Source: Oopsacas minuta (taxonomy: Eukaryota; Animalia; Porifera). From it: DNA of 64,000 nucleotides. Position numbers and translations under genes: made by a program. This document shows positions 1 through 64,000 of this stretch, one piece after another (within the stretch, counting starts at the first letter, position 1; each line of letters begins with the position of its first letter). Below the pieces are notes generated by a model. It was not told the origin of the DNA, did no database searches, and was given only the letters and a program-made list of their open reading frames with translations. The DNA lies in assembly GCA_024704765.1 (NCBI GenBank), contig JAKMXF010000328.1, forward strand, positions 119,864 through 183,863. The letters are read 5' to 3'.

Positions 1-284
1 CTTTATGCATTGTGTCCTACAGTTTGGATACATTACTGACTTTCATTACAATTCCACTCTGATTATCCATAAGACAGATCGGCTTTCCTTTCTCTTCTAT
101 GAAAAGTACTGTAATATCCACTCTTGTTTAAAAGTTCTACCTTCATCAGTAACTTACCTATTCTTTACGGGCCCTGATGCCATTCTTTAAGAAATATGTA
201 AGAAAAAAGACTAATAATAATAATAATAAATAAGAATTACTTTCATTTTTCTGGAATGAATCCCTGTTGTATACCTAGAATTAC

Positions 285-338
285 GGACATGCCTCATTTA
301 CGGAACTTTCCGTTCCGTTCCGTAAATTAGGTATGTCC
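285..338. repeat. 54-bp palindrome (minimal MITE relic)
   Basis: 22-bp arms GGACATGCCTCATTTACGGAAC / GTTCCGTAAATTAGGTATGTCC (2 mismatches) around a 10-nt spacer. The termini resemble the CGGACAT-ended element at ~7097-7515. Confidence 0.6.
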
Positions 339-425
339 AGAATTGCCATCATATTGCTAATAAGAAATCCCTGCTGATAACATCCTATTCTTGTAGGATT
401 TCAAATTTTTAAAGAATGACAAATA

Positions 426-1770
426 CAGGGTGTCTCAAAATTACTGCGGTGTTGTAAAATACTCAATAACTTTAGAATTAATACACTTTGATAAAGTTCT
501 ATTTGCCAATATATTCCCCTGACAATTCTATACATTTCTGAACGCGCATTGGCATCCCTAAGTACAATCTTTCTATAATATCAGGGTCGATTGATGCCCA
601 AGCATTTTTTAGCATCTTTTCCAAATCATTAACGTTGACAGCAGGCTTCATCTTGTCAATCCTATCTTGAACGATTGACCAAATATTCTCAATTGGGTTG
701 AGATCCGGAGAGTTGCCTGGCCACTTCTGTTTCTCCCAGAACCCAGGTAAGTTCTGTCTGCACCAGTCTTGAGTCATTCTAGCTGTATGAGCCGGAGCTC
801 CATCCTGCATAGATATCGCTTTGGACATGTCTGGTATCATTTTCCTTTCTAAGATCCCTCTATTTTCATCTGTTCTACGCAACGCTTGAATACATGGCCC
901 TTCTAGAATCTCATCTACATAATATTTCGCATTAATTGTCTCTTTTTGAGGCAATATATGGAGTTTAGAAAGCGCTTGATAGCTCACCATACCCCAAACC
1001 ATCACTTTTGCGGGAAATTTAACAGTTTGGCGGGGAGTTACTTGTGTACCGTCTCTTGCCCATATTCGATCGTTCTGTGGATTCGATGGGTGAAATAACT
1101 CATAGGGAGATTCGTCTGACCAGAGTACACGTTTCCAATCATCCACTGTCCAATTCACCTTATCCATACAGAAGCTTAGTCTGTTTTTCTTATGAAATTC
1201 TGTTAGTAAGGGGGTTTTTGGTCTTTTATAAGGGTGAACTTTAAATCCTTGAGCAAATATCGGTATGCAGTGTCCTTTGAAACTGTATTTCCCATGTTTG
1301 TAAGTTTCTTAGCCCTAGATCTTGTCGACTTGTGTCTCTTGCCCAATGATTTCGCAATAACAATCTTTGAGACTCTGGATAACATTTTCGGACGTCCAGC
1401 ACCCCTCTTATGTTGTAGGCTTTTATGTGCTTTATGTTTGTACCACCATCTTTGTATGGTTGAAACATCTTTTCCAAGAGAGAGAGCAACGGTCTTTTGT
1501 GTTTTTCCACTAAGCAGCATTCCAATGGCCCTGTTACGGACTTCAACTTTCTCCAAACGCATATTCATCTGCTAATAATTCGCCAATACTCTAAGCTAAA
1601 CTCAAAATTCCAAAAATAACTACAACCATCTATGGTATAATGCATATTAATAGTTACTAAGGTTGGCTTATAAAATTCGCACTAGTAAATTGAACCTGTA
1701 TCCGATTACACTCTTCTTATTTCATTATAGTTGATCTAATACAGCACCGGAATAATTTTGAGACACCCTG
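426..1770 (-). mobile_element. Tc1/mariner-superfamily element, DD37E type, frameshifted transposase
   Basis: TA TSDs at 424-425 and 1771-1772. ~31-bp TIR CAGGGTGTCTCAAAATTA(C/T)T(G/C)CGGTG(T/C)TGTA. HTH ORF 1203-1568 and DDE ORF 499-1167 (WSDES, QDGAPAH, 37 residues, PDLNPIE). Confidence 0.93.
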
Positions 1771-2059
1771 TAGTATAATATTACTAAAATGACAAATAAT
1801 ATCAATCTGGATCCATTAGCATAAATGTAGATTTTTGAATCCAGATTGTTATCATTTGTCCCTACCATTATTTATCATTTACATATTAATCGAGTTTTAA
1901 TAGGATGTTTCTTCAAAATTTGAATTCAAAATGGGGTGTTATTAGCAATATGATCAGAATTATGAGGGTCCATTGTACATATTACTCATTCTCATTTTGA
2001 GCCCCTGCTGGCCACTAAGGTGGATTGTGGGCTGCAAGTTGGCCACGCGTGCTCTATAT

Positions 2060-2380
2060 GGTAATATTCAGGTTACATAACTATGAAATCCTTGATGCGA
2101 TATTTGACGTTCCATTCCACAGCTCATCAAAGATTGGGCCGTATTCTCCAAATAATGCTTGCTAAGCATAGAAATTGGTACATTTTGATAATTTTTTGCT
2201 TTGTTAGTTTCGTGACATGATCTTCTACATATCTGTAATATATTTACTTAGGTATAAAATACATTTTGTACGATATGAAACCATTCTGTATACTAATATA
2301 ATTCACAGTACACTACATATCCCTAGTCCAAAAATTCGAGGTTGATGGTAGGCCTTATATAGGGAAGGCTATGGTTCAGC
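2060..2380. repeat. Dispersed ~300-bp repeat family (other copies at ~22290-22610 inverted and ~22870-23130 direct; terminal motif also at ~2950-3010, ~29200-29250, ~36260-36320)
   Basis: Shared string gatgcgatatttgacgttcc...cacagctcatcaaagattggg...tacttaggtataaaa...atatccctagtcc, aligned by eye. Confidence 0.75.
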
Positions 2381-3296
2381 ATATGCATTTCTCACTGTGA
2401 TATGACATTGTCACGTCTGGTAATTTTCGCGGCCGTGCCTCTCGTGGTATTAATATTCCAAGCTTGTACAATCAATACTATGAATTAGTATTTTTTGCTA
2501 ATTCATCATCACCAAATTGGGTTGAAATGTACATATTATAGTAATATAGATTTTTCTGAACAATTTATTAATCATAGGTTCATCAATATGGTTCCTAGTT
2601 GACAGGATATTCCGTATTTAGTGTTTGATGAGTTAATAGCACAAAATTATGGAATTGACCATTTTTGTGTGTGATTACGCCTTTTTGCCAAAATTAGGGC
2701 GGACTGTGAGTTTTTGAACCTTGAAATTGTCATTTTTTAATTCAGCACCCAAAGATTGTGTTAGATGCCAATTTTAGTTCCTAAAACTACAGAATCGACC
2801 ATATTCTTTCGTCATTCAATTTCAGCCTATGCATTTTCACTGTCGTTGTCTTTGTCACGTCGGGTAATTTAGTATACCGTGGTCTATCCTAGGCCTGCAT
2901 ATTTCAAACACAGCGGTTAATGATGTTTTAAATGGAATCCTTACCATCGGGTAACCCATCCCTGGTCCAAAATCCATATTGTACTGTTAAGCCTTATGTA
3001 GAGTAGGTTATGATACTTCTTATTAATTCTAGTTTTTTGAATTTAGTATCTTTTCATATGACAACATATTTGCACATACGATAACTAGTTTTCGGGTTTG
3101 GCATTTAAATCATACAGGCTTCATTAGATCTCAGAAAGACGTGCCTCCTTTGACTCAATCAATAGTACATAGTAACCGAAGTGCTTCAAATCCGAATATT
3201 CCTCCTGAACAATTTTTCAAGAATAGAAATCCGTTTAAGTGAAATGTAGTAGCCATGCTCAAGTGCTCAACTGTACTATTGTTTCTAATTACAGTG

Positions 3297-5063
3297 CACA
3301 GTGGCTCTAAATGGCTATCCGTAGGCTTTAGGGTCTTGGGTACATTTAAAGTGCATAAAATGTAGTTTGTTTCTATGGGTTATTGCATATAACTAGTTGA
3401 TTGAGAGGAAAAATATTTTTGGTATGGCTTCTATTTTTTGAGTTATGATGACGTAATCACAATTTGCAGAAAACATATAAACCAGCGTAAATCTATTTAG
3501 GTTGGAGTTAGGGTTATATAATATATTATTTACTAATGGATTAATCGCTATTTAAAGCAGATTGAACTGATTGAGCATTGTATATGGCTTTTGTTTTTCT
3601 TATGATGACGTAAGCAAATTTTATAGTTACTTTCTGGAAATATCTGTGTTATTCGAGTTATTTAGATATGTGTTCACACTAAATTTATCTACCAAGGGAT
3701 AAAGTGTTTAGATTATCAACCAACGTTCATTTTGCTGTATTATTACTGCAATAGCAATTTTATCGAAGAAAAGAATATAATTGAAATTTTAAATTTGTCA
3801 GTAACATGACCGTTTTGCGTGTTCTTAATAACCAACGGTTAATTTTTCCTTAAATTTTATTTTACTATTGTAGTCTTACTGCGCTCCCAATGTTTCGTCC
3901 TGTAATGGACTGCTCAGTTGTCTCGCCTTTTCCGCAATACACATCAGATGGATCAGTGTTAATTAACGTTTACTCCTTTGCGAGTCGCTTTTCCATTATC
4001 TGGGCTCTCCATAATTGGATTGCGTAGCCTGAATAGCTTCGGACAGAGGTCCCACAAAGTTCGATGTACCTGCCTTTGAGCGCTTCGAAAACTATTTGTA
4101 TGGAAGTTGAAGAATGAAGGCGAGACGTTACTCAAATATTTAACGAATTAAATAATATGTCTTAATCGTTAGTCTGGTGAAGCAAATTTGTGCTTTTCAG
4201 CCTGCCTGTATGTCCGATTCCTCTACATTGCTTACACTCAAGGACATTACTAAACCTATCAGAACTGGACTGATATTACGCTTACTGGCAGTATCACGTC
4301 AAGAAATTCAATTCGTTGATTCTTCTCCGAATTTAGGAGAATTCGCCATCTGAAAGATCAAATATCTGTATGAGGGAATCGACAACTGTTCTGATTGATG
4401 GTTGAGATAGAAAAAATCAAGTGCATCATGGTTGTTCATTTAGAATTTGAAATAATTGCTAGAAATTTCGTAGATAAAGTAGTTTATTATGAATTGCTTG
4501 AATTCTGAAATTCTTAAATTAACTGGTCGCTCATTTTAAAATGCTTGGTGTTCATTTGGAGGATGTTGTGGGAGGCCGGATTTAGTTCAAATTATAGATA
4601 ATATTTTAACAAATCACCCTAAAACTTGAAATTACCTGGCCATAACTAGCCACTGTGAGTTTGAGGTGTAATTAGACCAAGGTAATATGTGTCCAGACAC
4701 ATTATGTAACGTCAAAATTATCTGAACCATGGAGGAAATATTCAAAGTGAAATGCTTAGCTCTTATCATAATTGTGAAGAGTATATTCTGGACCAATAAT
4801 AGGTTAAAACTTTGAGCTGTCATTCTCATGAGTATCTTTTGATAGCGAGAATTATATGCCTATGTATAAATATATAATAGAGGTGAATAATGAATTCAAT
4901 TATAGCTATCCACTAAGAATGACATTTGATTAAAAAGTAATAGGAAATTTTTCAAGAAAATTATGATTCCCAGGTTTCAGACTATGCTGAATTTAATGAT
5001 AAATTTTCGAAAGCTTATGGGATGATGAAAAGTTGCCCTAAAGCCTATGTTGAAACCACTGTG
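3297..5063. mobile_element. Non-autonomous Transib-like DNA transposon
   Basis: Termini CACAGTGG...CCACTGTG, and both ends carry TAGGCTTTAGGG internally. The 5-bp flanks CAGTG / TGGTG are reconcilable as a CGGTG TSD after CpG decay. No intact ORF. Confidence 0.6.
3887..3951 (-). ncRNA. Degenerate type III hammerhead ribozyme
   Basis: Minus strand GUGU-A / UUG..CAA / CUGAGCA / GUCC-AUUACA-GGAC / GAAA-CAU. Homologous to the 17071-17138 motif, but the core reads CUGAGCA (G8 to C). Confidence 0.7.
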
Positions 5064-5101
5064 TGGTGTTTGTTATCTATTTATCCCTATTTTTTATTTA
5101 G

Positions 5102-5431
5102 TTGACTTCAATTTCCTGGCATCCTACTGCTGAGAATATTATTGCTTCCGTATGTCATGACTTCACTGTTATTTTTTGGAGGATTGATACTGGAAAGATG
5201 ATATTTACTGCCCAACACACAGATTATATCTTTTCTTTTGCTTGGAATTTCGATGGTAGTTTATTTGCGACTGCTTGTAAAGATAAGTTCATTCGTTGCT
5301 GGGATGCTCATAAGCGAAAGCAATTATGGGAAACCCAAGGTCTCAAGGGAACTATGGGTTCGAAATTGTGTTTTAGTGGCTCTTTAAACTACGTCATTTC
5401 GACTGGATTCTCTAGAGATCGACTAAGAGAG
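5102..5431 (+). CDS. coro: Coronin, internal exon (WD40 repeats)
   Basis: Acceptor ...ttttatttag|TTG and donor GAG|gttggt, both phase 0. Translates LTSISWHPTAENIIAS...FAWNFDGSLFATACKDKFIRCWD...STGFSRDRLRE, matching coronin motifs (WHPTA-N, ATxCKDK, TGFSR). Confidence 0.9.
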
Positions 5432-7096
5432 GTTGGTTCCATATCTTCTTATCCATCTATTACTTAGTCATTGTATATGTAGCCCATTTTCACAATTTTG
5501 ATTATTTTCATGTTCACAATCTTCATTAACCACTTATCAACAAAATTCCTTTCTGAATGAAGAGGAGCTGGTAGGATCAATTTTATATTTTTATCTTTAA
5601 TAGTGTCCTAAAATTTTGGAAATTTGAAAATTTGTATTGGTACTATTCATATTTCGAATTTCCAATCATAGGAGGGGGTCATGGTTAAGATTGTCGTTCA
5701 ATGTGTTCTAAGTTGTCACCAAATTCAATTTGTCCACAGGTAAATCTATTCAATTGAACATTATTCCTATATTCGAGATTATGCATAACTTCTTCTACAT
5801 ACTTTACTCCTTATAGACTTTCTATTTCGTCATAAACCGCTGATTCTAACTCCTCATTGCTTGAAATGATCTCCCATTAATGTTTAGGGAACAGCTATTA
5901 CTCATAGTGAGCTATGTAGATAGAATATTGCAGCTGTGGTAGAGTAGAGGTTCTATTCTCTTTAGCATTCTCTCTTGTCAGTACTTGTGTGTGTTCTGGT
6001 GCATTATCATTGTGTAATTTCATTCCTTAATGTCGGTTTTAGGATGCTGAGTTTAATCTCTTCGAATGAAACCTTAAGACATACTTCTCACTTCTGTTAC
6101 CGTTTACCTGTTACTAATAGGCCAAATTTCAGTCTGATTACTATTAGCGAGCTTCGCTTGCTAGGTCGCTGCGACCACTTACTGCCTTATGTTTAGCTTA
6201 AGTATTAATTTAACAGCTAAATTCTTTATCCTTTTGGTCACTACTTCGCAGTGACACGGTAGGTGGAAATTTGTGGGAAAATGTATTTGAATTGCTTCGA
6301 AAATGAATTCTCCTTGCTTGAGTTACCCAGAAATCATATATCTAAACTGCAAATAGTACACTAGTTTATAAAATAATGTAGCGTATTGCGTTAATCTTTT
6401 ATCATGTCACATACTTAATCTTTTTTGTCAGATTAATTATACGCGCCACATGCAACATACCCTCTTAGCTTTTGGTTATTGCTCAGGTGACTAAGGGAAA
6501 AGTGATAGTGGTATATCCAAAGAATATATTGTCTAGAAGCAAATCGATAACTCTCACTTCGTTCAGATTAAGAAGAAATTTGTAAAATTGACCATCGAAA
6601 GGAGAGAATATTCCAGAAATACCAACTTGAAGGCATGGTTCGAATCATTGTTTTCTCTCTCTCTGGTGTTTCAGATTTGAGGCGAGACTTACATGATCCT
6701 GAAGCGAGTGCCCTTCCTAACCAGTCTAAAGTTACTTTCGAACAAGATGTCAAACATGTGCCTTTTAAATATATTGATGACTTGACAACTAAGTGTTTGA
6801 ATATTTAATTGGTTTCATTAATGTCATCTCAAAACGGTAGCTGAAAATCTCCTAAAACCATTACTGCTCACTTATTACTATTGTGTTCACAAAAGGAACA
6901 CGAATTCAAAAGTTTGTAATGCATGTGTCAGGATTGTTCGATCCATGTTTGACTCTAAAGTGCCCAGATATTTAGTTGAGTTGAAGTGCAAATTACGAGC
7001 TATATACCGCTCCCTTTACACGAATCCATGTTTTCATGGAAGGATTCCGAATAAACAGAATTGTTCATTTTATACTTTTTTAGTATAAACTGTAAT

Positions 7097-7515
7097 CGGA
7101 CATATCATTGCGGACGTTTTGTCGCCGGACATTTAGTCTCAGACACTTTGTCTCTAGTTTGTACCTGAGATACATACTTACCTTAGTTTAGTGGAAGGCT
7201 TGCTCATGGTTGTTGTCAGATATCTAACAACCTCAAGTTGCTGGATTCAGTATTTGGAATCGATAAACATACATGCTGAATTGCATCATGATCGTTTCTT
7301 TTTGGCTATTGCTCATTATTGGTCATCACTGGACCAAGTATCTCCTGCCTGCACCATTTTTGTTGGTCATATCTGGTCCCATATAGAGCGTTACAGGACC
7401 TTAATTTCTGCTGCCCAATTTCCCTGCTAAGAATGACCAAGCGACTAATTTTCCAGATGATTAAATGTCCGGCTACGAAAGTCTCCCTCACGAAATGTCC
7501 TACTACGATATGTCC
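7097..7515. mobile_element. MITE-like element with CGGACATATC termini and subterminal (c)ggaca/tgtcc repeats
   Basis: The left end cggacatatc...cggacgttttgtc...cggacattt mirrors the right end aaatgtccgg...aaatgtcc...gatatgtccg. Confidence 0.55.
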
Positions 7516-7706
7516 GCCGGGATAGTATATGCATACTATTCTGGTAGATTTTCAAAGATGTTTTAAATCTCATCGGCATTTAATGATGACATTGCTTTTC
7601 AATTTTCCCATTATGTTTTTGGAATGTAACACTTAATATCGTTGACTTTTTCTAATGTATTTTTAATTTATTTTTAATCTGTGTGATAATTATCTATTTT
7701 TCACTA

Positions 7707-9008
7707 CGAGGGGCGCTCGAAAAGTTTTGCCGTTTGGTATGAAACCATTAATCTGTCGGATATTTTTCCGCATCCATCTTTTCAGACATATTTTATTAAC
7801 CTACTTTGAAACTTTCATTCATTTATCTCTTCTACTTTCATAAATTAGATAATTTTAGTATACATGGCTTTTAAAATTTCTCAATCTTAATCAGATCACA
7901 AAACGTGATATTCGAGCAATGATTTTGATCTTATTCAAACTACAGAAGACAAGAGTAGAAATCTATGAATCTTTACAGGAACATTTCCCGGATCTAGCTC
8001 CTTCTCTAAGTACAGTTGAACGATGGTACAGGGAATTTATTCACGGAAACTTTGTTCTTGAAGATGCCCCCTTGTTCAGGAAGACTGAATATTTCACATA
8101 ATGAAGAAAATGTTAACGAAATGCTAGATCTAATTACTAAAGATACACTTAATACATACGCTCAGTTTATGAAACCGAGTTATCATCGGGACAATTAATA
8201 TCATTTGCACAAAGAGCTTTGTGTCAGGAAGTTGTGTGTCCGATGGATCCCCCATTCTTTGAACTTACAGCAAAAAATATCCCGCATAGGCTTTTGCAAA
8301 ATTATGCTCAAAAGGTTTGCTAATGGAATTCAAGAGCTGTATCTGGGATCCTTACAGGTGATGAAACATGGATATACAATTATGATCCAGAAACAAAGCG
8401 AATGTCAAATGAGTGGGTTGAAGAAATGCCCCACCTCCAACCAAAGTGCGGAGGGCTAGATCTGTTGGGAAACAAATGTGGGCGATTTTTTTCAGATCTA
8501 GTAGGTTTGTCGAAGCTGTTGCTCTCGAGGATAGAAAGACTGTTACCGCCGGCTGGTACACTACAGTGTGCCTACCCAAAGTCATTACAGCAATTGAGTC
8601 ACAGCGGAAGAAGACAGGCATTAGAGGAATTCTTCTTCATCATGATAATGCATCATCGCATTCAGCAATCAGAACTCCTGAGTTTTTGGAAAATTCTGGA
8701 CTCAAAACATTACCTCACCCGCCGTACAGTCCTGATTTAGCCCCTTGCGACTTCTGGTTGTTTCCTAGACTCAAAGATCAATTGCATGGGAGGAAAATTT
8801 CGACTAATGAGGAGTTGAGAGGGGCACTTTTTTCCAAGCGATCGGAGACATACCCATAGAAGAGTGGAAAAAATGTTTTGATAATTGTTTACCAGAATGA
8901 AAAAATGTATAGATTGTCAGGGAGATTTTTTTGATAAAACGTAGTAGTCAATTTTATTATTGCTATCTGATATGTCGGTCAACGTCAAAACTTTTCGAGT
9001 GCCCTTCG
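7707..9008 (+). mobile_element. Mariner (DD34D) element, pseudogenised transposase
   Basis: TA TSDs at 7705-7706 and 9009-9010. 28-bp TIR CGA(G/A)GGGC(G/A)CTCGAAAAGTTTTG(C/A)CGTT. Fragments WIPHSL, TGDETW-like, HHDNASSH-34-YSPDLAPCDFWLF across frameshifted ORFs 7919-8859. Confidence 0.92.
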
Positions 9009-10317
9009 TATTTACTTTAGTATGAGTATATTCATAGCATTGTGTACACTAATGCAATGGTTGTAAAAGAAAGCTTTGGGACTGGGGCTTTTAGATAATG
9101 CAATATTCAAATGTCGAGATTCTATTTTTGCGATATAATTGTTCATTCATTTAGTGGCGAAGTGTGCCGTTATTCTGTTGGGCAAAAAAACGTTCTATAT
9201 CAGGATCTATGAGCGCTGTAAACTTCAGTAAAATCCATTACCGAACCCATATCAAGAAGTATCGTTTGGATTACATTTGGCCTCGAGGGTTTACATTTTA
9301 ATTGTCCCTTTTAGTTATTATGTTGGAGCTCAGAGAATATTTGGTGGTGGGAGCTGGGCCCCAGTTAAACATTCGCAGGTGTATTTCCCCGACTACATGT
9401 ATTGTTGATTTTTTACAATACACATCCAATTTTACACACTAAATTTTTCTGAGACTTTATTTACAATTGAGGACTATATTTTTTATGTATTTATTGTATT
9501 ATTCAGAAACAATTACTTCTTGGAGGAAGTTTTGATTTTTCCAGATATTTAGCTCTCATTTGCCCATTATATTGAACTAATTTTTCACGATTTTTCAATA
9601 ATGGCATTTTAGTTATTATTTATCCAAACTTCGATTTATAGTAGTATGAGGCGTCAGAGAAAATCCGCGATCTCCTTATTCCTCTTGACACTTCTTTATT
9701 GCTCGTTCTGCGATTACTCAGTCCCTGTTCACAGAGTTATTGATATATTGGAAACGGTTACAATTAACCCACAAGTAGATCATACACTCTATACAAACGA
9801 GGCAATAATCACTCAGTTAGGGGGTTGCTTGCAATTTTTAGCTACACTAACTTTTCAGTAATTGTCATTCATTTATTATATTCATTTATCTATAATCAGA
9901 CAATTGGTTGCGTAAATAGAACTTGCGAAATCATTTTACGCCTTCATCACATATTATATCACCGTGTAATCATCGTGTAATATTTTAACTTGAATATTGA
10001 TGACTAGATGTTTTGTTAGAATTTCAGCAAATTCTAGAAGTATTCGAATTGGGATTTAGAATTCTTTTGACTAATGGCAATTATGAAAATCTCAAATACG
10101 TACATTATTATTCTTCATTTGACTAATCTTTGAAATATCCACTGATTACCCTTATTGAGGGTCATTTTTGGTTCCAGAATTTTCACTTAATTGAGGACGG
10201 CATCCATGTAACTTCCATTTTAATATCTATTCAGATGTTCTGTTGCGAAATATTTATTCCGGTGGGACCAAATGTATCATTGTTTTTGGTCAGGCCTGAC
10301 AAAATACTTCAGGCCAA

Positions 10318-11293
10318 TTCGGTCCGGCAGGACTTAATATTTCAGAGATTTTTGTTCTGGCGTTGTGAAAATTTCAGCTAACCAAATTGTTTACTGTTTT
10401 TTGGTCCGTAAACACTAAAGTATTTGGTTTGTTTTTAGTTGGACCTCCTGTCCAACTCCTCTGTACTCCATGATGTATAAAATTGTATATAGCTATACTA
10501 ATTCTACTAAAACACACAAATTCGGATTTATAAACGAATTTATATTATGAATCGAAACTGCCATGCATTTAATTTTCAGCTTATCCATGGGCACATGAGC
10601 CAATTTAGCCTACCTTTGAGAATAGAATGCGTGACATCTCCCTGGTTTTCATGGATAAATATCTCTTGATTGACATGGCGTGTGACCTGCAATGAATGGA
10701 AATGCATTGTGATTAAGAATGTGGAATGCGTAGAAAATGAAAGGCCGTATTATGAAGATTAGCATCTATTTCATAAGATTCTTACTACCTATATTACTGA
10801 AACCAGAGATGTTACCTTAGATTCTTCTGTGCTGGGATTCATACAAGGGGATGGGAAACGAGGATTCCCCTTAAAATTCCATGTAGATGATTACTGTGAG
10901 CATTGTCCAATATCAATAATAACTTATTTCTGAAAATGTACGGTGTAAGATTTATCGCAACTAATAGAATTACTCAGAACTGACTTTCATTCACCACCAC
11001 TGCCTTAGTGATAAAATTCCACTGTCCATCTTGTATATGTAGATGCAAAATAGATAATAAATTACTTAAGTAACTCTTTGTTAACTCAAGTTCCAATCCA
11101 TATACTAACTGGATATATATATCATTACAAATCCGAATTTGTCTGTCTTAGTACCATTTAGTATACCTATATACAATTTTTCATAACATGGAAAACAGAG
11201 GGGTTGGAGAGGAGGTCTAACTAAATAGCAAACCAAATACTTCAGTGTTTTACGGACCAAAAATATTGATATCTTTGGTCTGTCGGACCGAAC
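10318..11293. repeat. Imperfect inverted-repeat pair (10318-10450 vs 11205-11293), probable foldback/MITE relic
   Basis: ggtccgtaaacactaaagtatttggtttg...ggacctcc at ~10395-10448 is the reverse complement of ~11205-11262. ttcggtccg / cggaccgaa occur at the outer edges. Confidence 0.5.
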
Positions 11294-11299
11294 TTTTTT

Positions 11300-12460
11300 C
11301 ACACAGTTGTTATGAATATCGCTTAATTCTTCTTGCAATTCTAGTGAAACTTCATCAATGTCCATGCTGAGTGGTTCAATAATCAAATCAGGTGTTTTAA
11401 GTTCGAGCAAATCTGTAAATGTTTTAAATAACTTTAGCTCCCCAATATAGGCGCTAACAACGGTTTTGCATTTTACTAGACTGAACATATTCTGTTTTAG
11501 TTGCACGTTCATTGCGTAAACTTCTCATCTAAGTCAGTCAAGTAAGCGATCAGATTTTGTTGCCACAACAAGCTGTATTAACTTCAGATTGTCTTCTTGT
11601 AAGAATTCCACATTTTTGTCAAATAGGCTGTAAAACCAGTAGGGACATTTTCTTTTTGAAAACCATCTCACTTCGGCGTCTAGAAGCAGACGTTAGAATT
11701 CCATTTCCTTGGTATGACAGAGTTTGACAGAAATATTCTGTCCTTGAGTACAAAACACTGAATTTTATTGGACGATGTGTAAAGAGTTGTGTAAACGAAG
11801 ACTAAAGTGTTTTGCTACTAAATGTTCTCTATGAGCGACGCAGCACACTGCGAAGACTTCAGTTAAAGCATTTTTCAAGTATGAAATAAGTACGCGATGT
11901 CGGCCGACCATGTCAGGAGCCCCATCGGTGGCGCACCCAATATGCTACACAAGTGTATTTCTTTTTCTTGCAAGTAATTATCCACCATATTGAAATTGGA
12001 TTCACCTTTTGTATCAGTTATAAGAAGTCTAGCATAGAACATTTCTTCAACCAAATTATCTTCCTGAATAAAGCTGACATATGCTAAGAACAGTGCTTCG
12101 TTATCTGGCATGGTGTATTCATCGATTTGAAGCGAAAGTTCCACCGTATTAAGAAATTCGCAGATTGTTTTTCGATCCCATTAGCCATCAAATTTATTCG
12201 CTTCGTCACAGTCTCATTACTTAATGGAATTAACTTTTTCAGACTATGGTCGTCCAGATGCATGATAGTAATAACTGCTTTCTGGATAGCAGGCAGGATA
12301 AGTTGTTCTTTATGGTATGTTGCTCTCCAGCTTTAGCAATTAGTAGTGAAATGATATACGATGTAATCATGCCATCATAGTTGTGAGTCCACTTTTCGGA
12401 AAATGCTGCCCATGGTTTTGCGATTCATTCTCAAGTTAATTACCAATTCAACATCTCTAT
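11300..12460 (-). pseudogene. hAT Buster/SPIN-type transposase relic
   Basis: Frameshifted fragments SLSNETVTKRI, SLQIDE, EEMFYARLL-TDTKGE, CVAHREHLVAK, LLLDAEVRW, MNVQLKQ, typical of Buster-family (ZBED5/SCAND3-like) transposases. TIRs not found. Confidence 0.8.
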
Positions 12461-13086
12461 CTGTCTTGTCACTGTTACGCGATTTCAAATTATCGATCAT
12501 TATCGATGGCTTCATTCCTTAATTAGAAAAACTTGTTCGCAAACGAGGACAATGGGGGTTATTCATTGCTTGGAGACTTAATAAAGCCATATTATATATA
12601 ATCCGCTTTATATTGTCTACATTTTTTACTCTTCATTTTCTGTGAATGAGTATTTAATAGTTTGTATTTGGTTTCGAATATACTTATTCATATTAGTCAT
12701 GATTCTGGAAGAAAATCACATGGCCATTGTACATTTTCTTCAGAATATTACACAAGAATTACAAAATAATTATTAACCAGCACAGTCTATAGATAATGTC
12801 AAATAACAAGACACTCTACAATTGTAGGGGAGTGTCCTCAACATACACTGCCACCTCGATTATTCGAATTTTGATTACCCTAACGCTACAATTATCAGAA
12901 TTTGGTCCCAGGTCCCAGTTCCTATTCCACTATGTATATACTAGCTTGATTATCGGACATTTGATTAATCGGAAGGTTTTGACAGGTACCAACTAGTTTG
13001 TGTAATCTTTTAATACTAAAGCAAGAACAAGGCTCGAAGACTTGTGAATAAATATTTATCACAACTTTCTAGATGGACATTTTGAA

Positions 13087-15371
13087 CGAGTGTTATCTTA
13101 GCAGCCGATTCAGCAGCCGATTCAAATCCCCACTAAAGTACCTTTTTCTCAAAAAGTATGGGTTCTATTTTGAAAAGAACCATACCAGTGTCAAGAAGAA
13201 AGTTGGTACATTTCATATCATCACTCATAATCGCCAAATTTGCATGATGAGTAAGCAATTTTGCATTACATTTTGGTCGAGGTTTTTTGTTAATATCTCC
13301 TGAAATAATTGTGCTGATAACTTCTCATTTTAATCATATTTACATCTCACTTGGTACATTGTGTATATCCAATTTGAAATCAAAATAATTATTTTTGTAA
13401 AAGTTATGAACGCCCGAACTTTACATAGGAATTACATAGACGACCAATTTGTACTATCAATAATGAAGTATGTATGACATTGCAGTGTACGTAAATTTTG
13501 ATAAGTATTTAGTATCATTTTCAATTCTATAGTTCTAATTCTATTGTGGTTTCTAGATAATAATCAAAATATAGTTGAAATATAGTAAATAACACAACAC
13601 CATTGTAATGACAGTTATCATACATTATACAAAACATTACTTTTTGAATAGAAAAGAGTAAACAAATCGGAAGGTATTACAAGATACTAATTACCCAGAT
13701 ATTATAGTTTGTCTCTCTACCTTTTCTGTATTGAACTGATTGATGAACTAATGAGAAATACTGATTGAATTTCCCTTGTCTATTAGAACAGGCTAAACCT
13801 AAAACAGGTGGTACTATTTATGCAAAATCTTTACAGCTATACGTATAAGGAAGAGTAACAAATGTCTTGACCAGATAAGATTTGAAGTGATGATCAACAC
13901 TTCGATGTAATTATTAATGCTAGAATGGTAAGAGAATCGAGATTTAACTCCAGGACATGGCTCAAATGAATGCTCCAAAATAGATAGTAGCTTCTTTCTG
14001 ATTCAAATTTGTACAAATTGTAAAGTAAATGTTTGTAAGAGAGATTTGTAGATTTAATTCCTAGATTGATTAAGATAATTGTAATGATAAGAATATAGAT
14101 TTCATGTTCATTGTTTACTTTACTATGAATATATCTTCCAGAACTTTACATATTGGTGTTGTGTTAGTTTCCAACTCCTGTGTAATATAATCCAGCTTTT
14201 AAACGTATCTTGGTTAGAGACAGGTCATAGAATTGTTCCATATAATCCAACTGTCGATACATATACGTATATGCTTACATTTGTGATTTTTGTCGCAATC
14301 AATTTACATATTTAGATGAGATCTCACAAAATATTCAAGATTCATTTATACAAAATATTTATTGTTTCACTAATAATCTTGTTGGTAAATATATAATTTT
14401 CGCTGCCATAAATTGAAACCAATGATTAGGTTGCTTTTAATAATAAATTCGGACACATTTGCATATAACTACAGTCAACTCCCCTTATATCGGAAACAAG
14501 GAACCGCAATAATCATTTCTATATACGCGGATTTCAATATAACCGATAACATTTATGTTTCTTTAACGATTTGTGACTATATTTGTATAATCTCAGACTT
14601 CGATATAGCGAGGATTTCTAATTATCCACGTTCGATATACCGGGAGTTGACTGTGTAACATTACAAAATTAATTAAGAAAGATGCTCACATAATTGAATT
14701 GAAATGAAATTTAGTAGGACTGTCGTATGAAGAAAATTTGTGGAAGAAATGAAGTTGAAATAAAATGAAGTTGAAGAATATCAAAAGTATTAAGGTTGTG
14801 AGAAACGAAATAAATCAATTACAGTATTACAAATGCTTGTTGATTGATATTACATTCTTAATTTAATACTAAGTTCAAAAATCTAAACTGACATAACTGG
14901 CCCTAATAATTGAGAAGGAATACATTTGACCTCAAGAATTTAGTCATCATAAGTAAATTTACACAAAGAATATTCAAGTAATCAATACATAGCTACAAAT
15001 CATACAAATCATCAAGCAAAAACTGGTCGTCTATGTAATTCCTATGTAAAGTTCAGGCGTTTATAACTTTTTCAAAAATAATTGTTTTGATTTCAAATTG
15101 GATATACACAATGTACCAAGTGAGATGTAAATATGATTAAAATGAGAAGTTATTATCACAATTATTTCAGGAGACATTAATAAAAAACCTCAACCAAAAT
15201 GTAATGCAAAATTGCTTACTCATCATGCAAATTTGGCGATTAAGAGTGATGATATGAAATGTACCAACTTTCTTCTTGATACTGGTATGGTTCTTTTCAA
15301 AATAGAACCCATACTTTTTGAGAAAAAGGTACTTTAGTGGGTATTTGAATCGGCTGCTAAGATAACACTCG
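13087..15371. mobile_element. Non-autonomous element with ~350-bp TIRs (CGAGTGTTATCTTAGCAGCCGATTC), TA-flanked (Tc1/mariner-like)
   Basis: 13087-~13440 is the reverse complement of ~15020-15371, and TA follows the right end. A second, inverted copy is split across 38046-38950 and 45690-47090. Confidence 0.8.
14472..14652. mobile_element. MITE (CAGTCAACTCCC TIR) nested in the long-TIR element; also present in the second copy at ~38750-38930
   Basis: tacagtcaactcccc...gggagttgactgtg termini. Confidence 0.75.
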
Positions 15372-15559
15372 TACCTTTTGATGAAATTTACGACTCATTT
15401 GACGATGCATCAAATTTGAATCCCTAAATCATTTATATTTCAAAAGTGTAAAATTGACAAAAAATGTACTCAAAGGATACGCGCCCGGGCGCTTATTCAG
15501 TGATTTATGATATATTGAGCATTCTATTTAGTCTCTTTTAAATTATATCTATTTTCTAG

Positions 15560-15892
15560 GTTACATTATGGATTAATAAGGAAAAATCTGTGACCATGAC
15601 ACTTGATGCCTCCAATTCAGTCCTGTATCCTTTTTATGACCAAGATACTAACGTTCTTACTGTTCTTGGAAAAGGAGATACCACCATTCGATTTTATGAA
15701 GTTTTTCCTGAGGATCCTCATCTGAATTTTCTCACTTTATTCCAATCTAAAACTCCTTTTAAAGGGTTCGGGTTTATTCCCAAATCTGAAGTTAATGTCT
15801 TGATTTGTGAAATTGGCCGGGTGTATCTGCTTTTCGAGAAAACAATACAGCCGAGTTCCATTATCGTTCCAAGAAAGGCCTCCGGTTTCCAG
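15560..15892 (+). CDS. coro: Coronin, internal exon
   Basis: Acceptor ttttctag|GTT and donor CAG|gtaatc, phase 0. VTLW...LDASNSVLYPFYDQDTNVLTVLGKGDTTIRFYE...FGFIPK...IIVPRKASGFQ contains the coronin PFYD / GKGD-IRxYE / VPRK motifs and continues in frame from the 5431 donor. Confidence 0.92.
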
Positions 15893-17070
15893 GTAATCCC
15901 TTGACAATTACCTTATTTATTTTTGTGATCTATTTCTATTCCAATACTATTGTAGACCTGTTGCGTAGGATTTTGACCCGTAATACAAAATCCTAATAGC
16001 ATATCCATGGTGCAGGTCAAAATCCTACGATGTAATATATGCGTAGGATTTTGACCCGCATCAAAATGTATTACACTAATTACAGCCGTAGGATTTTGAC
16101 CTGCATATAATGTATTATTGTCGTAGGATTTTGACCCTAAAGTAATCTTACTTCTCTGTCATTTGACTTTTTCGATTTCCATACACTTTCATTACGTAAT
16201 TACCACTAAATGTACATAATGTAATTCAACTTTAGACTTGCCATACGTATACGTGACTGAATAAACAAGTCAATTTAGAGTTGGATTCTAGAAAGTAGTG
16301 AATTTGTTTGATAACATGTAAACTATGTTCCCACTACATATAACAAATTTACAATATGTATAATTATCCAAAATGCCAAATATAGACAGGTGTATATAAA
16401 TATTTTATGATAATATTACTTGGACAGAAGGTGGTAGGTATTTGATAATTGTATTTAATAACTCATAATAAATAATATAATTTAACATGTCAATCTATAT
16501 ATTGCAATATATTCTATCAAATAATAAAAATATTACAAGCATTAGCATGATAATGAATATTCTGAATATCTTAAGTACGAATTGTAGGCGATTTCATCAT
16601 TGCCCATTTCTCTATACTTCCTGACATGCTTTAAGGAATAACCACTGAAATATGTTCATCTAGTGGACAAGCGTAGACTATGCATTTGTTAAGGGAGTCT
16701 TGGTATAATGTTGATACACATATAGAGTTGAGGTGAAAACCGCGAGCCTCTGGCACGCTGCATACTCCTGGAAAACACTAGATTTCTATAAACAAAACAA
16801 GTCAGCTCCGGTGGCCTCCTCCTTCCCCTTACAGCCACCCCCTAACACTAAACGTTTAACGTTAACCTCACCTTGTTTATGTGTGCAGTGTTGGAGCGAG
16901 TTTAATGTGATTGCGATCACACCAAATTTGACTCTAAGCTGCAACATAAACGAATATGTACAATAAATCGTAATTTAACAGACACACGAGGAGCTAACGG
17001 ACCCCGAACGGCCACAGACAAGGAGAAATTAAAAATAAAAAATAGATAAGAAACTCGCTTGTATCTGATT

Positions 17071-17138
17071 CCATGCTGTATTTCGTCTCGGCGTAGACTC
17101 GTCAGTTGCGCTGCCTTTCTCGCAATATACTTAGATGG
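17071..17138 (-). ncRNA. Type III hammerhead ribozyme
   Basis: Minus strand CCAUCU-AA-GUAU-A-UUGCG-(AGAAAGGCAG)-CGCAA-CUGACGA-GUCU-(ACGCCG)-AGAC-GAAA-UAC-AG-C-AUGG. It has a complete CUGANGA/GAAA core, perfect stems I, II and III, and an AUA cleavage triplet (cut between 17126 and 17125). Confidence 0.88.
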
Positions 17139-17310
17139 TAGAGTGATGATATTCGCCACTGGGGATGTGCTGTTGCAGGTCGCGTTTCCATTATCTGGGC
17201 TCACCATGATAGGGATTGCGTTGCCTGAATAACTTCGGGCAGAGGTCCCCACAAGGTTCGATGTACCTTGCCTTTGAGCGCTTTCGAATAATGGAAAGAG
17301 TCGTGAATCG

Positions 17311-20300
17311 CTAAGAATTAGTCAGAAGAGTGCAAGAGGTAGAAACAGTATTGAGTGATCCGATGAAAGTGTCACAGTCCCAAAGTTGGATAATTGGTTC
17401 TCTCATTCCGTCATATTTATAGAATTGCCCGTTTTGGTAAAGGATTGAATAGAAGTGTCTATTACTCAATATGCTTAAGCCAGCAAGTTGGTAGTGAAGT
17501 GTCCGTTGGTTGTGACTGATGGTAAAGTGTTTGTCAATATCACTTGCAAAAATGTCTGGCAATTCGGGTAGATGTCCGATTTCAATTGTTAGCATGACAG
17601 GTATTGACTTGAATTGACCAGATATCCTCTCTAAGACAGCAGTAGTTGATCCACAAGACTTGCATTTAATAGGAACGAGACTTCGATTAACAGATGATTC
17701 CAGGTTTGTAATAACGCCTCCTATATTACTAATCATGGATTGTGTCTCAAGATACTGGTGCATTGGTGGCATTGGAAGATAGTGAAATATTTGTAGTTGC
17801 ACAAATCTTCTGTTCGTAAATATTTGATGATGTCACCCTCTGATCCAAAGAAATCGTAAGATCGTATCAATCCTGAGGAATCATAAATAACTTCAAGCCC
17901 AATTTTAGTAGCAACATATTCTCGAAGTTTCTCAAATTCACAATTAGCAGCCAATTGGAATATGTAGTGGAATTTAGCTTCAACATGTGTACTTCCGATT
18001 AACTTCAGTGAGTCTATGATGGTTGCTTTATTCGAACTAAGAATAGCCAATATATTGTCGATAGAACAGGTGTTAGATTGCACGATGTTGTTATACTCTC
18101 CTCCCCATTTAGGATATGGGATAAGATCTGATGCATTTTGTATAGATTGTTCTGGTATTTCAATGATCTCATGAACTTGCTCAGTCGGGAATATTAACTC
18201 AATTATTACTGGTAATAGAACAGCAATTGGATAGCCAAGATCTTTTCGTGTCTCTTCAAGTATTTCAGTAGGATAGGAGGAACGATATTCTGCGTACCAA
18301 TTATCGGCTGATACAGCAAGTTTCTCCTTAATCTCAAAATTTAGTTCGTTGGGTGGATGGTAAGAATATAGTAAATTCAATGAAGTTAGAGATGCAGCTT
18401 TTGTAGCGAGTTTCTCATGTAGTTGGGTTAAGTATGTGTTATTGACAAGAGCTGATAGTATTCGAGGTTTCAATTGAAGTAGCTCAGAGTCGATATTTTC
18501 ATAGATTGAGTGTTGTTGCGGTGTTTCAAATGTTTCTTCCATGGTATCCAGGTTCAATATATCATCCAAAGAATCTAAATACAAATAAATATGTGAAATG
18601 TAGGATTGCTATTACGTATTAATCGAATCAATACAGAACACAACTAGTTTATGTGTACTTAATCATGGGCTGAGTCAATTAGTTATAGTTCAGTACAATA
18701 TTGTCTCGCTAATGTATTTACCACTAGAAGGGAATTTGCAGGATCTTTTGGGCTTCTTTGATTTGCCTGTCTTCGTTCGAACCTGCCGTTTTTCGTTCAT
18801 CCGAGAATGATATTTTCTTGATAGATGGATAGGTAATTTTGTTGTTTTGCTATCTGGGTCTTTGCGAGCAACTAGGTGGCTTGGTTTAACTTCCTCTATC
18901 GTATATGGTCCCAAATATTTCTTTGCATCTTTTGTTCCTGGGAGTCGCTTGGCTTTCTTTATATTATGTACAAGTACCTCATCTCCTTCCACAAATTCTG
19001 ATCTAAAGTTTACACAATGATTATACAAAGAAAATAATGTGCCAATTACGTACAGTTTGTAACGATGCTAATTATATAACTAAAAGTAAGTGTTTTTGAA
19101 TTTAAGAATTCATATAATTGAGGAAACAATAAATTAGTTCCGATTCAAGATTATTTCATATTTATCGGATTATACAACAGTCAGTGAATTTAATTTAATT
19201 TTAGTAAGAGATGATGTATGAAATTCCAACATGTTACATCACACAAGAATGTGTTTCGTTATTTCTTACCTGTTGTGTTTAACTTTGCTGTCATATGTTT
19301 TCTTTTGAACTTTCTGACCTGCCTTGATGTTTTCAATAGCATTCATTTTGTCAGCTTTACGTGTGGAAGAAAGATTTTCTATCCATTCGTTATCAATTAT
19401 AGGAAAGTCAAATGGGCGTGGTTCGTTTGCATCCATTTGAATATTCTCATCTTCTGATACTTCTGCCTCTGAGATATCAGCTTCGGTTACTAATCCGGGG
19501 TTAGTTGGAGAAGTGATAAGATTGAGAAGGTTAGATGAATCAAAGTCTCTCCCAAACATGAGATAAAAGGGTGTGTAGCCTGTAGAGATTTTGGTTTGAG
19601 TATTTGCTGCTAGTACTGCTGTCTGTAATTTCTCTGTCCATTTAGTGTCCCCTTCAGATTGCATCTTGTTGATTTTTCTATTTGTAAAAGTGTTAAATTA
19701 ATTCAAAGCTATCTAATTATAAACGACGTCTATTAAACGTATGTAAGGCTTTGAATAGAGATATATTTATACTTAGCATCAATACTCACGTTTTCAATAT
19801 TCTGTTGTGTGACTCAACAAGTCCGTTACTTTGTGGGTGGTATGCTGTGGTTCTTCTGGTGTTGACATTTATCTTCTTGTGAAATTCTTGAAATTCCTAT
19901 TTTGGAAGTAAATAAGAGAACGATAACAATCTACTACGCGCATGTATTTAGTCTTGTACAGCAATAGTTAGAAAGATATGACGATTAATAAGTTAAATTT
20001 TCCATCCGAAGGTAGTAGCATTAATTCGGAAATTCTTATTTATTAGTATTTAACATAATTAAAATCCAATTTTCCACACGGTTTCTTAAATATAGCCATC
20101 AGGACGCACAATTTCCTACCAGGGTATATATTGAAGCAATGCGCTGACAATTGACAATGCAACATGTTACGTACGTATATCCAATATAGTAAGTTGTATT
20201 GTGTATCGGGAATAATTTACTTGGTGTATTTACAATTACTAATCTCGAGTATGTAAAAATATGAGTTACCTTGCTTGAGAATTCTGTTCCCTGATCATGT

Positions 20301-21623
20301 TGGAGGATGTTAGGTACAACGAACGAGAGATAAATTTCCTGTAAACAATCCAATATTTCTTTAGAAGTTTTAGTCTTGAGTGGTCGGGCAATTACAAATT
20401 TACTCAGGTAGCACACGATGACAAGAATGTGCTGAAATCCAAGTACAGTGCGAGACATATTGCATATGAGATCAATTCCATAATGACACCATGGTTCTTC
20501 AGGAGGAGGAATAGGTTGAAGCTCTCGTTGTGGCTGAGGAGGTAGAGCAGCAGAGGTTTGACAGTCATGGCAAGTTCGGATCTAGAACGGGAAATGATTT
20601 AATTGTCAGTTTGTAGTCCAGTCTAATGTAATTTGCTACGTTCCAGATGTCCCGCTAAATTAGCATTCCGTCCCGCTTTTTCTTCACTCAGGTTGGCAAA
20701 TATGTTTATGTGAAATACTCCCACTACCTATCCTAATTACTAACTACCGCAAGGGTCATTAGTTGTTAGATACATGGTTGGTTGGTTGTACCGCACAAAT
20801 AGATTTCCATATGATAAAATTGTATACCGGTATACTAAATATCATCAGATCGCACAATATTAATTTTACAATAGCACAAATAAAGCTGTATACAGTAGAA
20901 TAATTACAAGGTGAATAACCTCAAACTATAAAATACATGCTGTTCTCAGACTTAACAACCCCTTTTGCAAATTTCCCTGGATTTTCAAAATTTGTAATCC
21001 AGGGATCCCTGGAGGGTTGGTAAGTCTGTGTTCTCAGCCACATTTTCTTGGAAAATCATGTATGAAAGAAATACGTAATTTAGTAACTCACATAGGATCC
21101 AACATCATTGTATATGCCATTCCAATCATATTTATTTCGGATTCCATCAATGGTAGTATTGATTCCGGGATGAGTGACATTGTGATAGAATCCGATAATG
21201 TTGTCAATTTCTGAGACTAGTGGGATCTCCAAATATTTCACACAGCCATTTTTCTTTCTGAAAATCTACAAGAAATTATTTTAGTTAAACTCAGAGGTTG
21301 TAGGTAGCATTGAGGGGCAGAGGAGTCCCCCTAGCGTTTTCACCCTTCTCATCTCCCTATGGTACGCAAATTTAGTGAGGCAACTACATATCTGCCTCCT
21401 CGCAGATATGTAGTTGCCTCAAGATTTCTAATTATGTCCCGGAAATAAGTATAAATCAAAAATATCATTCAGGATTATACCTTCATTAGCTTATTCTCTT
21501 GAAAGTAAATCCCCTTGCACTTTCTGAGAAACTCTTCTTGCTGTAGCGATCACTCTTGATTTCCGGTGGGATAATATTCGTCTGGAGTTATCCACGAATT
21601 GCTTCATACTTTGTCGCATCCAT
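17311..21623 (-). pseudogene. Ginger transposase-protease gene, 7 exons: 21623-21481, 21265-21092, 20581-20270, 19896-19790, 19677-19270, 19002-18722, 18574-17311 (~900 aa)
   Basis: All six introns are GT-AG with matching phases (0,0,0,2,2,1). H-x3-H...CHDC finger; GIDL / HDQG / NGLVE (DD35E); TGYTPFYLMFGR; LGPY. Lesions: a stop and a 1-nt frameshift in exon 1, and a 1-nt frameshift near 17745. Confidence 0.88.
21376..21421. repeat. Perfect 20-bp inverted repeat with 6-nt loop
   Basis: TGAGGCAACTACATATCTGC-CTCCTC-GCAGATATGTAGTTGCCTCA, inside Ginger intron 1. Confidence 0.95.
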
Positions 21624-23316
21624 AATGAAAAATGTCAAAAGTAAATATAAGTGTTGATGTTGAAATCTAGAAACAAAGTAAGATGTTAGTATGTGCATTT
21701 GGGGAGTCCCACATGTATAAATACGAATACTATGTGACTAGGGATGAAATGTTGATATTACTTGATTTGCAATTGCTACTTGCGGGTCAAAATCCTACGC
21801 AACAGACCTCTCTATAATATTACTAGGGGGACACTGTCCGTTATGAATGAGATGACAACAATTATTCTATTTTTATATGAAATATCTATTTTGTGTATTT
21901 TCTTTAGCTGTTTTGGGCTAATAGTAATTGCTACATCTAAATTTCGGTAAATTCAAACGTTATGTTAGCATTTTTTTTCATTAGCCGGTTATGCCCATGA
22001 ACAGTCTATCTTTTAGTTAACTAGTACCTATCTTTTATTCAAATAGTATAATATATGTTTGGTCTAAAATTTTAATTGTCCATCATTTTGTTAGATGTTT
22101 CTTTTCGAACATGTGTGGCAAAATTATACTCCAATGTGTTTGTAGCGGTTCAGGAAAGTCGCAGTTTGGTGGAGCAAGTAAAACATAATATTTGGAAATT
22201 CTCTTGGTAATGTGGGTATGCATCAGCTTTTCGTATTTGAAGAGCATCAGCTCCAATCAACAAACTAAATTTGATCTTTAACAACAGACCGTAGCCTTCT
22301 CTATATAATTCGTACCATCAACCTCGAATTTTTAGACTAGGGATATAGTGGTGTACTATGAATTATATTAGTATACAGAATAGTTTCATATCGCAGAAAC
22401 AGTACTTTTATACCTAAGTAAATGTATTACAGACATGTAGAATATCATTTCACCTAACTAACAAAGCAAAAAATTGTCAAAATGTATCAATTTCTTTGCT
22501 TAGTAAGCATTATTGGGAGAATATGGCCCGATCTTTGATGAGCTGTAGAACGTAAAGTATCGCATCAAGGATTTCTAAGTTAATGTAACTTGAATATTAC
22601 CATATAGGGATCTATAGATGAAAATGCAATAATCCATTTCGATGTAATATCAAAATATATTACAAGGCATGGGAAATCGAGTATATGCTATAAATCGGTT
22701 ATAGTGAGTTTTGTTATATCATTGAGAGTTTCCGACTTGTAAATACATATTGACAAATTATCACCATCCATGGTGACAACTGTAACTAAAAGGCTGCCAA
22801 CTTAATCATGACAGATTTTTAATATGTTTTTACAAAAGCATCTTAACATCATTTCGAACATATCTTGGAAATCAAAGATGCGATATTTGACGTTCCACAG
22901 CTCATCAAAGATTGGGTCATATTCTCCAAATAATCCTTACTAAGTAAAGAATTTGGTACATTTTGATAATTTTTTGCTTTGTTGGTTTGGTGACATGATA
23001 TTCTACATATATCTGTAATACATTTACTTAGGTATAAAAGTACTGTTTGCGCGATATGGAACCATTCTGTATACTATTATATCCCTGGTACATCTAATGG
23101 TGGGCCTTACATAGCAAAGGCTATGCAATAGAAATACTTTTGACCACAAAATTTTATTGCAGGAGTTTAGTTATATCCAGTGAAATTTATGAGTATCTCA
23201 ATTTCTGTATTCAATTATCTCAACTTAATTTGGATACATGATTATCGGGAAAATCGCTTAGTGGAGATTTGTCCAAATTAAGTTTAAGTATAAGCAAAGC
23301 TATATGGCCAAAACTA

Positions 23317-24666
23317 CAGGGTGTATAATGATTGATGCCCTCTAATACAAGAATATTTATTAATGAAATGGGTTAAGAATATATAATAATTCATTTGCCT
23401 ATATATCCCCCCTTTAGTTTGATACATTTTTTGATGCGTTTGGGCATTCCTCTATACATTTTGTCCAAAATTTCCGGTTGGATTTGGGACTAAGCTAATT
23501 TTACCTTCCTGATCAGAATTTCTGTATTTGTTGAAGGTGCCATTGTATCTACCTCAGTTTGGAGAATTGACCAGAGGTTCACTATTGGATTTAGATCCGG
23601 TGAGTTTCCTGGCCAAATACCTTTAGCCCAAAAGCCTTTCAGGTTGCTCTTACACCATTCTTGGGAAATTTTTGCTTGATGCGCAGGTGCACCATCCTGT
23701 TGAAAGATGGATTTGGACATCTCTGGCAGCATAGCTATGCTTAAAACATTACCAGTTTTTCGCTTTCTTCGCATTGCAGAAAGGAGGGAATTCTTCAAAA
23801 TTTCTTCTGCATAGTATCCTGCTGTTATGGTTTGTCTTTTGGGAACAATATGTAATTCTGAGAGTGCACAGTAAGACATCATGCCCCACACATATATTTT
23901 GCTCGGAAATTTGACCCTCTTGACTGGTGGAATTTGTGAAGTATCTTTAGCCCAGATACGATCGTTTTGCCGATTCGGAGGGTGCAAAATTTCAAATGGA
24001 AATTCGTCAGAAAATAGGACACGTTTCCAGTCTTCAAGATTCCAATTTCTCCGTTCTTTACAGAAATTCAGCCTGGCCGCAAGCTGTTTTTCGTTCAGCA
24101 GCGGGTGTCGTTGTCGCTTATAGGGTTTAACTTGAAGGGTCTTCCTTAAATAATTATAAACCGTGCCATGAGTGATAGGAAATCCACTAGCAGTTATTCT
24201 CTTGGCTAGCTTTCGAGTGGATTGGTTTCTTTTACTTATTGATTTAGCCAAAATTATATTCACAACTCTAGGGATGGATGATTTTGGTCCACGGCCTCCT
24301 ATATTCTGAAGGGATTCCCCTTTCTTGTACCGACTCCACCAACGTCTGATTGTGCTAATATCTGGCCCTATTAACTTAGCGCATTTTCTTTGCGTAAATC
24401 CTGCTTCTAACATCCCAATAGCTCGATTTCGAGAAGATAGAGGATGCTCTTTGACCATATTTAATAGACTAATTTTCAAGAAAAAAGCAAATTTTAATTT
24501 TCGTATAAATATAGGCACGAGTTAGATGAAATAGTATTAAAGATTATGTGTATTGATAACTAAAAGGTAAGAGACTAAGATACATTAAACTAGATTCATT
24601 TTACTAGTGTAAATATAAAGGTTATTCTTAAATATGAATATAGCGCATCAATCATTATACACCCTG
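23317..24666 (-). mobile_element. Tc1/mariner-superfamily DD37E-type element, inactivated transposase (23391-24458)
   Basis: TA TSDs and TIR CAGGGTGTATAATGATTGATGC. The ORF has FSDE, QDGAPAH-37-PDLNPIV (catalytic E to V) and an in-frame TAG (probably from TGG) at 23490. Reading through gives ...KLKGGYIGK*, like the 426-1770 element. Confidence 0.93.
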
Positions 24667-27637
24667 TATGTTTTTCTGAGTTTAATTTCGGTTATGAAGG
24701 TTAGTGAATATTTATCCCCAGGTTCTCATAGAATCTATGCAATGAATCAATCTAAATACTGTGACCGTATTCAATATAATATGTAACCACTAAGTTTGGA
24801 CTACGCTATTTGAGGAAATTACTGCCGTGAGCTTTTTACTGGCTCTATTACTTGTACCATGGATATTCTTACTCTGTTAGGAAATACTTCCCTTACATAG
24901 CACATTTTCAAACTTTAATCTTCAATTAAATATTTAGCACACGTGCACACAACACTTAGTTCTGTTCAAATTTATGACATTGTACTTTCAAGGGCTTCTA
25001 TCTGACTTGTCAGTGATTACATATTTATCATTTAGGTGGATAACACTTGATTTTACACTCTTAGATAATTAATTCGATAATCTCATTGAATTCAGCATAT
25101 CTTCCTACCTAGAAATACGTAATTCCATTCTGAATGAACAAATGTATTGGTTGTTAGGGTAACGAATGTCATGTCAGCATGGTTATATTATCGAATTATT
25201 CTGGCTTTATCAAAATTGTTCAACTTTCATTGTTGTATTCCAGTAACTGTAACTTAGAGTTAGGCATTTCTATTACGGATTGCTAAAACACGTATATTGA
25301 TGTATCAAATTTACATTTTATACTCGATCATATTCGTTTTTTCTACTCTGCAACCATATACTTGGTGACCAATGTGCAATATGATTTTTTCGCCCTTCGC
25401 AAGTTATTTGATGCTGAATTTTGTTGTGGGTTTTGAAACAATTTTTAAGAATACATTCAATTAATTAAATGGTTTAGCCCCGCGTATAAGTGGGCAAAAA
25501 GTGACTTTATCACTTACTTATGTCTGAGAATCTCAAAATATCTTAAATTATACATTTCCTAAATCTATTCGTATCTTCAATAATACCAAGAAATTCAGGG
25601 CTAGGCGACATATATTAACTAAACATTTGTTTTTAATATCTTCTTTTTAGTTTTTTTCACTGATAGTAGATGATCTAGACTAATTAATTTATTATGAAAG
25701 ATATTACATCGATTAATTACACCAAATAATGTGAAATATCTCTCAACACAAGTGATTAAGTCTAGATTGGAATTGATAGTTTGTTGATAAGTGATCGTTA
25801 TAGTTTTTTTGAGATCCTGCAATAGATTAAGTTGAGAGGTCACACTGGAAACTAGAAATTTTCAAAAATTCCTCCTTGTCTGATAGTATATTTTTAATTC
25901 ATGTGCTGTTAGTATCAACTAATTATTATCCTTCTACAAATTTATCACAAATCACGCCAAAAATGTGTTAGATACAACTGTACATATATTTAATGTTTCC
26001 AATCAATTTTACCATCGAATTACTATAAATGAAAACTTCGCCTCTGTGCCTAGTATCTACATACCGATTTCCGCTTAACTGCCCATTTTGCTCACTACGT
26101 GATTCTTCTCATATTGATGTATAAATAATGAAGAATTTATTGGTATTCTTTTATAGCAACATATCTTGCTATATAGGTATATATTTAAGAATATATGTGG
26201 CTGGGGTAAAATCTCTTAATTATTGAAATTTAGTAGCAATAATTAATTCACAGTATTATAGTAAAATTGATATCAAATTCTATCACAACACGATTAACCT
26301 GTATATAATACATAAATGGCAGTGGTTAAATTTGAAATGTCCTAAAGTTTAAACACAGCTAATAATTGTGTATTAAATATTCAATTCAAGATCAAAGAGT
26401 GGAAATTATACTATGTAGGGTAGTAATTTCCTCTAAAATTACGAATTTCATGGTATCAGATATAAACTGGTAAGATCTCATGGCAGCACTTTCCTCACAT
26501 CACCGTACTAAGGTCAAACTTAAATCTTGATTTTGATTTTACGCCGTCCTCACAACGAGCTATCGTATTTCCCTAAAATCCGCCGGAGCTTGACTAACCG
26601 CCGGGGCTAGAAAGTAGTTCCATAACATGTGAATAAATTTAATTATCACTCCGAAAAATATTATTGTCGCCACATTTGGTCATGCTACAAATTAGGATAA
26701 TTAATTTCCTAAATTCTTTTGCATTCTCGAAAATTTATTATTGAATGAAAAAATTGTATCAAAAGAATAAGCGCCATGGCGCTTACCCAGGAAAATACTA
26801 TAAGTTCGAACGCAGCTAAGTTTTGACATGCATACCAACTTTTACTGTTAATATTGATAAAACCTTGCCTACTATACATAATGGCTTACAGTATCTCTTA
26901 AATATTGGATTAGAGATAGCTTAGCTGATATAACTAATAATAAATGATTTTTATATTGCTGCAAAGCAACGGGCTTTATGCCTAAATAGAGTTGTACATT
27001 TTTTACATCCACCTCTCAATATTATACAATTTCGATATTATCCAAATTTGACAAGCAATTTATTTATATATTTTAGTGGTGATATTAATAGGCCGTGGTC
27101 CAATGTTGTTTTAATCAATTCCTTATATCCTGAAACCCTAAAAAGTATGTTTGTTACGATTGCAACGAATGTTATTTTGTCTTAAAAATAGAAAAACTAA
27201 ATCAGCTTTCTATTTTAACGAAGTCGGTGACATCCACGACCGTGTATTATGTAAGTCATGACGTGCTCTATTTATCTCTTAAAACATTTCAGGAATGTGA
27301 TAAAAATTGTGCCTCGTCAGCTTTTAATTTGAAAGTATTCCATCATTCGCTAACTTGTATAACTTTAATTATTGCACTTCCATTTATTATTATTTGAGAT
27401 GATCTATAAAATACTTTTTTTTCATTATACATAATTGGCACTTACTTGAGCTACAGTAAAGACCATAGGTTATATTTTCATCCAATTATACCTCGATAAG
27501 ATTGATTTTTATTCTTTATCATAGACAATTTATTCTACATACCCGACTTCTCAACCCTTGTAAACGATTTTGATATGATAGCTCTTTTCCTTATTGTATA
27601 ATATTCAATATAGCCATATAAGTTATATTCACGATTA

Positions 27638-28760
27638 CTAGGGCGTTCAATAAGTCTTGCGGGTGATGTCATAGAAAGGGTACAAACACTATACGCACTA
27701 ATTCACTACATTATTTATTCAAAGTAATCCCCTCCTGCAGATACACAAAGTTTTAACCTTTCCACCCACTTGTAAAACACATTTCTGTACTCTTCTTCGC
27801 GGATGGATTTGAAGTACTGGCACAAGCCCGTTCAGAGTGCATGTAATGTGTTCAAATCTTTTCCTTGAAGATAGATTTTAAGCTCGGAAACAGCCAAAAA
27901 TCACAAGGAGCTATGTCAGGCGAGTATGGTGGATGAGGAAGTAATTCTAACCCCTCTACATCCAAGAAACTTTTGGTTAGCTTGGCTGTATGGGAGCTGG
28001 CGTTATCAATTTAAATCTTCATTCCTTTAGTTCAGGTTTTTGTGCGGTACTTTTCTATATTTTTTATCTAGTTTGAAAGCACTTGCTCTGTAAAGAAAGT
28101 AGCAGTCACAGCCTTGCCACTATCACAAGTTAACTGCAGGACATTTTCATGACTACTGAAGAAGATGGTATACATAATCTTAGGTTTTCTGAGTCGGCCT
28201 AGGAATTTTCGCCGATTGTTCCTCGCCCCTCACCCATGATCGCTTCTTATACTTGCTATACGGTGTTGAATAGTACGCCCACGTCTTGCCCCCAGTAATA
28301 ATCTCTGTTAGGCATCTAGAATCGCAGTTCTCATAGGTTTCCAAGAGTTTCTTGGCAATATTCAGTCGTGCCAACCTTTGATTCTCACTGAGCTTATGCG
28401 GGACCCATTTCGCACAAATCGTTCGGTTGCCAAGCACAGTCATCAGAATTGTATGAATAGCTCCCGATGAAATCTCCACGCTTTGTTCTAACTGATTAAT
28501 AATAATTCACTTGTCATCCATGACCGTACTTTCAATGAGTGCGATAATCTCTGAAGTGGTGGCAGATACCGGTATTTCAGCTCGAGGTAAATTTGCGACA
28601 TCAGCATCACCAGACCTAAAAACGGGCAGCCCATCGCTCTACAGTAGATCTGGAAGGTCAATCCACGCACAATATCTCCAGTAACTCGCTACGATCTGTA
28701 CGTGCTGGATCTTAAGTTTTGTGCGAAGCTCTATGTCTACCCTAACTCTAAAGTGGCCAA
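27638..28760 (-). mobile_element. Mariner relic (one TIR identifiable)
   Basis: TA + CTAGGGCGTTCAATAAGT at 27638. Minus-strand fragments include ICAKWVPHKLSE, IITGGKTWAYY and an HTH region. The 5' TIR was not found. Confidence 0.8.
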
Positions 28761-30125
28761 CATTTGTATTCCAATTTTTTGATACCTATCTACCCTGCCT
28801 GGAGCAAACTATTCATGATTTTTAGTTTATCACATGTCTCATTTGCATTCTACGCATTTGAAACCTCAGCATCAAAGACTTCATATTTGAATACTTGATG
28901 TAAATGGTGAAATTTTAGCTCATGACACATTCTGCCACTTGATACCATTTACAACCATTATACATATAGTGATGGGTTTCATTAAGTAACAAAGGATTGA
29001 ATAATTTGAAATTGTTAGTATATTTCATAGAAATCTTAGAAACTCATTTGTCAGAATACGTAGATTACGAATTGATACGTAATAGCCTTTGAATTATAAT
29101 ATTTACTGTATTGACATCAGTAGATTTTCAACCAAAATTTGCGATGTTATGGTTGAGAATTTACTGTCCTACAAATTTTAATGTATATATTCCACTAACA
29201 TATCCCTAGTCCCAAATCCACAAGTACTGTTAGGCAGTATGTATGTTGCCTATGGAATTGCAATTACCTGACTTTTGAGTATTTTGAAAAGTTATGCAAT
29301 TTACTTTGGATTACCAAAAAATGCACAGTAGAAATTGGGACTCACAATCGAAGATCCCTTTCCACTTCGCCGCTGGGATTCAATACCGGGATCCCGATTA
29401 TTTCAATTTCTGCTATAGTATAGCCACGTCGGAATGAAATATTATTTGCAGGCCCGTAGATTATGAAAATGTTTACAGATCAATTTGTGAACTTTTACCC
29501 TAATGTCGTCCTTGTACTTAGGCCTTGCCCTCTAGGCCCCGATTCTTACAGGGAACACTGGAAAACAATGACACCTAATTTAATACATTTCCCCCTTGTC
29601 CCAACGCAGCACATATTGTGGTACCAGTGTCCTAGTTGGAGGGGAAGTCAACAGTCCCCCACAATTTTTCATACCTCCAAGAAATTTTCCGCATCGTTTT
29701 TGGTTGCAACAACTTGTCCCTGATATATTTTGACTACCAACACTGGTCCTGATAGCGAAATGGTCCCGGACAAATTTTATTTAATATTTGAATACTATAT
29801 TTTGAAAGTCTATTATTTCAAATGCTGCATTCCGTTTATTATTTATATCAACCGAAATATTTGAATAGTTAATATTGAGCTAGTTTTACCAAGTTGATAT
29901 CAATATTCAGTATTCGATTGACCAAAATCGATTATTTAACAGTGTTCAGTGGTTGGTGAAAATATTAGTTGAAAAATTCTAAGCTCACTACTATATCAAA
30001 AATACTAAAAGGAAATTTACTGTATTGGTTAATGTAATAATAAGAGGTCGATGGAGGTATTGCTCGGGTTATATATTTTAAGTTGATCAGAAAATATTTC
30101 AGTTTGAATTCTGTATCAACTATAT

Positions 30126-30327
30126 ACAAGCCTTTAGCTCATCGCTTCACGGTGAACTCAGCGCAGTGCCTCGAGGTATCTATTATCTTCCAAATGGAAT
30201 GCCCTTGGAGTATTATAGTATAGATATATTTAGGACATTGTAATTCACCTATATAAGTATATGGTATATATATAATTGAATTATTTTGTAAGATCAACTC
30301 CCTTGTAGCCGTTGTGAGCCATATCTA
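30126..30327. repeat. HINE/Helentron-like repeat with ~135-bp tandem units (continues at 31641-31860 and 33180-33480; another copy at ~60085-60400)
   Basis: Recurring tttactttatattcataaaaac...gaaatt-ggat-cagcatac...gtagcc units, acaaacaaac microsatellite at ~33425, and short hairpins at the ends. The family assignment is inference. Confidence 0.45.
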
Positions 30328-31640
30328 CAGGGTTGGGCATAAGTTCTGCCACAATATTATAATCCAGCCAAAAATTATTCCATTAGTTATTTGTATCTGT
30401 CATTTAGCTCAAACTTTGTAATAATATATATTTTTCACTCTTTCCCTGAAATTTTATATTATCTTAGCCTTTTGAAGCGATAATTGGTCATGGAGCAAGA
30501 GAGGTCGAAAATCATTGAATTATTTCAAGCAGGAAAAAATCCTTCAGAAATCTTCAATCTTCTGAAATTCCCTAATAGCAGAAGGAAGTTCATTACTCGA
30601 ACTATTGAGCGATATGAAGTGACTGGCGGGATTACTGATAAACCAAGATCTGGCCGTCCACGGTCTGTAACGACACAAAGGCTTAAAAAAGTAGTACGTC
30701 AACGAATTCGCCGAAATCCCCGCCGGTCAATGAGCAAAGTGGCCAAAGAACTAAGAGTTTCACGTAGATCAATCGGACGAGTTGTTAAAAATGACTTGCA
30801 TATGCGCTCTTTCAAGAGAAAGAGAGTCCATCACATCACGACCCTAGTGAAGGCAAAAAGAGCATCGAGAAGCAAGGGACTTCTTAAGAGGCACGCGATC
30901 CATGGTCTCAATTCATTCCTGTTCTCAGATGAGAAATTATTCACCATTGAGGAAGCAACGAACCCTCAAAATGATCGCATTATCTCATCCTCAATTTCTT
31001 CTATCCCAGAAGAACTTCGATATGTCAGCCGTATACAAAAGCCACTTTCAGTCATGGTTTGGGCGGGAATATCATCAATTGGCCGGACACCACTCATATT
31101 CGTGCCTGCTGGCGTAAAAATCGACACCCGAACCTACCGTGAGCTTATTTTAGAACCTGTAATACAAGATCTCTCTAAAACTATGTTTTCTGGGAAACCT
31201 TTCGTGTTCCAACAAGATGGTGCTCCAGCCCACACATCGAATGCCACTCAGGCCTGGCTTCGAAGCAATAATCCAGATTTTATTCAAAAGGAAGAATGGC
31301 CACCATACAGCCCCGATTTAAATCCAATGGATTATTCTATCTGGTCCATTTTGGAAACGAGGGCATGTTTGAAGTCTCACACCAATATAGACTCTCTGAA
31401 AAAGTCTTTGTGTCGAGAATGGGAGAGAATACCCCAAGAAATACTCCGTGCCGCTGTAGAGGCCTTCCCTAAGAGACTAAAGGCTGTAATTGAAAGAAAA
31501 GGAGGATACATCGAATAATTAACGTATCTGCGAATCTATATACTATATTTAGTAGTACATACCGAATTTCAACATAATACAATATATCAATCGGAAAATA
31601 TAGTTATTTAAAAATGTGGCAGAACTTATGCCCAACCCTG
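30328..31640 (+). mobile_element. maT-type (DD37D) Tc1/mariner element, intact
   Basis: Perfect 26-bp TIR CAGGGTTGGGCATAAGTTCTGCCACA and TA TSDs at 30326-30327 and 31641-31642. Confidence 0.96.
30490..31518 (+). CDS. DD37D transposase (342 aa, uninterrupted)
   Basis: HTH plus GRPR AT-hook, LFSDEKLF, QQDGAPAH, 37 residues, SPDLNPMDY. Confidence 0.95.
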   Translation: MEQERSKIIELFQAGKNPSEIFNLLKFPNSRRKFITRTIERYEVTGGITDKPRSGRPRSVTTQRLKKVVRQRIRRNPRRSMSKVAKELRVSRRSIGRVVKNDLHMRSFKRKRVHHITTLVKAKRASRSKGLLKRHAIHGLNSFLFSDEKLFTIEEATNPQNDRIISSSISSIPEELRYVSRIQKPLSVMVWAGISSIGRTPLIFVPAGVKIDTRTYRELILEPVIQDLSKTMFSGKPFVFQQDGAPAHTSNATQAWLRSNNPDFIQKEEWPPYSPDLNPMDYSIWSILETRACLKSHTNIDSLKKSLCREWERIPQEILRAAVEAFPKRLKAVIERKGGYIE

Positions 31641-31861
31641 TACGTTAATTTTGAGATTGTGCTAATTTTCTTCCTTTATATTCATAAAAACATCGATAAA
31701 TTTACATATGAGAAACTTGAATTTGCGAAATTAGGATTCAGCATACTGTGATACCCCTGAGTGGCCGTTTAGAGCGAGCCTATACATATATTTTGAGGTC
31801 TTGCTAATTTGTTTACTTTGTATTCATAATGCGACAATATATTACATATCAACTGATAAAT

Positions 31862-33174
31862 AAACGACAAAAAACAATAAATAATTAGACTTTTTTTCAT
31901 AATTAAAATAGCAAGCCTATACTTATCATAATTGATTATCAAATGTTTCGGTAAATTCCCCCTTTAACTTTATACATCGTTTCCATCGTTCTGGTAACTT
32001 TTCCAGCCCAGTGGTATAGAATTCTTTAGAGGGTCCAATTTTCCCACTGTTTTATTCATACTCCAGCAATTTGAAATCCTCAAATCTCTTCCTCGAAGAA
32101 GTCTCTTCATCTCTCCAAATAACCAGAGTCGCTGGGAGCCAGGTCTGGACTATACGGGGGATGAAGGAAGCATTCGAATCTTCAGTCGTCAAGTGCAGCC
32201 ATTGTTTTGGAGCTTACATGGGGCCTTGCGTTGTCATGTTGCAGCAATACGCCATGTGTCAGCTTGCCTCGCCTCTCACGTTTAATCGCTTGACGCAATT
32301 CTTTCAATTCGTCAACCTAATAATCACTGTTTATGGTTGTTTTCTCAGGTAACCAGTCGAGGTGTATAATTCCTTCCTTATCCCAAAATACTGTTGCCAT
32401 TCTCTTCCCTGCTGATTTTGCGCCCTTTACCTTGATGGGTAGAGGTTCATCACGTCTCTTCCACTGCTTCGATTGAGTTTTGCTCTCTGGTTCATAATAA
32501 TGGAACCAAGTTTCATCCCCCGTTATTGTACGATCCAAAAAGTCCTCCCCTGCCTTGTATCTTGAAAGTAATTCTTTGCTAACTCTGACCCTTTCGCATT
32601 TTTGTCCTTTTGAAAGTAGCTTGGGACCCAACACGCAGTTACCTTCGATATTTCCAGATCTTCAGTGATAATTGAGTGTAGTGTGGCTTTTGATATGTCT
32701 ACCTTCTCTTCTAACTCTCGCAGGGTTATTCGTCTGTCCTCGTCTAAAATTGTTTGGACCCTCTCGATATGACTGCGGGTTTTTGAGGAAGTCGGATGAC
32801 CTGGACCAGGGTCATCGTGGAGTTCCTCATCGCCATTATCAAAACGTTCGATCCATCTATATGAGGTGGCTTTCGAAGGACATTCATCACCCAAAATATC
32901 CTGCATTTCACGGAGAATCTATGAGCCAGTTTTTCCTTTTTCCACAGGTACCAAATTTTTTGTCGCTTTCCTTCTTTGCTATAATCCTTTAGTTGAAAAA
33001 AGTAGTCTATACAAATGAAACTTTATACTGAAAAATATGCTAGTAGAGTAAAGAGTATATTGTATCGAAAATAGACAATCAAGTTAGGCTTATAATTTGA
33101 AATTAGGCTTAGAGCTGTATTAACTAGAATATGAATTCGATACATTAGTCTCATTACTTATTGAACGACCCTTG
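31862..33174 (-). mobile_element. Mariner (DD34D) element, pseudogenised
   Basis: Right TIR (reverse complement CAAGGGTCGTTCAATAAGTAATGAGACT) plus TA at 33175-33176, with a decayed left TIR (caataaataattagact) at ~31875. Fragments WVPS, TGDETWFHYYEPE, HDNARPH-34-YSPDLAPSD. Confidence 0.88.
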
Positions 33175-34429
33175 TATATGTTCTTTACAATACCATAATC
33201 GGACTTAGCATACTCGATTACCTCAGTATGCCCATTGAAAGCATGTTTCTTTCACAATATTGAAATTTTTTACTTTATATTCATAAAAACAACAATAAAA
33301 TTCCGTATGATTTGTTCGATCTATTTAGTGAAGTTTTATTGGATTCTATTTACTTCCTTGATAAACACCATATATACATAGTTATGCGACAATTCAAATT
33401 TACCATTAATCTTTCCTTGACAACGGACAAACAAACAAACACAAGTAAACGGACAGACAACAATTGAGATTTAATTAAATTGATCCTGAAAAATTGCACA
33501 CATAGACCCGTTGAATGGGATAATCCGAATTCTATGACCCGAAAAACTTTATTTTGTCAGACTATCACCTCTGGCTATCTAACACAATACAACAGAGTTT
33601 CGGGCCATATATTTCGAGTTATCCACATTCACACCATTTATTTTTGTGCATTTTAAGATTGTATCTCCAGGGCCGCAAATGAGTCCCTGTTAAACTCCCG
33701 CTGCCACCTTCTCACTATCGTTACCTATAGTGTTGAAAATATTTACCTTCTGTTGTGAGATTATTTCACAAATTTATCCCAGTGGATTATTGAAACTTAG
33801 AGTTTCACCAAATTTCCATTTTTAGAAAAGAAATGTTAAAGTGTATGTGAATATATATTATATACATAATATTACCCACACAAGGTAAGACGCCCCTTAA
33901 CAGTCGTCCTCGCAGCTCGCATAAGAGGCTGGCTGCCCCTCTATGTATAGTTACTATGCAATTTAAAGTGAAATATTTTCTGCCCAACTTTGAATAATTA
34001 CACCGTAATATATACCTCTATCTACATAAATACCCACACTTAATTTTTCTCTCAAATACAAACGATACTACTTTTAGCAATTAATATGTGAAAGAAAGCA
34101 ATCCTATTAATTAGCAGAGGTGGTCCATTTCGTAAAATCGAGTTTGAGAGCATAAATGTATATAACTAGACTAAATTTGTCGAGTTGTATCAACAAGGGG
34201 TGACTCGATAGAGTTTGGATAAGCTTTGAGAATGGCATGTTGACACATTACTGAGATCATCTTGTGTTGCTATGGAAATATATTCCAGAATTTGGTCATG
34301 TGACTACTTTACGGTGATTACGAAAATTATAATGATGTGATAGGACTTCAATCATGGAGTTTATTTCAATTTTACACCCTAAGGTGCTATCTGATGACTA
34401 CACACAGTATCTCAAAAGTAGATTCCCAA

Positions 34430-34770
34430 AAGTGGATTTTTGTGGATTTGTGGTATGATATAGACAGAGGGGCATGATGGATTATGGATTTAATGGATTT
34501 GAAATTCATTAATTCCATAATCCCATTGATCCATTAATTTTTGATGGATAATGGTTTTCCAGATCATAAGTCCATGTATTTCCTATGGATTTGGATTTTA
34601 TTTATTCCAAAGAATCCATTAGATCCAGGATGTATATGGATTTTGTGGATTTTCATTGATTTCATATTCATATTCTTGTTCCCAATGATTATAGATTGGA
34701 TCTGGGTTCATGGTCGTGTGAGTAATGGATACGGATCGGATTTTGATTATCTTCTGGATTTATCTGGCAT
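34430..34770. repeat. Cluster of short ATGGAT/ATCCA motifs in both orientations (probable transposon subterminal repeats)
   Basis: Many ggattt/atggat/atcca motifs within ~340 bp. Confidence 0.5.
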
Positions 34771-35049
34771 AGCATATAATCCTACACTCAACAGTATCAA
34801 ATATGTTTTTATACCAATATGTTCACGCTTTGGCATGTTCATTGACTCCCACAACTTAATTAATGGCCTTTTTGTCTGATCTTGGGCTCGATTGGCTTCT
34901 TTTTTAATTTTGTTGTATTTGTAATCAAATCAAACAAGCTTTGTAAAATATCCAAAAAGTGGCATTTGACGTATATTATAACCCTTGTACGCTTCCCACC
35001 ACTGTCTCAATTATATTTCAAAGCAATTTTGGACAATAGTTGCTTACTC

Positions 35050-35480
35050 TTACTGGAATTATTAGAGTGGCGGCCCATCACCAATTTTTATGTTCAGGGT
35101 TCCCCTCTCCCTTACATTGGTAAACTTTACGCCAATGTTGAACGTATTTCATACCCTCAGCTATTATTTTATATTGTGGTACTTACAATTTCAATTTCAA
35201 ACATCAGGTCATTTCTTTGGTTTGAAGAATTATCTATACTTTATGCTCCCCTACCAAAGTATGCGTACACTCAAAAATAACAATTGAAATTCTATACTAG
35301 ATTTAATAATTTGCAGCAATTTATTCACATTATATGAGATACAGCAGGATCGTATTCGACACCGACTATTGAAGAAGCTATCGACTCAATTTGATATTCA
35401 CTGTTTTAAAGCTATAATCGTGTTTGACTGTGTACCACCATTTCAATTGCAACCATTCTATAGAGATACGAGCACATGGT
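35050..35480 (+). pseudogene. Highly decayed Penelope-like reverse transcriptase fragment (a second trace at ~25950-26070)
   Basis: Residual motifs FYVQ..GSPL...LY, FNNLQQFI, HFNCNHS, and PINFTIE at ~26000, resemble PLE RT motifs GSPLSP, FNSxHPxIKFTxE and FxSxHP. Confidence 0.35.
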
Positions 35481-38400
35481 GGAATGATGATAATATGCAA
35501 TCTAAGAAGTAACTAATTAACTACTAGGAAACTGTAATCCAAATTGCAATATCTGGTTAATATTGAATTCATACCCGCAAAATAGTTTGCTCATTTAGTA
35601 TTATTTTTAATGGACTTTAAGCGTGCACGAATAATTTTGGTAAGGGAGTGCATGCTTATTCTTATCTCAGGATCCAGGGAAATAATTTAGACAAATTCGC
35701 AATCAATACCCCGAAATTCATATTTTGATTTTACTAATTTCGGGTGGTGATTGCGAATTACAAGTCCTATTTCTTTCATCAAGTCACAATTTGATAATAC
35801 TCAACTTGAAAAATTGCTAAAAATAGGCATGAAATTCAGTATACGTATGTGACCATAATTATATTGAGTTGATTTTGAACTCTACCGTTATTGAGTTTCA
35901 ATAGATGCAGAATGAGCTCTGTGTAAGAGAAACTTATTATTTTATCATGAATTTGGGACTTACATCAAATATTGTTCATGCATGGAAAATGACTAAGAAT
36001 CAGCATTGTTTTACAAATACAGCGCTGATTCTGTTTCTATTGAAGCACAAACACTTTATGGTTATAAAATTCGAACAATTTTGTTGATGATTCTATCATA
36101 CTTTTCTGGAGTTTTTCAATATTTCGCCAACATTCTAGAAACTTTTTAGTATATATTTGAATTATAATTTGTTATTGTACAGATATCTAATACATTTCTC
36201 CGCCAATACGCGCCGTTTCTGCAATATAGAAATCATTTATATTTTGTTAAATCGGCTGATTTACCCCTAGTCCAAATCCACAAGTTACTGTTGGGCCTTA
36301 TATATAGTAGGTTATGTTATTATCTAGAGCTTGTAACACGCCTATATTTCAGCGTTATCACAGATAATAATGTACTAATGATACACAATCATAGATAGTA
36401 CACAACCAGAGTTTTGGTTATATATATCTATAATATTTATGTTGAGGGGTTTAAAAATTGAAAATCATTTCTTTGGTTTACAGTTGACTTTAAGGTATCC
36501 ATGGTTTGTAATTGAATAATGTTAAAGTGATTTGAGGAGAAATTACCAAGACTAATATTGCAAATAACCAGTATTTTAACCAGCCATAATCCCTGAAAAT
36601 GGAGTTATATACTTTATTTTGGTGCTAGCCTTCCTCCTCTCAAATTTTCATTAGCCTAAATCAGTAGATTTGTGACAAATTTTAGAAATTTTTATTCCAC
36701 GAAGTACTAAGTGCCGAGATCACTATCCTAAAACTCGACGTAGAACTCCAGCGTGGCCACAATAGGCCATTTAATGTAATTTGGATAGACCATGCATAAT
36801 TTAGTCGGAGTATTTCTGGCCTTATAGCGACCAATAGCACTACAAATTTAGCTGTTTAATACTTAAGCTAAAGACTACTAAATACCATTAACTGTCGACT
36901 CTCATACTTGGGTCTTCAAACTCGGGTCCATTGGTATCTCTAGAATTATCAAGTGACAAATGTTGTTAAATGTATTATTGCTGAATACGATGTCATATGT
37001 TGGAAGTCCATTGGCCACATTTCCTTTCCTAAATACTTATTAACTAGTGCTGAGTCCTCTTATCAGATGCGAGTATTAAATTTCTTGCTGTGCCACTTTT
37101 CGAATGTAAGTGCACAGTTGTCAGCTATGTGGGGATAGTGCATTTTTCACACCTCTATCGGAATAATTATCTTCTGATTCCATTTCTCAAATATTACAAA
37201 CATAGGAATCCAATTTTGTGGAGACATACATAGTAAGGTATTTGAGTAATTCGGACCTAAAGGAATCAATGTCTTTTCTTTAAATAGCACTTTATATTTC
37301 AAAAACCACAATACTGAAATTTGAGATTAATTAAGATCCATTGCTAGATATTGAAAGTTCCACATAGTTTTTCAAAGTACATACATTTGATGAAGTCACC
37401 GAAACGAAACTCTTTCAGAAGTCTTATAGTTTTAAATTTCTGCCAAATCCTAAGGATTTTAGAGTGGTTCGTTCATATATTTTTGATAATATACCTCATA
37501 ATATTATATTTCTACCCTGTCCGAAGCTCTCAGTTGTAATATTATACCAGTTATAACATCATGTCTTGCCTGGTGTTTATTATTTTCTGTGAAACCTTTT
37601 TAGATTCTGGAAAATACAAGAGAAAGTATTTATCATAAATTGTTGCATAGTCAATTGAGGCGTAATTCATCAAAGAATTCCTCTAGAAGATGCTGATTTC
37701 TTTACAAAGCTTGGAGCTTTTTCTTGCCCCACCCGCTTATTCAGGGGAAATTCACTAGTTTAAATTTACACTATTTTCCAGGAGCTCGCGAGAGGGCTAC
37801 TGAACTATCAATTCCTATATATTGTAGTTATCACTTAATATTGTATTAAGGTTTAAGCTTTTGATATATATTCTTTTGAATACATTAGAATTTAGAAGAA
37901 TGTGTTAATTTTAATTTATTGCCGAATCTTTTAGAATGTATCTAATTTGCTTCTGTTAATTCAGTTTACCTTAATCAAGTCAGCCAGACAATTTATAATT
38001 TGGCCATTTAATTCTTCTGTGAAGTATACACATGCAGATTGCACACGAGTGTTATCTCAGGTAGTCGATTCAAATGCCCACAAAAACAACTTTTCTCAAA
38101 AAATATTGGTTCTATTTTGTAAAGAAACATACCAGTGTAAAGAGGAAAGTTGGTACATTTCATATCATCGTTTATAATCCCCAAATTTTACATAATGAGT
38201 TAGTAATTTTGCATTACATTTTGGTCGAGGTTTTTTATTAATATCTCCCAAAATAATTATGATAACAACTCATCATTTTAAGCATATTTACATCTCACTT
38301 GGTACATTGTGTATATCCAATATGAAATTCTAATAATTATTTTTGAAAAAGTTATCAACCCCCCAACTTTGCATTGCAAATACATAGATGACCAGTATTT

Positions 38401-40680
38401 GCTAGATGATTTGTATTCTTTGTAGCTTTGTATTGATTGCTTGAATATTCTTAGTGTAAATTTACTTACCTTGACTAAATTCTTGAGGTCGAATGTATTC
38501 TTTCTCAATTATTAGGACCAGTTATGTCAGTTTAGATTTTTTAACTTTGTATTAATTAAGAATGTAAATATCAATCAACAAACATTTGTGACACTGTAAT
38601 TGATATATTTCGTTTCTCACGACCTTAATACTTTTGATATTCTTCAACTTCATTTCTTCCACAAATTTTCTTCATTACAACAGTCCTACTAAATTTCATT
38701 TCAATTCAATCATATGAGTATCTTTCTTAATTAATGTTGTAATGTTACACAGTCAACTCCCGGTATTTCGAACATGGATATTTAGAAATTCTCGCTATAT
38801 CGGTGTCTGAAATAATACAAATACAGTCACAAATCGTTAAAGAAACATGAATGTCATCTGTTGTATCGATATCGCGTATATTGAAGTAATTATTTCGGTC
38901 CCTTTTTTCCTATGTAAAGGCAGTTGACTGTAGTTATATGCAAATGTGCCAGAAATTAGTCGTTCTTTTAGCATAGGTTGTGTTCTTACTTCCAACCAAG
39001 ACATCTCTGGAACAATTTGTAACTGCAATTCCCCAACTAGGCTACAATGATTTTGATAAACCTAAGGTAGCCTTGTTGGATAACGGAGACAGCGAAGTGG
39101 TGAAGTAAGGATGGGGAAAGTTATCCATTCTCATATTCAATAAGAATAAGCCAAACACACGTGCTCTTCTCTACTTAAAATGGAAACTAAATTGCAATCA
39201 TTTTCAGGATTATATAAAACAAAGTATGGAAGGTAACAACCGTAAGTTCAATTGCGATTCCGGCACTGATATATTCCAGTTGGCTATAGAAAACGTTACC
39301 ACCAGGTTAGATTCAGATAGTATTTAGATCCTAGTAATATTAGTAGTGGTCCATTAGATACAGATTTTAGTGTAGATAGCTTGGAGCGGGAAGTGTTGAA
39401 TAGCAAATTCTTAGTCTTATTGGCATTTGGTTGCGAACAACCTGAACTATATAGTTTGAGGAGTGCCCTGTCTTCTTCTCTTCCTCAGACTGAGGTCACC
39501 GATACCCTCTTTTGGACACATTGATTGTGATAATCTTCTATGGTTAGAGGAACTGAAATTTTAGGGTCAGAATGTCCACGCATTAGTGGCGAATTCATGC
39601 TCATTAATTGGATAATCTATGAGGAGTGCAAAAAATTTAATAAGTTTCTATATGAGCACTAAGAAACTTCAGGCTTGTTAAGAGAGATAGTTGCTAATTT
39701 GAAGCATGGATATTTGTTGGCAACACCAACTGTCGTATTTTTGATTTGTTTGGAAATGCTTATCTCATTTTCACAGTTGCACACTCGAGGAATTTCTTAA
39801 CCTTGCTTTATCCATTCGAGCAAATAAGGATCTAATATTTTCATTTCATTCAACTCTATCTGAAAAACTGGGCACGGAATTCAGTTGTTAGTTGATTCAC
39901 ATCCACATATGTCATCTAAACTTTCTCTTGATATTGGTCACTCAGAAACTAGTGTTGTCATCAATAAATATAACGTTAATTTTGTGTCACTTGTCTCAAC
40001 CCTAGATGATGGTGATATTCTGAATGAGGTAATCATTGACGAGTCCACCACTATGGAAAAGAGTACGGGTAGCTTATTACTTAATTTTATCAAGTGGGAA
40101 AATTTATTAGAATCGTGAGCGACCGTGTTATGACTTTAAAAGATTGGGTTAACTTATTTAATTCCAATTTGGAAGCAATATTTCATTGTGACTTTGTTTT
40201 AAATACCACAAAATAACGAAATCTAAAAGTAGAAAACTGAGCAATTGTGTTTTTATAGCAAATGCAGAGTGTAAATTTCGCGATTTTTACTTTTAAATTC
40301 ATTATTAACAAGAATCCTCTAGAATGTCACACCAATCATTGTATTATTGTGAATTGCATAGTTTCTGGTACCCTATCTGATGAACATTTAGATGATAACA
40401 TCTTTTACGCGAGAAATTTGTGTAATTCGGAGGCGCTTCATTTGTTCGAATTTGCATGTTATCATTTGTTCGAAATAATGAGGTTGTCATATGTTCGACT
40501 AATCATTTGTTCTACTGGTGGAAATTGGGGGATTTCAAAGATAGCACGGGATCATCACGGGATATTTATTAGGTTATTTAGCAAAAAAGGTTGTATGAAG
40601 GAGGAAATGGGGATATTTATACTAACTACATGTTGATGAATGTTTTGTTCTGATTGTTGTGTACTGATCTGGGATGGCAG

Positions 40681-43085
40681 CAGGGTTGATAAAAATCATG
40701 ATTTTTTAAAAAAAATCAAAAAAATCGGATTTTTTTGATTTAAATTATATTTTTTTGATTTAAATCGGATTTTTATTGATTTAAATCCGATTTTGTTTGA
40801 CAGCTGACTGAACCATCCGGCCGTATCACCTGTCCTTGTTATAATAATGTATGCGTATTTATGAATTGTGAAGATTGATACATATAAATAAATGAATACA
40901 TAATTGTGGTCTATCTCGTAGAATATAGAGTGTAGAAAATAGAATAATTTAATTTTTCATGTTCAATATCCTATAAACGAACACCAGTTTAGCCGCCTTC
41001 TCAATTCCAAGTCGGTTGCGAGTTTTTGAGTGTATATATCCAAATGTAGAAAATATACGTTCAATTCCCGCACTTGGAGCAATTGCGGTGAGAAGTTGTT
41101 CAGCAACTTTAGTAGTATCTTTCCCCAACGTTCCATGCATTGATGCCCACCAGCAAGCTGGCGTAATATTATCAACTACATCGTCACTAAACATGTAGGA
41201 TTTGAAAGGATCATATCCTGCTTTGAACTGCAAGACAGTCGCCATTGCATTTGGACAATGCTGATGAATATATTCCATTGCATCGGTAGCTTCTTTCTCA
41301 GTGAGTTTTCTTCCTCTATACCTTGGGTCTATTAAGTTCGCAGAATAGTGTGCTGGAGAAATAGCTTGGGCAGCTCTTTCGTCTACTTTTCTTAGTACAT
41401 GTGCCGGTTGCTGTGAACTTAGAAGATCCTCATAAAGTGTTTTCCATACTTCAACTGTATCGCTAATTATAGCATTTTCCCTTTGAATTCTATCTAGAGC
41501 AACTGAAATTGGTTTTAATCTAATAAAGAGATCTTCAGCGTTACGTTTGATAGAATAATTCTTAACTTTATTACCAATGTTCGAATTTATCTCATCACGA
41601 TATTCCTCACAGACCTGTACAAGGATATGCCAGTTAGAAATATAGCTTTTCAAACAGTCCGTCAAAGTATTCCATCTAATTTCATGTGGGATAACAAGAG
41701 AATTACCACCAGCTTGCTTGTATCTAGCTGCAGGTAGATGTGTATGTCTAAAATATTTGACTATCTGGACAACTTGTTCTTTTACCCCAGTAATCTGTAC
41801 ATCTTGTGCTAATAGGTTCAACAAAAGAGCAGAGCATCCGTATGTCAATATTTCATTCGGTATCTTTTTTGTAAATCTCTTCTCATTTTTGCCATATTGG
41901 CTGCGTTGTCAGTTACAACGTTACGTACATGACATCTAAAATTTATCTCACAGGAAGTAATAGCATCTGCAGCAAGTTCTGCCAGATATTCTGATGTGTG
42001 ACTATGTCCAGAGGTATCAATTGTCTCAGTAAGGAAAGTCTCTCCTTTGTCAGTTGTAACACTCACACACACGACAGGTTCATTATGTACGTTACTCCAT
42101 CCATCCAGTGATAAGGAGACTGTCTTATCCTCCAGGGTTTTTCTGCATGTATCCAAGAGAGATCCTTGTACATTATTTAATAGTTTATTCCCTATATCAT
42201 GGCAATTTGGTGGTATATAACCTGGCCGTAGCATCTTTATTAGTTTCATAAACTCGGGGTGTTCAACAGCTATAAAAGGCGTGTAGTTGCGTAAATATAA
42301 CAAGCAATTTGGAGATCCAGTAATTCTGCCTCTGATTTCGAAGTCTTCATGACATATTCACCGATATGAGTAATCCTAGGTCTTTTTTCTTTAGCAAAAA
42401 GACTTGTATCAGGCACTTCTCCACATAATGCAGTTGATCTGGCTACTAAATCAATTGATTCATTTTCAGCTATTATGGGATGGTCTTGCATGCTGCATGA
42501 AGAATAATGTTGCTTGAGGTGGTTGACCACCCCCTGCATCTCCTTTTTGCAAAGTTTACACCTTGCTTTCCAGCCAGCAACTCCTTCTGTCGTATACCGT
42601 TCGAAGTGGACCCATATATCATCTTGTTTCCTACCTGCCATATCAAGTGTTGTTAAATGCTAAGGATAGTAGTAATCTAATAGTTATAAATCTTTTGTAA
42701 GTGGTTGTTTAAATATATATATATAGACTCAGGGTCGCTTATTAATAACCAGCTTAATATGAACATTCGTTCATTATGAACAACCTCTCAGGTCCCGATT
42801 CTTCGGCTTACATAAGATTTGTACTCAGCCAAGTCATTATGAAGGGGTTCACAATAAGCGACCCTGACTGTAGAAATCATTTATTTTTATTTAAATCGAA
42901 CAACCCTGCCGTCAAATGAATAGATTTTCGATAGGTATAAATTTATAATAGCAAAATGGACATAATCAGCTTGATAAGATAATAAAAACATAAAAATATT
43001 GAATTGAAAGAAGATATTTTGATAAAACTCGGATTTTTTATTTAAATCATGATTTAAATCACTTGATTTAAATCAAACAACCCTG
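40681..43085 (-). mobile_element. Full-length hAT element, transposase broken by two frameshifts (40949-42641)
   Basis: 8-bp TSD GATGGCAG (40673-40680, 43086-43093), CAGGGTTG termini and GATTTAAATC subterminal repeats. BED finger (IWVHF..CKLC..HLKQH), SLDGWSN, VTDNAANM, and dimerisation motif PSAGIERIFS. Confidence 0.95.
42724..42870. mobile_element. Small MITE nested in the hAT 5' region
   Basis: TIR (c)AGTCAGGGTCGCTTATT at both ends, TA-flanked. Confidence 0.7.
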
Positions 43086-46000
43086 GATGGCAGGTATTGT
43101 ATTTAAAAGATGGCCATGAGATCACAGTATTTTTACCTGTTGTTAGTTGTGGTAAAACTCACCCTAAGTGGATCTGTGTTTTTATATTTGGGGAAATTTG
43201 GACCTGGTATTTTTCTCGATTTTATGCTATTTTTGAAGTGTCTTCTTTGTTTTATAGAAAATTTAGAAGAAGATTGATAATGTTGCAAAAGATGGATGTG
43301 CAAAGGTAGAAAATTTGCACAAACTGTTGTAGAAATCGCTGGATTCGGAAATACTAGTCGAACATATGACAACCTCATTATTTCGAACAAAATGACATCA
43401 TACAAATTCGAACAAATTAAAGCGCTACTTGTAATTCTAATAGGGAAAATGTAGTAACACAAGTAGCAAACACATCTATAAGTAAATATTTCTATAACCA
43501 ATTCGAATCTACAGATAATAGAAATTCAGCGCTTAATTTCGGTAACCTAATAAAATTCAAAACGCTGATTTATTAAGGATGGAAATGATCTGTCAAGTTA
43601 CAGACTCTACTGATAATTGGAGTTAATTGATTAGTTAACAGCAGTATTATCGAATGCTATAGTGGGTAGTAATATTAGAGGATAATTCAGTAATTAGGAC
43701 ATAACCCTTTATCTTCATTCATATACTGAAGACCAAATTTAAATATTAAAATGTTTTGAAGATCAAAGCAAATTCTTCACGTAGATGCTACTGGCTCAAT
43801 CATTCGAAAAATTGACCCTTCCCTGCACAAAGTATTTTATTATGCTCCCACAGTACAACATCCAACTTGTTCTACCATTCTCGTACCTCTGGCAAAGATG
43901 ATCAGTTCTGGTCATACTAGCGCTGAGATTAGCTATTTTCTACACAAATGGTATCTTGATGCAAAGAAAATCTTAGGTTATAATATTAACATAGGATGAA
44001 TTGAGATAGAATTCAGCTGGGCGTTAATTCATATTGTGTGTAATGCTTTTCTTAAATGTGATATCGATACATATCTTGATTAATGTTGAGATAGAGTGGA
44101 TACAAATTCTGCCAATCAGGAATTAGGATTATAAGTGATTCTCCATTTATGTTCTGCCCATATAATACATGGTATTGACTTTCACATTCATAGGAAATTT
44201 AAGTTAAGTAAAGAAGTGAGGAGTTGTTTTTGTATTTCTTTCGATATCTGGTGCGTTGTACTAATATTACTCAAATAAATTCTGTGTTTACTTCCTTGTG
44301 TTATGTGTTTAAAAGTAAATATATAAATGAACATGTATTAACCAATATTAAAACATTGGAGTATTATATTAGTGGCAGTTATTCTGATTTGGTTGATACA
44401 AATGAAAGTTTATACGATCAGGATAGTGATAATGGTCCCATCGATATTAAGGATGGTAAGACCCTAAGAGACATATCTCCCTTTGGCAAACGTTTTGCAT
44501 ATATAAGTAAACAATGTGAAAATGCTATCAACAATAATCACACCAAATTATTTGATTCGAATCCTTCTATTATCTTAACCTTATAGAATATATTTTAACC
44601 CACTACTTAACTATTCTGCCATTATGGAGTGGTATTATATTAGGTCCCCACAGTTTTCAGTTGGAAATAATTATTCGCATTATAGTAACGCCATTGTAGA
44701 GAACTTGATGCGTATAGTTAAATTAGTTATTTGAATTCGAAATCAAATTTGAGGCCTGGAGATTTCATTAGAGCATTATATCCTGGTATAACTAGTAGAG
44801 TTTCCGCTTTCAATTTTGCTTTTCATCCCAGAACTAATATAACTTTAAAGGTTGTAAGCGAATAAGAGATATTTCAGAAGAAAAATATAGTTAAGAATGA
44901 TCCAGAAAAAAAGAAACAGTATTGTGGCTATTTGAAGTCGAAAACATATGAATTTCCTCAATTTAATAGAGATAAAACTATCGTAAAAGATAAATTAATC
45001 CCTATTAAGCGTCAGAAGTTGTCTACGTTACGTAAGATTTGAAATCATCAGAAATTTAGACTGCGTCAATTATTACTGATGAAGAATTGGTAGAGTCAAG
45101 TATAATACGATATATTGTACCAAGCTTTCGTCCACCACACATTGAATGGCAAATTGCTACCTGTAAGAAATGGAAACTTCATTATGGTAATCAGATTGTC
45201 TATTCTTTAGATAATTTTTTTGATAATGGTGAAGGATTATATGGGTATAATCCCGGAACAACAGAAACAATATCAGGTGATGGAAACTATTATTTTTCTA
45301 TAATTTCTTATCTGATAACAGGTAGTAAAACCTATTATAAAGAATTACGTGCAATTATCGTCGAAAACATACTTGGCATATTAAGTACGAGTTGTCATGC
45401 GTTTTTGCATACTATGTATGATTATACCCAAGGGAATTTTAGGAATATTCAGGATTGGGTAAATAAATTGGAGATTAATTTGGTTGGGAAAGAGGATACC
45501 CACTTAGGGGTATTTGCAACTTCGTTGTTATCTAATATATATATTTGGGTGTTTTTGGGCCCTACTGGAACTCGTTGGGCTGGGTTTTCAGTTAATGGAT
45601 CAAGTTTTGATCAATTTTTAAAGGATCCAACTTCAAATGGTTTATATATTCAGAATTTAGGTAATCATTACCTGCTCGTACTATCTCTAGTTTATTCTTC
45701 AAAGCAACCTAATCATTGGTTTCATTTTATGGCAGCGAAAATTACATATTTACCAACAAGATTATTAGTGAATAATCAAAATTTTATATAAATGAATCTT
45801 GAATAGTTTGTGAGGAATTCTATTAAAAAACATTTTGTATAAATGAATCTTGAATATTTTGTGAGATCTCATCTAAATATGTATATTGATTGTGATAAAG
45901 ATAAAAAATATAGGCATATACATATATGTATCGACAGTTGGATTATATGGAACAATTATCTGACGTTTTCTCTAGCCAAGTTACGTTTAAAAGCTGGATT

Positions 46001-47287
46001 ATATTACACAGGATTTGGAAACTAACACAACACCAATATGCAAAGTTCTGGGAGATATATTAATATTAAAGTAAACAATGAACATGTAATCTATATTCTT
46101 ATCATTACAATTATCTTAATCAATCCAGGAATTTATCTCTAAATCTCTCTTACAAACGTTTATTTTACAATTTGTACAAATTTGAATCAGAAAGAAGTTA
46201 CTATCTATTTATGGAGCATTCATTTGGAGACCCATCTCCTGGAGTTAATTCTCAATACTCTTGCCATTCTGGCATTTACAATTACATATCGAAGTGTTGT
46301 TCATCTCTTCAAATCTTATCTGGCCAAGACATTTGTTACTCTTCTTTATATAGCTGTAAAGATTTTGTAATAGTACCACCTGTTTCCAGGTTTAGCTTGT
46401 TCTAATAGACAAGGGAAATTCGATCAGTATTTCTCATTAGTTCATCAATCAGTTCAATACAGAAAAGATAGACAGACAAACTATAATATCTAGTTAATGA
46501 GTATCTTGTAGTACTTTTCGATTTGTTTACTCTTTTCTATTCAAAAAGTAATGTTTTGTATAATGTATGATAACTGTCATTACAATGGTGTTGTGTTATT
46601 TATTATATTTCAACTATCTTCTGATTAATATCTGGAAACCACAATAGAATTGGGACTATAGATTTGAAAATGATACTAAATACTTATCATAATTTACGTA
46701 CACTGTAATGTCATACATACTTCATTATTTATAGTATAAATTGGGCGTCTATCTAATTCCTGTGTAAAGTTCGTGCGTTCATAACTTTTTCAAAGATAAT
46801 CATTTTAGTTTCAAATTGGATATACACAATATACCAAGCGAGATGTATATATATGATCAAAATGCTAAGGTGTTGTTACAATTATTTTGAGAGATAATGA
46901 CAAAAAACCTCGATCAAAATGGAATGCAAAATTGCTTATACCTATCAAGTAAAATTTGGTGATTATGAGTGGTGATATGAAATGTACCAACTTTCCCCTT
47001 TACACTGGTATGGTTCATTTCTAAATCGAACCCATACTCTTTAGAAAAAGTGTTTAGGGGAATTTGAATCGGCTGCTAAGATAACACCCGTAGATTGCAC
47101 ATACAGATACATCATTTCCCCATTTAGCATTATATTTTAACGATTTTTGATTATTTTCTTTATTGTACACAAAAATATTCTTATCTAACTTAGTTTTACA
47201 TGCTACCAATACATTAGAGCTGAGTATCTGACTGAGAAATCGAATTTCGCAAAGATTTCACCCTAATTTCAATTATGTATTATACTC

Positions 47288-50000
47288 CACGGATCGCTCA
47301 GATTCAAATATCGATCAAAAATATACAGTTTGTTCAAAACCTAGCTGGAGTGATAGAGTCGCATGTCTATTTCCCAAATATTCATTATTTAAAATTATTC
47401 GTACGCAAAAACAGAAATTTAGCCTAATGTATTTTCACCTAATTTCTAACACCTTCCATTTGTGGTACTTGCTCTTTGATTTCAATTCATGTTTATTTGT
47501 AGTGTTAAATATACACATGAATTGTAAGAATATTTCCCTACTTGTCGTGTCTTCACACTTGAATACATGTCGTTCAGTGCGGCATCCCTATTCAACTGCA
47601 AATACCATAAATATCGAATATTAGAAACCAATATCTATATTTGGCAGTTGGAATCCTTTGGAACACTTTTCAGTAACACACATATGAAAGCGCGACAAAA
47701 GGTATGTCGCAATTGTTGTGTTAAAGTGGGGAACGATGGGGTAAGTTTAACTCCAAGGTTACTGAAGATATATGCAAAGTTTTTATCAAACAACGTTGAC
47801 GATCTCAGCTGCAGGTTACCGACAGTTCTCTATAAGGCTTGTGTAATTTGGCTTGAGAAAACGGACAAGAATCTGAGTGCTGGAAATATTCCGAAACCTT
47901 TTTCTTGGACACTGCCAATAAATAACACCAGACTAAACTCTTGTTTTGTTGATTCTCCTTGTGCTATGTGTCAAGAAGCGTATCGATTTGGACCAAAGAA
48001 ACATGCACCTCAGCCAATTCGACATAAATCTGTTGGTAGACGGTAGAAAATTCTTCTCAACAAGTTGTAAGGTTGCGCAATAAATGTCTTCTAAAAGTAG
48101 GACGAGGGATTCGCCATGATTGTTCTTCTTCTAATGCTGTTACCAACACCAGACACTGCTTAGGTAAAAGAAAATTATTAGATAAATTTGTAAGAGATGA
48201 TATCGTTAAGCGTTTGGATGTAGGTGATGATTTATACCTCGAACTATCACGTATTTCAGGGGGCACCCGGTTTATTTTACAGCTATTTTTTCTTTGAATA
48301 AGTCTGCTTTAAGTAGTGTACCGTCTGTCAGTCTTGAACTTTCAGATATGTTACAAATAAAGACTAAAGGAAATCTAAGTAATAACGGTCTTAAGTCAGT
48401 TATAAGTATATTGAGAGGTAAATTAATTGGCACCCTAAGGTGAAATTATTTTACACTACTCGATATGAAATTACTGGTCAATTCTTTGAACTTTGCCAAC
48501 TAGAGCTGAACCGATCTCAGAAGAAGGGATATGGTGATATTTGCCCTGTCTGGACAGTATTCTGTTGTGATGTTCCTGGCCTTCTTAGTAAAAGATTTTC
48601 TCAATCAGATGGGATCGATATCTATAAATTACATTATAAGTTAGAACTGGACTTTGGACAAGGATTTTGAAAGTGACAATTCAACCAGAATTACCCAATA
48701 GTGTAAGCGATCTGGCTATAATTTGGCTGAGTCAATATTCTCCAGTCATGAAATCAGACGTCTAATCCTAGACGTCAATATAAGCCAACGATTGATATAA
48801 AAGCTGCACTAATAGTTTTTGGTATCATGCCTGGCAGACATCCCTGTCCCTGGTGTACCTGGGACGAAAGGGATAATCTTGACGATATTGGGAGATGGGA
48901 GTTATGAGGGTCAGCACAGCATGCTGCACAGTATGAAGAATTTTGCAGAGAATATGGCGGATTGAAAATAAATTCAAAATTATACAAGGGAGTTAAAAAC
49001 CCCACCGTATTTCAGGATGCTGATATTCTACCTATTGAAAACATGGCTATTCTCAATCTCCCAGGGCTACATTTGTTGCTTGGAGTAGGCCAGAGACTTC
49101 ATGATGTAATTATAGAGTCAATGTCAGAAGACGAAATACAGATCCACCTGGATACTTTGAAGAGATATAGCGTCAAGAAAAGTCAATGTCGTGGTGGAAG
49201 CTTTGAAAGGAATTCAATGAGATTATTACTGAACATCATGGAGATTTGTTTCTAAATAAGAATTGTAATGCCTACATAGCATTCAGAAGATTTTACTCCG
49301 TGGTATCTTCTTGTTTTGGGATATCCAGATGTACTCCCGAGTTTCACGAAAGGATCTATGAATTTGAAGAAGCTTACAAAATGTGTGGTATTTCTTGTAC
49401 AACTAAAGTACATATAGTATGCCGCCATTTGGTCCCCTTTCTGCTAAGATATTTACCTACAGATGACAGATTGGCTGTAGTATCAGAACAGGCATTAGAA
49501 TCTAGTCAGCATCATTTTAACAATGTGTGGAGAAGATACAAATTTGGTGAGGATACAGAAAGTTACTGTGAGGGGTTATTTAAGACAGTTTGCGAATTTA
49601 TTTTATATCTCTTGCTACTGATAATGCAGCAGATATTTGGAAGGGAGTACAAGATGAAAACGAGATTGAGTGCAATTGATAAGATAAATGACAAATAAAA
49701 TTATATTAAAACCAGTGTGAATGAATAGTTTTCCAATATTTTTGTTTTAGTTTATATGAAGATATTAATTAGAGATATTTGACACTACTAGTTAGCATGT
49801 ATTGAATTCAAAGAGTAAGTACCACAAATGGAAGGTGTTAAAAATTAGGTGAAAAATACAATTAGGCTAAATTTTTGTTTTTGCATGCGAATAATTGTAA
49901 ATACTGGATATTTGGGAAGTAGACATGCTACTCTATCACTCCAGCTAGGTTTTGAACAAATTGTATTTTTTTATCGATATTTGAATCTGAGCGACTCGTG
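47288..50000 (+). mobile_element. Chapaev DNA transposon (degraded transposase ~47650-49570)
   Basis: CAC...GTG ends, 4-bp TSD ACTC (47284-47287, 50001-50004) and ~200-bp TIRs. Chapa-type Cys/His finger (H-x7-CRNC...CAMC), DFGQGF, HPCPWC-like (gacatccctgtccctggtgt), PGLHLLLG, GGSF, TKVHIVCRH, SEQALES. Confidence 0.88.
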
Positions 50001-50759
50001 ACTCATGGGTGGCCAATATTATTAAAAATACCCAAGCATTAATTTCATGTGGTAAATTCTCTTAAAATATCGCTAAAACTGCCTAATTCAGCTTGTGTTT
50101 GTTTTAATGATTCCTACCTATCGAATTTACTTCCAGTTTACTATATGGTAGACTCGTTATTATGTACACGAGGCGACTGATGAAGTGCACAAATTTGTAC
50201 TCCTTATCAAGCTTACTCCTTAACTGTGTTCATATAAACGAGACTACTGTTTGTAGTTTATTCAAAGCGGTTTATGTTCTATAATACATTTTCCAAAAAT
50301 TTCATATTTTAATGTTTATTTTTGTTAAACAAAGCAGGGTTGATAATCCATCAAAATCACTGTCTGAATTTCAACTTACAAATCTGAAATTTTGTCAACA
50401 CACTGTTGAGACATGGATGTTTATGTCATTTAAATATATTTTTCACAATTCACTAAACCTTTGGAGTTACAACCATCCGAACTTGAAGTTGGTAAATCGG
50501 ATTCTAGTATGGATCTAAGCATATACCATGGATAGCCATGTAATATTCGATTTTTTGCCTGCATCAATTCTTAAGCATTTAAGCGGCTTCATCTTGTTTA
50601 TTCTTTTTCTACTTAACACTTGTATCCTTTCGTTGTTCCATTTCTTATCTAATCCTCATTAACCACTTTTCTAATTATTTTCACATCTTTTCTTTCTGTT
50701 TTCTTCCCTTTCATCTTGTATCTACTATAATCTTTGAATTATTCACCCTTTTCTCCTTG

Positions 50760-53300
50760 ATGATATTTATTGAATTGTGGCGTCGCGGATCAGTTGTTAC
50801 CGTCGCTGCAAGCGCATTCACCATTCTCCTCAATTGTCTTTAACGTGTTCGATTTTGTTGCATCCTATTTCTCTTCAGTCCTTCTTGGTTGCATCATCAC
50901 TATATTACTCATTATTTGTGGCATCGAGATTAATCCTGAACTCATCACACTAATTAATGATATTTTCATTGTATTATTATGACTAAAGAAGTTATATTGT
51001 TATTTCTGAACTACCAGCTGAGATTCAATCATTTATTGAACACTCCTCTCTACTAATCAACCCTTCAAGCAGTTAATCCAATCCCTTTCTGTCAGCACCA
51101 CATCGGCAAGTTCCATTTTTGGTTCTATCTGTAAGAAGGTCACTCATGTAATTAACCAGACAAACGACATTGTCTGTGCCGAAAATAGAAGAAACATTCG
51201 TATGACATAAGGGACACAATGGGGGATTCTCTGAATACATTCAAACGGGTAATAAGTCGTCTTGCCCAGAGGAACAATTTCACGTGAGTTTTAACCTTAT
51301 TAACATAGTTTTGAGAGCAGCAATCGCTGGTAACTGCCACTTTAGTTAAGGATATAAACCCAAGCGTAGTTGCGTATTCTAAATCATCTTCATATTTATT
51401 AGATAAGTAATTTATGGAAATATGAGCATGGTGATAAGCTTCTTTTGTTTGGGCATCTACATCTTCCGCATTCCGATCTAAGTATTTATGACCAGTTCAA
51501 GAAAAGCTCTTCTGATACAAGTCTTGATTCGGAATTATTGTTAGTCAAAGCTATATTACTTGTTCAATACCACTGAATATCAAATGTCAGTTATGTATTG
51601 ATGGTGCTATGTTTTAAGGCTTAAATTGTTTCGAAATGTATATGGCTATCATTCTTTTATTGCCACAATTGAGAATATATATTCTAAATGCTTTGTGGAG
51701 TGTACTCCTTTAGTTGCATTGTGGTTATCTGAAGTCCATCTTAAAGCTGGTTTAATGTGCCAAATGTTTGAGAAGAAACTAGCAATGACGTGAATAATTT
51801 TAGTACTTGGATAAGAAAATTAGAAACTACTATGATACGAATGGTATTAAGTGTTTAGAAAGTACATATGTTGAATATTGTGTCTACTTTAAACTAATTC
51901 TGGTTATCATCTTCTCCTGCCCCACGACATCCTTGATATTGATTGTGGAAACTTAATGGAAACTTCTGAAATCCATTTCCCTCCTCAGTTGACTAGTGAT
52001 TGCGGAGAATTTTCGACAATTTAGTGAATGGAATGATATTCAATTTGTTAATTCTGCTGGCAAAACATCGTTAGTCAGAAATTGAACATATATTTTTGCT
52101 TGCAAATTTAACTTTATGTGTTGACCTATATCGTTGCTAGATACCCAAATTTTTTCACTAACCCACAAAAATATATAATTGATTGGTTAGTTTTGTATGT
52201 TGGTGTCGAGCATTGTTAGATAACTGGGCCTTTGGTTATAAAAGTTGTTTTGGCCTCCAAATTATTCTACACATATTATCGTGAATTTACATATTTTCTC
52301 AAATAGGAGAAGCCTCGAATACTCACCCCACGGTGTGAGTACAATCTTCCTCATTCAAAATGACAATTAAATATTTACATCATAGTATGTTTCACACCTT
52401 ACAGTATACCCCAATGTTTTCGACGTTTGATTACTTTCAAAGCAATATAAAAACAGATGTATATGTTGTTGTAGAATGATACAAACTAACCTCTGTGTTT
52501 CGAGCAATTATCGATAAATAAACACTTCTATAAAATTTCAGAATGAGAGGTTTACATAAGCGAGGATCGACTGTATTATAACAAAATCGATCCAAATTGG
52601 AAATTTATGTCTCTAGATCAGCGCTGTTTTTTCTAATGGTTAATCAAGGAGTGTACTACAAGTGCGTATATGTATGAGTACTTTATCATAGTATATTAGT
52701 ATATAGCCTCATACTAATTACAATTATCCATTCTATACTCGATTTCCCAACTTCAAGTACGAATGGTTGAAACTCCAAAGTTTAGTGAATTGTATAATGC
52801 ATTTTATGGCATGACATCCATTTTCAACTGCATGTTGTCAAAATTCAGATATTGATTTTTGAAGGATGATCAACCCTACTTTGTTTGAGAAAATCACCAT
52901 CAAAAAAATATGATATTTTTGTATATTGCATTATAGATTATATAATCTCTGAATCTCCTTTATCTAATGATCATGAATATAATTATATGGTAACTAGAAA
53001 TGCGTTAAATATTGGATTGTAGTGACCCTAGTTAACACTCAGCTAACTTTACAGCCATATAGGGAGTCGGGTATATACTATAAATAGGCTGTTCTCTTTA
53101 TGACAGTACTTCGACGATTATCGAGTTATAATTTGATATTCATAAACGATGTGGGTTAACGGTCCCTGCTGTATATCAATAACATGGCACTTTTTTTATG
53201 ACTTATTTATATTTTGTATTATAATTTAGAGTGCTTGTCTAACCAGTAACCCAGATTGCAAGGGCTTTTGCGAATAGCAACCTAAGAGGGACATATGAAT
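50760..53300 (+). pseudogene. Highly decayed APE-type LINE (CR1/L2-like) ORF2 relic with a degenerate 2A-like N-terminal motif
   Basis: LLIICGIEINPE at ~50905-50940, GGF/GGG endonuclease-like stretch at ~51220, TDVYVV at ~52455 and NQGV at ~52645, in the order expected for ORF2. Many stops. Confidence 0.45.
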
Positions 53301-54242
53301 TTAATTATTCCTTCATTTTACATCTCAAATATACCAAGTTACTGAAATTTTTTTGTCAATCAACATATGGGTTTTTAGGAAACTGGGAATATTTAGCATC
53401 ATTTTACCCTTCTAACAGGTCTTAGTTTCGAAAGTTTACCTGTTATTATTTCGCTACATATTTTTTTCCAAATATTTATTTCAGAATTTTGTATGATTAG
53501 ACTGTAAAATTTTCTGTTCCTGTGTAGTGCGCATGTAGAAACACAGATTACGAAAACAGCTCGCCGATGTATTCACTTATTATACTCAGAGTCGCAAGAG
53601 GCCGGTCGCTTTTGTGATTCCCCATAGGACAAAACGGCTTGTTCATAATTATGAGACTTGATTATGACCGAAATTGATTTAATGCAAATCATATGGAAAT
53701 GATTTTATTTGGACCACAAACTGAGTTCATAATATGAGAATGTTGACGATATCTACCCCTGACTTTGTGTTTGTAGATGATCCTATTACGATTTTGCAAT
53801 AAATTTGAACAAATATAGCTTCTTGACCACTTTATAGCCTACCATAAATTCGGAATAGCATACCATGAATCATGTTTTTGGGCAGAAAAGCAGACAAACC
53901 TATAAATAATCAAACAAACACAATTTAGATTTAATAATATAGATGAATGAAAACTCACTATTTTCAAGGATGTATTTAATTTACGAAAATTGGCTAATAA
54001 ATGTCTCATTACATCCTCTCTATGCATGAAGATATTCAATTTTTCAACTACTGTAGAATCTCATTAAAACTTATACCAGCGGAACTTCAAAATGTGTACT
54101 CCTTATCCGGAGTACGTATTAACTTGAGCAAAATCAAATGAAAAACTATTGTAGGGACTTGGTTTTGTATACTTTTTTGTTCCAATTATTCTGAAATTCT
54201 TTTCAACCGTGTTCGTACTAAGGAAGTTCTACTATATATTAA

Positions 54243-54484
<242 letters not shown>

Positions 54485-54843
54485 ATAATAATAATAATAA
54501 AATCTTTCCGGTAGGAGACAAAATTTGTCACGATTTGGGATGAGAGACAAATATATTACTAACATGGCCTTATGCTCAAATTGCAATAAGATCATCTTAA
54601 ACACATATATTAGGAAAATACTTTGGTGAAGCTGTTGATAGTCGTTATCTGTATCTACATAAATAGCAAGGTGGTGCAACTGAATAGTTCAATATTCGGT
54701 TACCAACCGAATATCAGTATTCATATTCTGTATGAGTAAGCAAATATTATCAGTATTCGATAAGACAGCTATTCATTAATACTGATATTCGGTTCCCTCG
54801 GTTTCAACCTCGATAAATATGTATAGAAATTTACAGTCTATAT

Positions 54844-55317
54844 CAGGGGTCGGCAACTGGCGGCCCGCGGGCCAAATTCGGCCGCAAAACATTCTCATGG
54901 CCCGCCGTAGAATGGGCTACAACCTTATTATATTACCATAATATTCTACTTACGTATATTCATTGATAGCATTAGAAATCTGCTCATCACTTTCATAAAT
55001 TTCCCGATTGATATTTCAAAAGCAGTGTCAGAGTGCAAGAATTATCAGTTCTCACATTAAATGTAATCACATACTGCATTTAGTAAATGGTGATTGATAC
55101 ATGTTAGTTAGCTGTGTTAATTATGGCTATGAAGTTTGTACTGACTGGAAGTAATAATAATTTTTTGCTAAAATAGATACATCAATTCTTTCAAGGACTT
55201 TCGTAGAATTAGTGGATATTCACTATATATGTGTATCAACAAATAGTCATCTAGTGGCCAGCACATCTATGAAAAGAGTTTATATGGCCCGCACTCAAAT
55301 AAAATTGCCGACCCCTG
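54844..55317. mobile_element. hAT Buster-type MITE
   Basis: TIR CAGGGGTCGGCAA / TTGCCGACCCCTG, ggcccgc subterminal motifs, and 8-bp flanks GTCTATAT / GCCTAAAT (6/8, nnnTAnnn). Confidence 0.88.
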
Positions 55318-56102
55318 GCCTAAATCAGACAAAATTCTAAAATAGATATTAGGAAAGTATGTATTGAAATAATACCGAATACATTTTCGAAACTCAGACC
55401 CATGAGGAGGGTAAAATATTAGTAATGTGTTTATTTTCATAAAATACTTTCAGTATTTGAGATATAAATGACGGAATAATTTAATTGCAAATTCCCTCCA
55501 ACGTTGTTAGATGCTAGCCAGCAATCTAGGTTGATGGTTAGACAAGCTTTAATTTATATACATCATTGCTTATTCATTAACATGACTGAAGGAGTCGTTA
55601 CAAATGAATTTCCATTGTTCAGCTAGGAAATACTCTTTAGATATTGACTGTGTACATTGTCAAATATCAATAATACATTTATTTTCCTCAGAATGTACTA
55701 TTGTAATTTATCGCGACTAAGATATTTCCCGTGGTAAATTTGGGGTATTTAATCAATCCCTGTCCAAGGTTTTAGTGAACATCATTGCTTTTTGTTTAGA
55801 ATGCTATAGTTCAATATATATGTAGTCTGTTAAATTATTATTTAGAATGGAGATGTTTTGTTACAAAAGCTCAATACTTTGTCATACTTCACTCAAGCTA
55901 CTTGTGTTTCGCTGTCCATAATGGCTTAATGATATATTTTGCTAAAATTCCTTGAACCAAGTCATTATCTTATTGTTTCCGGAAATTTTACTCTTTAGTA
56001 TTAATTATGACGTCATGAAAATATTCTTTTGGACCTCCATTACTATTATTTACCTTAATTATTTACCTTAATTATTTCCCTACTTGACAATTAGCTCTGA
56101 AA

Positions 56103-57072
56103 ATGACTCAATACGAGAAGAGGGAAATTGTGAAGACACTTCTACAATTTGGAAAGCTTTTCCCTAAGGAAATCTCAGTTAATTGTGGGATTTCCTTAGC
56201 TACAGTTTATAATGTTGAACGCCGATTAGATGAAGGTGTATCGCTATCTCACCAAAAGGGCGCAGGGGCACCCAATTACTTGCGATCTTCCATCAGATTG
56301 TCTATTCTTCACCAGGTACGATGTAAACCATACCTCTCTTTGCGAACATTAGCAAGTCGTACAGGTAATAAGGCTTACTATCAGACTGTCCGAAGAGTGT
56401 TGAAGGACCAATCTTACAACAAACCTTACCCTATTCAGATCCCTACGCTGAGTGAAAAAATCGTATGTATAGGATAGAATGTGCAGAAAAGTACAAATAC
56501 CTGAAGAAACAATGGGCTCAGACGATATTTCTTGGCGAGATGTCAATCGGGCTCTCAAGGGGAAGATTAAGGATGTGGACAAAATCCATCAAAAAAGGAT
56601 CGCCCCAACAACGAAGCATGTCCCAAAGATACGAGTGTGGGCTGCATTCTCATCTATATGTACATTCCCGTTGTGCATTTTCACTAACAATATGAACAGT
56701 GAAATGTTTTTAGATATAATGGAAGGATAATTGATAACTCAGGCATAGGTACATTATGAAAGTCACTGGCGATTGGTGATGGATAATGATCCAAAACACA
56801 CCTCGCAAAAGGCCGTACCTGGTTGGCACAAAATGTACCAAATCAGATTATATGGCCTTCACAAAATCCCGATCTTAACGGTATTGAAAATTTATTCGCA
56901 TAGGTGAAGCGAGAGATACTTAAGCTAGGCCCAAGGACAATTCCAGACCTGAAACTCAATTTAGAAGCGGTCTGGAATCGTATTCAACCAGATTTTCTCA
57001 AACCTTACTGGTAATCAGTGCCCAGAAGATGCCAACTGCTAGTAAAGCGCAACGGGTATCCTAATAATTATT
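56103..57072 (+). pseudogene. Tc1-like (DD34E) transposase pseudogene
   Basis: HTH ORF 56103-56477, then frameshifted KIRVWAAFS, MDNDPKHT...WPSQNPDLNGIENL. TIRs not identified. Confidence 0.8.
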
Positions 57073-57444
57073 AAGATCTATTACTTCACTCTCAATTTGG
57101 GGCATATATGGCAATGTATACCATAACTCTAATAATTTTGGTTTAAGTACCAATTCTAAATAAATATTGTAACAGATTGTATATATATTTATCTAACTGC
57201 TGCAAAATTTTCGCTGATTACGAATATGACCTGGAGGAAATTGAAATAGCTAGCATGCATGACAACACGGCGATTTCTAATCGGACTATTATTTAAATTA
57301 GCTGACAAGGGTCGACATTTGCAGTTCTTCATTGCCTTCGGTCTAAAATGTTCTCCATGATTCCAAATATCAGTCAGAGAAGTTTGATGGTTTTACCACA
57401 ATTTGCACGATATATTTGATAGCAGCCCTGACTACTTTATTTAT

Positions 57445-57608
57445 TTACAATAGTAAACTCCCGTTACAACCAAGTCGGATCTAACGAAATTCCGTTTATA
57501 ACCAAGTGATTATTTATTCTTATAGGTCAAAGTATTTGATTGATATTTGTCAGCTTATACCGAATTGATATCGGGGTCCAGAGTGCTTCATTATACGAGT
57601 GTTCACTG
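57445..57608. mobile_element. pogo-like MITE relic (similar relics at ~50155-50250, ~54050-54170, ~59790-59968)
   Basis: Ends resembling TACAGT(G/A)(A/G)AC-C-CGTTA(T/C)A..., terminating in cactgta. Confidence 0.5.
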
Positions 57609-58249
57609 TATGTGCAAATAGTTTTCTTAAATTGATTTATTTTATTCTATCCTAACTACATTCAGTTATCATCAATAAATCTATTATATCATAAGTTAAG
57701 TTGACTAATTCATTAAAATCGTTGAGAATAATGAATTATACATGAATGATTCCTTTTATTATATCATGAATGATTCAATTTACAAACTATGCTATTAAAA
57801 CTCGATTATTCTAATGTATATATCAATTTATTTGATTTCCAAAATTCTTCTTGATATTGTGAAGTATTCAAAAAGCATTATTTATTTTCAACCTAATGAA
57901 TAATGAATTAGCCAATTTAGACCCTAAGGCCACTGTTATTGGGAAATTTGTCATCGGGAGAAATTGTTCATTCTTAAAATACGGCAATGACTTAAGTGAA
58001 ATTTGATATTTTTATGCTAGGAGAAGGGAGAGTGATCTAAATCATACTATTCGCATGTTTATACACCCTGTAGTTGAATTACGCTGGTAAATGTTAAAAT
58101 GATGGCAATAACGGCAATATTCGTGCTGTAGCCAATTCAAAAGCGAGCGGTGGAGCTGAAATATGTTTCCAAATAATACTCCCTGGTGTAGCTAGAAATT
58201 CTGCTTAAATTCTTATAGTATTGATATTTTCTGTTGATTCTTTTCGTAG

Positions 58250-58651
58250 GATGACATATTTACTGAATTTGAAGCTAAAGAATGTTCTATGAGTGCGGAT
58301 GAGTGGATTTCTGGAAAAACAAGTGGTCGTAAGATGATCAAGTTCGTCCCACCAGGAACCAAGCATGAACCTTCTTTTATTAAGTATGTCAAAGAAATAG
58401 ATACTTCATTGGTTCCCGCAGATCAGACACTGATTGGTGGTAAAGTTGTCAGTGATAATTGGGAGGCTTCAACTAGCACAGAAAGTTATGATCTCCTTAA
58501 AAAAGAATTTGAAGCAAAGTGCCAGGAGGTTTCTTCCCTTAAATCCCAACTTGAAATTCAGGATAGTAAAGTATTGCAACTAAGGGATGAGATTGAATCT
58601 CTCCGTTCTGAATTGAAATCAACTGTTTCCGATTCTAACCTTGAGATCTGA
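58250..58651 (+). CDS. coro: Coronin, terminal exon (conserved C-terminal extension, linker and coiled coil)
   Basis: Acceptor ttttcgtag|GAT. Splicing gives VPRKASGFQ|DDIF...SADEWISG, matching coronin VPRKSxxFQxDxY...SAxEWxSG, followed by a heptad-rich coiled coil and TGA at 58649-58651. Confidence 0.88.
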   Translation, partial: DDIFTEFEAKECSMSADEWISGKTSGRKMIKFVPPGTKHEPSFIKYVKEIDTSLVPADQTLIGGKVVSDNWEASTSTESYDLLKKEFEAKCQEVSSLKSQLEIQDSKVLQLRDEIESLRSELKSTVSDSNLEI

Positions 58652-59479
58652 TTCTGTATTTCTGACTATATTTATTTTTTGTGCATATTCATAAAGGAAT
58701 TTTCTTTAGCATATACATTAGTATTATTCATTTGTAGTATTCTCGGTTTACTTGATCTTGGCTGATACTCTAGCAATTAGCTTCCTCAGAGAAGATGTTT
58801 ATACTTTCATTATAATTTACATTCCTCCATTTCACTATTTATCTTTCTTGGATTCTTTTTCTATCTTCTTTGTATTCGTTCTGTATATTCCTTGAAAATA
58901 ATTTTGTTTATTATATATTAGTTATCTACATGTACAGACTTAATGATTGTTTTGCTTGGTAAGATTATGATCTGCTCTACTGTTATAATGTATGTGATAG
59001 TGATTCATGATGAATTTTGCTATTGTTTAAGATTCTTGAAGGCAAAATACAAAGGTCAATACTCTCCCTATTATGGATAATATTATTTAAATTTCCTTAT
59101 TATGATTCAGAAGTACTATAAATTTATGCTAGGCATCTAAAAGGCAATTCGGTTATCAATGAAATCTAATACGGTTTAGCTATATGAATATAAAATCGAT
59201 TATATTACGGAGGTTCAATAGTTCTGATCACTAAGGTTTGTAGAGATGTTGATTATATTTTGATTAATTGTCTACTAGTTAGTTTTTAGTTCATTGTGGT
59301 TGATTGAGTGATTCCTAACTTATCGCGAATTTCGATCCGCCGATTTACATAGTGAAATATTACGGACATCAGACTGGAAATAAAAAATTGAACTAACAGC
59401 CTGCATCAAGATTCATACGCTCCTCAGGAAACACTGCGCATGAAATCAAACCTTGATTTGATGCAAGTTTATAATATGA

Positions 59480-59690
59480 AGTGTGCTTTATTTTATGCTG
59501 TAATGGGAAATGGACTCAGCGTTTTAGGTCTCGCCTGGAGGCTGTCGAAGATTACCCTCGATCTGGAGCTGTTATCCTTAAGTCATCACATGCTGTGAAA
59601 AATATTATTGATTTAGCCGCTCGTATTGCTGTCTTGGCTCTTGCTCGTAATTTTGAGTTTTCAATGGAAAGTGTTGAGCTATTTTGAAGT
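59480..59690 (+). pseudogene. Mariner transposase N-terminal fragment
   Basis: KWTQRFRSRLEAVEDYPRSG...RIAV resembles mariner W-xRF-SG-ESVEDDPRSGRP...RIT. Confidence 0.6.
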
Positions 59691-60989
59691 CGCACAAAGA
59701 ACTATTTCATAAATAAGCTAAATATAACGCATTATGCTCTCCCAGCGATCTAGAAACCAAAGAGCAATAGAAGTCACTGTGTCCTAGCATACAATGGTAC
59801 TTCGTTAATACTAACACGGTTAAAACGAGTTTCGGATAAAACGAACAATAATTAAACATCATCAGTTCCCTATAGTGGAAATCCAATAGATATCACTGTT
59901 AATACGAATCCCGGATAAGATAAGCAAGTTTCCCGTCCTTTGGTGTTCGTAGTAACGGGGTTCCACTGTATATCAATAAGGTATTACGCATACTATTTTT
60001 GGGGAGAAAGACTTCTCTCAAGATATTTAATTGAACAATAGAAGTTTCCAAAGAATTCAGAATAGAAATATTAGGCTATATTTACTACAAGCCGCTTCTC
60101 TTGCTCACACTGCGGGGCTTGCGAAAGCTTTGTGCTCGCATGGACTCGGTACTCCGTGCCTCGAATTCAGCAAAGGACAAAAATGCAAAATTGAATGACT
60201 AAGTTAATATTTCAACAATTTGTTTACTTTATATTCATAAAAACAACCAGATTTTAGATAAGAAAAACCAAAACATGCGAAATTCGGATCCAGCATACTT
60301 TGTCATCCCATTGTAGCCGAAAGAGCAAGTCTCTAAGTGTATTTCGAGATTTATTTATTTGTTTACTTTATATTCATGAAAATAACATTAATTTGCCTAT
60401 AAAATTTGGAATCAGCGTACTTGATTGAGGGACGCAGCCAGAGCGTAGTATAAGGGTTTGGGGATATCACTCTGGTCATGACAATTTTTGATACAGTAGC
60501 TACTAGCCAGATTGTAATGTTTGAGTGAGGGATCTCTTGTATTTTTCGTTTTGTTTTTATGAATATTAGGTATCAAATGAAGTAGACAATATAAAATCAA
60601 TTAATAATACTTTATAGTGCCTCTAATAGAGTGCTACTCTAATTAAATTAAATTAAAATACAATGCTGTCGGCACAGATTCTAATTTTTAGTCTCTAAAG
60701 AATATAGTAAAGTATATGCGCCAAGTTGCGAGGGTTAGAGAGGTTTGATACTTCCTGTTTTTCAGGGGGCCTTCCCCCCTGATTTGGGAGTGTATATCCC
60801 TCTTATTTAGGGAGGATATACTTCGTTATACCCTTTGTATTCGGGTAGGGCATTCCTAAACTAGTTATGGAGCGGTAATACATCTTTTAATCACTAAGGT
60901 TATATCCCTAGGTGTTTGAGGGAGTTAAAGCCGTAGTACTCATGGAGCGTATAAATTCTTACTTGTAAATCTAGACTTGGTAAATATAT

Positions 60990-62430
60990 AAATGTTTCGC
61001 AAATAGAAGTTGATTATTGCTGGGCCATGATTCAAAGTGGTAGTATTTCAACTATATAAATATAATACAGTATTTAGACAATTTTTGGAGAAATAAATTG
61101 GTAGAAAGTGGATAAGCCACTCAAAAAGTTACTCTTATGTATATTTGGTAAAATTAGAAATCATACAATTTTGAGGAGGTAGTACAATATTTAGACTTGG
61201 TGGAAGGTATTCTCACACCTATAATAAGCCATTAATTAGTAGAAATATTGCACTACTTGAAAGTTATGCAAAGGAAGAAGTAATTGATGGGCAAACTATT
61301 ATTGATATTGAAACGCAGAAAAGTATAGTAATATAGAGTATGGGCCTACTCATAAAGATCAATCGCCTTTGGGATATATTTTCACAGCCATTTATAAAGA
61401 CAGTTACAAAGAAATTATAATAGCCACAAACATATTTCTCTCTAATAATAAATTTTCCTTTCCTACTATATTAGAGTATGTAATTACATATTATATGCCC
61501 ATAATTTTATTATTGAGTAATTTGGTGTTAATAGTTTTGTAAATGGTCCATTAATACGTATCGATGCAGTCGTAGTGAATTGGAATATAATTATAAAAGA
61601 TACTATTTTGAATCCAGGTAATGAGTTTAGACCAGGAGATTTTATCAGAAAAATGTTAAAAATTGTCTCATAACAGGGAGAGTGTCAGCTTTTAGCATGG
61701 AGTTTAAAGAAGTAGCTATAAAGTTATTTTCTATATGCAAAAACTAAAGCGAGCTATCATGAATGTCAGGAAGTTTGGAAAAAAGAAAGATATGTAAAAA
61801 TAATTAGCTATATAGTTCGAACGTCTCTAAATGCACTACCCTACTATAGATAAATTATAAGACCCCTGTTGTTAATAATAAACACAGAACACGGCAAATA
61901 TCAATAATTTAAGAATGGTCTCCTAAATTACTGAGCAGAAACAAAGGTTAACGTTAGTACTGATTATGATGATGTGATATTTGTTTGTACAAAGTCATAT
62001 AAAATACCTGGCTATCATACTTTAAACAGGTTATCATAGAAGCACATAGCCGAAAAATTTGGATTAACATACCACCAAAACCTTATATACGGTAATACTA
62101 TCCTAGACCTCAATTTACAGCATAATGTACCATCCAAACTTGAGACAACCATTGCAGATGGAAATTGCCTGTTTCGTACACTATCACAAGCATTAACTGA
62201 TTCTCAGGAAAACCATATTCAAATTATAATTCTTATCACAATGGACTGATTAACTCACTTAATAATCTTTGGACGGAGTATCTATTAACAAAAGTGTATA
62301 TACAAAGTCTTATTATGAAACATAACACAATATGTAGATAGATAAAGGATGACAATAGTAGGAGTTTGGGGAACAACTCTAGAACTTTTGATATCTCAAA
62401 TTTTTTTGGCATTGATATATCGGTATATTA
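60990..62430 (+). pseudogene. Second NOF-like Mutator transposase plus OTU domain relic
   Basis: EVDYCWAMIQS, SPFGIYF, ILEYVITYYMP and FRPGDFIRK parallel the 43-45 kb copy. ADGNCLFRTLSQAL at ~62155 and WGTTLEL at ~62365 are OTU motifs. Confidence 0.65.
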
Positions 62431-62439
62431 AACAGGTTT

Positions 62440-63300
62440 AGTGTCTCTCTTCATGGTATCTCTTGTACAAGATGGACTAGGCATTGCCAGGAATCCATTC
62501 AGCATTGAATTTACTTCTGGAACTCAATCTTTCTGTAACGCTAAAAGTGAAGTTTTTAGTGCGATCAAATATGTTTTTCGCTTGAATACATCTTCACATC
62601 AGCAGTATAGCATAAACTTTTGCTTAGCTATTCATCAAAGTAATCAAATGATCGATGCACGAGATGCAAACATTGATGTTGAAGAAACGAATTTGGATGA
62701 TCTTCTGACTAAAACTCAAAATTTTAAGAAATTTTTGGCCTTCTATCTTTGAAGAAGCAAAGGATGTGGCCGAAGCTTTATAATTAATGCACAATTTCCA
62801 GTAGTAAGAAAATGTAAAAAGAGTGAAATTTTATGATATGTGTGATCTTGAAACAGCTGAAAAATATTCACAAATCACTGGTGAAGAGAAATTTCAAAAG
62901 GTATTCCCCCATATCACTGGCCCTTTTGTGAAGGCTTGGATAAGCGGTATAAAGCATCTTATAGGATAAATCTGCTCCTCCAAATAAATATATTTGGAAT
63001 TGCCTGTAGATAATATAATTAGTGAATGAAATGAATTTATAAATATATATGGAGAAGATTTATTTACACAGAGCTTCGAGATGAATTCTACATCTTAAAA
63101 ATGGATATTGCTAACCTTTAGGAAATTCATTGAATCCGCTGCAACTTCTTAACACGATTCTAAGAATGAAACTGGAAGAAATTTTTCCAAATACTTGCAT
63201 TGCATGACGAATCTTCTTACCTGCACTATTGCTACAGCAGAATGTTCGTTTTAGTAAACTCAAGTTAATTAAAAAATACTTGCGAAGTACAATGTTATAA
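62440..63300 (+). pseudogene. hAT Tip100-type transposase C-terminal relic
   Basis: LHGISCTRW and EEIFPNTCIA...SKLKLIKKYLRSTM (hAT dimerisation region), frameshifted. Confidence 0.7.
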
Positions 63301-63307
63301 AGCAGAT

Positions 63308-64000
63308 CAGAGCTGCAAATGGGTCACTGACCTATGGGTCAATGGGTCAGATGGGTCAGTGGGTCATGGGTCATGACCCATCAAAATTTTATTTATATAC
63401 TATGTAGGCTTAAAAGAGTTATTTGTCAATTAGAAAACCTTCTAAAAAGAGTTAATAGAGGTGGTCATTCTACTAAATGTTTGGAATACTACAAGTGAGA
63501 GTCATATTATGTCTTCAGGTGTAGTAACTGCAATCATCAATTAAGTTTTCGTGTCTTAATCTTATCGGCAAACCTACTATGTACAATATTACCGGAATCT
63601 TAGGATTGCAATTCAAATAGACAGAAATCTTCAAGTATAAATATATATCTAGACTGACAGTTTTCATTTATATATTCCTCTGAGATCTACTTACTGTTGT
63701 AAATGTCTAACAACTGTGAAGATGTAAGGGCTGCTCTCCACCATGGTGATATGTTCTTATGCAACAACGACGACCCAAAGTGCAAAGCAGATGTGTGGAA
63801 GAAATTCCGATTGATAAAAATCAAAGCAACTAATGAATTACTATTTGGTTGGTCAGCCTGTAAAGATTGCTTCGTATGTCTAAAATTCAAAGCAAAACAA
63901 ACTGATGGCTCTGTTAGATTATATGGAACTAAAAATCTCGCGGACCATTGCAAAACCTGCTCCCCCAAAGGGGAAACTCAATCTTCTGTAGCAAGTTTTT
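63308..64000 (-). mobile_element. One end of a hAT element (runs out of window)
   Basis: CAGAGCTGCAAATGGGTCA terminus with ~6 TGGGTCA subterminal repeats. The minus-strand ORF ...NSLVALIFINRN resembles the end of the hAT dimerisation domain. Confidence 0.6.

Follow-up and report, generated by a model that had tools for sequence, protein, structure and literature searches.

To our knowledge, the small self-cleaving ribozymes known from eukaryotic genomes are associated with retroelements, with satellites or with a small number of host genes. Penelope-like elements carry hammerheads, and the R2, RTE and L1Tc retrotransposons carry HDV-like ribozymes. These carriers are retroelements, and their ribozymes are located at the 5' end or in the terminal repeats of an RNA that is reverse transcribed. 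Ribozymes integral to a DNA transposon occur in Clostridia as IStrons, in which a group I intron is fused to an IS605-type element. The hammerhead that Martick and colleagues reportedly described in 2008 in the 3' UTRs of rodent Clec2 mRNAs is discontinuous, and its cut parts the open reading frame from the poly(A) tail; it is an immobile part of a host gene, interrupted by a long insert and lacking any conserved partner domain.

Hammerheads of type I are typical of metazoan genomes, and those of type III of plants and infectious circular RNAs (review, PMC7761336). In the plant LTR retrozymes, viroids and viroid-like satellites (RF00008) the type III motifs are paired; they sit in the direct repeats of retroelements that do not code for protein, or in replicons of circular RNA, mainly in plants. 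Another kind of transposon RNA module is the ENE triple-helix element, known from LTR elements of plants and fungi and from the region behind their transposase genes (Tycowski et al. 2016, summarised in PMC13541005). ENEs are thought to protect the 3' end of the transcript; they clamp the poly(A) tail by U-rich loops and have no ribozyme.

Here a hammerhead motif of the glass sponge Oopsacas minuta is described, located in a 64,000-nucleotide stretch of genomic DNA (the window; contig JAKMXF010000328.1). The motif has the same core, closed stems I and II, open stem III and NUH site as the retrozyme and viroid motifs but, unlike them, stands alone in a transposase 3' UTR, and its carrier is a DNA transposon of an animal. 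As in the Penelope-like, R2, RTE and L1Tc elements, the ribozyme is carried by a transposable element and would process its own transcript; the sponge carrier, in contrast, is a cut-and-paste transposon, and its RNA is only a messenger. Location in the 3' UTR of a protein-coding mRNA is shared with Clec2, and integration into a DNA transposon with the IStrons, but the latter are prokaryotic, and their ribozyme, rather than being a small self-cleaver of a transposase 3' UTR, is an intron that splices the element out of host transcripts. ENEs are the closest functional precedent (PMC13541005), being structured 3' UTR modules that stand just behind a transposase gene and are common to unrelated transposon families; unlike an ENE, the sponge element has a domain without U-rich loops, followed by a motif predicted to cleave itself. 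A search of the full-text literature on hammerhead or other self-cleaving ribozymes in Ginger elements, DNA transposons, transposase UTRs, sponges and O. minuta returned no paper describing such ribozymes.

The hammerhead motif, its carrier and the cassette

Ginger1 elements were defined by TGTNR ends, a 4-bp target duplication and a Gypsy-integrase-like transposase (H2C2, DDE) with a C-terminal protease domain and without reverse transcriptase (Bao et al. 2010, PMC2836005). The carrier in the window, a Ginger1-like cut-and-paste transposon of 5,846 bp on the minus strand (15959-21804), resembles these elements in its TGTTG...CAACA ends with a 26-nt TIR and in its 4-bp target duplication, read in both flanks (15955-15958 and 21805-21808). 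The duplicated sequence is GACC, in contrast to the published targets CCGG or CCGT (PMC2836005). A transposase exon at 21080-21241 (minus) encodes an integrase H2C2 zinc-binding domain (PF17921, 31.3 bits against a cut-off of 25.5), and an open frame at 20099-20458 (minus) encodes part of the integrase (DDE) core (PF00665, E 3.4e-6, 27.7 bits, below the cut-off of 32.6); both Pfam matches were obtained from separate open frames of the element rather than from a spliced protein. The open frames scanned gave no match to a reverse transcriptase domain. The last coding part of the transposase, assigned from open frames and homologues, lies at 17311-18584 (minus) with the stop codon TAG at 17313-17311; no Pfam match was obtained for this C-terminal region. 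O. minuta proteins at NCBI are 84-95% identical to the window open frame, and at least 41 copies of the Ginger region were found in the 61-Mb O. minuta genome.

A sequence-only reading of the window had proposed a hammerhead on the minus strand, in sense with the Ginger gene and about 170 nt after its stop codon, with a complete core, a 5-bp stem I and a 4-bp stem II. Direct reading confirmed this layout, and the start given there (17138) was found 172 nt downstream of the stop. The motif itself is 53 nt long (17078-17130). Its stem III 5' strand GUAU (17130-17127) is followed by H17, an A at 17126, and the cut is predicted at 17126|17125, the same site as given by the earlier reading. Stem I is formed by UUGCG (17125-17121) with CGCAA (17110-17106) and closes a loop 1 of 10 nt (17120-17111). 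The catalytic core strand CUGACGA (C3 to A9, with C at N7) occupies 17099-17105; stem II, GUCU (17098-17095) with AGAC (17088-17085), includes the pair G10.1-C11.1 and closes a loop 2 of 6 nt (17094-17089). The core strand GAAA (G12, A13, A14, A15.1; 17081-17084) is kept in all intact lineages described below and leads into the stem III 3' strand UAC (17080-17078). All conserved core nucleotides, the A15.1-U16.1 pair, the NUH site and the three helices are present, and since stems I and II are closed by loops with stem III open, the arrangement is that of type III. Judged by its sequence, the motif is a complete type III hammerhead, for which self-cleavage is predicted.

Two details of the earlier reading stood in part. 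The 10-bp stem III, extended through two bulges, is a peculiarity of O. minuta and its lineage, the stem having 4-5 bp in the others. A proposed tertiary contact between GGC of loop 1 and GCC of loop 2 is kept in most lineages, though not in all: GGC is present in every intact lineage and GCC in most, the exceptions being L046, L055 and one family-2 variant, and no covariation of this pairing was seen among the lineages compared.

The motif was evaluated with a type III descriptor that demands the core together with stems I and II of 5 and 4 bp and, past the A-U pair, a further 3 bp. It matched once in the whole window, at the 17130-17078 site, and not at all in 40 Mb of Markov sequence simulated from the window dinucleotide content. 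A scan with Rfam gave Hammerhead_3 (RF00008) at 19 bits, against a gathering score of 48.5 that is the curated cut-off of one model and not a property of the fold; nothing in the window reached gathering scores, and the ENA loci introduced below yielded no hammerhead match at E<=1. Folding energies were marginal. The minimum-energy structure of the isolated 68-mer is not the hammerhead, which lies 1.1 kcal/mol above it, and across intact lineages the hammerhead fold lies 1.1-3.0 kcal/mol above the minimum free energy. The predicted minimum-energy fold of the full cassette contained either stem II alone, which amounts to 4 of the 13 hammerhead pairs, or no hammerhead pair at all; forcing the hammerhead on it costs 2-5.5 kcal/mol. 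Stem III is short and AU-rich, and RNAalifold alone did not recover stems I and III.

The hammerhead forms the last part, the 3' third, of a non-coding cassette of about 215 nt (17293-17078, minus) that starts 17 nt after the Ginger stop codon. A conserved upstream RNA domain of about 145 nt (17150-17293, minus), 89-94% identical across lineages, is joined to the hammerhead by a linker (17131-17149, minus) that varies in length and sequence between lineages. Indels of 3, 5 and 14 nt between lineages rule out that the domain is coding. Energy models gave the same helices in five lineages, namely a hairpin of 7 bp, a closing helix (GGGGA/UCCCC) and one more helix, which encloses a long, irregular hairpin. 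Under this model 89.9% of the alignment cells are paired, and one pair covaries (columns 74/123; A-U, G-C, G-U). The fold is taken as a working model only, because a single pair covaries and the alignment includes the sequence from which the structure was derived. No name for the domain came from Rfam, whether the window, the region or the ENA loci were scanned. The genome contains 75 occurrences of the central 24-mer of the domain and none of the control; in IMG/VR the 24-mer had 0 matches. Three matches of this 24-mer in JGI metagenome and GTDB genomes trace to one bacterial coding sequence without flanking similarity and were discarded as chance. The domain also contains CGCAAU (17215-17220, minus), kept in all lineages, which is complementary to AUUGCG, that is, H17 together with the stem I 5' strand (17126-17121); such a competitor pairing may be able to hold the ribozyme off.

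Conservation in other lineages and in a second transposon family

Homologues were sought in ENA assemblies with the C-terminal open frame of the window, which matched proteins 41-64% identical; ten of their loci, from four assemblies (ERZ25069837, ERZ25072730, ERZ25071281, ERZ25072740), were read. The cassette was found directly after the gene in all ten, at a distance of 8-56 nt from the stop codon in most lineages. The last coding exon is 63-74% identical to the window copy, the upstream domain 89-94%, the hammerhead 81-95% and the 200 nt after the hammerhead only 55-64%. By these values the non-coding cassette is held far more tightly than the protein. The borders of conservation at the cassette edges are sharp: the shared unit begins a few bases after the stop codon, and conservation ends exactly with the last stem III nucleotide of the hammerhead.

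Intact hammerheads were present in seven of the ten ENA loci, the other three having G12 changed or a deletion. Among the intact lineages, changes were confined to N7, loop 2, parts of loop 1 and two stem pairs with compensation. All four nucleotides (C, G, A and U) occur at N7 across families; the pair 10.4/11.4 is U-A, C-G or U-G, and the pair 16.2/15.2 is A-U, G-C or G-U. Eleven core positions are invariant in the intact lineages and in the consensus of the second family described below, and the chance of sparing all 11 is about 0.02 if 14 of the 53 columns vary at random. In the hammerhead alignment 92.7% of the cells are paired, compared with 21-55% when the partners are slid. Covariation amounts to the two pairs changed on both sides and is thin because the sequence is so conserved. 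As read from this alignment, the variation is located where hammerheads tolerate change.

Within O. minuta, the diverged copies L031-L037 (77-88% identical) carry core-killing changes, some of them common to several copies, and in young Ginger copies the motif decays at random, as expected of inserted copies. Since cores are intact in the lineages from other assemblies, the diverged copies are regarded as decayed single insertions. A chance look-alike, intact only in a young subfamily, was rejected for the same reason.

On sequence comparison, at least one further TIR family carries the cassette too and has probably gained it by transfer. The window contains a second copy at 3881-4093 (minus) in an element of 1.77 kb (3297-5063, minus; termini CACAGTGG...CCACTGTG), a deletion derivative of this family 2. 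The hammerhead of this copy (3942-3890) has a G8-to-C change. Window positions 17173-17288 match 3978-4089 at 88%, and the cassette is the sole similarity of family 2, with its CACAGTG ends, to the Ginger element; the termini of the two differ. At least 28 cassette-bearing copies of family 2 were found in the genome, the longer versions having 1.4-5.1 kb of extra sequence between the 5' part and the cassette. Other copies have the core CUGAGGA or CUGAAGA, stem II GUCC/GGAC or GUCU/GGAC, the same stem I as Ginger and a GUGUA cleavage site, so the family-2 consensus is an intact hammerhead. RAG1-core matches were absent from the interior of the two longest copies, and one was found inside a third (C355). 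The names "Mutator-like" and "Transib-like" would have the CACAGTG termini as their only basis. Deletion derivatives of the Ginger family and of family 2 both retain the cassette.

The genome census was based on coordinates and short matched strings from pattern searches. A core-plus-stem II pattern gave 38 matches, against 0 for the reversed control, and a covariance model built from nine hammerheads found at least 102 sites at E<=0.01 in the 61-Mb genome. Ten pattern matches form a third hammerhead group with the core CUGAUGA, stem II GUCC/GGAC and a 5-nt loop, and with no 24-mer of the upstream domain nearby. They are located in the genome (G000) at C8:110988, C8:27188, C9:98591, C10:51586, C177:77798, C296:8428, C303:330762, C332:337713, C338:30020 and C341:22079. 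Eight of the ten also match the covariance model (six full-length at 31.5 bits, C296 at 37.1 and C9 at 26.9). Further, unclassified matches to the model score 39-43 bits, for example C352:77114, C72:12529 and C277:481054.

Transcription and the proposed role of the cassette

Transcript data consisted of four runs from one sample, available as assembled contigs of unstated type, which cannot show RNA ends. Run X4 has the appearance of RNA. Blocks conserved between assemblies are covered deeply and the sequence between these blocks thinly, and the joints of the run at 19003-19269 and 20582-21091 have CT..AC ends, which correspond to GT..AG on the gene strand and match exon borders inferred independently from conservation. 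If X4 is RNA, this depth pattern and these joints indicate that the Ginger element is transcribed and spliced. A further joint (16785/16872) defines an 86-nt GT..AG intron with good splice sites in the 3' UTR (16786-16871, minus), about 250 nt downstream of the hammerhead. The intron holds a hairpin GUGGCU...GGAGGAGGCCAC; intron and hairpin are kept in L048 and L058, and in L047 the hairpin sequence alone was found. X4 depth is about 7,400-9,600 downstream of the cut, compared with about 10,000 upstream, with no obvious break, and remains similar until about 16500, contig depth being a poor measure of such a difference. Contigs bridge the cut site (X1, record 2). These data suggest that, beyond the ribozyme, the primary transcript continues for about 600 nt and undergoes splicing. 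The ribozyme would thus be internal to the 3' UTR and not at its end, since the X4 transcript continues and splices beyond it.

The explanation we prefer, and consider probable, is that a genuine type III hammerhead closes a cis-acting cassette of about 215 nt in the 3' UTRs of sponge Ginger1-like elements and cuts its own transcript, with a 3'-end module as the preferred role. The order of the cassette would be that of the conserved structured domain, the variable linker and the hammerhead, which would cut the transposase transcript at 17126|17125, some 185 nt past its stop codon. The 5' product would consist of the open reading frame, the domain and a few extra bases, ending in a 2',3'-cyclic phosphate. 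Nearly the whole of a type III hammerhead stays on the 3' product, which would here start with a 5'-OH and comprise the ribozyme body, the remaining 3' UTR of about 600 nt with its intron, and the usual transcript 3' end. In this way the ribozyme could set a 3' end independent of host signals, and the domain, left at the new end, could protect or direct the transposase mRNA. The 3'-end module is favoured because the domain is the best conserved part, because it would come to lie at the new 3' end, and because domain and ribozyme together were taken up by an unrelated family. A bolder version, which we hold only tentatively, is that of a portable, poly(A)-independent module that removes the rest of the 3' UTR while its domain stabilises or routes the message, and that has passed from one DNA transposon superfamily of glass sponges to another, unrelated one. 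Such a module would remove the intron, which could mark the message for decay, and also the repeat-bearing tail.

The main alternative for the same cut, which is less likely, gives it a negative role. The cut would detach the downstream UTR and tail and keep transposase low, a self-limitation comparable to that by the Clec2 hammerhead, with the domain only aiding or tuning the folding. The apparently internal position of the ribozyme fits this well, as a cut there would remove the normal 3' end, and pairing of the domain CGCAAU (17220-17215) with H17 and the stem I 5' strand would allow a cleavage-off conformer. A helper role alone, however, makes it hard to explain that the domain is conserved above the ribozyme (89-94% versus 81-95%), and an unrelated transposon family would hardly be expected to gain and retain a device whose sole effect is to lower expression. 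We think it improbable that the hammerhead-like part does not cleave in vivo and that the cassette is conserved for another reason, as a protein-binding RNA element or as a DNA-level site for transposition or transcription. The low Rfam score, the marginal fold energetics and the contigs across the cut site would all agree with this, and high conservation alone could reflect another function; retention of the cassette by deletion derivatives of both families would also fit a DNA-level cis requirement. Against it, the variation follows hammerhead rules, with free N7 and loop 2, compensated pairs 10.4/11.4 and 16.2/15.2 and an invariant core; conservation stops exactly at the last stem III nucleotide, and at least one further hammerhead group of the same architecture exists in the genome without the domain.

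Least likely of all, and in our opinion very improbable, is an independent small mobile RNA element (retrozyme-like, SINE-like or a circRNA parasite) inserted into transposons. The presence of the cassette in two unrelated TIR families could be so explained, as could the 11 of the 75 domain-pattern matches that fall outside the two family lists, but the searches behind these lists scored 40 candidates, and the 11 may be further family copies. In addition, each element has one hammerhead, without flanking direct repeats or target duplication, and the cassette keeps the same position, 8-56 nt after the stop codon, in most lineages, although the proteins are 41-64% identical. Two hammerheads in direct repeats, the mark of a retrozyme, were not seen; no direct repeat of the motif exists within the element. 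The sequence-only reading had left two origins side by side, a native part of the Ginger 3' UTR and a retrozyme or circRNA parasite riding inside the transposon. The former is favoured, as the unit stands at the same place in every readable Ginger copy (at least 41 here and 10 of 10 loci elsewhere), and the latter is not supported in view of the single ribozyme per element, the lack of flanking direct repeats and the fixed position.

If the cassette cuts as in our preferred explanation, DNA transposons too would process their messengers by a ribozyme, and a compact natural 3'-end cassette of RNA domain plus ribozyme would be at hand to study and possibly to use. In addition, the cassette clearly marks the exchange of modules among transposon superfamilies of an animal lineage that branched early.

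Other repeats and blocks of the element and the window

Downstream of the ribozyme no second conserved gene was found; what the lineages share there are tandem and subterminal repeats, the TIR and two short non-coding blocks. One short block, ..GUCYGUG..GUUCGGGGUCCGUU.., is located about 60 nt after the hammerhead (window about 16990-17022, minus) and is kept in O. minuta, L046, L048 and L058. Close to each end of the Ginger element (window 15964-16137 and 21781-21799) lies a 15-nt subterminal repeat, CGTAGGATTTTGACC, present in both orientations. Repeat and TIR are conserved in the other assemblies, and L048 has long tandem arrays. Positions 8616-8963 of L046 form a long near-perfect hairpin that scored below threshold on plant microRNA models and is probably a small inverted-repeat element adjoining the Ginger copy.

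Elsewhere in the window, a 1.3-kb dispersed repeat (7705-9011) has at least 40 genome copies at 90-94% identity. Remnants of hAT-like transposase (..TDGAP..-type motif) were seen in broken frames at 11100-12500 (minus) and, separately, a Tc1/mariner-like open frame of 269 aa at 502-1308 (minus).

Follow-up and report, generated by a model that had tools for sequence, protein, structure and literature searches.

A conserved non-coding domain beside a type III hammerhead ribozyme in unrelated DNA transposons of the sponge Oopsacas minuta

Hammerhead ribozymes of eukaryotes have been described in retroelements, satellites and a small number of host genes, where their role is mostly unclear. One example from a host gene is the discontinuous hammerhead in the 3′ UTRs of rodent Clec2 genes, which is able to lower mRNA expression. 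Non-polyadenylated 3′ ends of Pol II transcripts are formed in other ways: MALAT1 and MEN-beta combine a triple helix with a tRNA-like structure that is cleaved by RNase P, and histone mRNAs carry a stem-loop. Among mobile elements, plant LTR retrozymes have a type III hammerhead in each LTR, and metazoan non-LTR retrozymes consist of tandem copies with type I motifs (bioRxiv 10.64898/2026.07.22.740005). In Penelope-like elements and Terminons the hammerhead lies in the 3′-terminal non-coding part and is thought to shape the 3′ end of the transcript (PMC6431247).

Here we analyze a hammerhead and an accompanying domain in a 64-kb stretch of the Oopsacas minuta genome (positions 119864-183863 of contig C328, from an assembly of 61.5 Mb and ∼34% GC), which we call the window. 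NCBI proteins assigned to this glass sponge match ORFs of the region at 84-95% identity. Hammerhead and domain form a cassette that resembles retrozymes in placing a hammerhead in a repeated, mobile-element-associated non-coding unit beside a folded-looking RNA, and its ribozyme is of type III, as in the plant forms. Unlike LTR retrozymes, the cassette has one ribozyme and no LTR-like direct repeats, and is internal to cut-and-paste DNA transposons; unlike metazoan non-LTR retrozymes (tandem repeats of ∼170-400 nt, type I), it is of type III and forms no tandem arrays; and unlike viroid-like RNAs of the Avsunviroidae type, it carries a hammerhead in one polarity only. Nothing at the cassette points to circular RNA or reverse transcription, a further difference from retrozymes.

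The likeness to Penelope-like elements and Terminons lies in the position of the ribozyme, in the 3′-terminal non-coding part of a transposable element. Those elements are, however, retroelements with minimal type I motifs in their terminal repeats, whereas the cassette combines a type III motif with a separate domain of ∼145 nt in DNA transposons. As in Clec2, the hammerhead would lie in the 3′ UTR of a protein-coding mRNA, but the Clec2 ribozyme is part of a host gene, lacks a conserved partner domain and does not move between gene families. By analogy with MALAT1, MEN-beta and histone mRNAs, the proposed cut would be made shortly past a structured element, which would then protect or activate the 3′ end so formed; here, in contrast, the cut would be self-catalysed, there is neither a U-rich/A-rich triple-helix signature nor a tRNA-like fold, and the function is putative. 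Literature searches turned up hammerheads in retrozymes, Penelope-like elements and Terminons, and no paper that places one in DNA transposons of the cut-and-paste kind. The genome paper of O. minuta gives a figure of 15.4% for DNA transposons and mentions neither ribozymes nor Ginger or Transib.

The cassette and its host elements

The sequence that first drew attention, 5′ of the ribozyme, makes up two-thirds of a non-coding RNA cassette of ∼220 nt; a type III hammerhead follows downstream as the remaining third (Table 1). In the Ginger-type element the hammerhead has its full catalytic core (CUGACGA, GAAA, predicted cleavage after AUA); loops close its helices I and II, and helix III, just 4 bp long, is open. 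The Rfam model Hammerhead_3 (RF00008) gives 19 bits (E 0.46), below its gathering score of 48.5, and the scan of the window with Rfam returned nothing at gathering level. The core pattern has 74 matches genome-wide against two in the control, and the core is intact too in sister copies of the Transib-like element and in a third family. Helix II reads GUCU/AGAC, GUCC/GGAC or GUCC/GGGC according to family, and helix III GUAU/AUAC or GUGU/ACAC between families; these are compensatory changes. Across an alignment of 17 sequences helix III is 100% paired, with two pairs changed on both sides, and helix II contains one such pair.

Table 1. Coordinates of the cassette, its parts and its host elements (positions of the window unless a contig is given).
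Feature	Position	Strand	Remark
Shared non-coding cassette, ∼220 nt	17078..17297	minus	domain + linker + hammerhead
Conserved domain, ∼145 nt	17152..17297	minus	from Ginger/Transib consensus comparison
Outer stem, 5′ strand	17297-17288	minus	start of cassette
Stem P1 (proposed)	17297-17288/17194-17185	minus	
Stem P2 (proposed)	17279-17276/17202-17199	minus	
Stem P3 (proposed)	17270-17265/17257-17252	minus	
Stem P4 (proposed)	17249-17246/17215-17212	minus	
Stem P5 (proposed)	17241-17234/17229-17222	minus	
Conserved tail	17184-17152	minus	mini-hairpin P6 at 17178-17170
Variable linker	17134..17151	minus	3′ end is the 5′ strand of hammerhead helix III
Type III hammerhead	17075..17133	minus	predicted cleavage between 17126 and 17125
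Ginger-type host element, 5.85 kb	15959..21804	minus (transposase)	cut-and-paste DNA transposon
Target-site duplication GACC, 4 bp	15955..15958; partner 21805-21808		Ginger element of window
Left terminal inverted repeat, perfect 22 bp	15959..15980; partner 21783-21804	plus	Ginger element
Subterminal repeats, ∼35 bp	16040-16137		Ginger element
Transposase stop codon TAG	17311..17313	minus	Ginger element
Second host, Transib-like	3297..5063	minus	deletion derivative of 3.6-kb element
Degenerate cassette copy	3880..4105	minus	inside Transib-like element
Third-family loci	C59:23.2-23.7k; C66:1366.0-1366.5k; C244:620.9-621.4k		
Third-family loci (continued)	C301:161.8-162.3k; C316:78.0-78.6k; C346:2.6-3.0k		

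The original prediction held that ∼220 nt (17068-17290) are homologous to 3885-4090 although the flanks are unrelated, and both parts are borne out. Positions 17040-17330 align with 3860-4130, and BLAST of the window's two copies gives 87.9% identity over 116 nt (E 9e-33). Better-preserved Transib-like copies match 17078-17288 at 82-85% over ∼215 nt, with E down to 3e-64, and a 6-nt match (TTCCAT) just upstream extends the shared unit to 17297. As to the flanks, 17068-17300 lies in the 5.85-kb Ginger-type element and 3885-4090 in the Transib-like element. The outer stem and hammerhead helix III mark the two limits of homology; GC content is 0.50 within the cassette and 0.34-0.37 in its surroundings. 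On its 3′ side the conserved block extends ∼33 nt beyond the hairpins originally listed, to 17152. With its sharp homology ends and signs of selection (see below), the cassette answers to the discrete ribozyme-bearing module, common to unrelated DNA transposons, that had been proposed.

A 291-nt query around the cassette matched at least 40 places in the genome, 32 of them at ≥93% identity over the full length. The Ginger element around it, whose extent (∼15958-21809) was set by comparison with four other copies, is present in at least 30 genomic copies of 93-99% identity. Its ORF pieces match Pfam Integrase_H2C2 above cut-off (21080-21241, 31.3 bits) and rve below it (20099-20458, 27.7 bits, E 3.4e-6), and its termini are TGTTG...CAACA. 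Target-site duplications elsewhere in the family read GACC or GCTC, with one copy flanked by GCGC/GCCC. The hallmarks of Ginger1 are TGTNR termini, a 4-bp target-site duplication and a gypsy-type integrase (PMC2836005), and the host element fits this description in its integrase, TGTNR-rule termini, terminal inverted repeats and 4-bp duplication. It departs from published Ginger1 elements in the length of the inverted repeat (22 bp against 40-270 bp) and in the target (GNNC against CCGG) (PMC2836005).

The last Ginger ORF (17311-17802) terminates where full-length homologues have their C-termini, and for this reason we take the TAG at 17313-17311 to be the real stop codon. From it, 13 nt lead to the outer stem and 22 nt to the conserved block. 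Beyond the hammerhead, the 1.1 kb to the end of the transposon (15959-17074) are AT-rich (GC 0.34) and the most variable part among Ginger copies.

The C-terminal ∼430 aa of the Ginger transposase (17311-18584, minus strand) have no Pfam match, although they are conserved in many ENA ORFs at 41-60% identity. An NTCS.DN cysteine motif and a late histidine-containing block suggest that this region may be a papain/USP-like protease. A frameshift or intron at ∼17733-17802 interrupts it in the window copy.

The Transib-like element has the termini CACAGTGG.../...CCACTGTG, of the CACAGTG type. One copy (L037) is flanked by a clean 5-bp target-site duplication, TCATG; that of the window copy is decayed. 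The minus-strand ORF of a long copy shows a weak Pfam RAG1 match (20 bits, E 2.2e-4), which falls short of the 25-bit cut-off and spans no more than profile positions 555-602. Because its copies are only 75-85% identical, the family is taken to be old. The window copy has a mutated hammerhead core (CUGAGCA) and has lost 14 nt of the tail, whereas sister copies L037-L041 retain the intact core.

In a third family the cassette adjoins an OTU-protease gene, in the same order and orientation as in Ginger. The ORF just upstream encodes an OTU-like cysteine protease that is 56-68% identical to P0026, an ORF from the public assemblies described below. Over the 65 nt probed, the third-family domain departs from that of Ginger in two respects: a single change in a hairpin loop, and a single C-to-U substitution that leaves a G.U pair. 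A scan for MULE transposase (PF10551) around the third-family cassettes found no match within a few kb, and a scan for RAG1 found a single possible neighbour, 4 kb off.

The cassette has the same orientation in all families, on the transposase sense strand, and is 3′ of the ORF in Ginger and the Transib-like element. A 25-mer of the domain, searched genome-wide with up to three mismatches, occurs at 79 places (control: 0), and at 65 of these a hammerhead core follows on the same strand 90-127 nt downstream. The spacing between domain and ribozyme is 96-97 nt in Ginger, 102-104 nt in the Transib-like element and 107-127 nt in the third family. Those places with a domain only that were inspected (C40, C244, C53, C222 and C333; L043, L044, L047, L048 and L050) are truncated or decayed transposon copies.

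The window contains several further repeats. Two Tc1/mariner-type transposase remnants (DDE_3, HTH_Tnp_Tc3_2) lie on the minus strand at 499-1568 and 23490-24518, and repeats related to their flanks at 2075-2375 and 22288-23081. A MITE-like or foldback element of 2.2 kb (13112-15358) has 344-nt inverted arms that are 96% complementary, and related pieces are found at 38089-38958 and 45691-47051. A tandem array of ∼40 copies of a 9-nt unit occupies 54165-54556, its centre 98% regular. Right after the end of the Transib-like element, a WD40-repeat ORF fragment (5102-5467, plus strand) is probably an exon of a host gene.

Conservation and folding of the domain

Majority consensuses were built for the ∼230-nt non-coding cassette only, for comparison among families. 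Between the Ginger and Transib consensuses the domain differs at 8 of 137 positions, the hammerhead at 14 of 56, and the linker at 7 of 18 plus indels (Fisher test: domain against hammerhead p = 3.5e-4; domain against linker plus hammerhead p = 1.3e-5). Among Transib-like copies diversity is 0.072 in the domain and 0.115-0.146 in the flanks and linker; the domain is kept as well as the transposon termini. Among Ginger copies the values are 0.036 for the domain, 0.028 for the ORF and 0.053 downstream; a mutational cold spot was rejected on the grounds that the domain matches the ORF.

The domain also occurs beyond this assembly, and here the evidence consists of translated ORFs, that is, the open sense frame reported by public gene callers, rather than of nucleotides. 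A search with the domain's pseudo-protein returned 8 ORF clusters, and an exhaustive profile search 16 representatives at E ≤ 1e-10 in ENA and NCBI assemblies, whose contigs reach 2.5 Mb. Similarity among these ORFs starts where the conserved block starts and ends at its tail, and both flanks differ from ORF to ORF. In P0026 and P0033 an OTU-protease ORF (39 bits) runs into the domain. The best match of P0026 in the O. minuta assembly, on third-family loci, is only 65% identical, and P0026 must thus come from another genome. Its amino-acid identity to the copy on C244 is 64% in the protease part and 90% in the domain part; for the copy on C59 the figures are 56% and 85%. P0067, a distant Ginger C-terminus followed by the cassette, matches the window at 38% in its coding part and 73% in the domain.

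Since a non-coding stretch outlasts the protein sequence that adjoins it, the domain is likely to be under purifying selection as nucleic acid. We infer that this selection acts on its primary sequence and is stronger than that on the ribozyme.

Exact-pattern scans of JGI metagenomes with a domain 21-mer gave no match, nor did a 24-mer in GTDB genome contigs and IMG/VR. Metagenome contigs scanned with the alignment of the Ginger C-terminal region gave 204 pattern matches, none of which was confirmed.

How far the conserved sequence is also a conserved structure is less clear-cut. The hairpins listed in the original prediction are all in the sequence and in the minimum-free-energy fold of either strand, but the sense-strand fold does not outdo shuffled sequences, and the description of the domain as highly structured was not upheld, its thermodynamics and covariation both being weak. 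The sense-strand fold has −42.4 kcal/mol (z −1.35; 16 of 200 shuffles equally good) and that of the plus strand −55.2 kcal/mol (z −2.19). Double-sided changes were sought in P1-P5 among 17 sequences from three lineages and none was found; the changes there are all one-sided, mostly wobble-compatible. The outer stem in its perfect 10-bp form, TTTCCATTAT/ATAATGGAAA, is private to the window's Ginger copy, and every other readable Ginger copy has a C.A mismatch. Its 5′ strand is not evident in several ORF-derived variants, although UUUCC is kept in distant Ginger lineages.

The single compensatory pair outside the ribozyme is in the 3-bp mini-hairpin of the tail, where U-A in Ginger is replaced by C-G in Transib and a U.G intermediate is implied by ORFs of other assemblies; another pairing register is possible, though it accounts for the changes less neatly. 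Pairing statistics favour neither strand overall: P1 is paired in 144 of 170 cells on the plus strand and in 115 of 170 on the sense strand, with the counts for Transib rows unreliable because MAFFT puts the outer-stem 5′ strand of these sequences two columns off. RNAalifold, run on the 17 sequences, returned a weak and different structure (−11 kcal/mol) in which the hammerhead was not recovered, and this result was set aside. The domain (17150-17312, both strands) has chance-level matches only in Rfam 15 (E 1.3 and 8.5), and ARAGORN finds no tRNA in it; an origin from a tRNA or SINE was rejected on both counts. A branched fold, as modelled, is plausible and compatible with the data. In the sequences compared here, the domain's strong signal is the conservation of its primary sequence.

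A putative 3′-end cassette and its alternatives

Our preferred reading, to which we give roughly even odds (a probability of about 0.5), is that domain and hammerhead together constitute a ribozyme 3′-end cassette, in which the domain would stay on the transposase mRNA after cleavage. The hammerhead would cut the primary transcript between 17126 and 17125. Given that the ribozyme is of type III, nearly its whole catalytic fold would depart with the downstream fragment, and the transposase mRNA would then end ∼26 nt past the domain in a 2′,3′-cyclic phosphate, without a poly(A) tail. In the Ginger element the cut would sever 15959-17074 from the mRNA and so free it of the terminal repeat downstream and of the flanking DNA. 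As the terminal element, the domain would render such an mRNA usable, whether by stabilising it, by aiding export or translation, or by controlling the cut. The transposons served have unrelated transposases; the domain most likely acts, therefore, on the mRNA through host factors and not on the chemistry of transposition. A self-contained 3′-end unit would work in any transposon, which could explain its spread among families by recombination.

What speaks for a 3′-end cassette is the position and orientation of the unit, the linkage of domain and hammerhead core at 65 of 79 places, the conservation of the domain, the compensatory changes in the ribozyme and the lack of a poly(A) signal ahead of it: AAUAAA and AUUAAA were sought between the Ginger stop codon and the ribozyme, and neither was found. 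The first AUUAAA past the Ginger ribozyme is at 16906-16901, ∼170 nt downstream, so transcripts might instead be polyadenylated there, in which case cleavage would just lower expression. Against a 3′-end cassette we count the fold no better than shuffles, the lack of double-sided changes in P1-P5 and of any preference for the sense strand, the several variants from other assemblies in which the outer-stem 5′ strand is not evident, and the fact that the longest ORF of the Transib-like copies stops ∼230 nt ahead of the domain.

An unlikely alternative is that the domain is a sensor (aptamer-like, or a platform for protein binding) or an insulator that sets the cutting of the hammerhead and thereby tunes the level of transposase. 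A sequence that is near-invariant even in predicted junctions and loops is typical of RNAs that bind ligands or proteins, and the linker that connects domain and ribozyme forms the 5′ strand of a helix III that has only 4 bp in Ginger. A GGGGA run that could pair with either of two UCCC stretches downstream suggests a possible switch. On the other hand, the linker varies in length and sequence (spacing 90-127 nt), which would be awkward for precise allosteric coupling, and there is no Rfam riboswitch match and no candidate ligand.

The domain could also be a passive passenger, a 3′-end fragment of one transposon that others captured and that does nothing, its similarity simply reflecting recent transfer. 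This we regard as improbable. It would accommodate both a structure without covariation and a module that is a fixed internal segment in each family, as a single capture in each would leave it. Recent transfer, however, predicts even similarity along the cassette, whereas divergence is 6% in the domain and 25% in the hammerhead; the old Transib family, with copies 75-85% alike, has a consensus domain 94% identical to that of Ginger; and other genomes keep the domain far better than the neighbouring coding sequence.

Somewhat less probable again is an element that works on the plus strand or as DNA, be it an antisense RNA hairpin, an internal promoter or a protein-binding site. The more stable fold of the plus strand, the higher P1 pairing count on that strand and a GGTTCGA box-B-like loop would suit such an element. 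The order and orientation relative to a sense-strand hammerhead, fixed at 65 of 79 places, would not, and the C-to-U changes in P5 at the level of families keep G.U pairs on the sense strand only; ARAGORN reports no tRNA and Rfam no family on either strand.

The original prediction itself suggested, as a possibility, a retrozyme- or viroid-like RNA, which would circularise and spread autonomously with transposons as its carriers, and this now appears very improbable. In its favour are a type III topology shared with plant LTR retrozymes and some viroids, the GC-rich and folded look of the neighbouring sequence, and the sharp limits of the module. A cassette contains only one hammerhead, however, and in a single polarity, and the Rfam scan of both strands gives the minus-strand motif only. 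Genome-wide, no pairs of same-strand hammerheads occur within 10 kb, and no tandem array, solo unit or two-ribozyme arrangement was found. No direct repeat flanks the module in its Ginger or Transib hosts, as a target-site duplication of its own would, and neither the place nor the orientation of the module varies with respect to the transposase or protease ORF ahead of it.

The remaining alternative, an exon encoding a shared C-terminal peptide, we dismiss as hardly tenable: the sense frame is open over 134 codons in the window copy and in all three family consensuses, is listed as protein by public gene callers (the 16 representatives above) and in P0033 continues the OTU-protease ORF without a stop, but such an open frame is not unusual at ∼50% GC, the domain's substitutions fall 3/3/2 on the codon positions with no third-position bias and 2 synonymous against 6 non-synonymous changes, which is not the pattern of coding sequence, the Ginger domain is out of frame with and downstream of the stop at the true C-terminus, and the hammerhead part is read in different frames by family. 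Several assemblies nevertheless carry the open cassette frame as a ‘protein’ (P0025-P0037 and P0066-P0073), and in P0033 it appears as a 48-aa tail on the OTU protease; such entries are probably artefacts of translating a non-coding RNA element.

What is new here is a hammerhead with a longer and better-conserved partner domain, fixed behind the genes of DNA transposons that have unrelated transposases. More tentatively than for the 3′-end cassette as such, and with the odds rather against it, we suggest that the domain represents a cis-acting RNA of a new class. It and the type III hammerhead would make up an mRNA 3′-end cassette that is portable and independent of poly(A), that has moved among unrelated cut-and-paste superfamilies in glass sponges, and in which the domain may protect the end, enable translation or act as a sensor that gates the cut. 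If true, it would be the first case of transposase mRNAs whose 3′ end is defined by a ribozyme. It provides a testable hypothesis for the role of a hammerhead, namely the making of mRNA 3′ ends, and the cassette would be a natural counterpart to the designs of synthetic biology in which a ribozyme is combined with a stabiliser.
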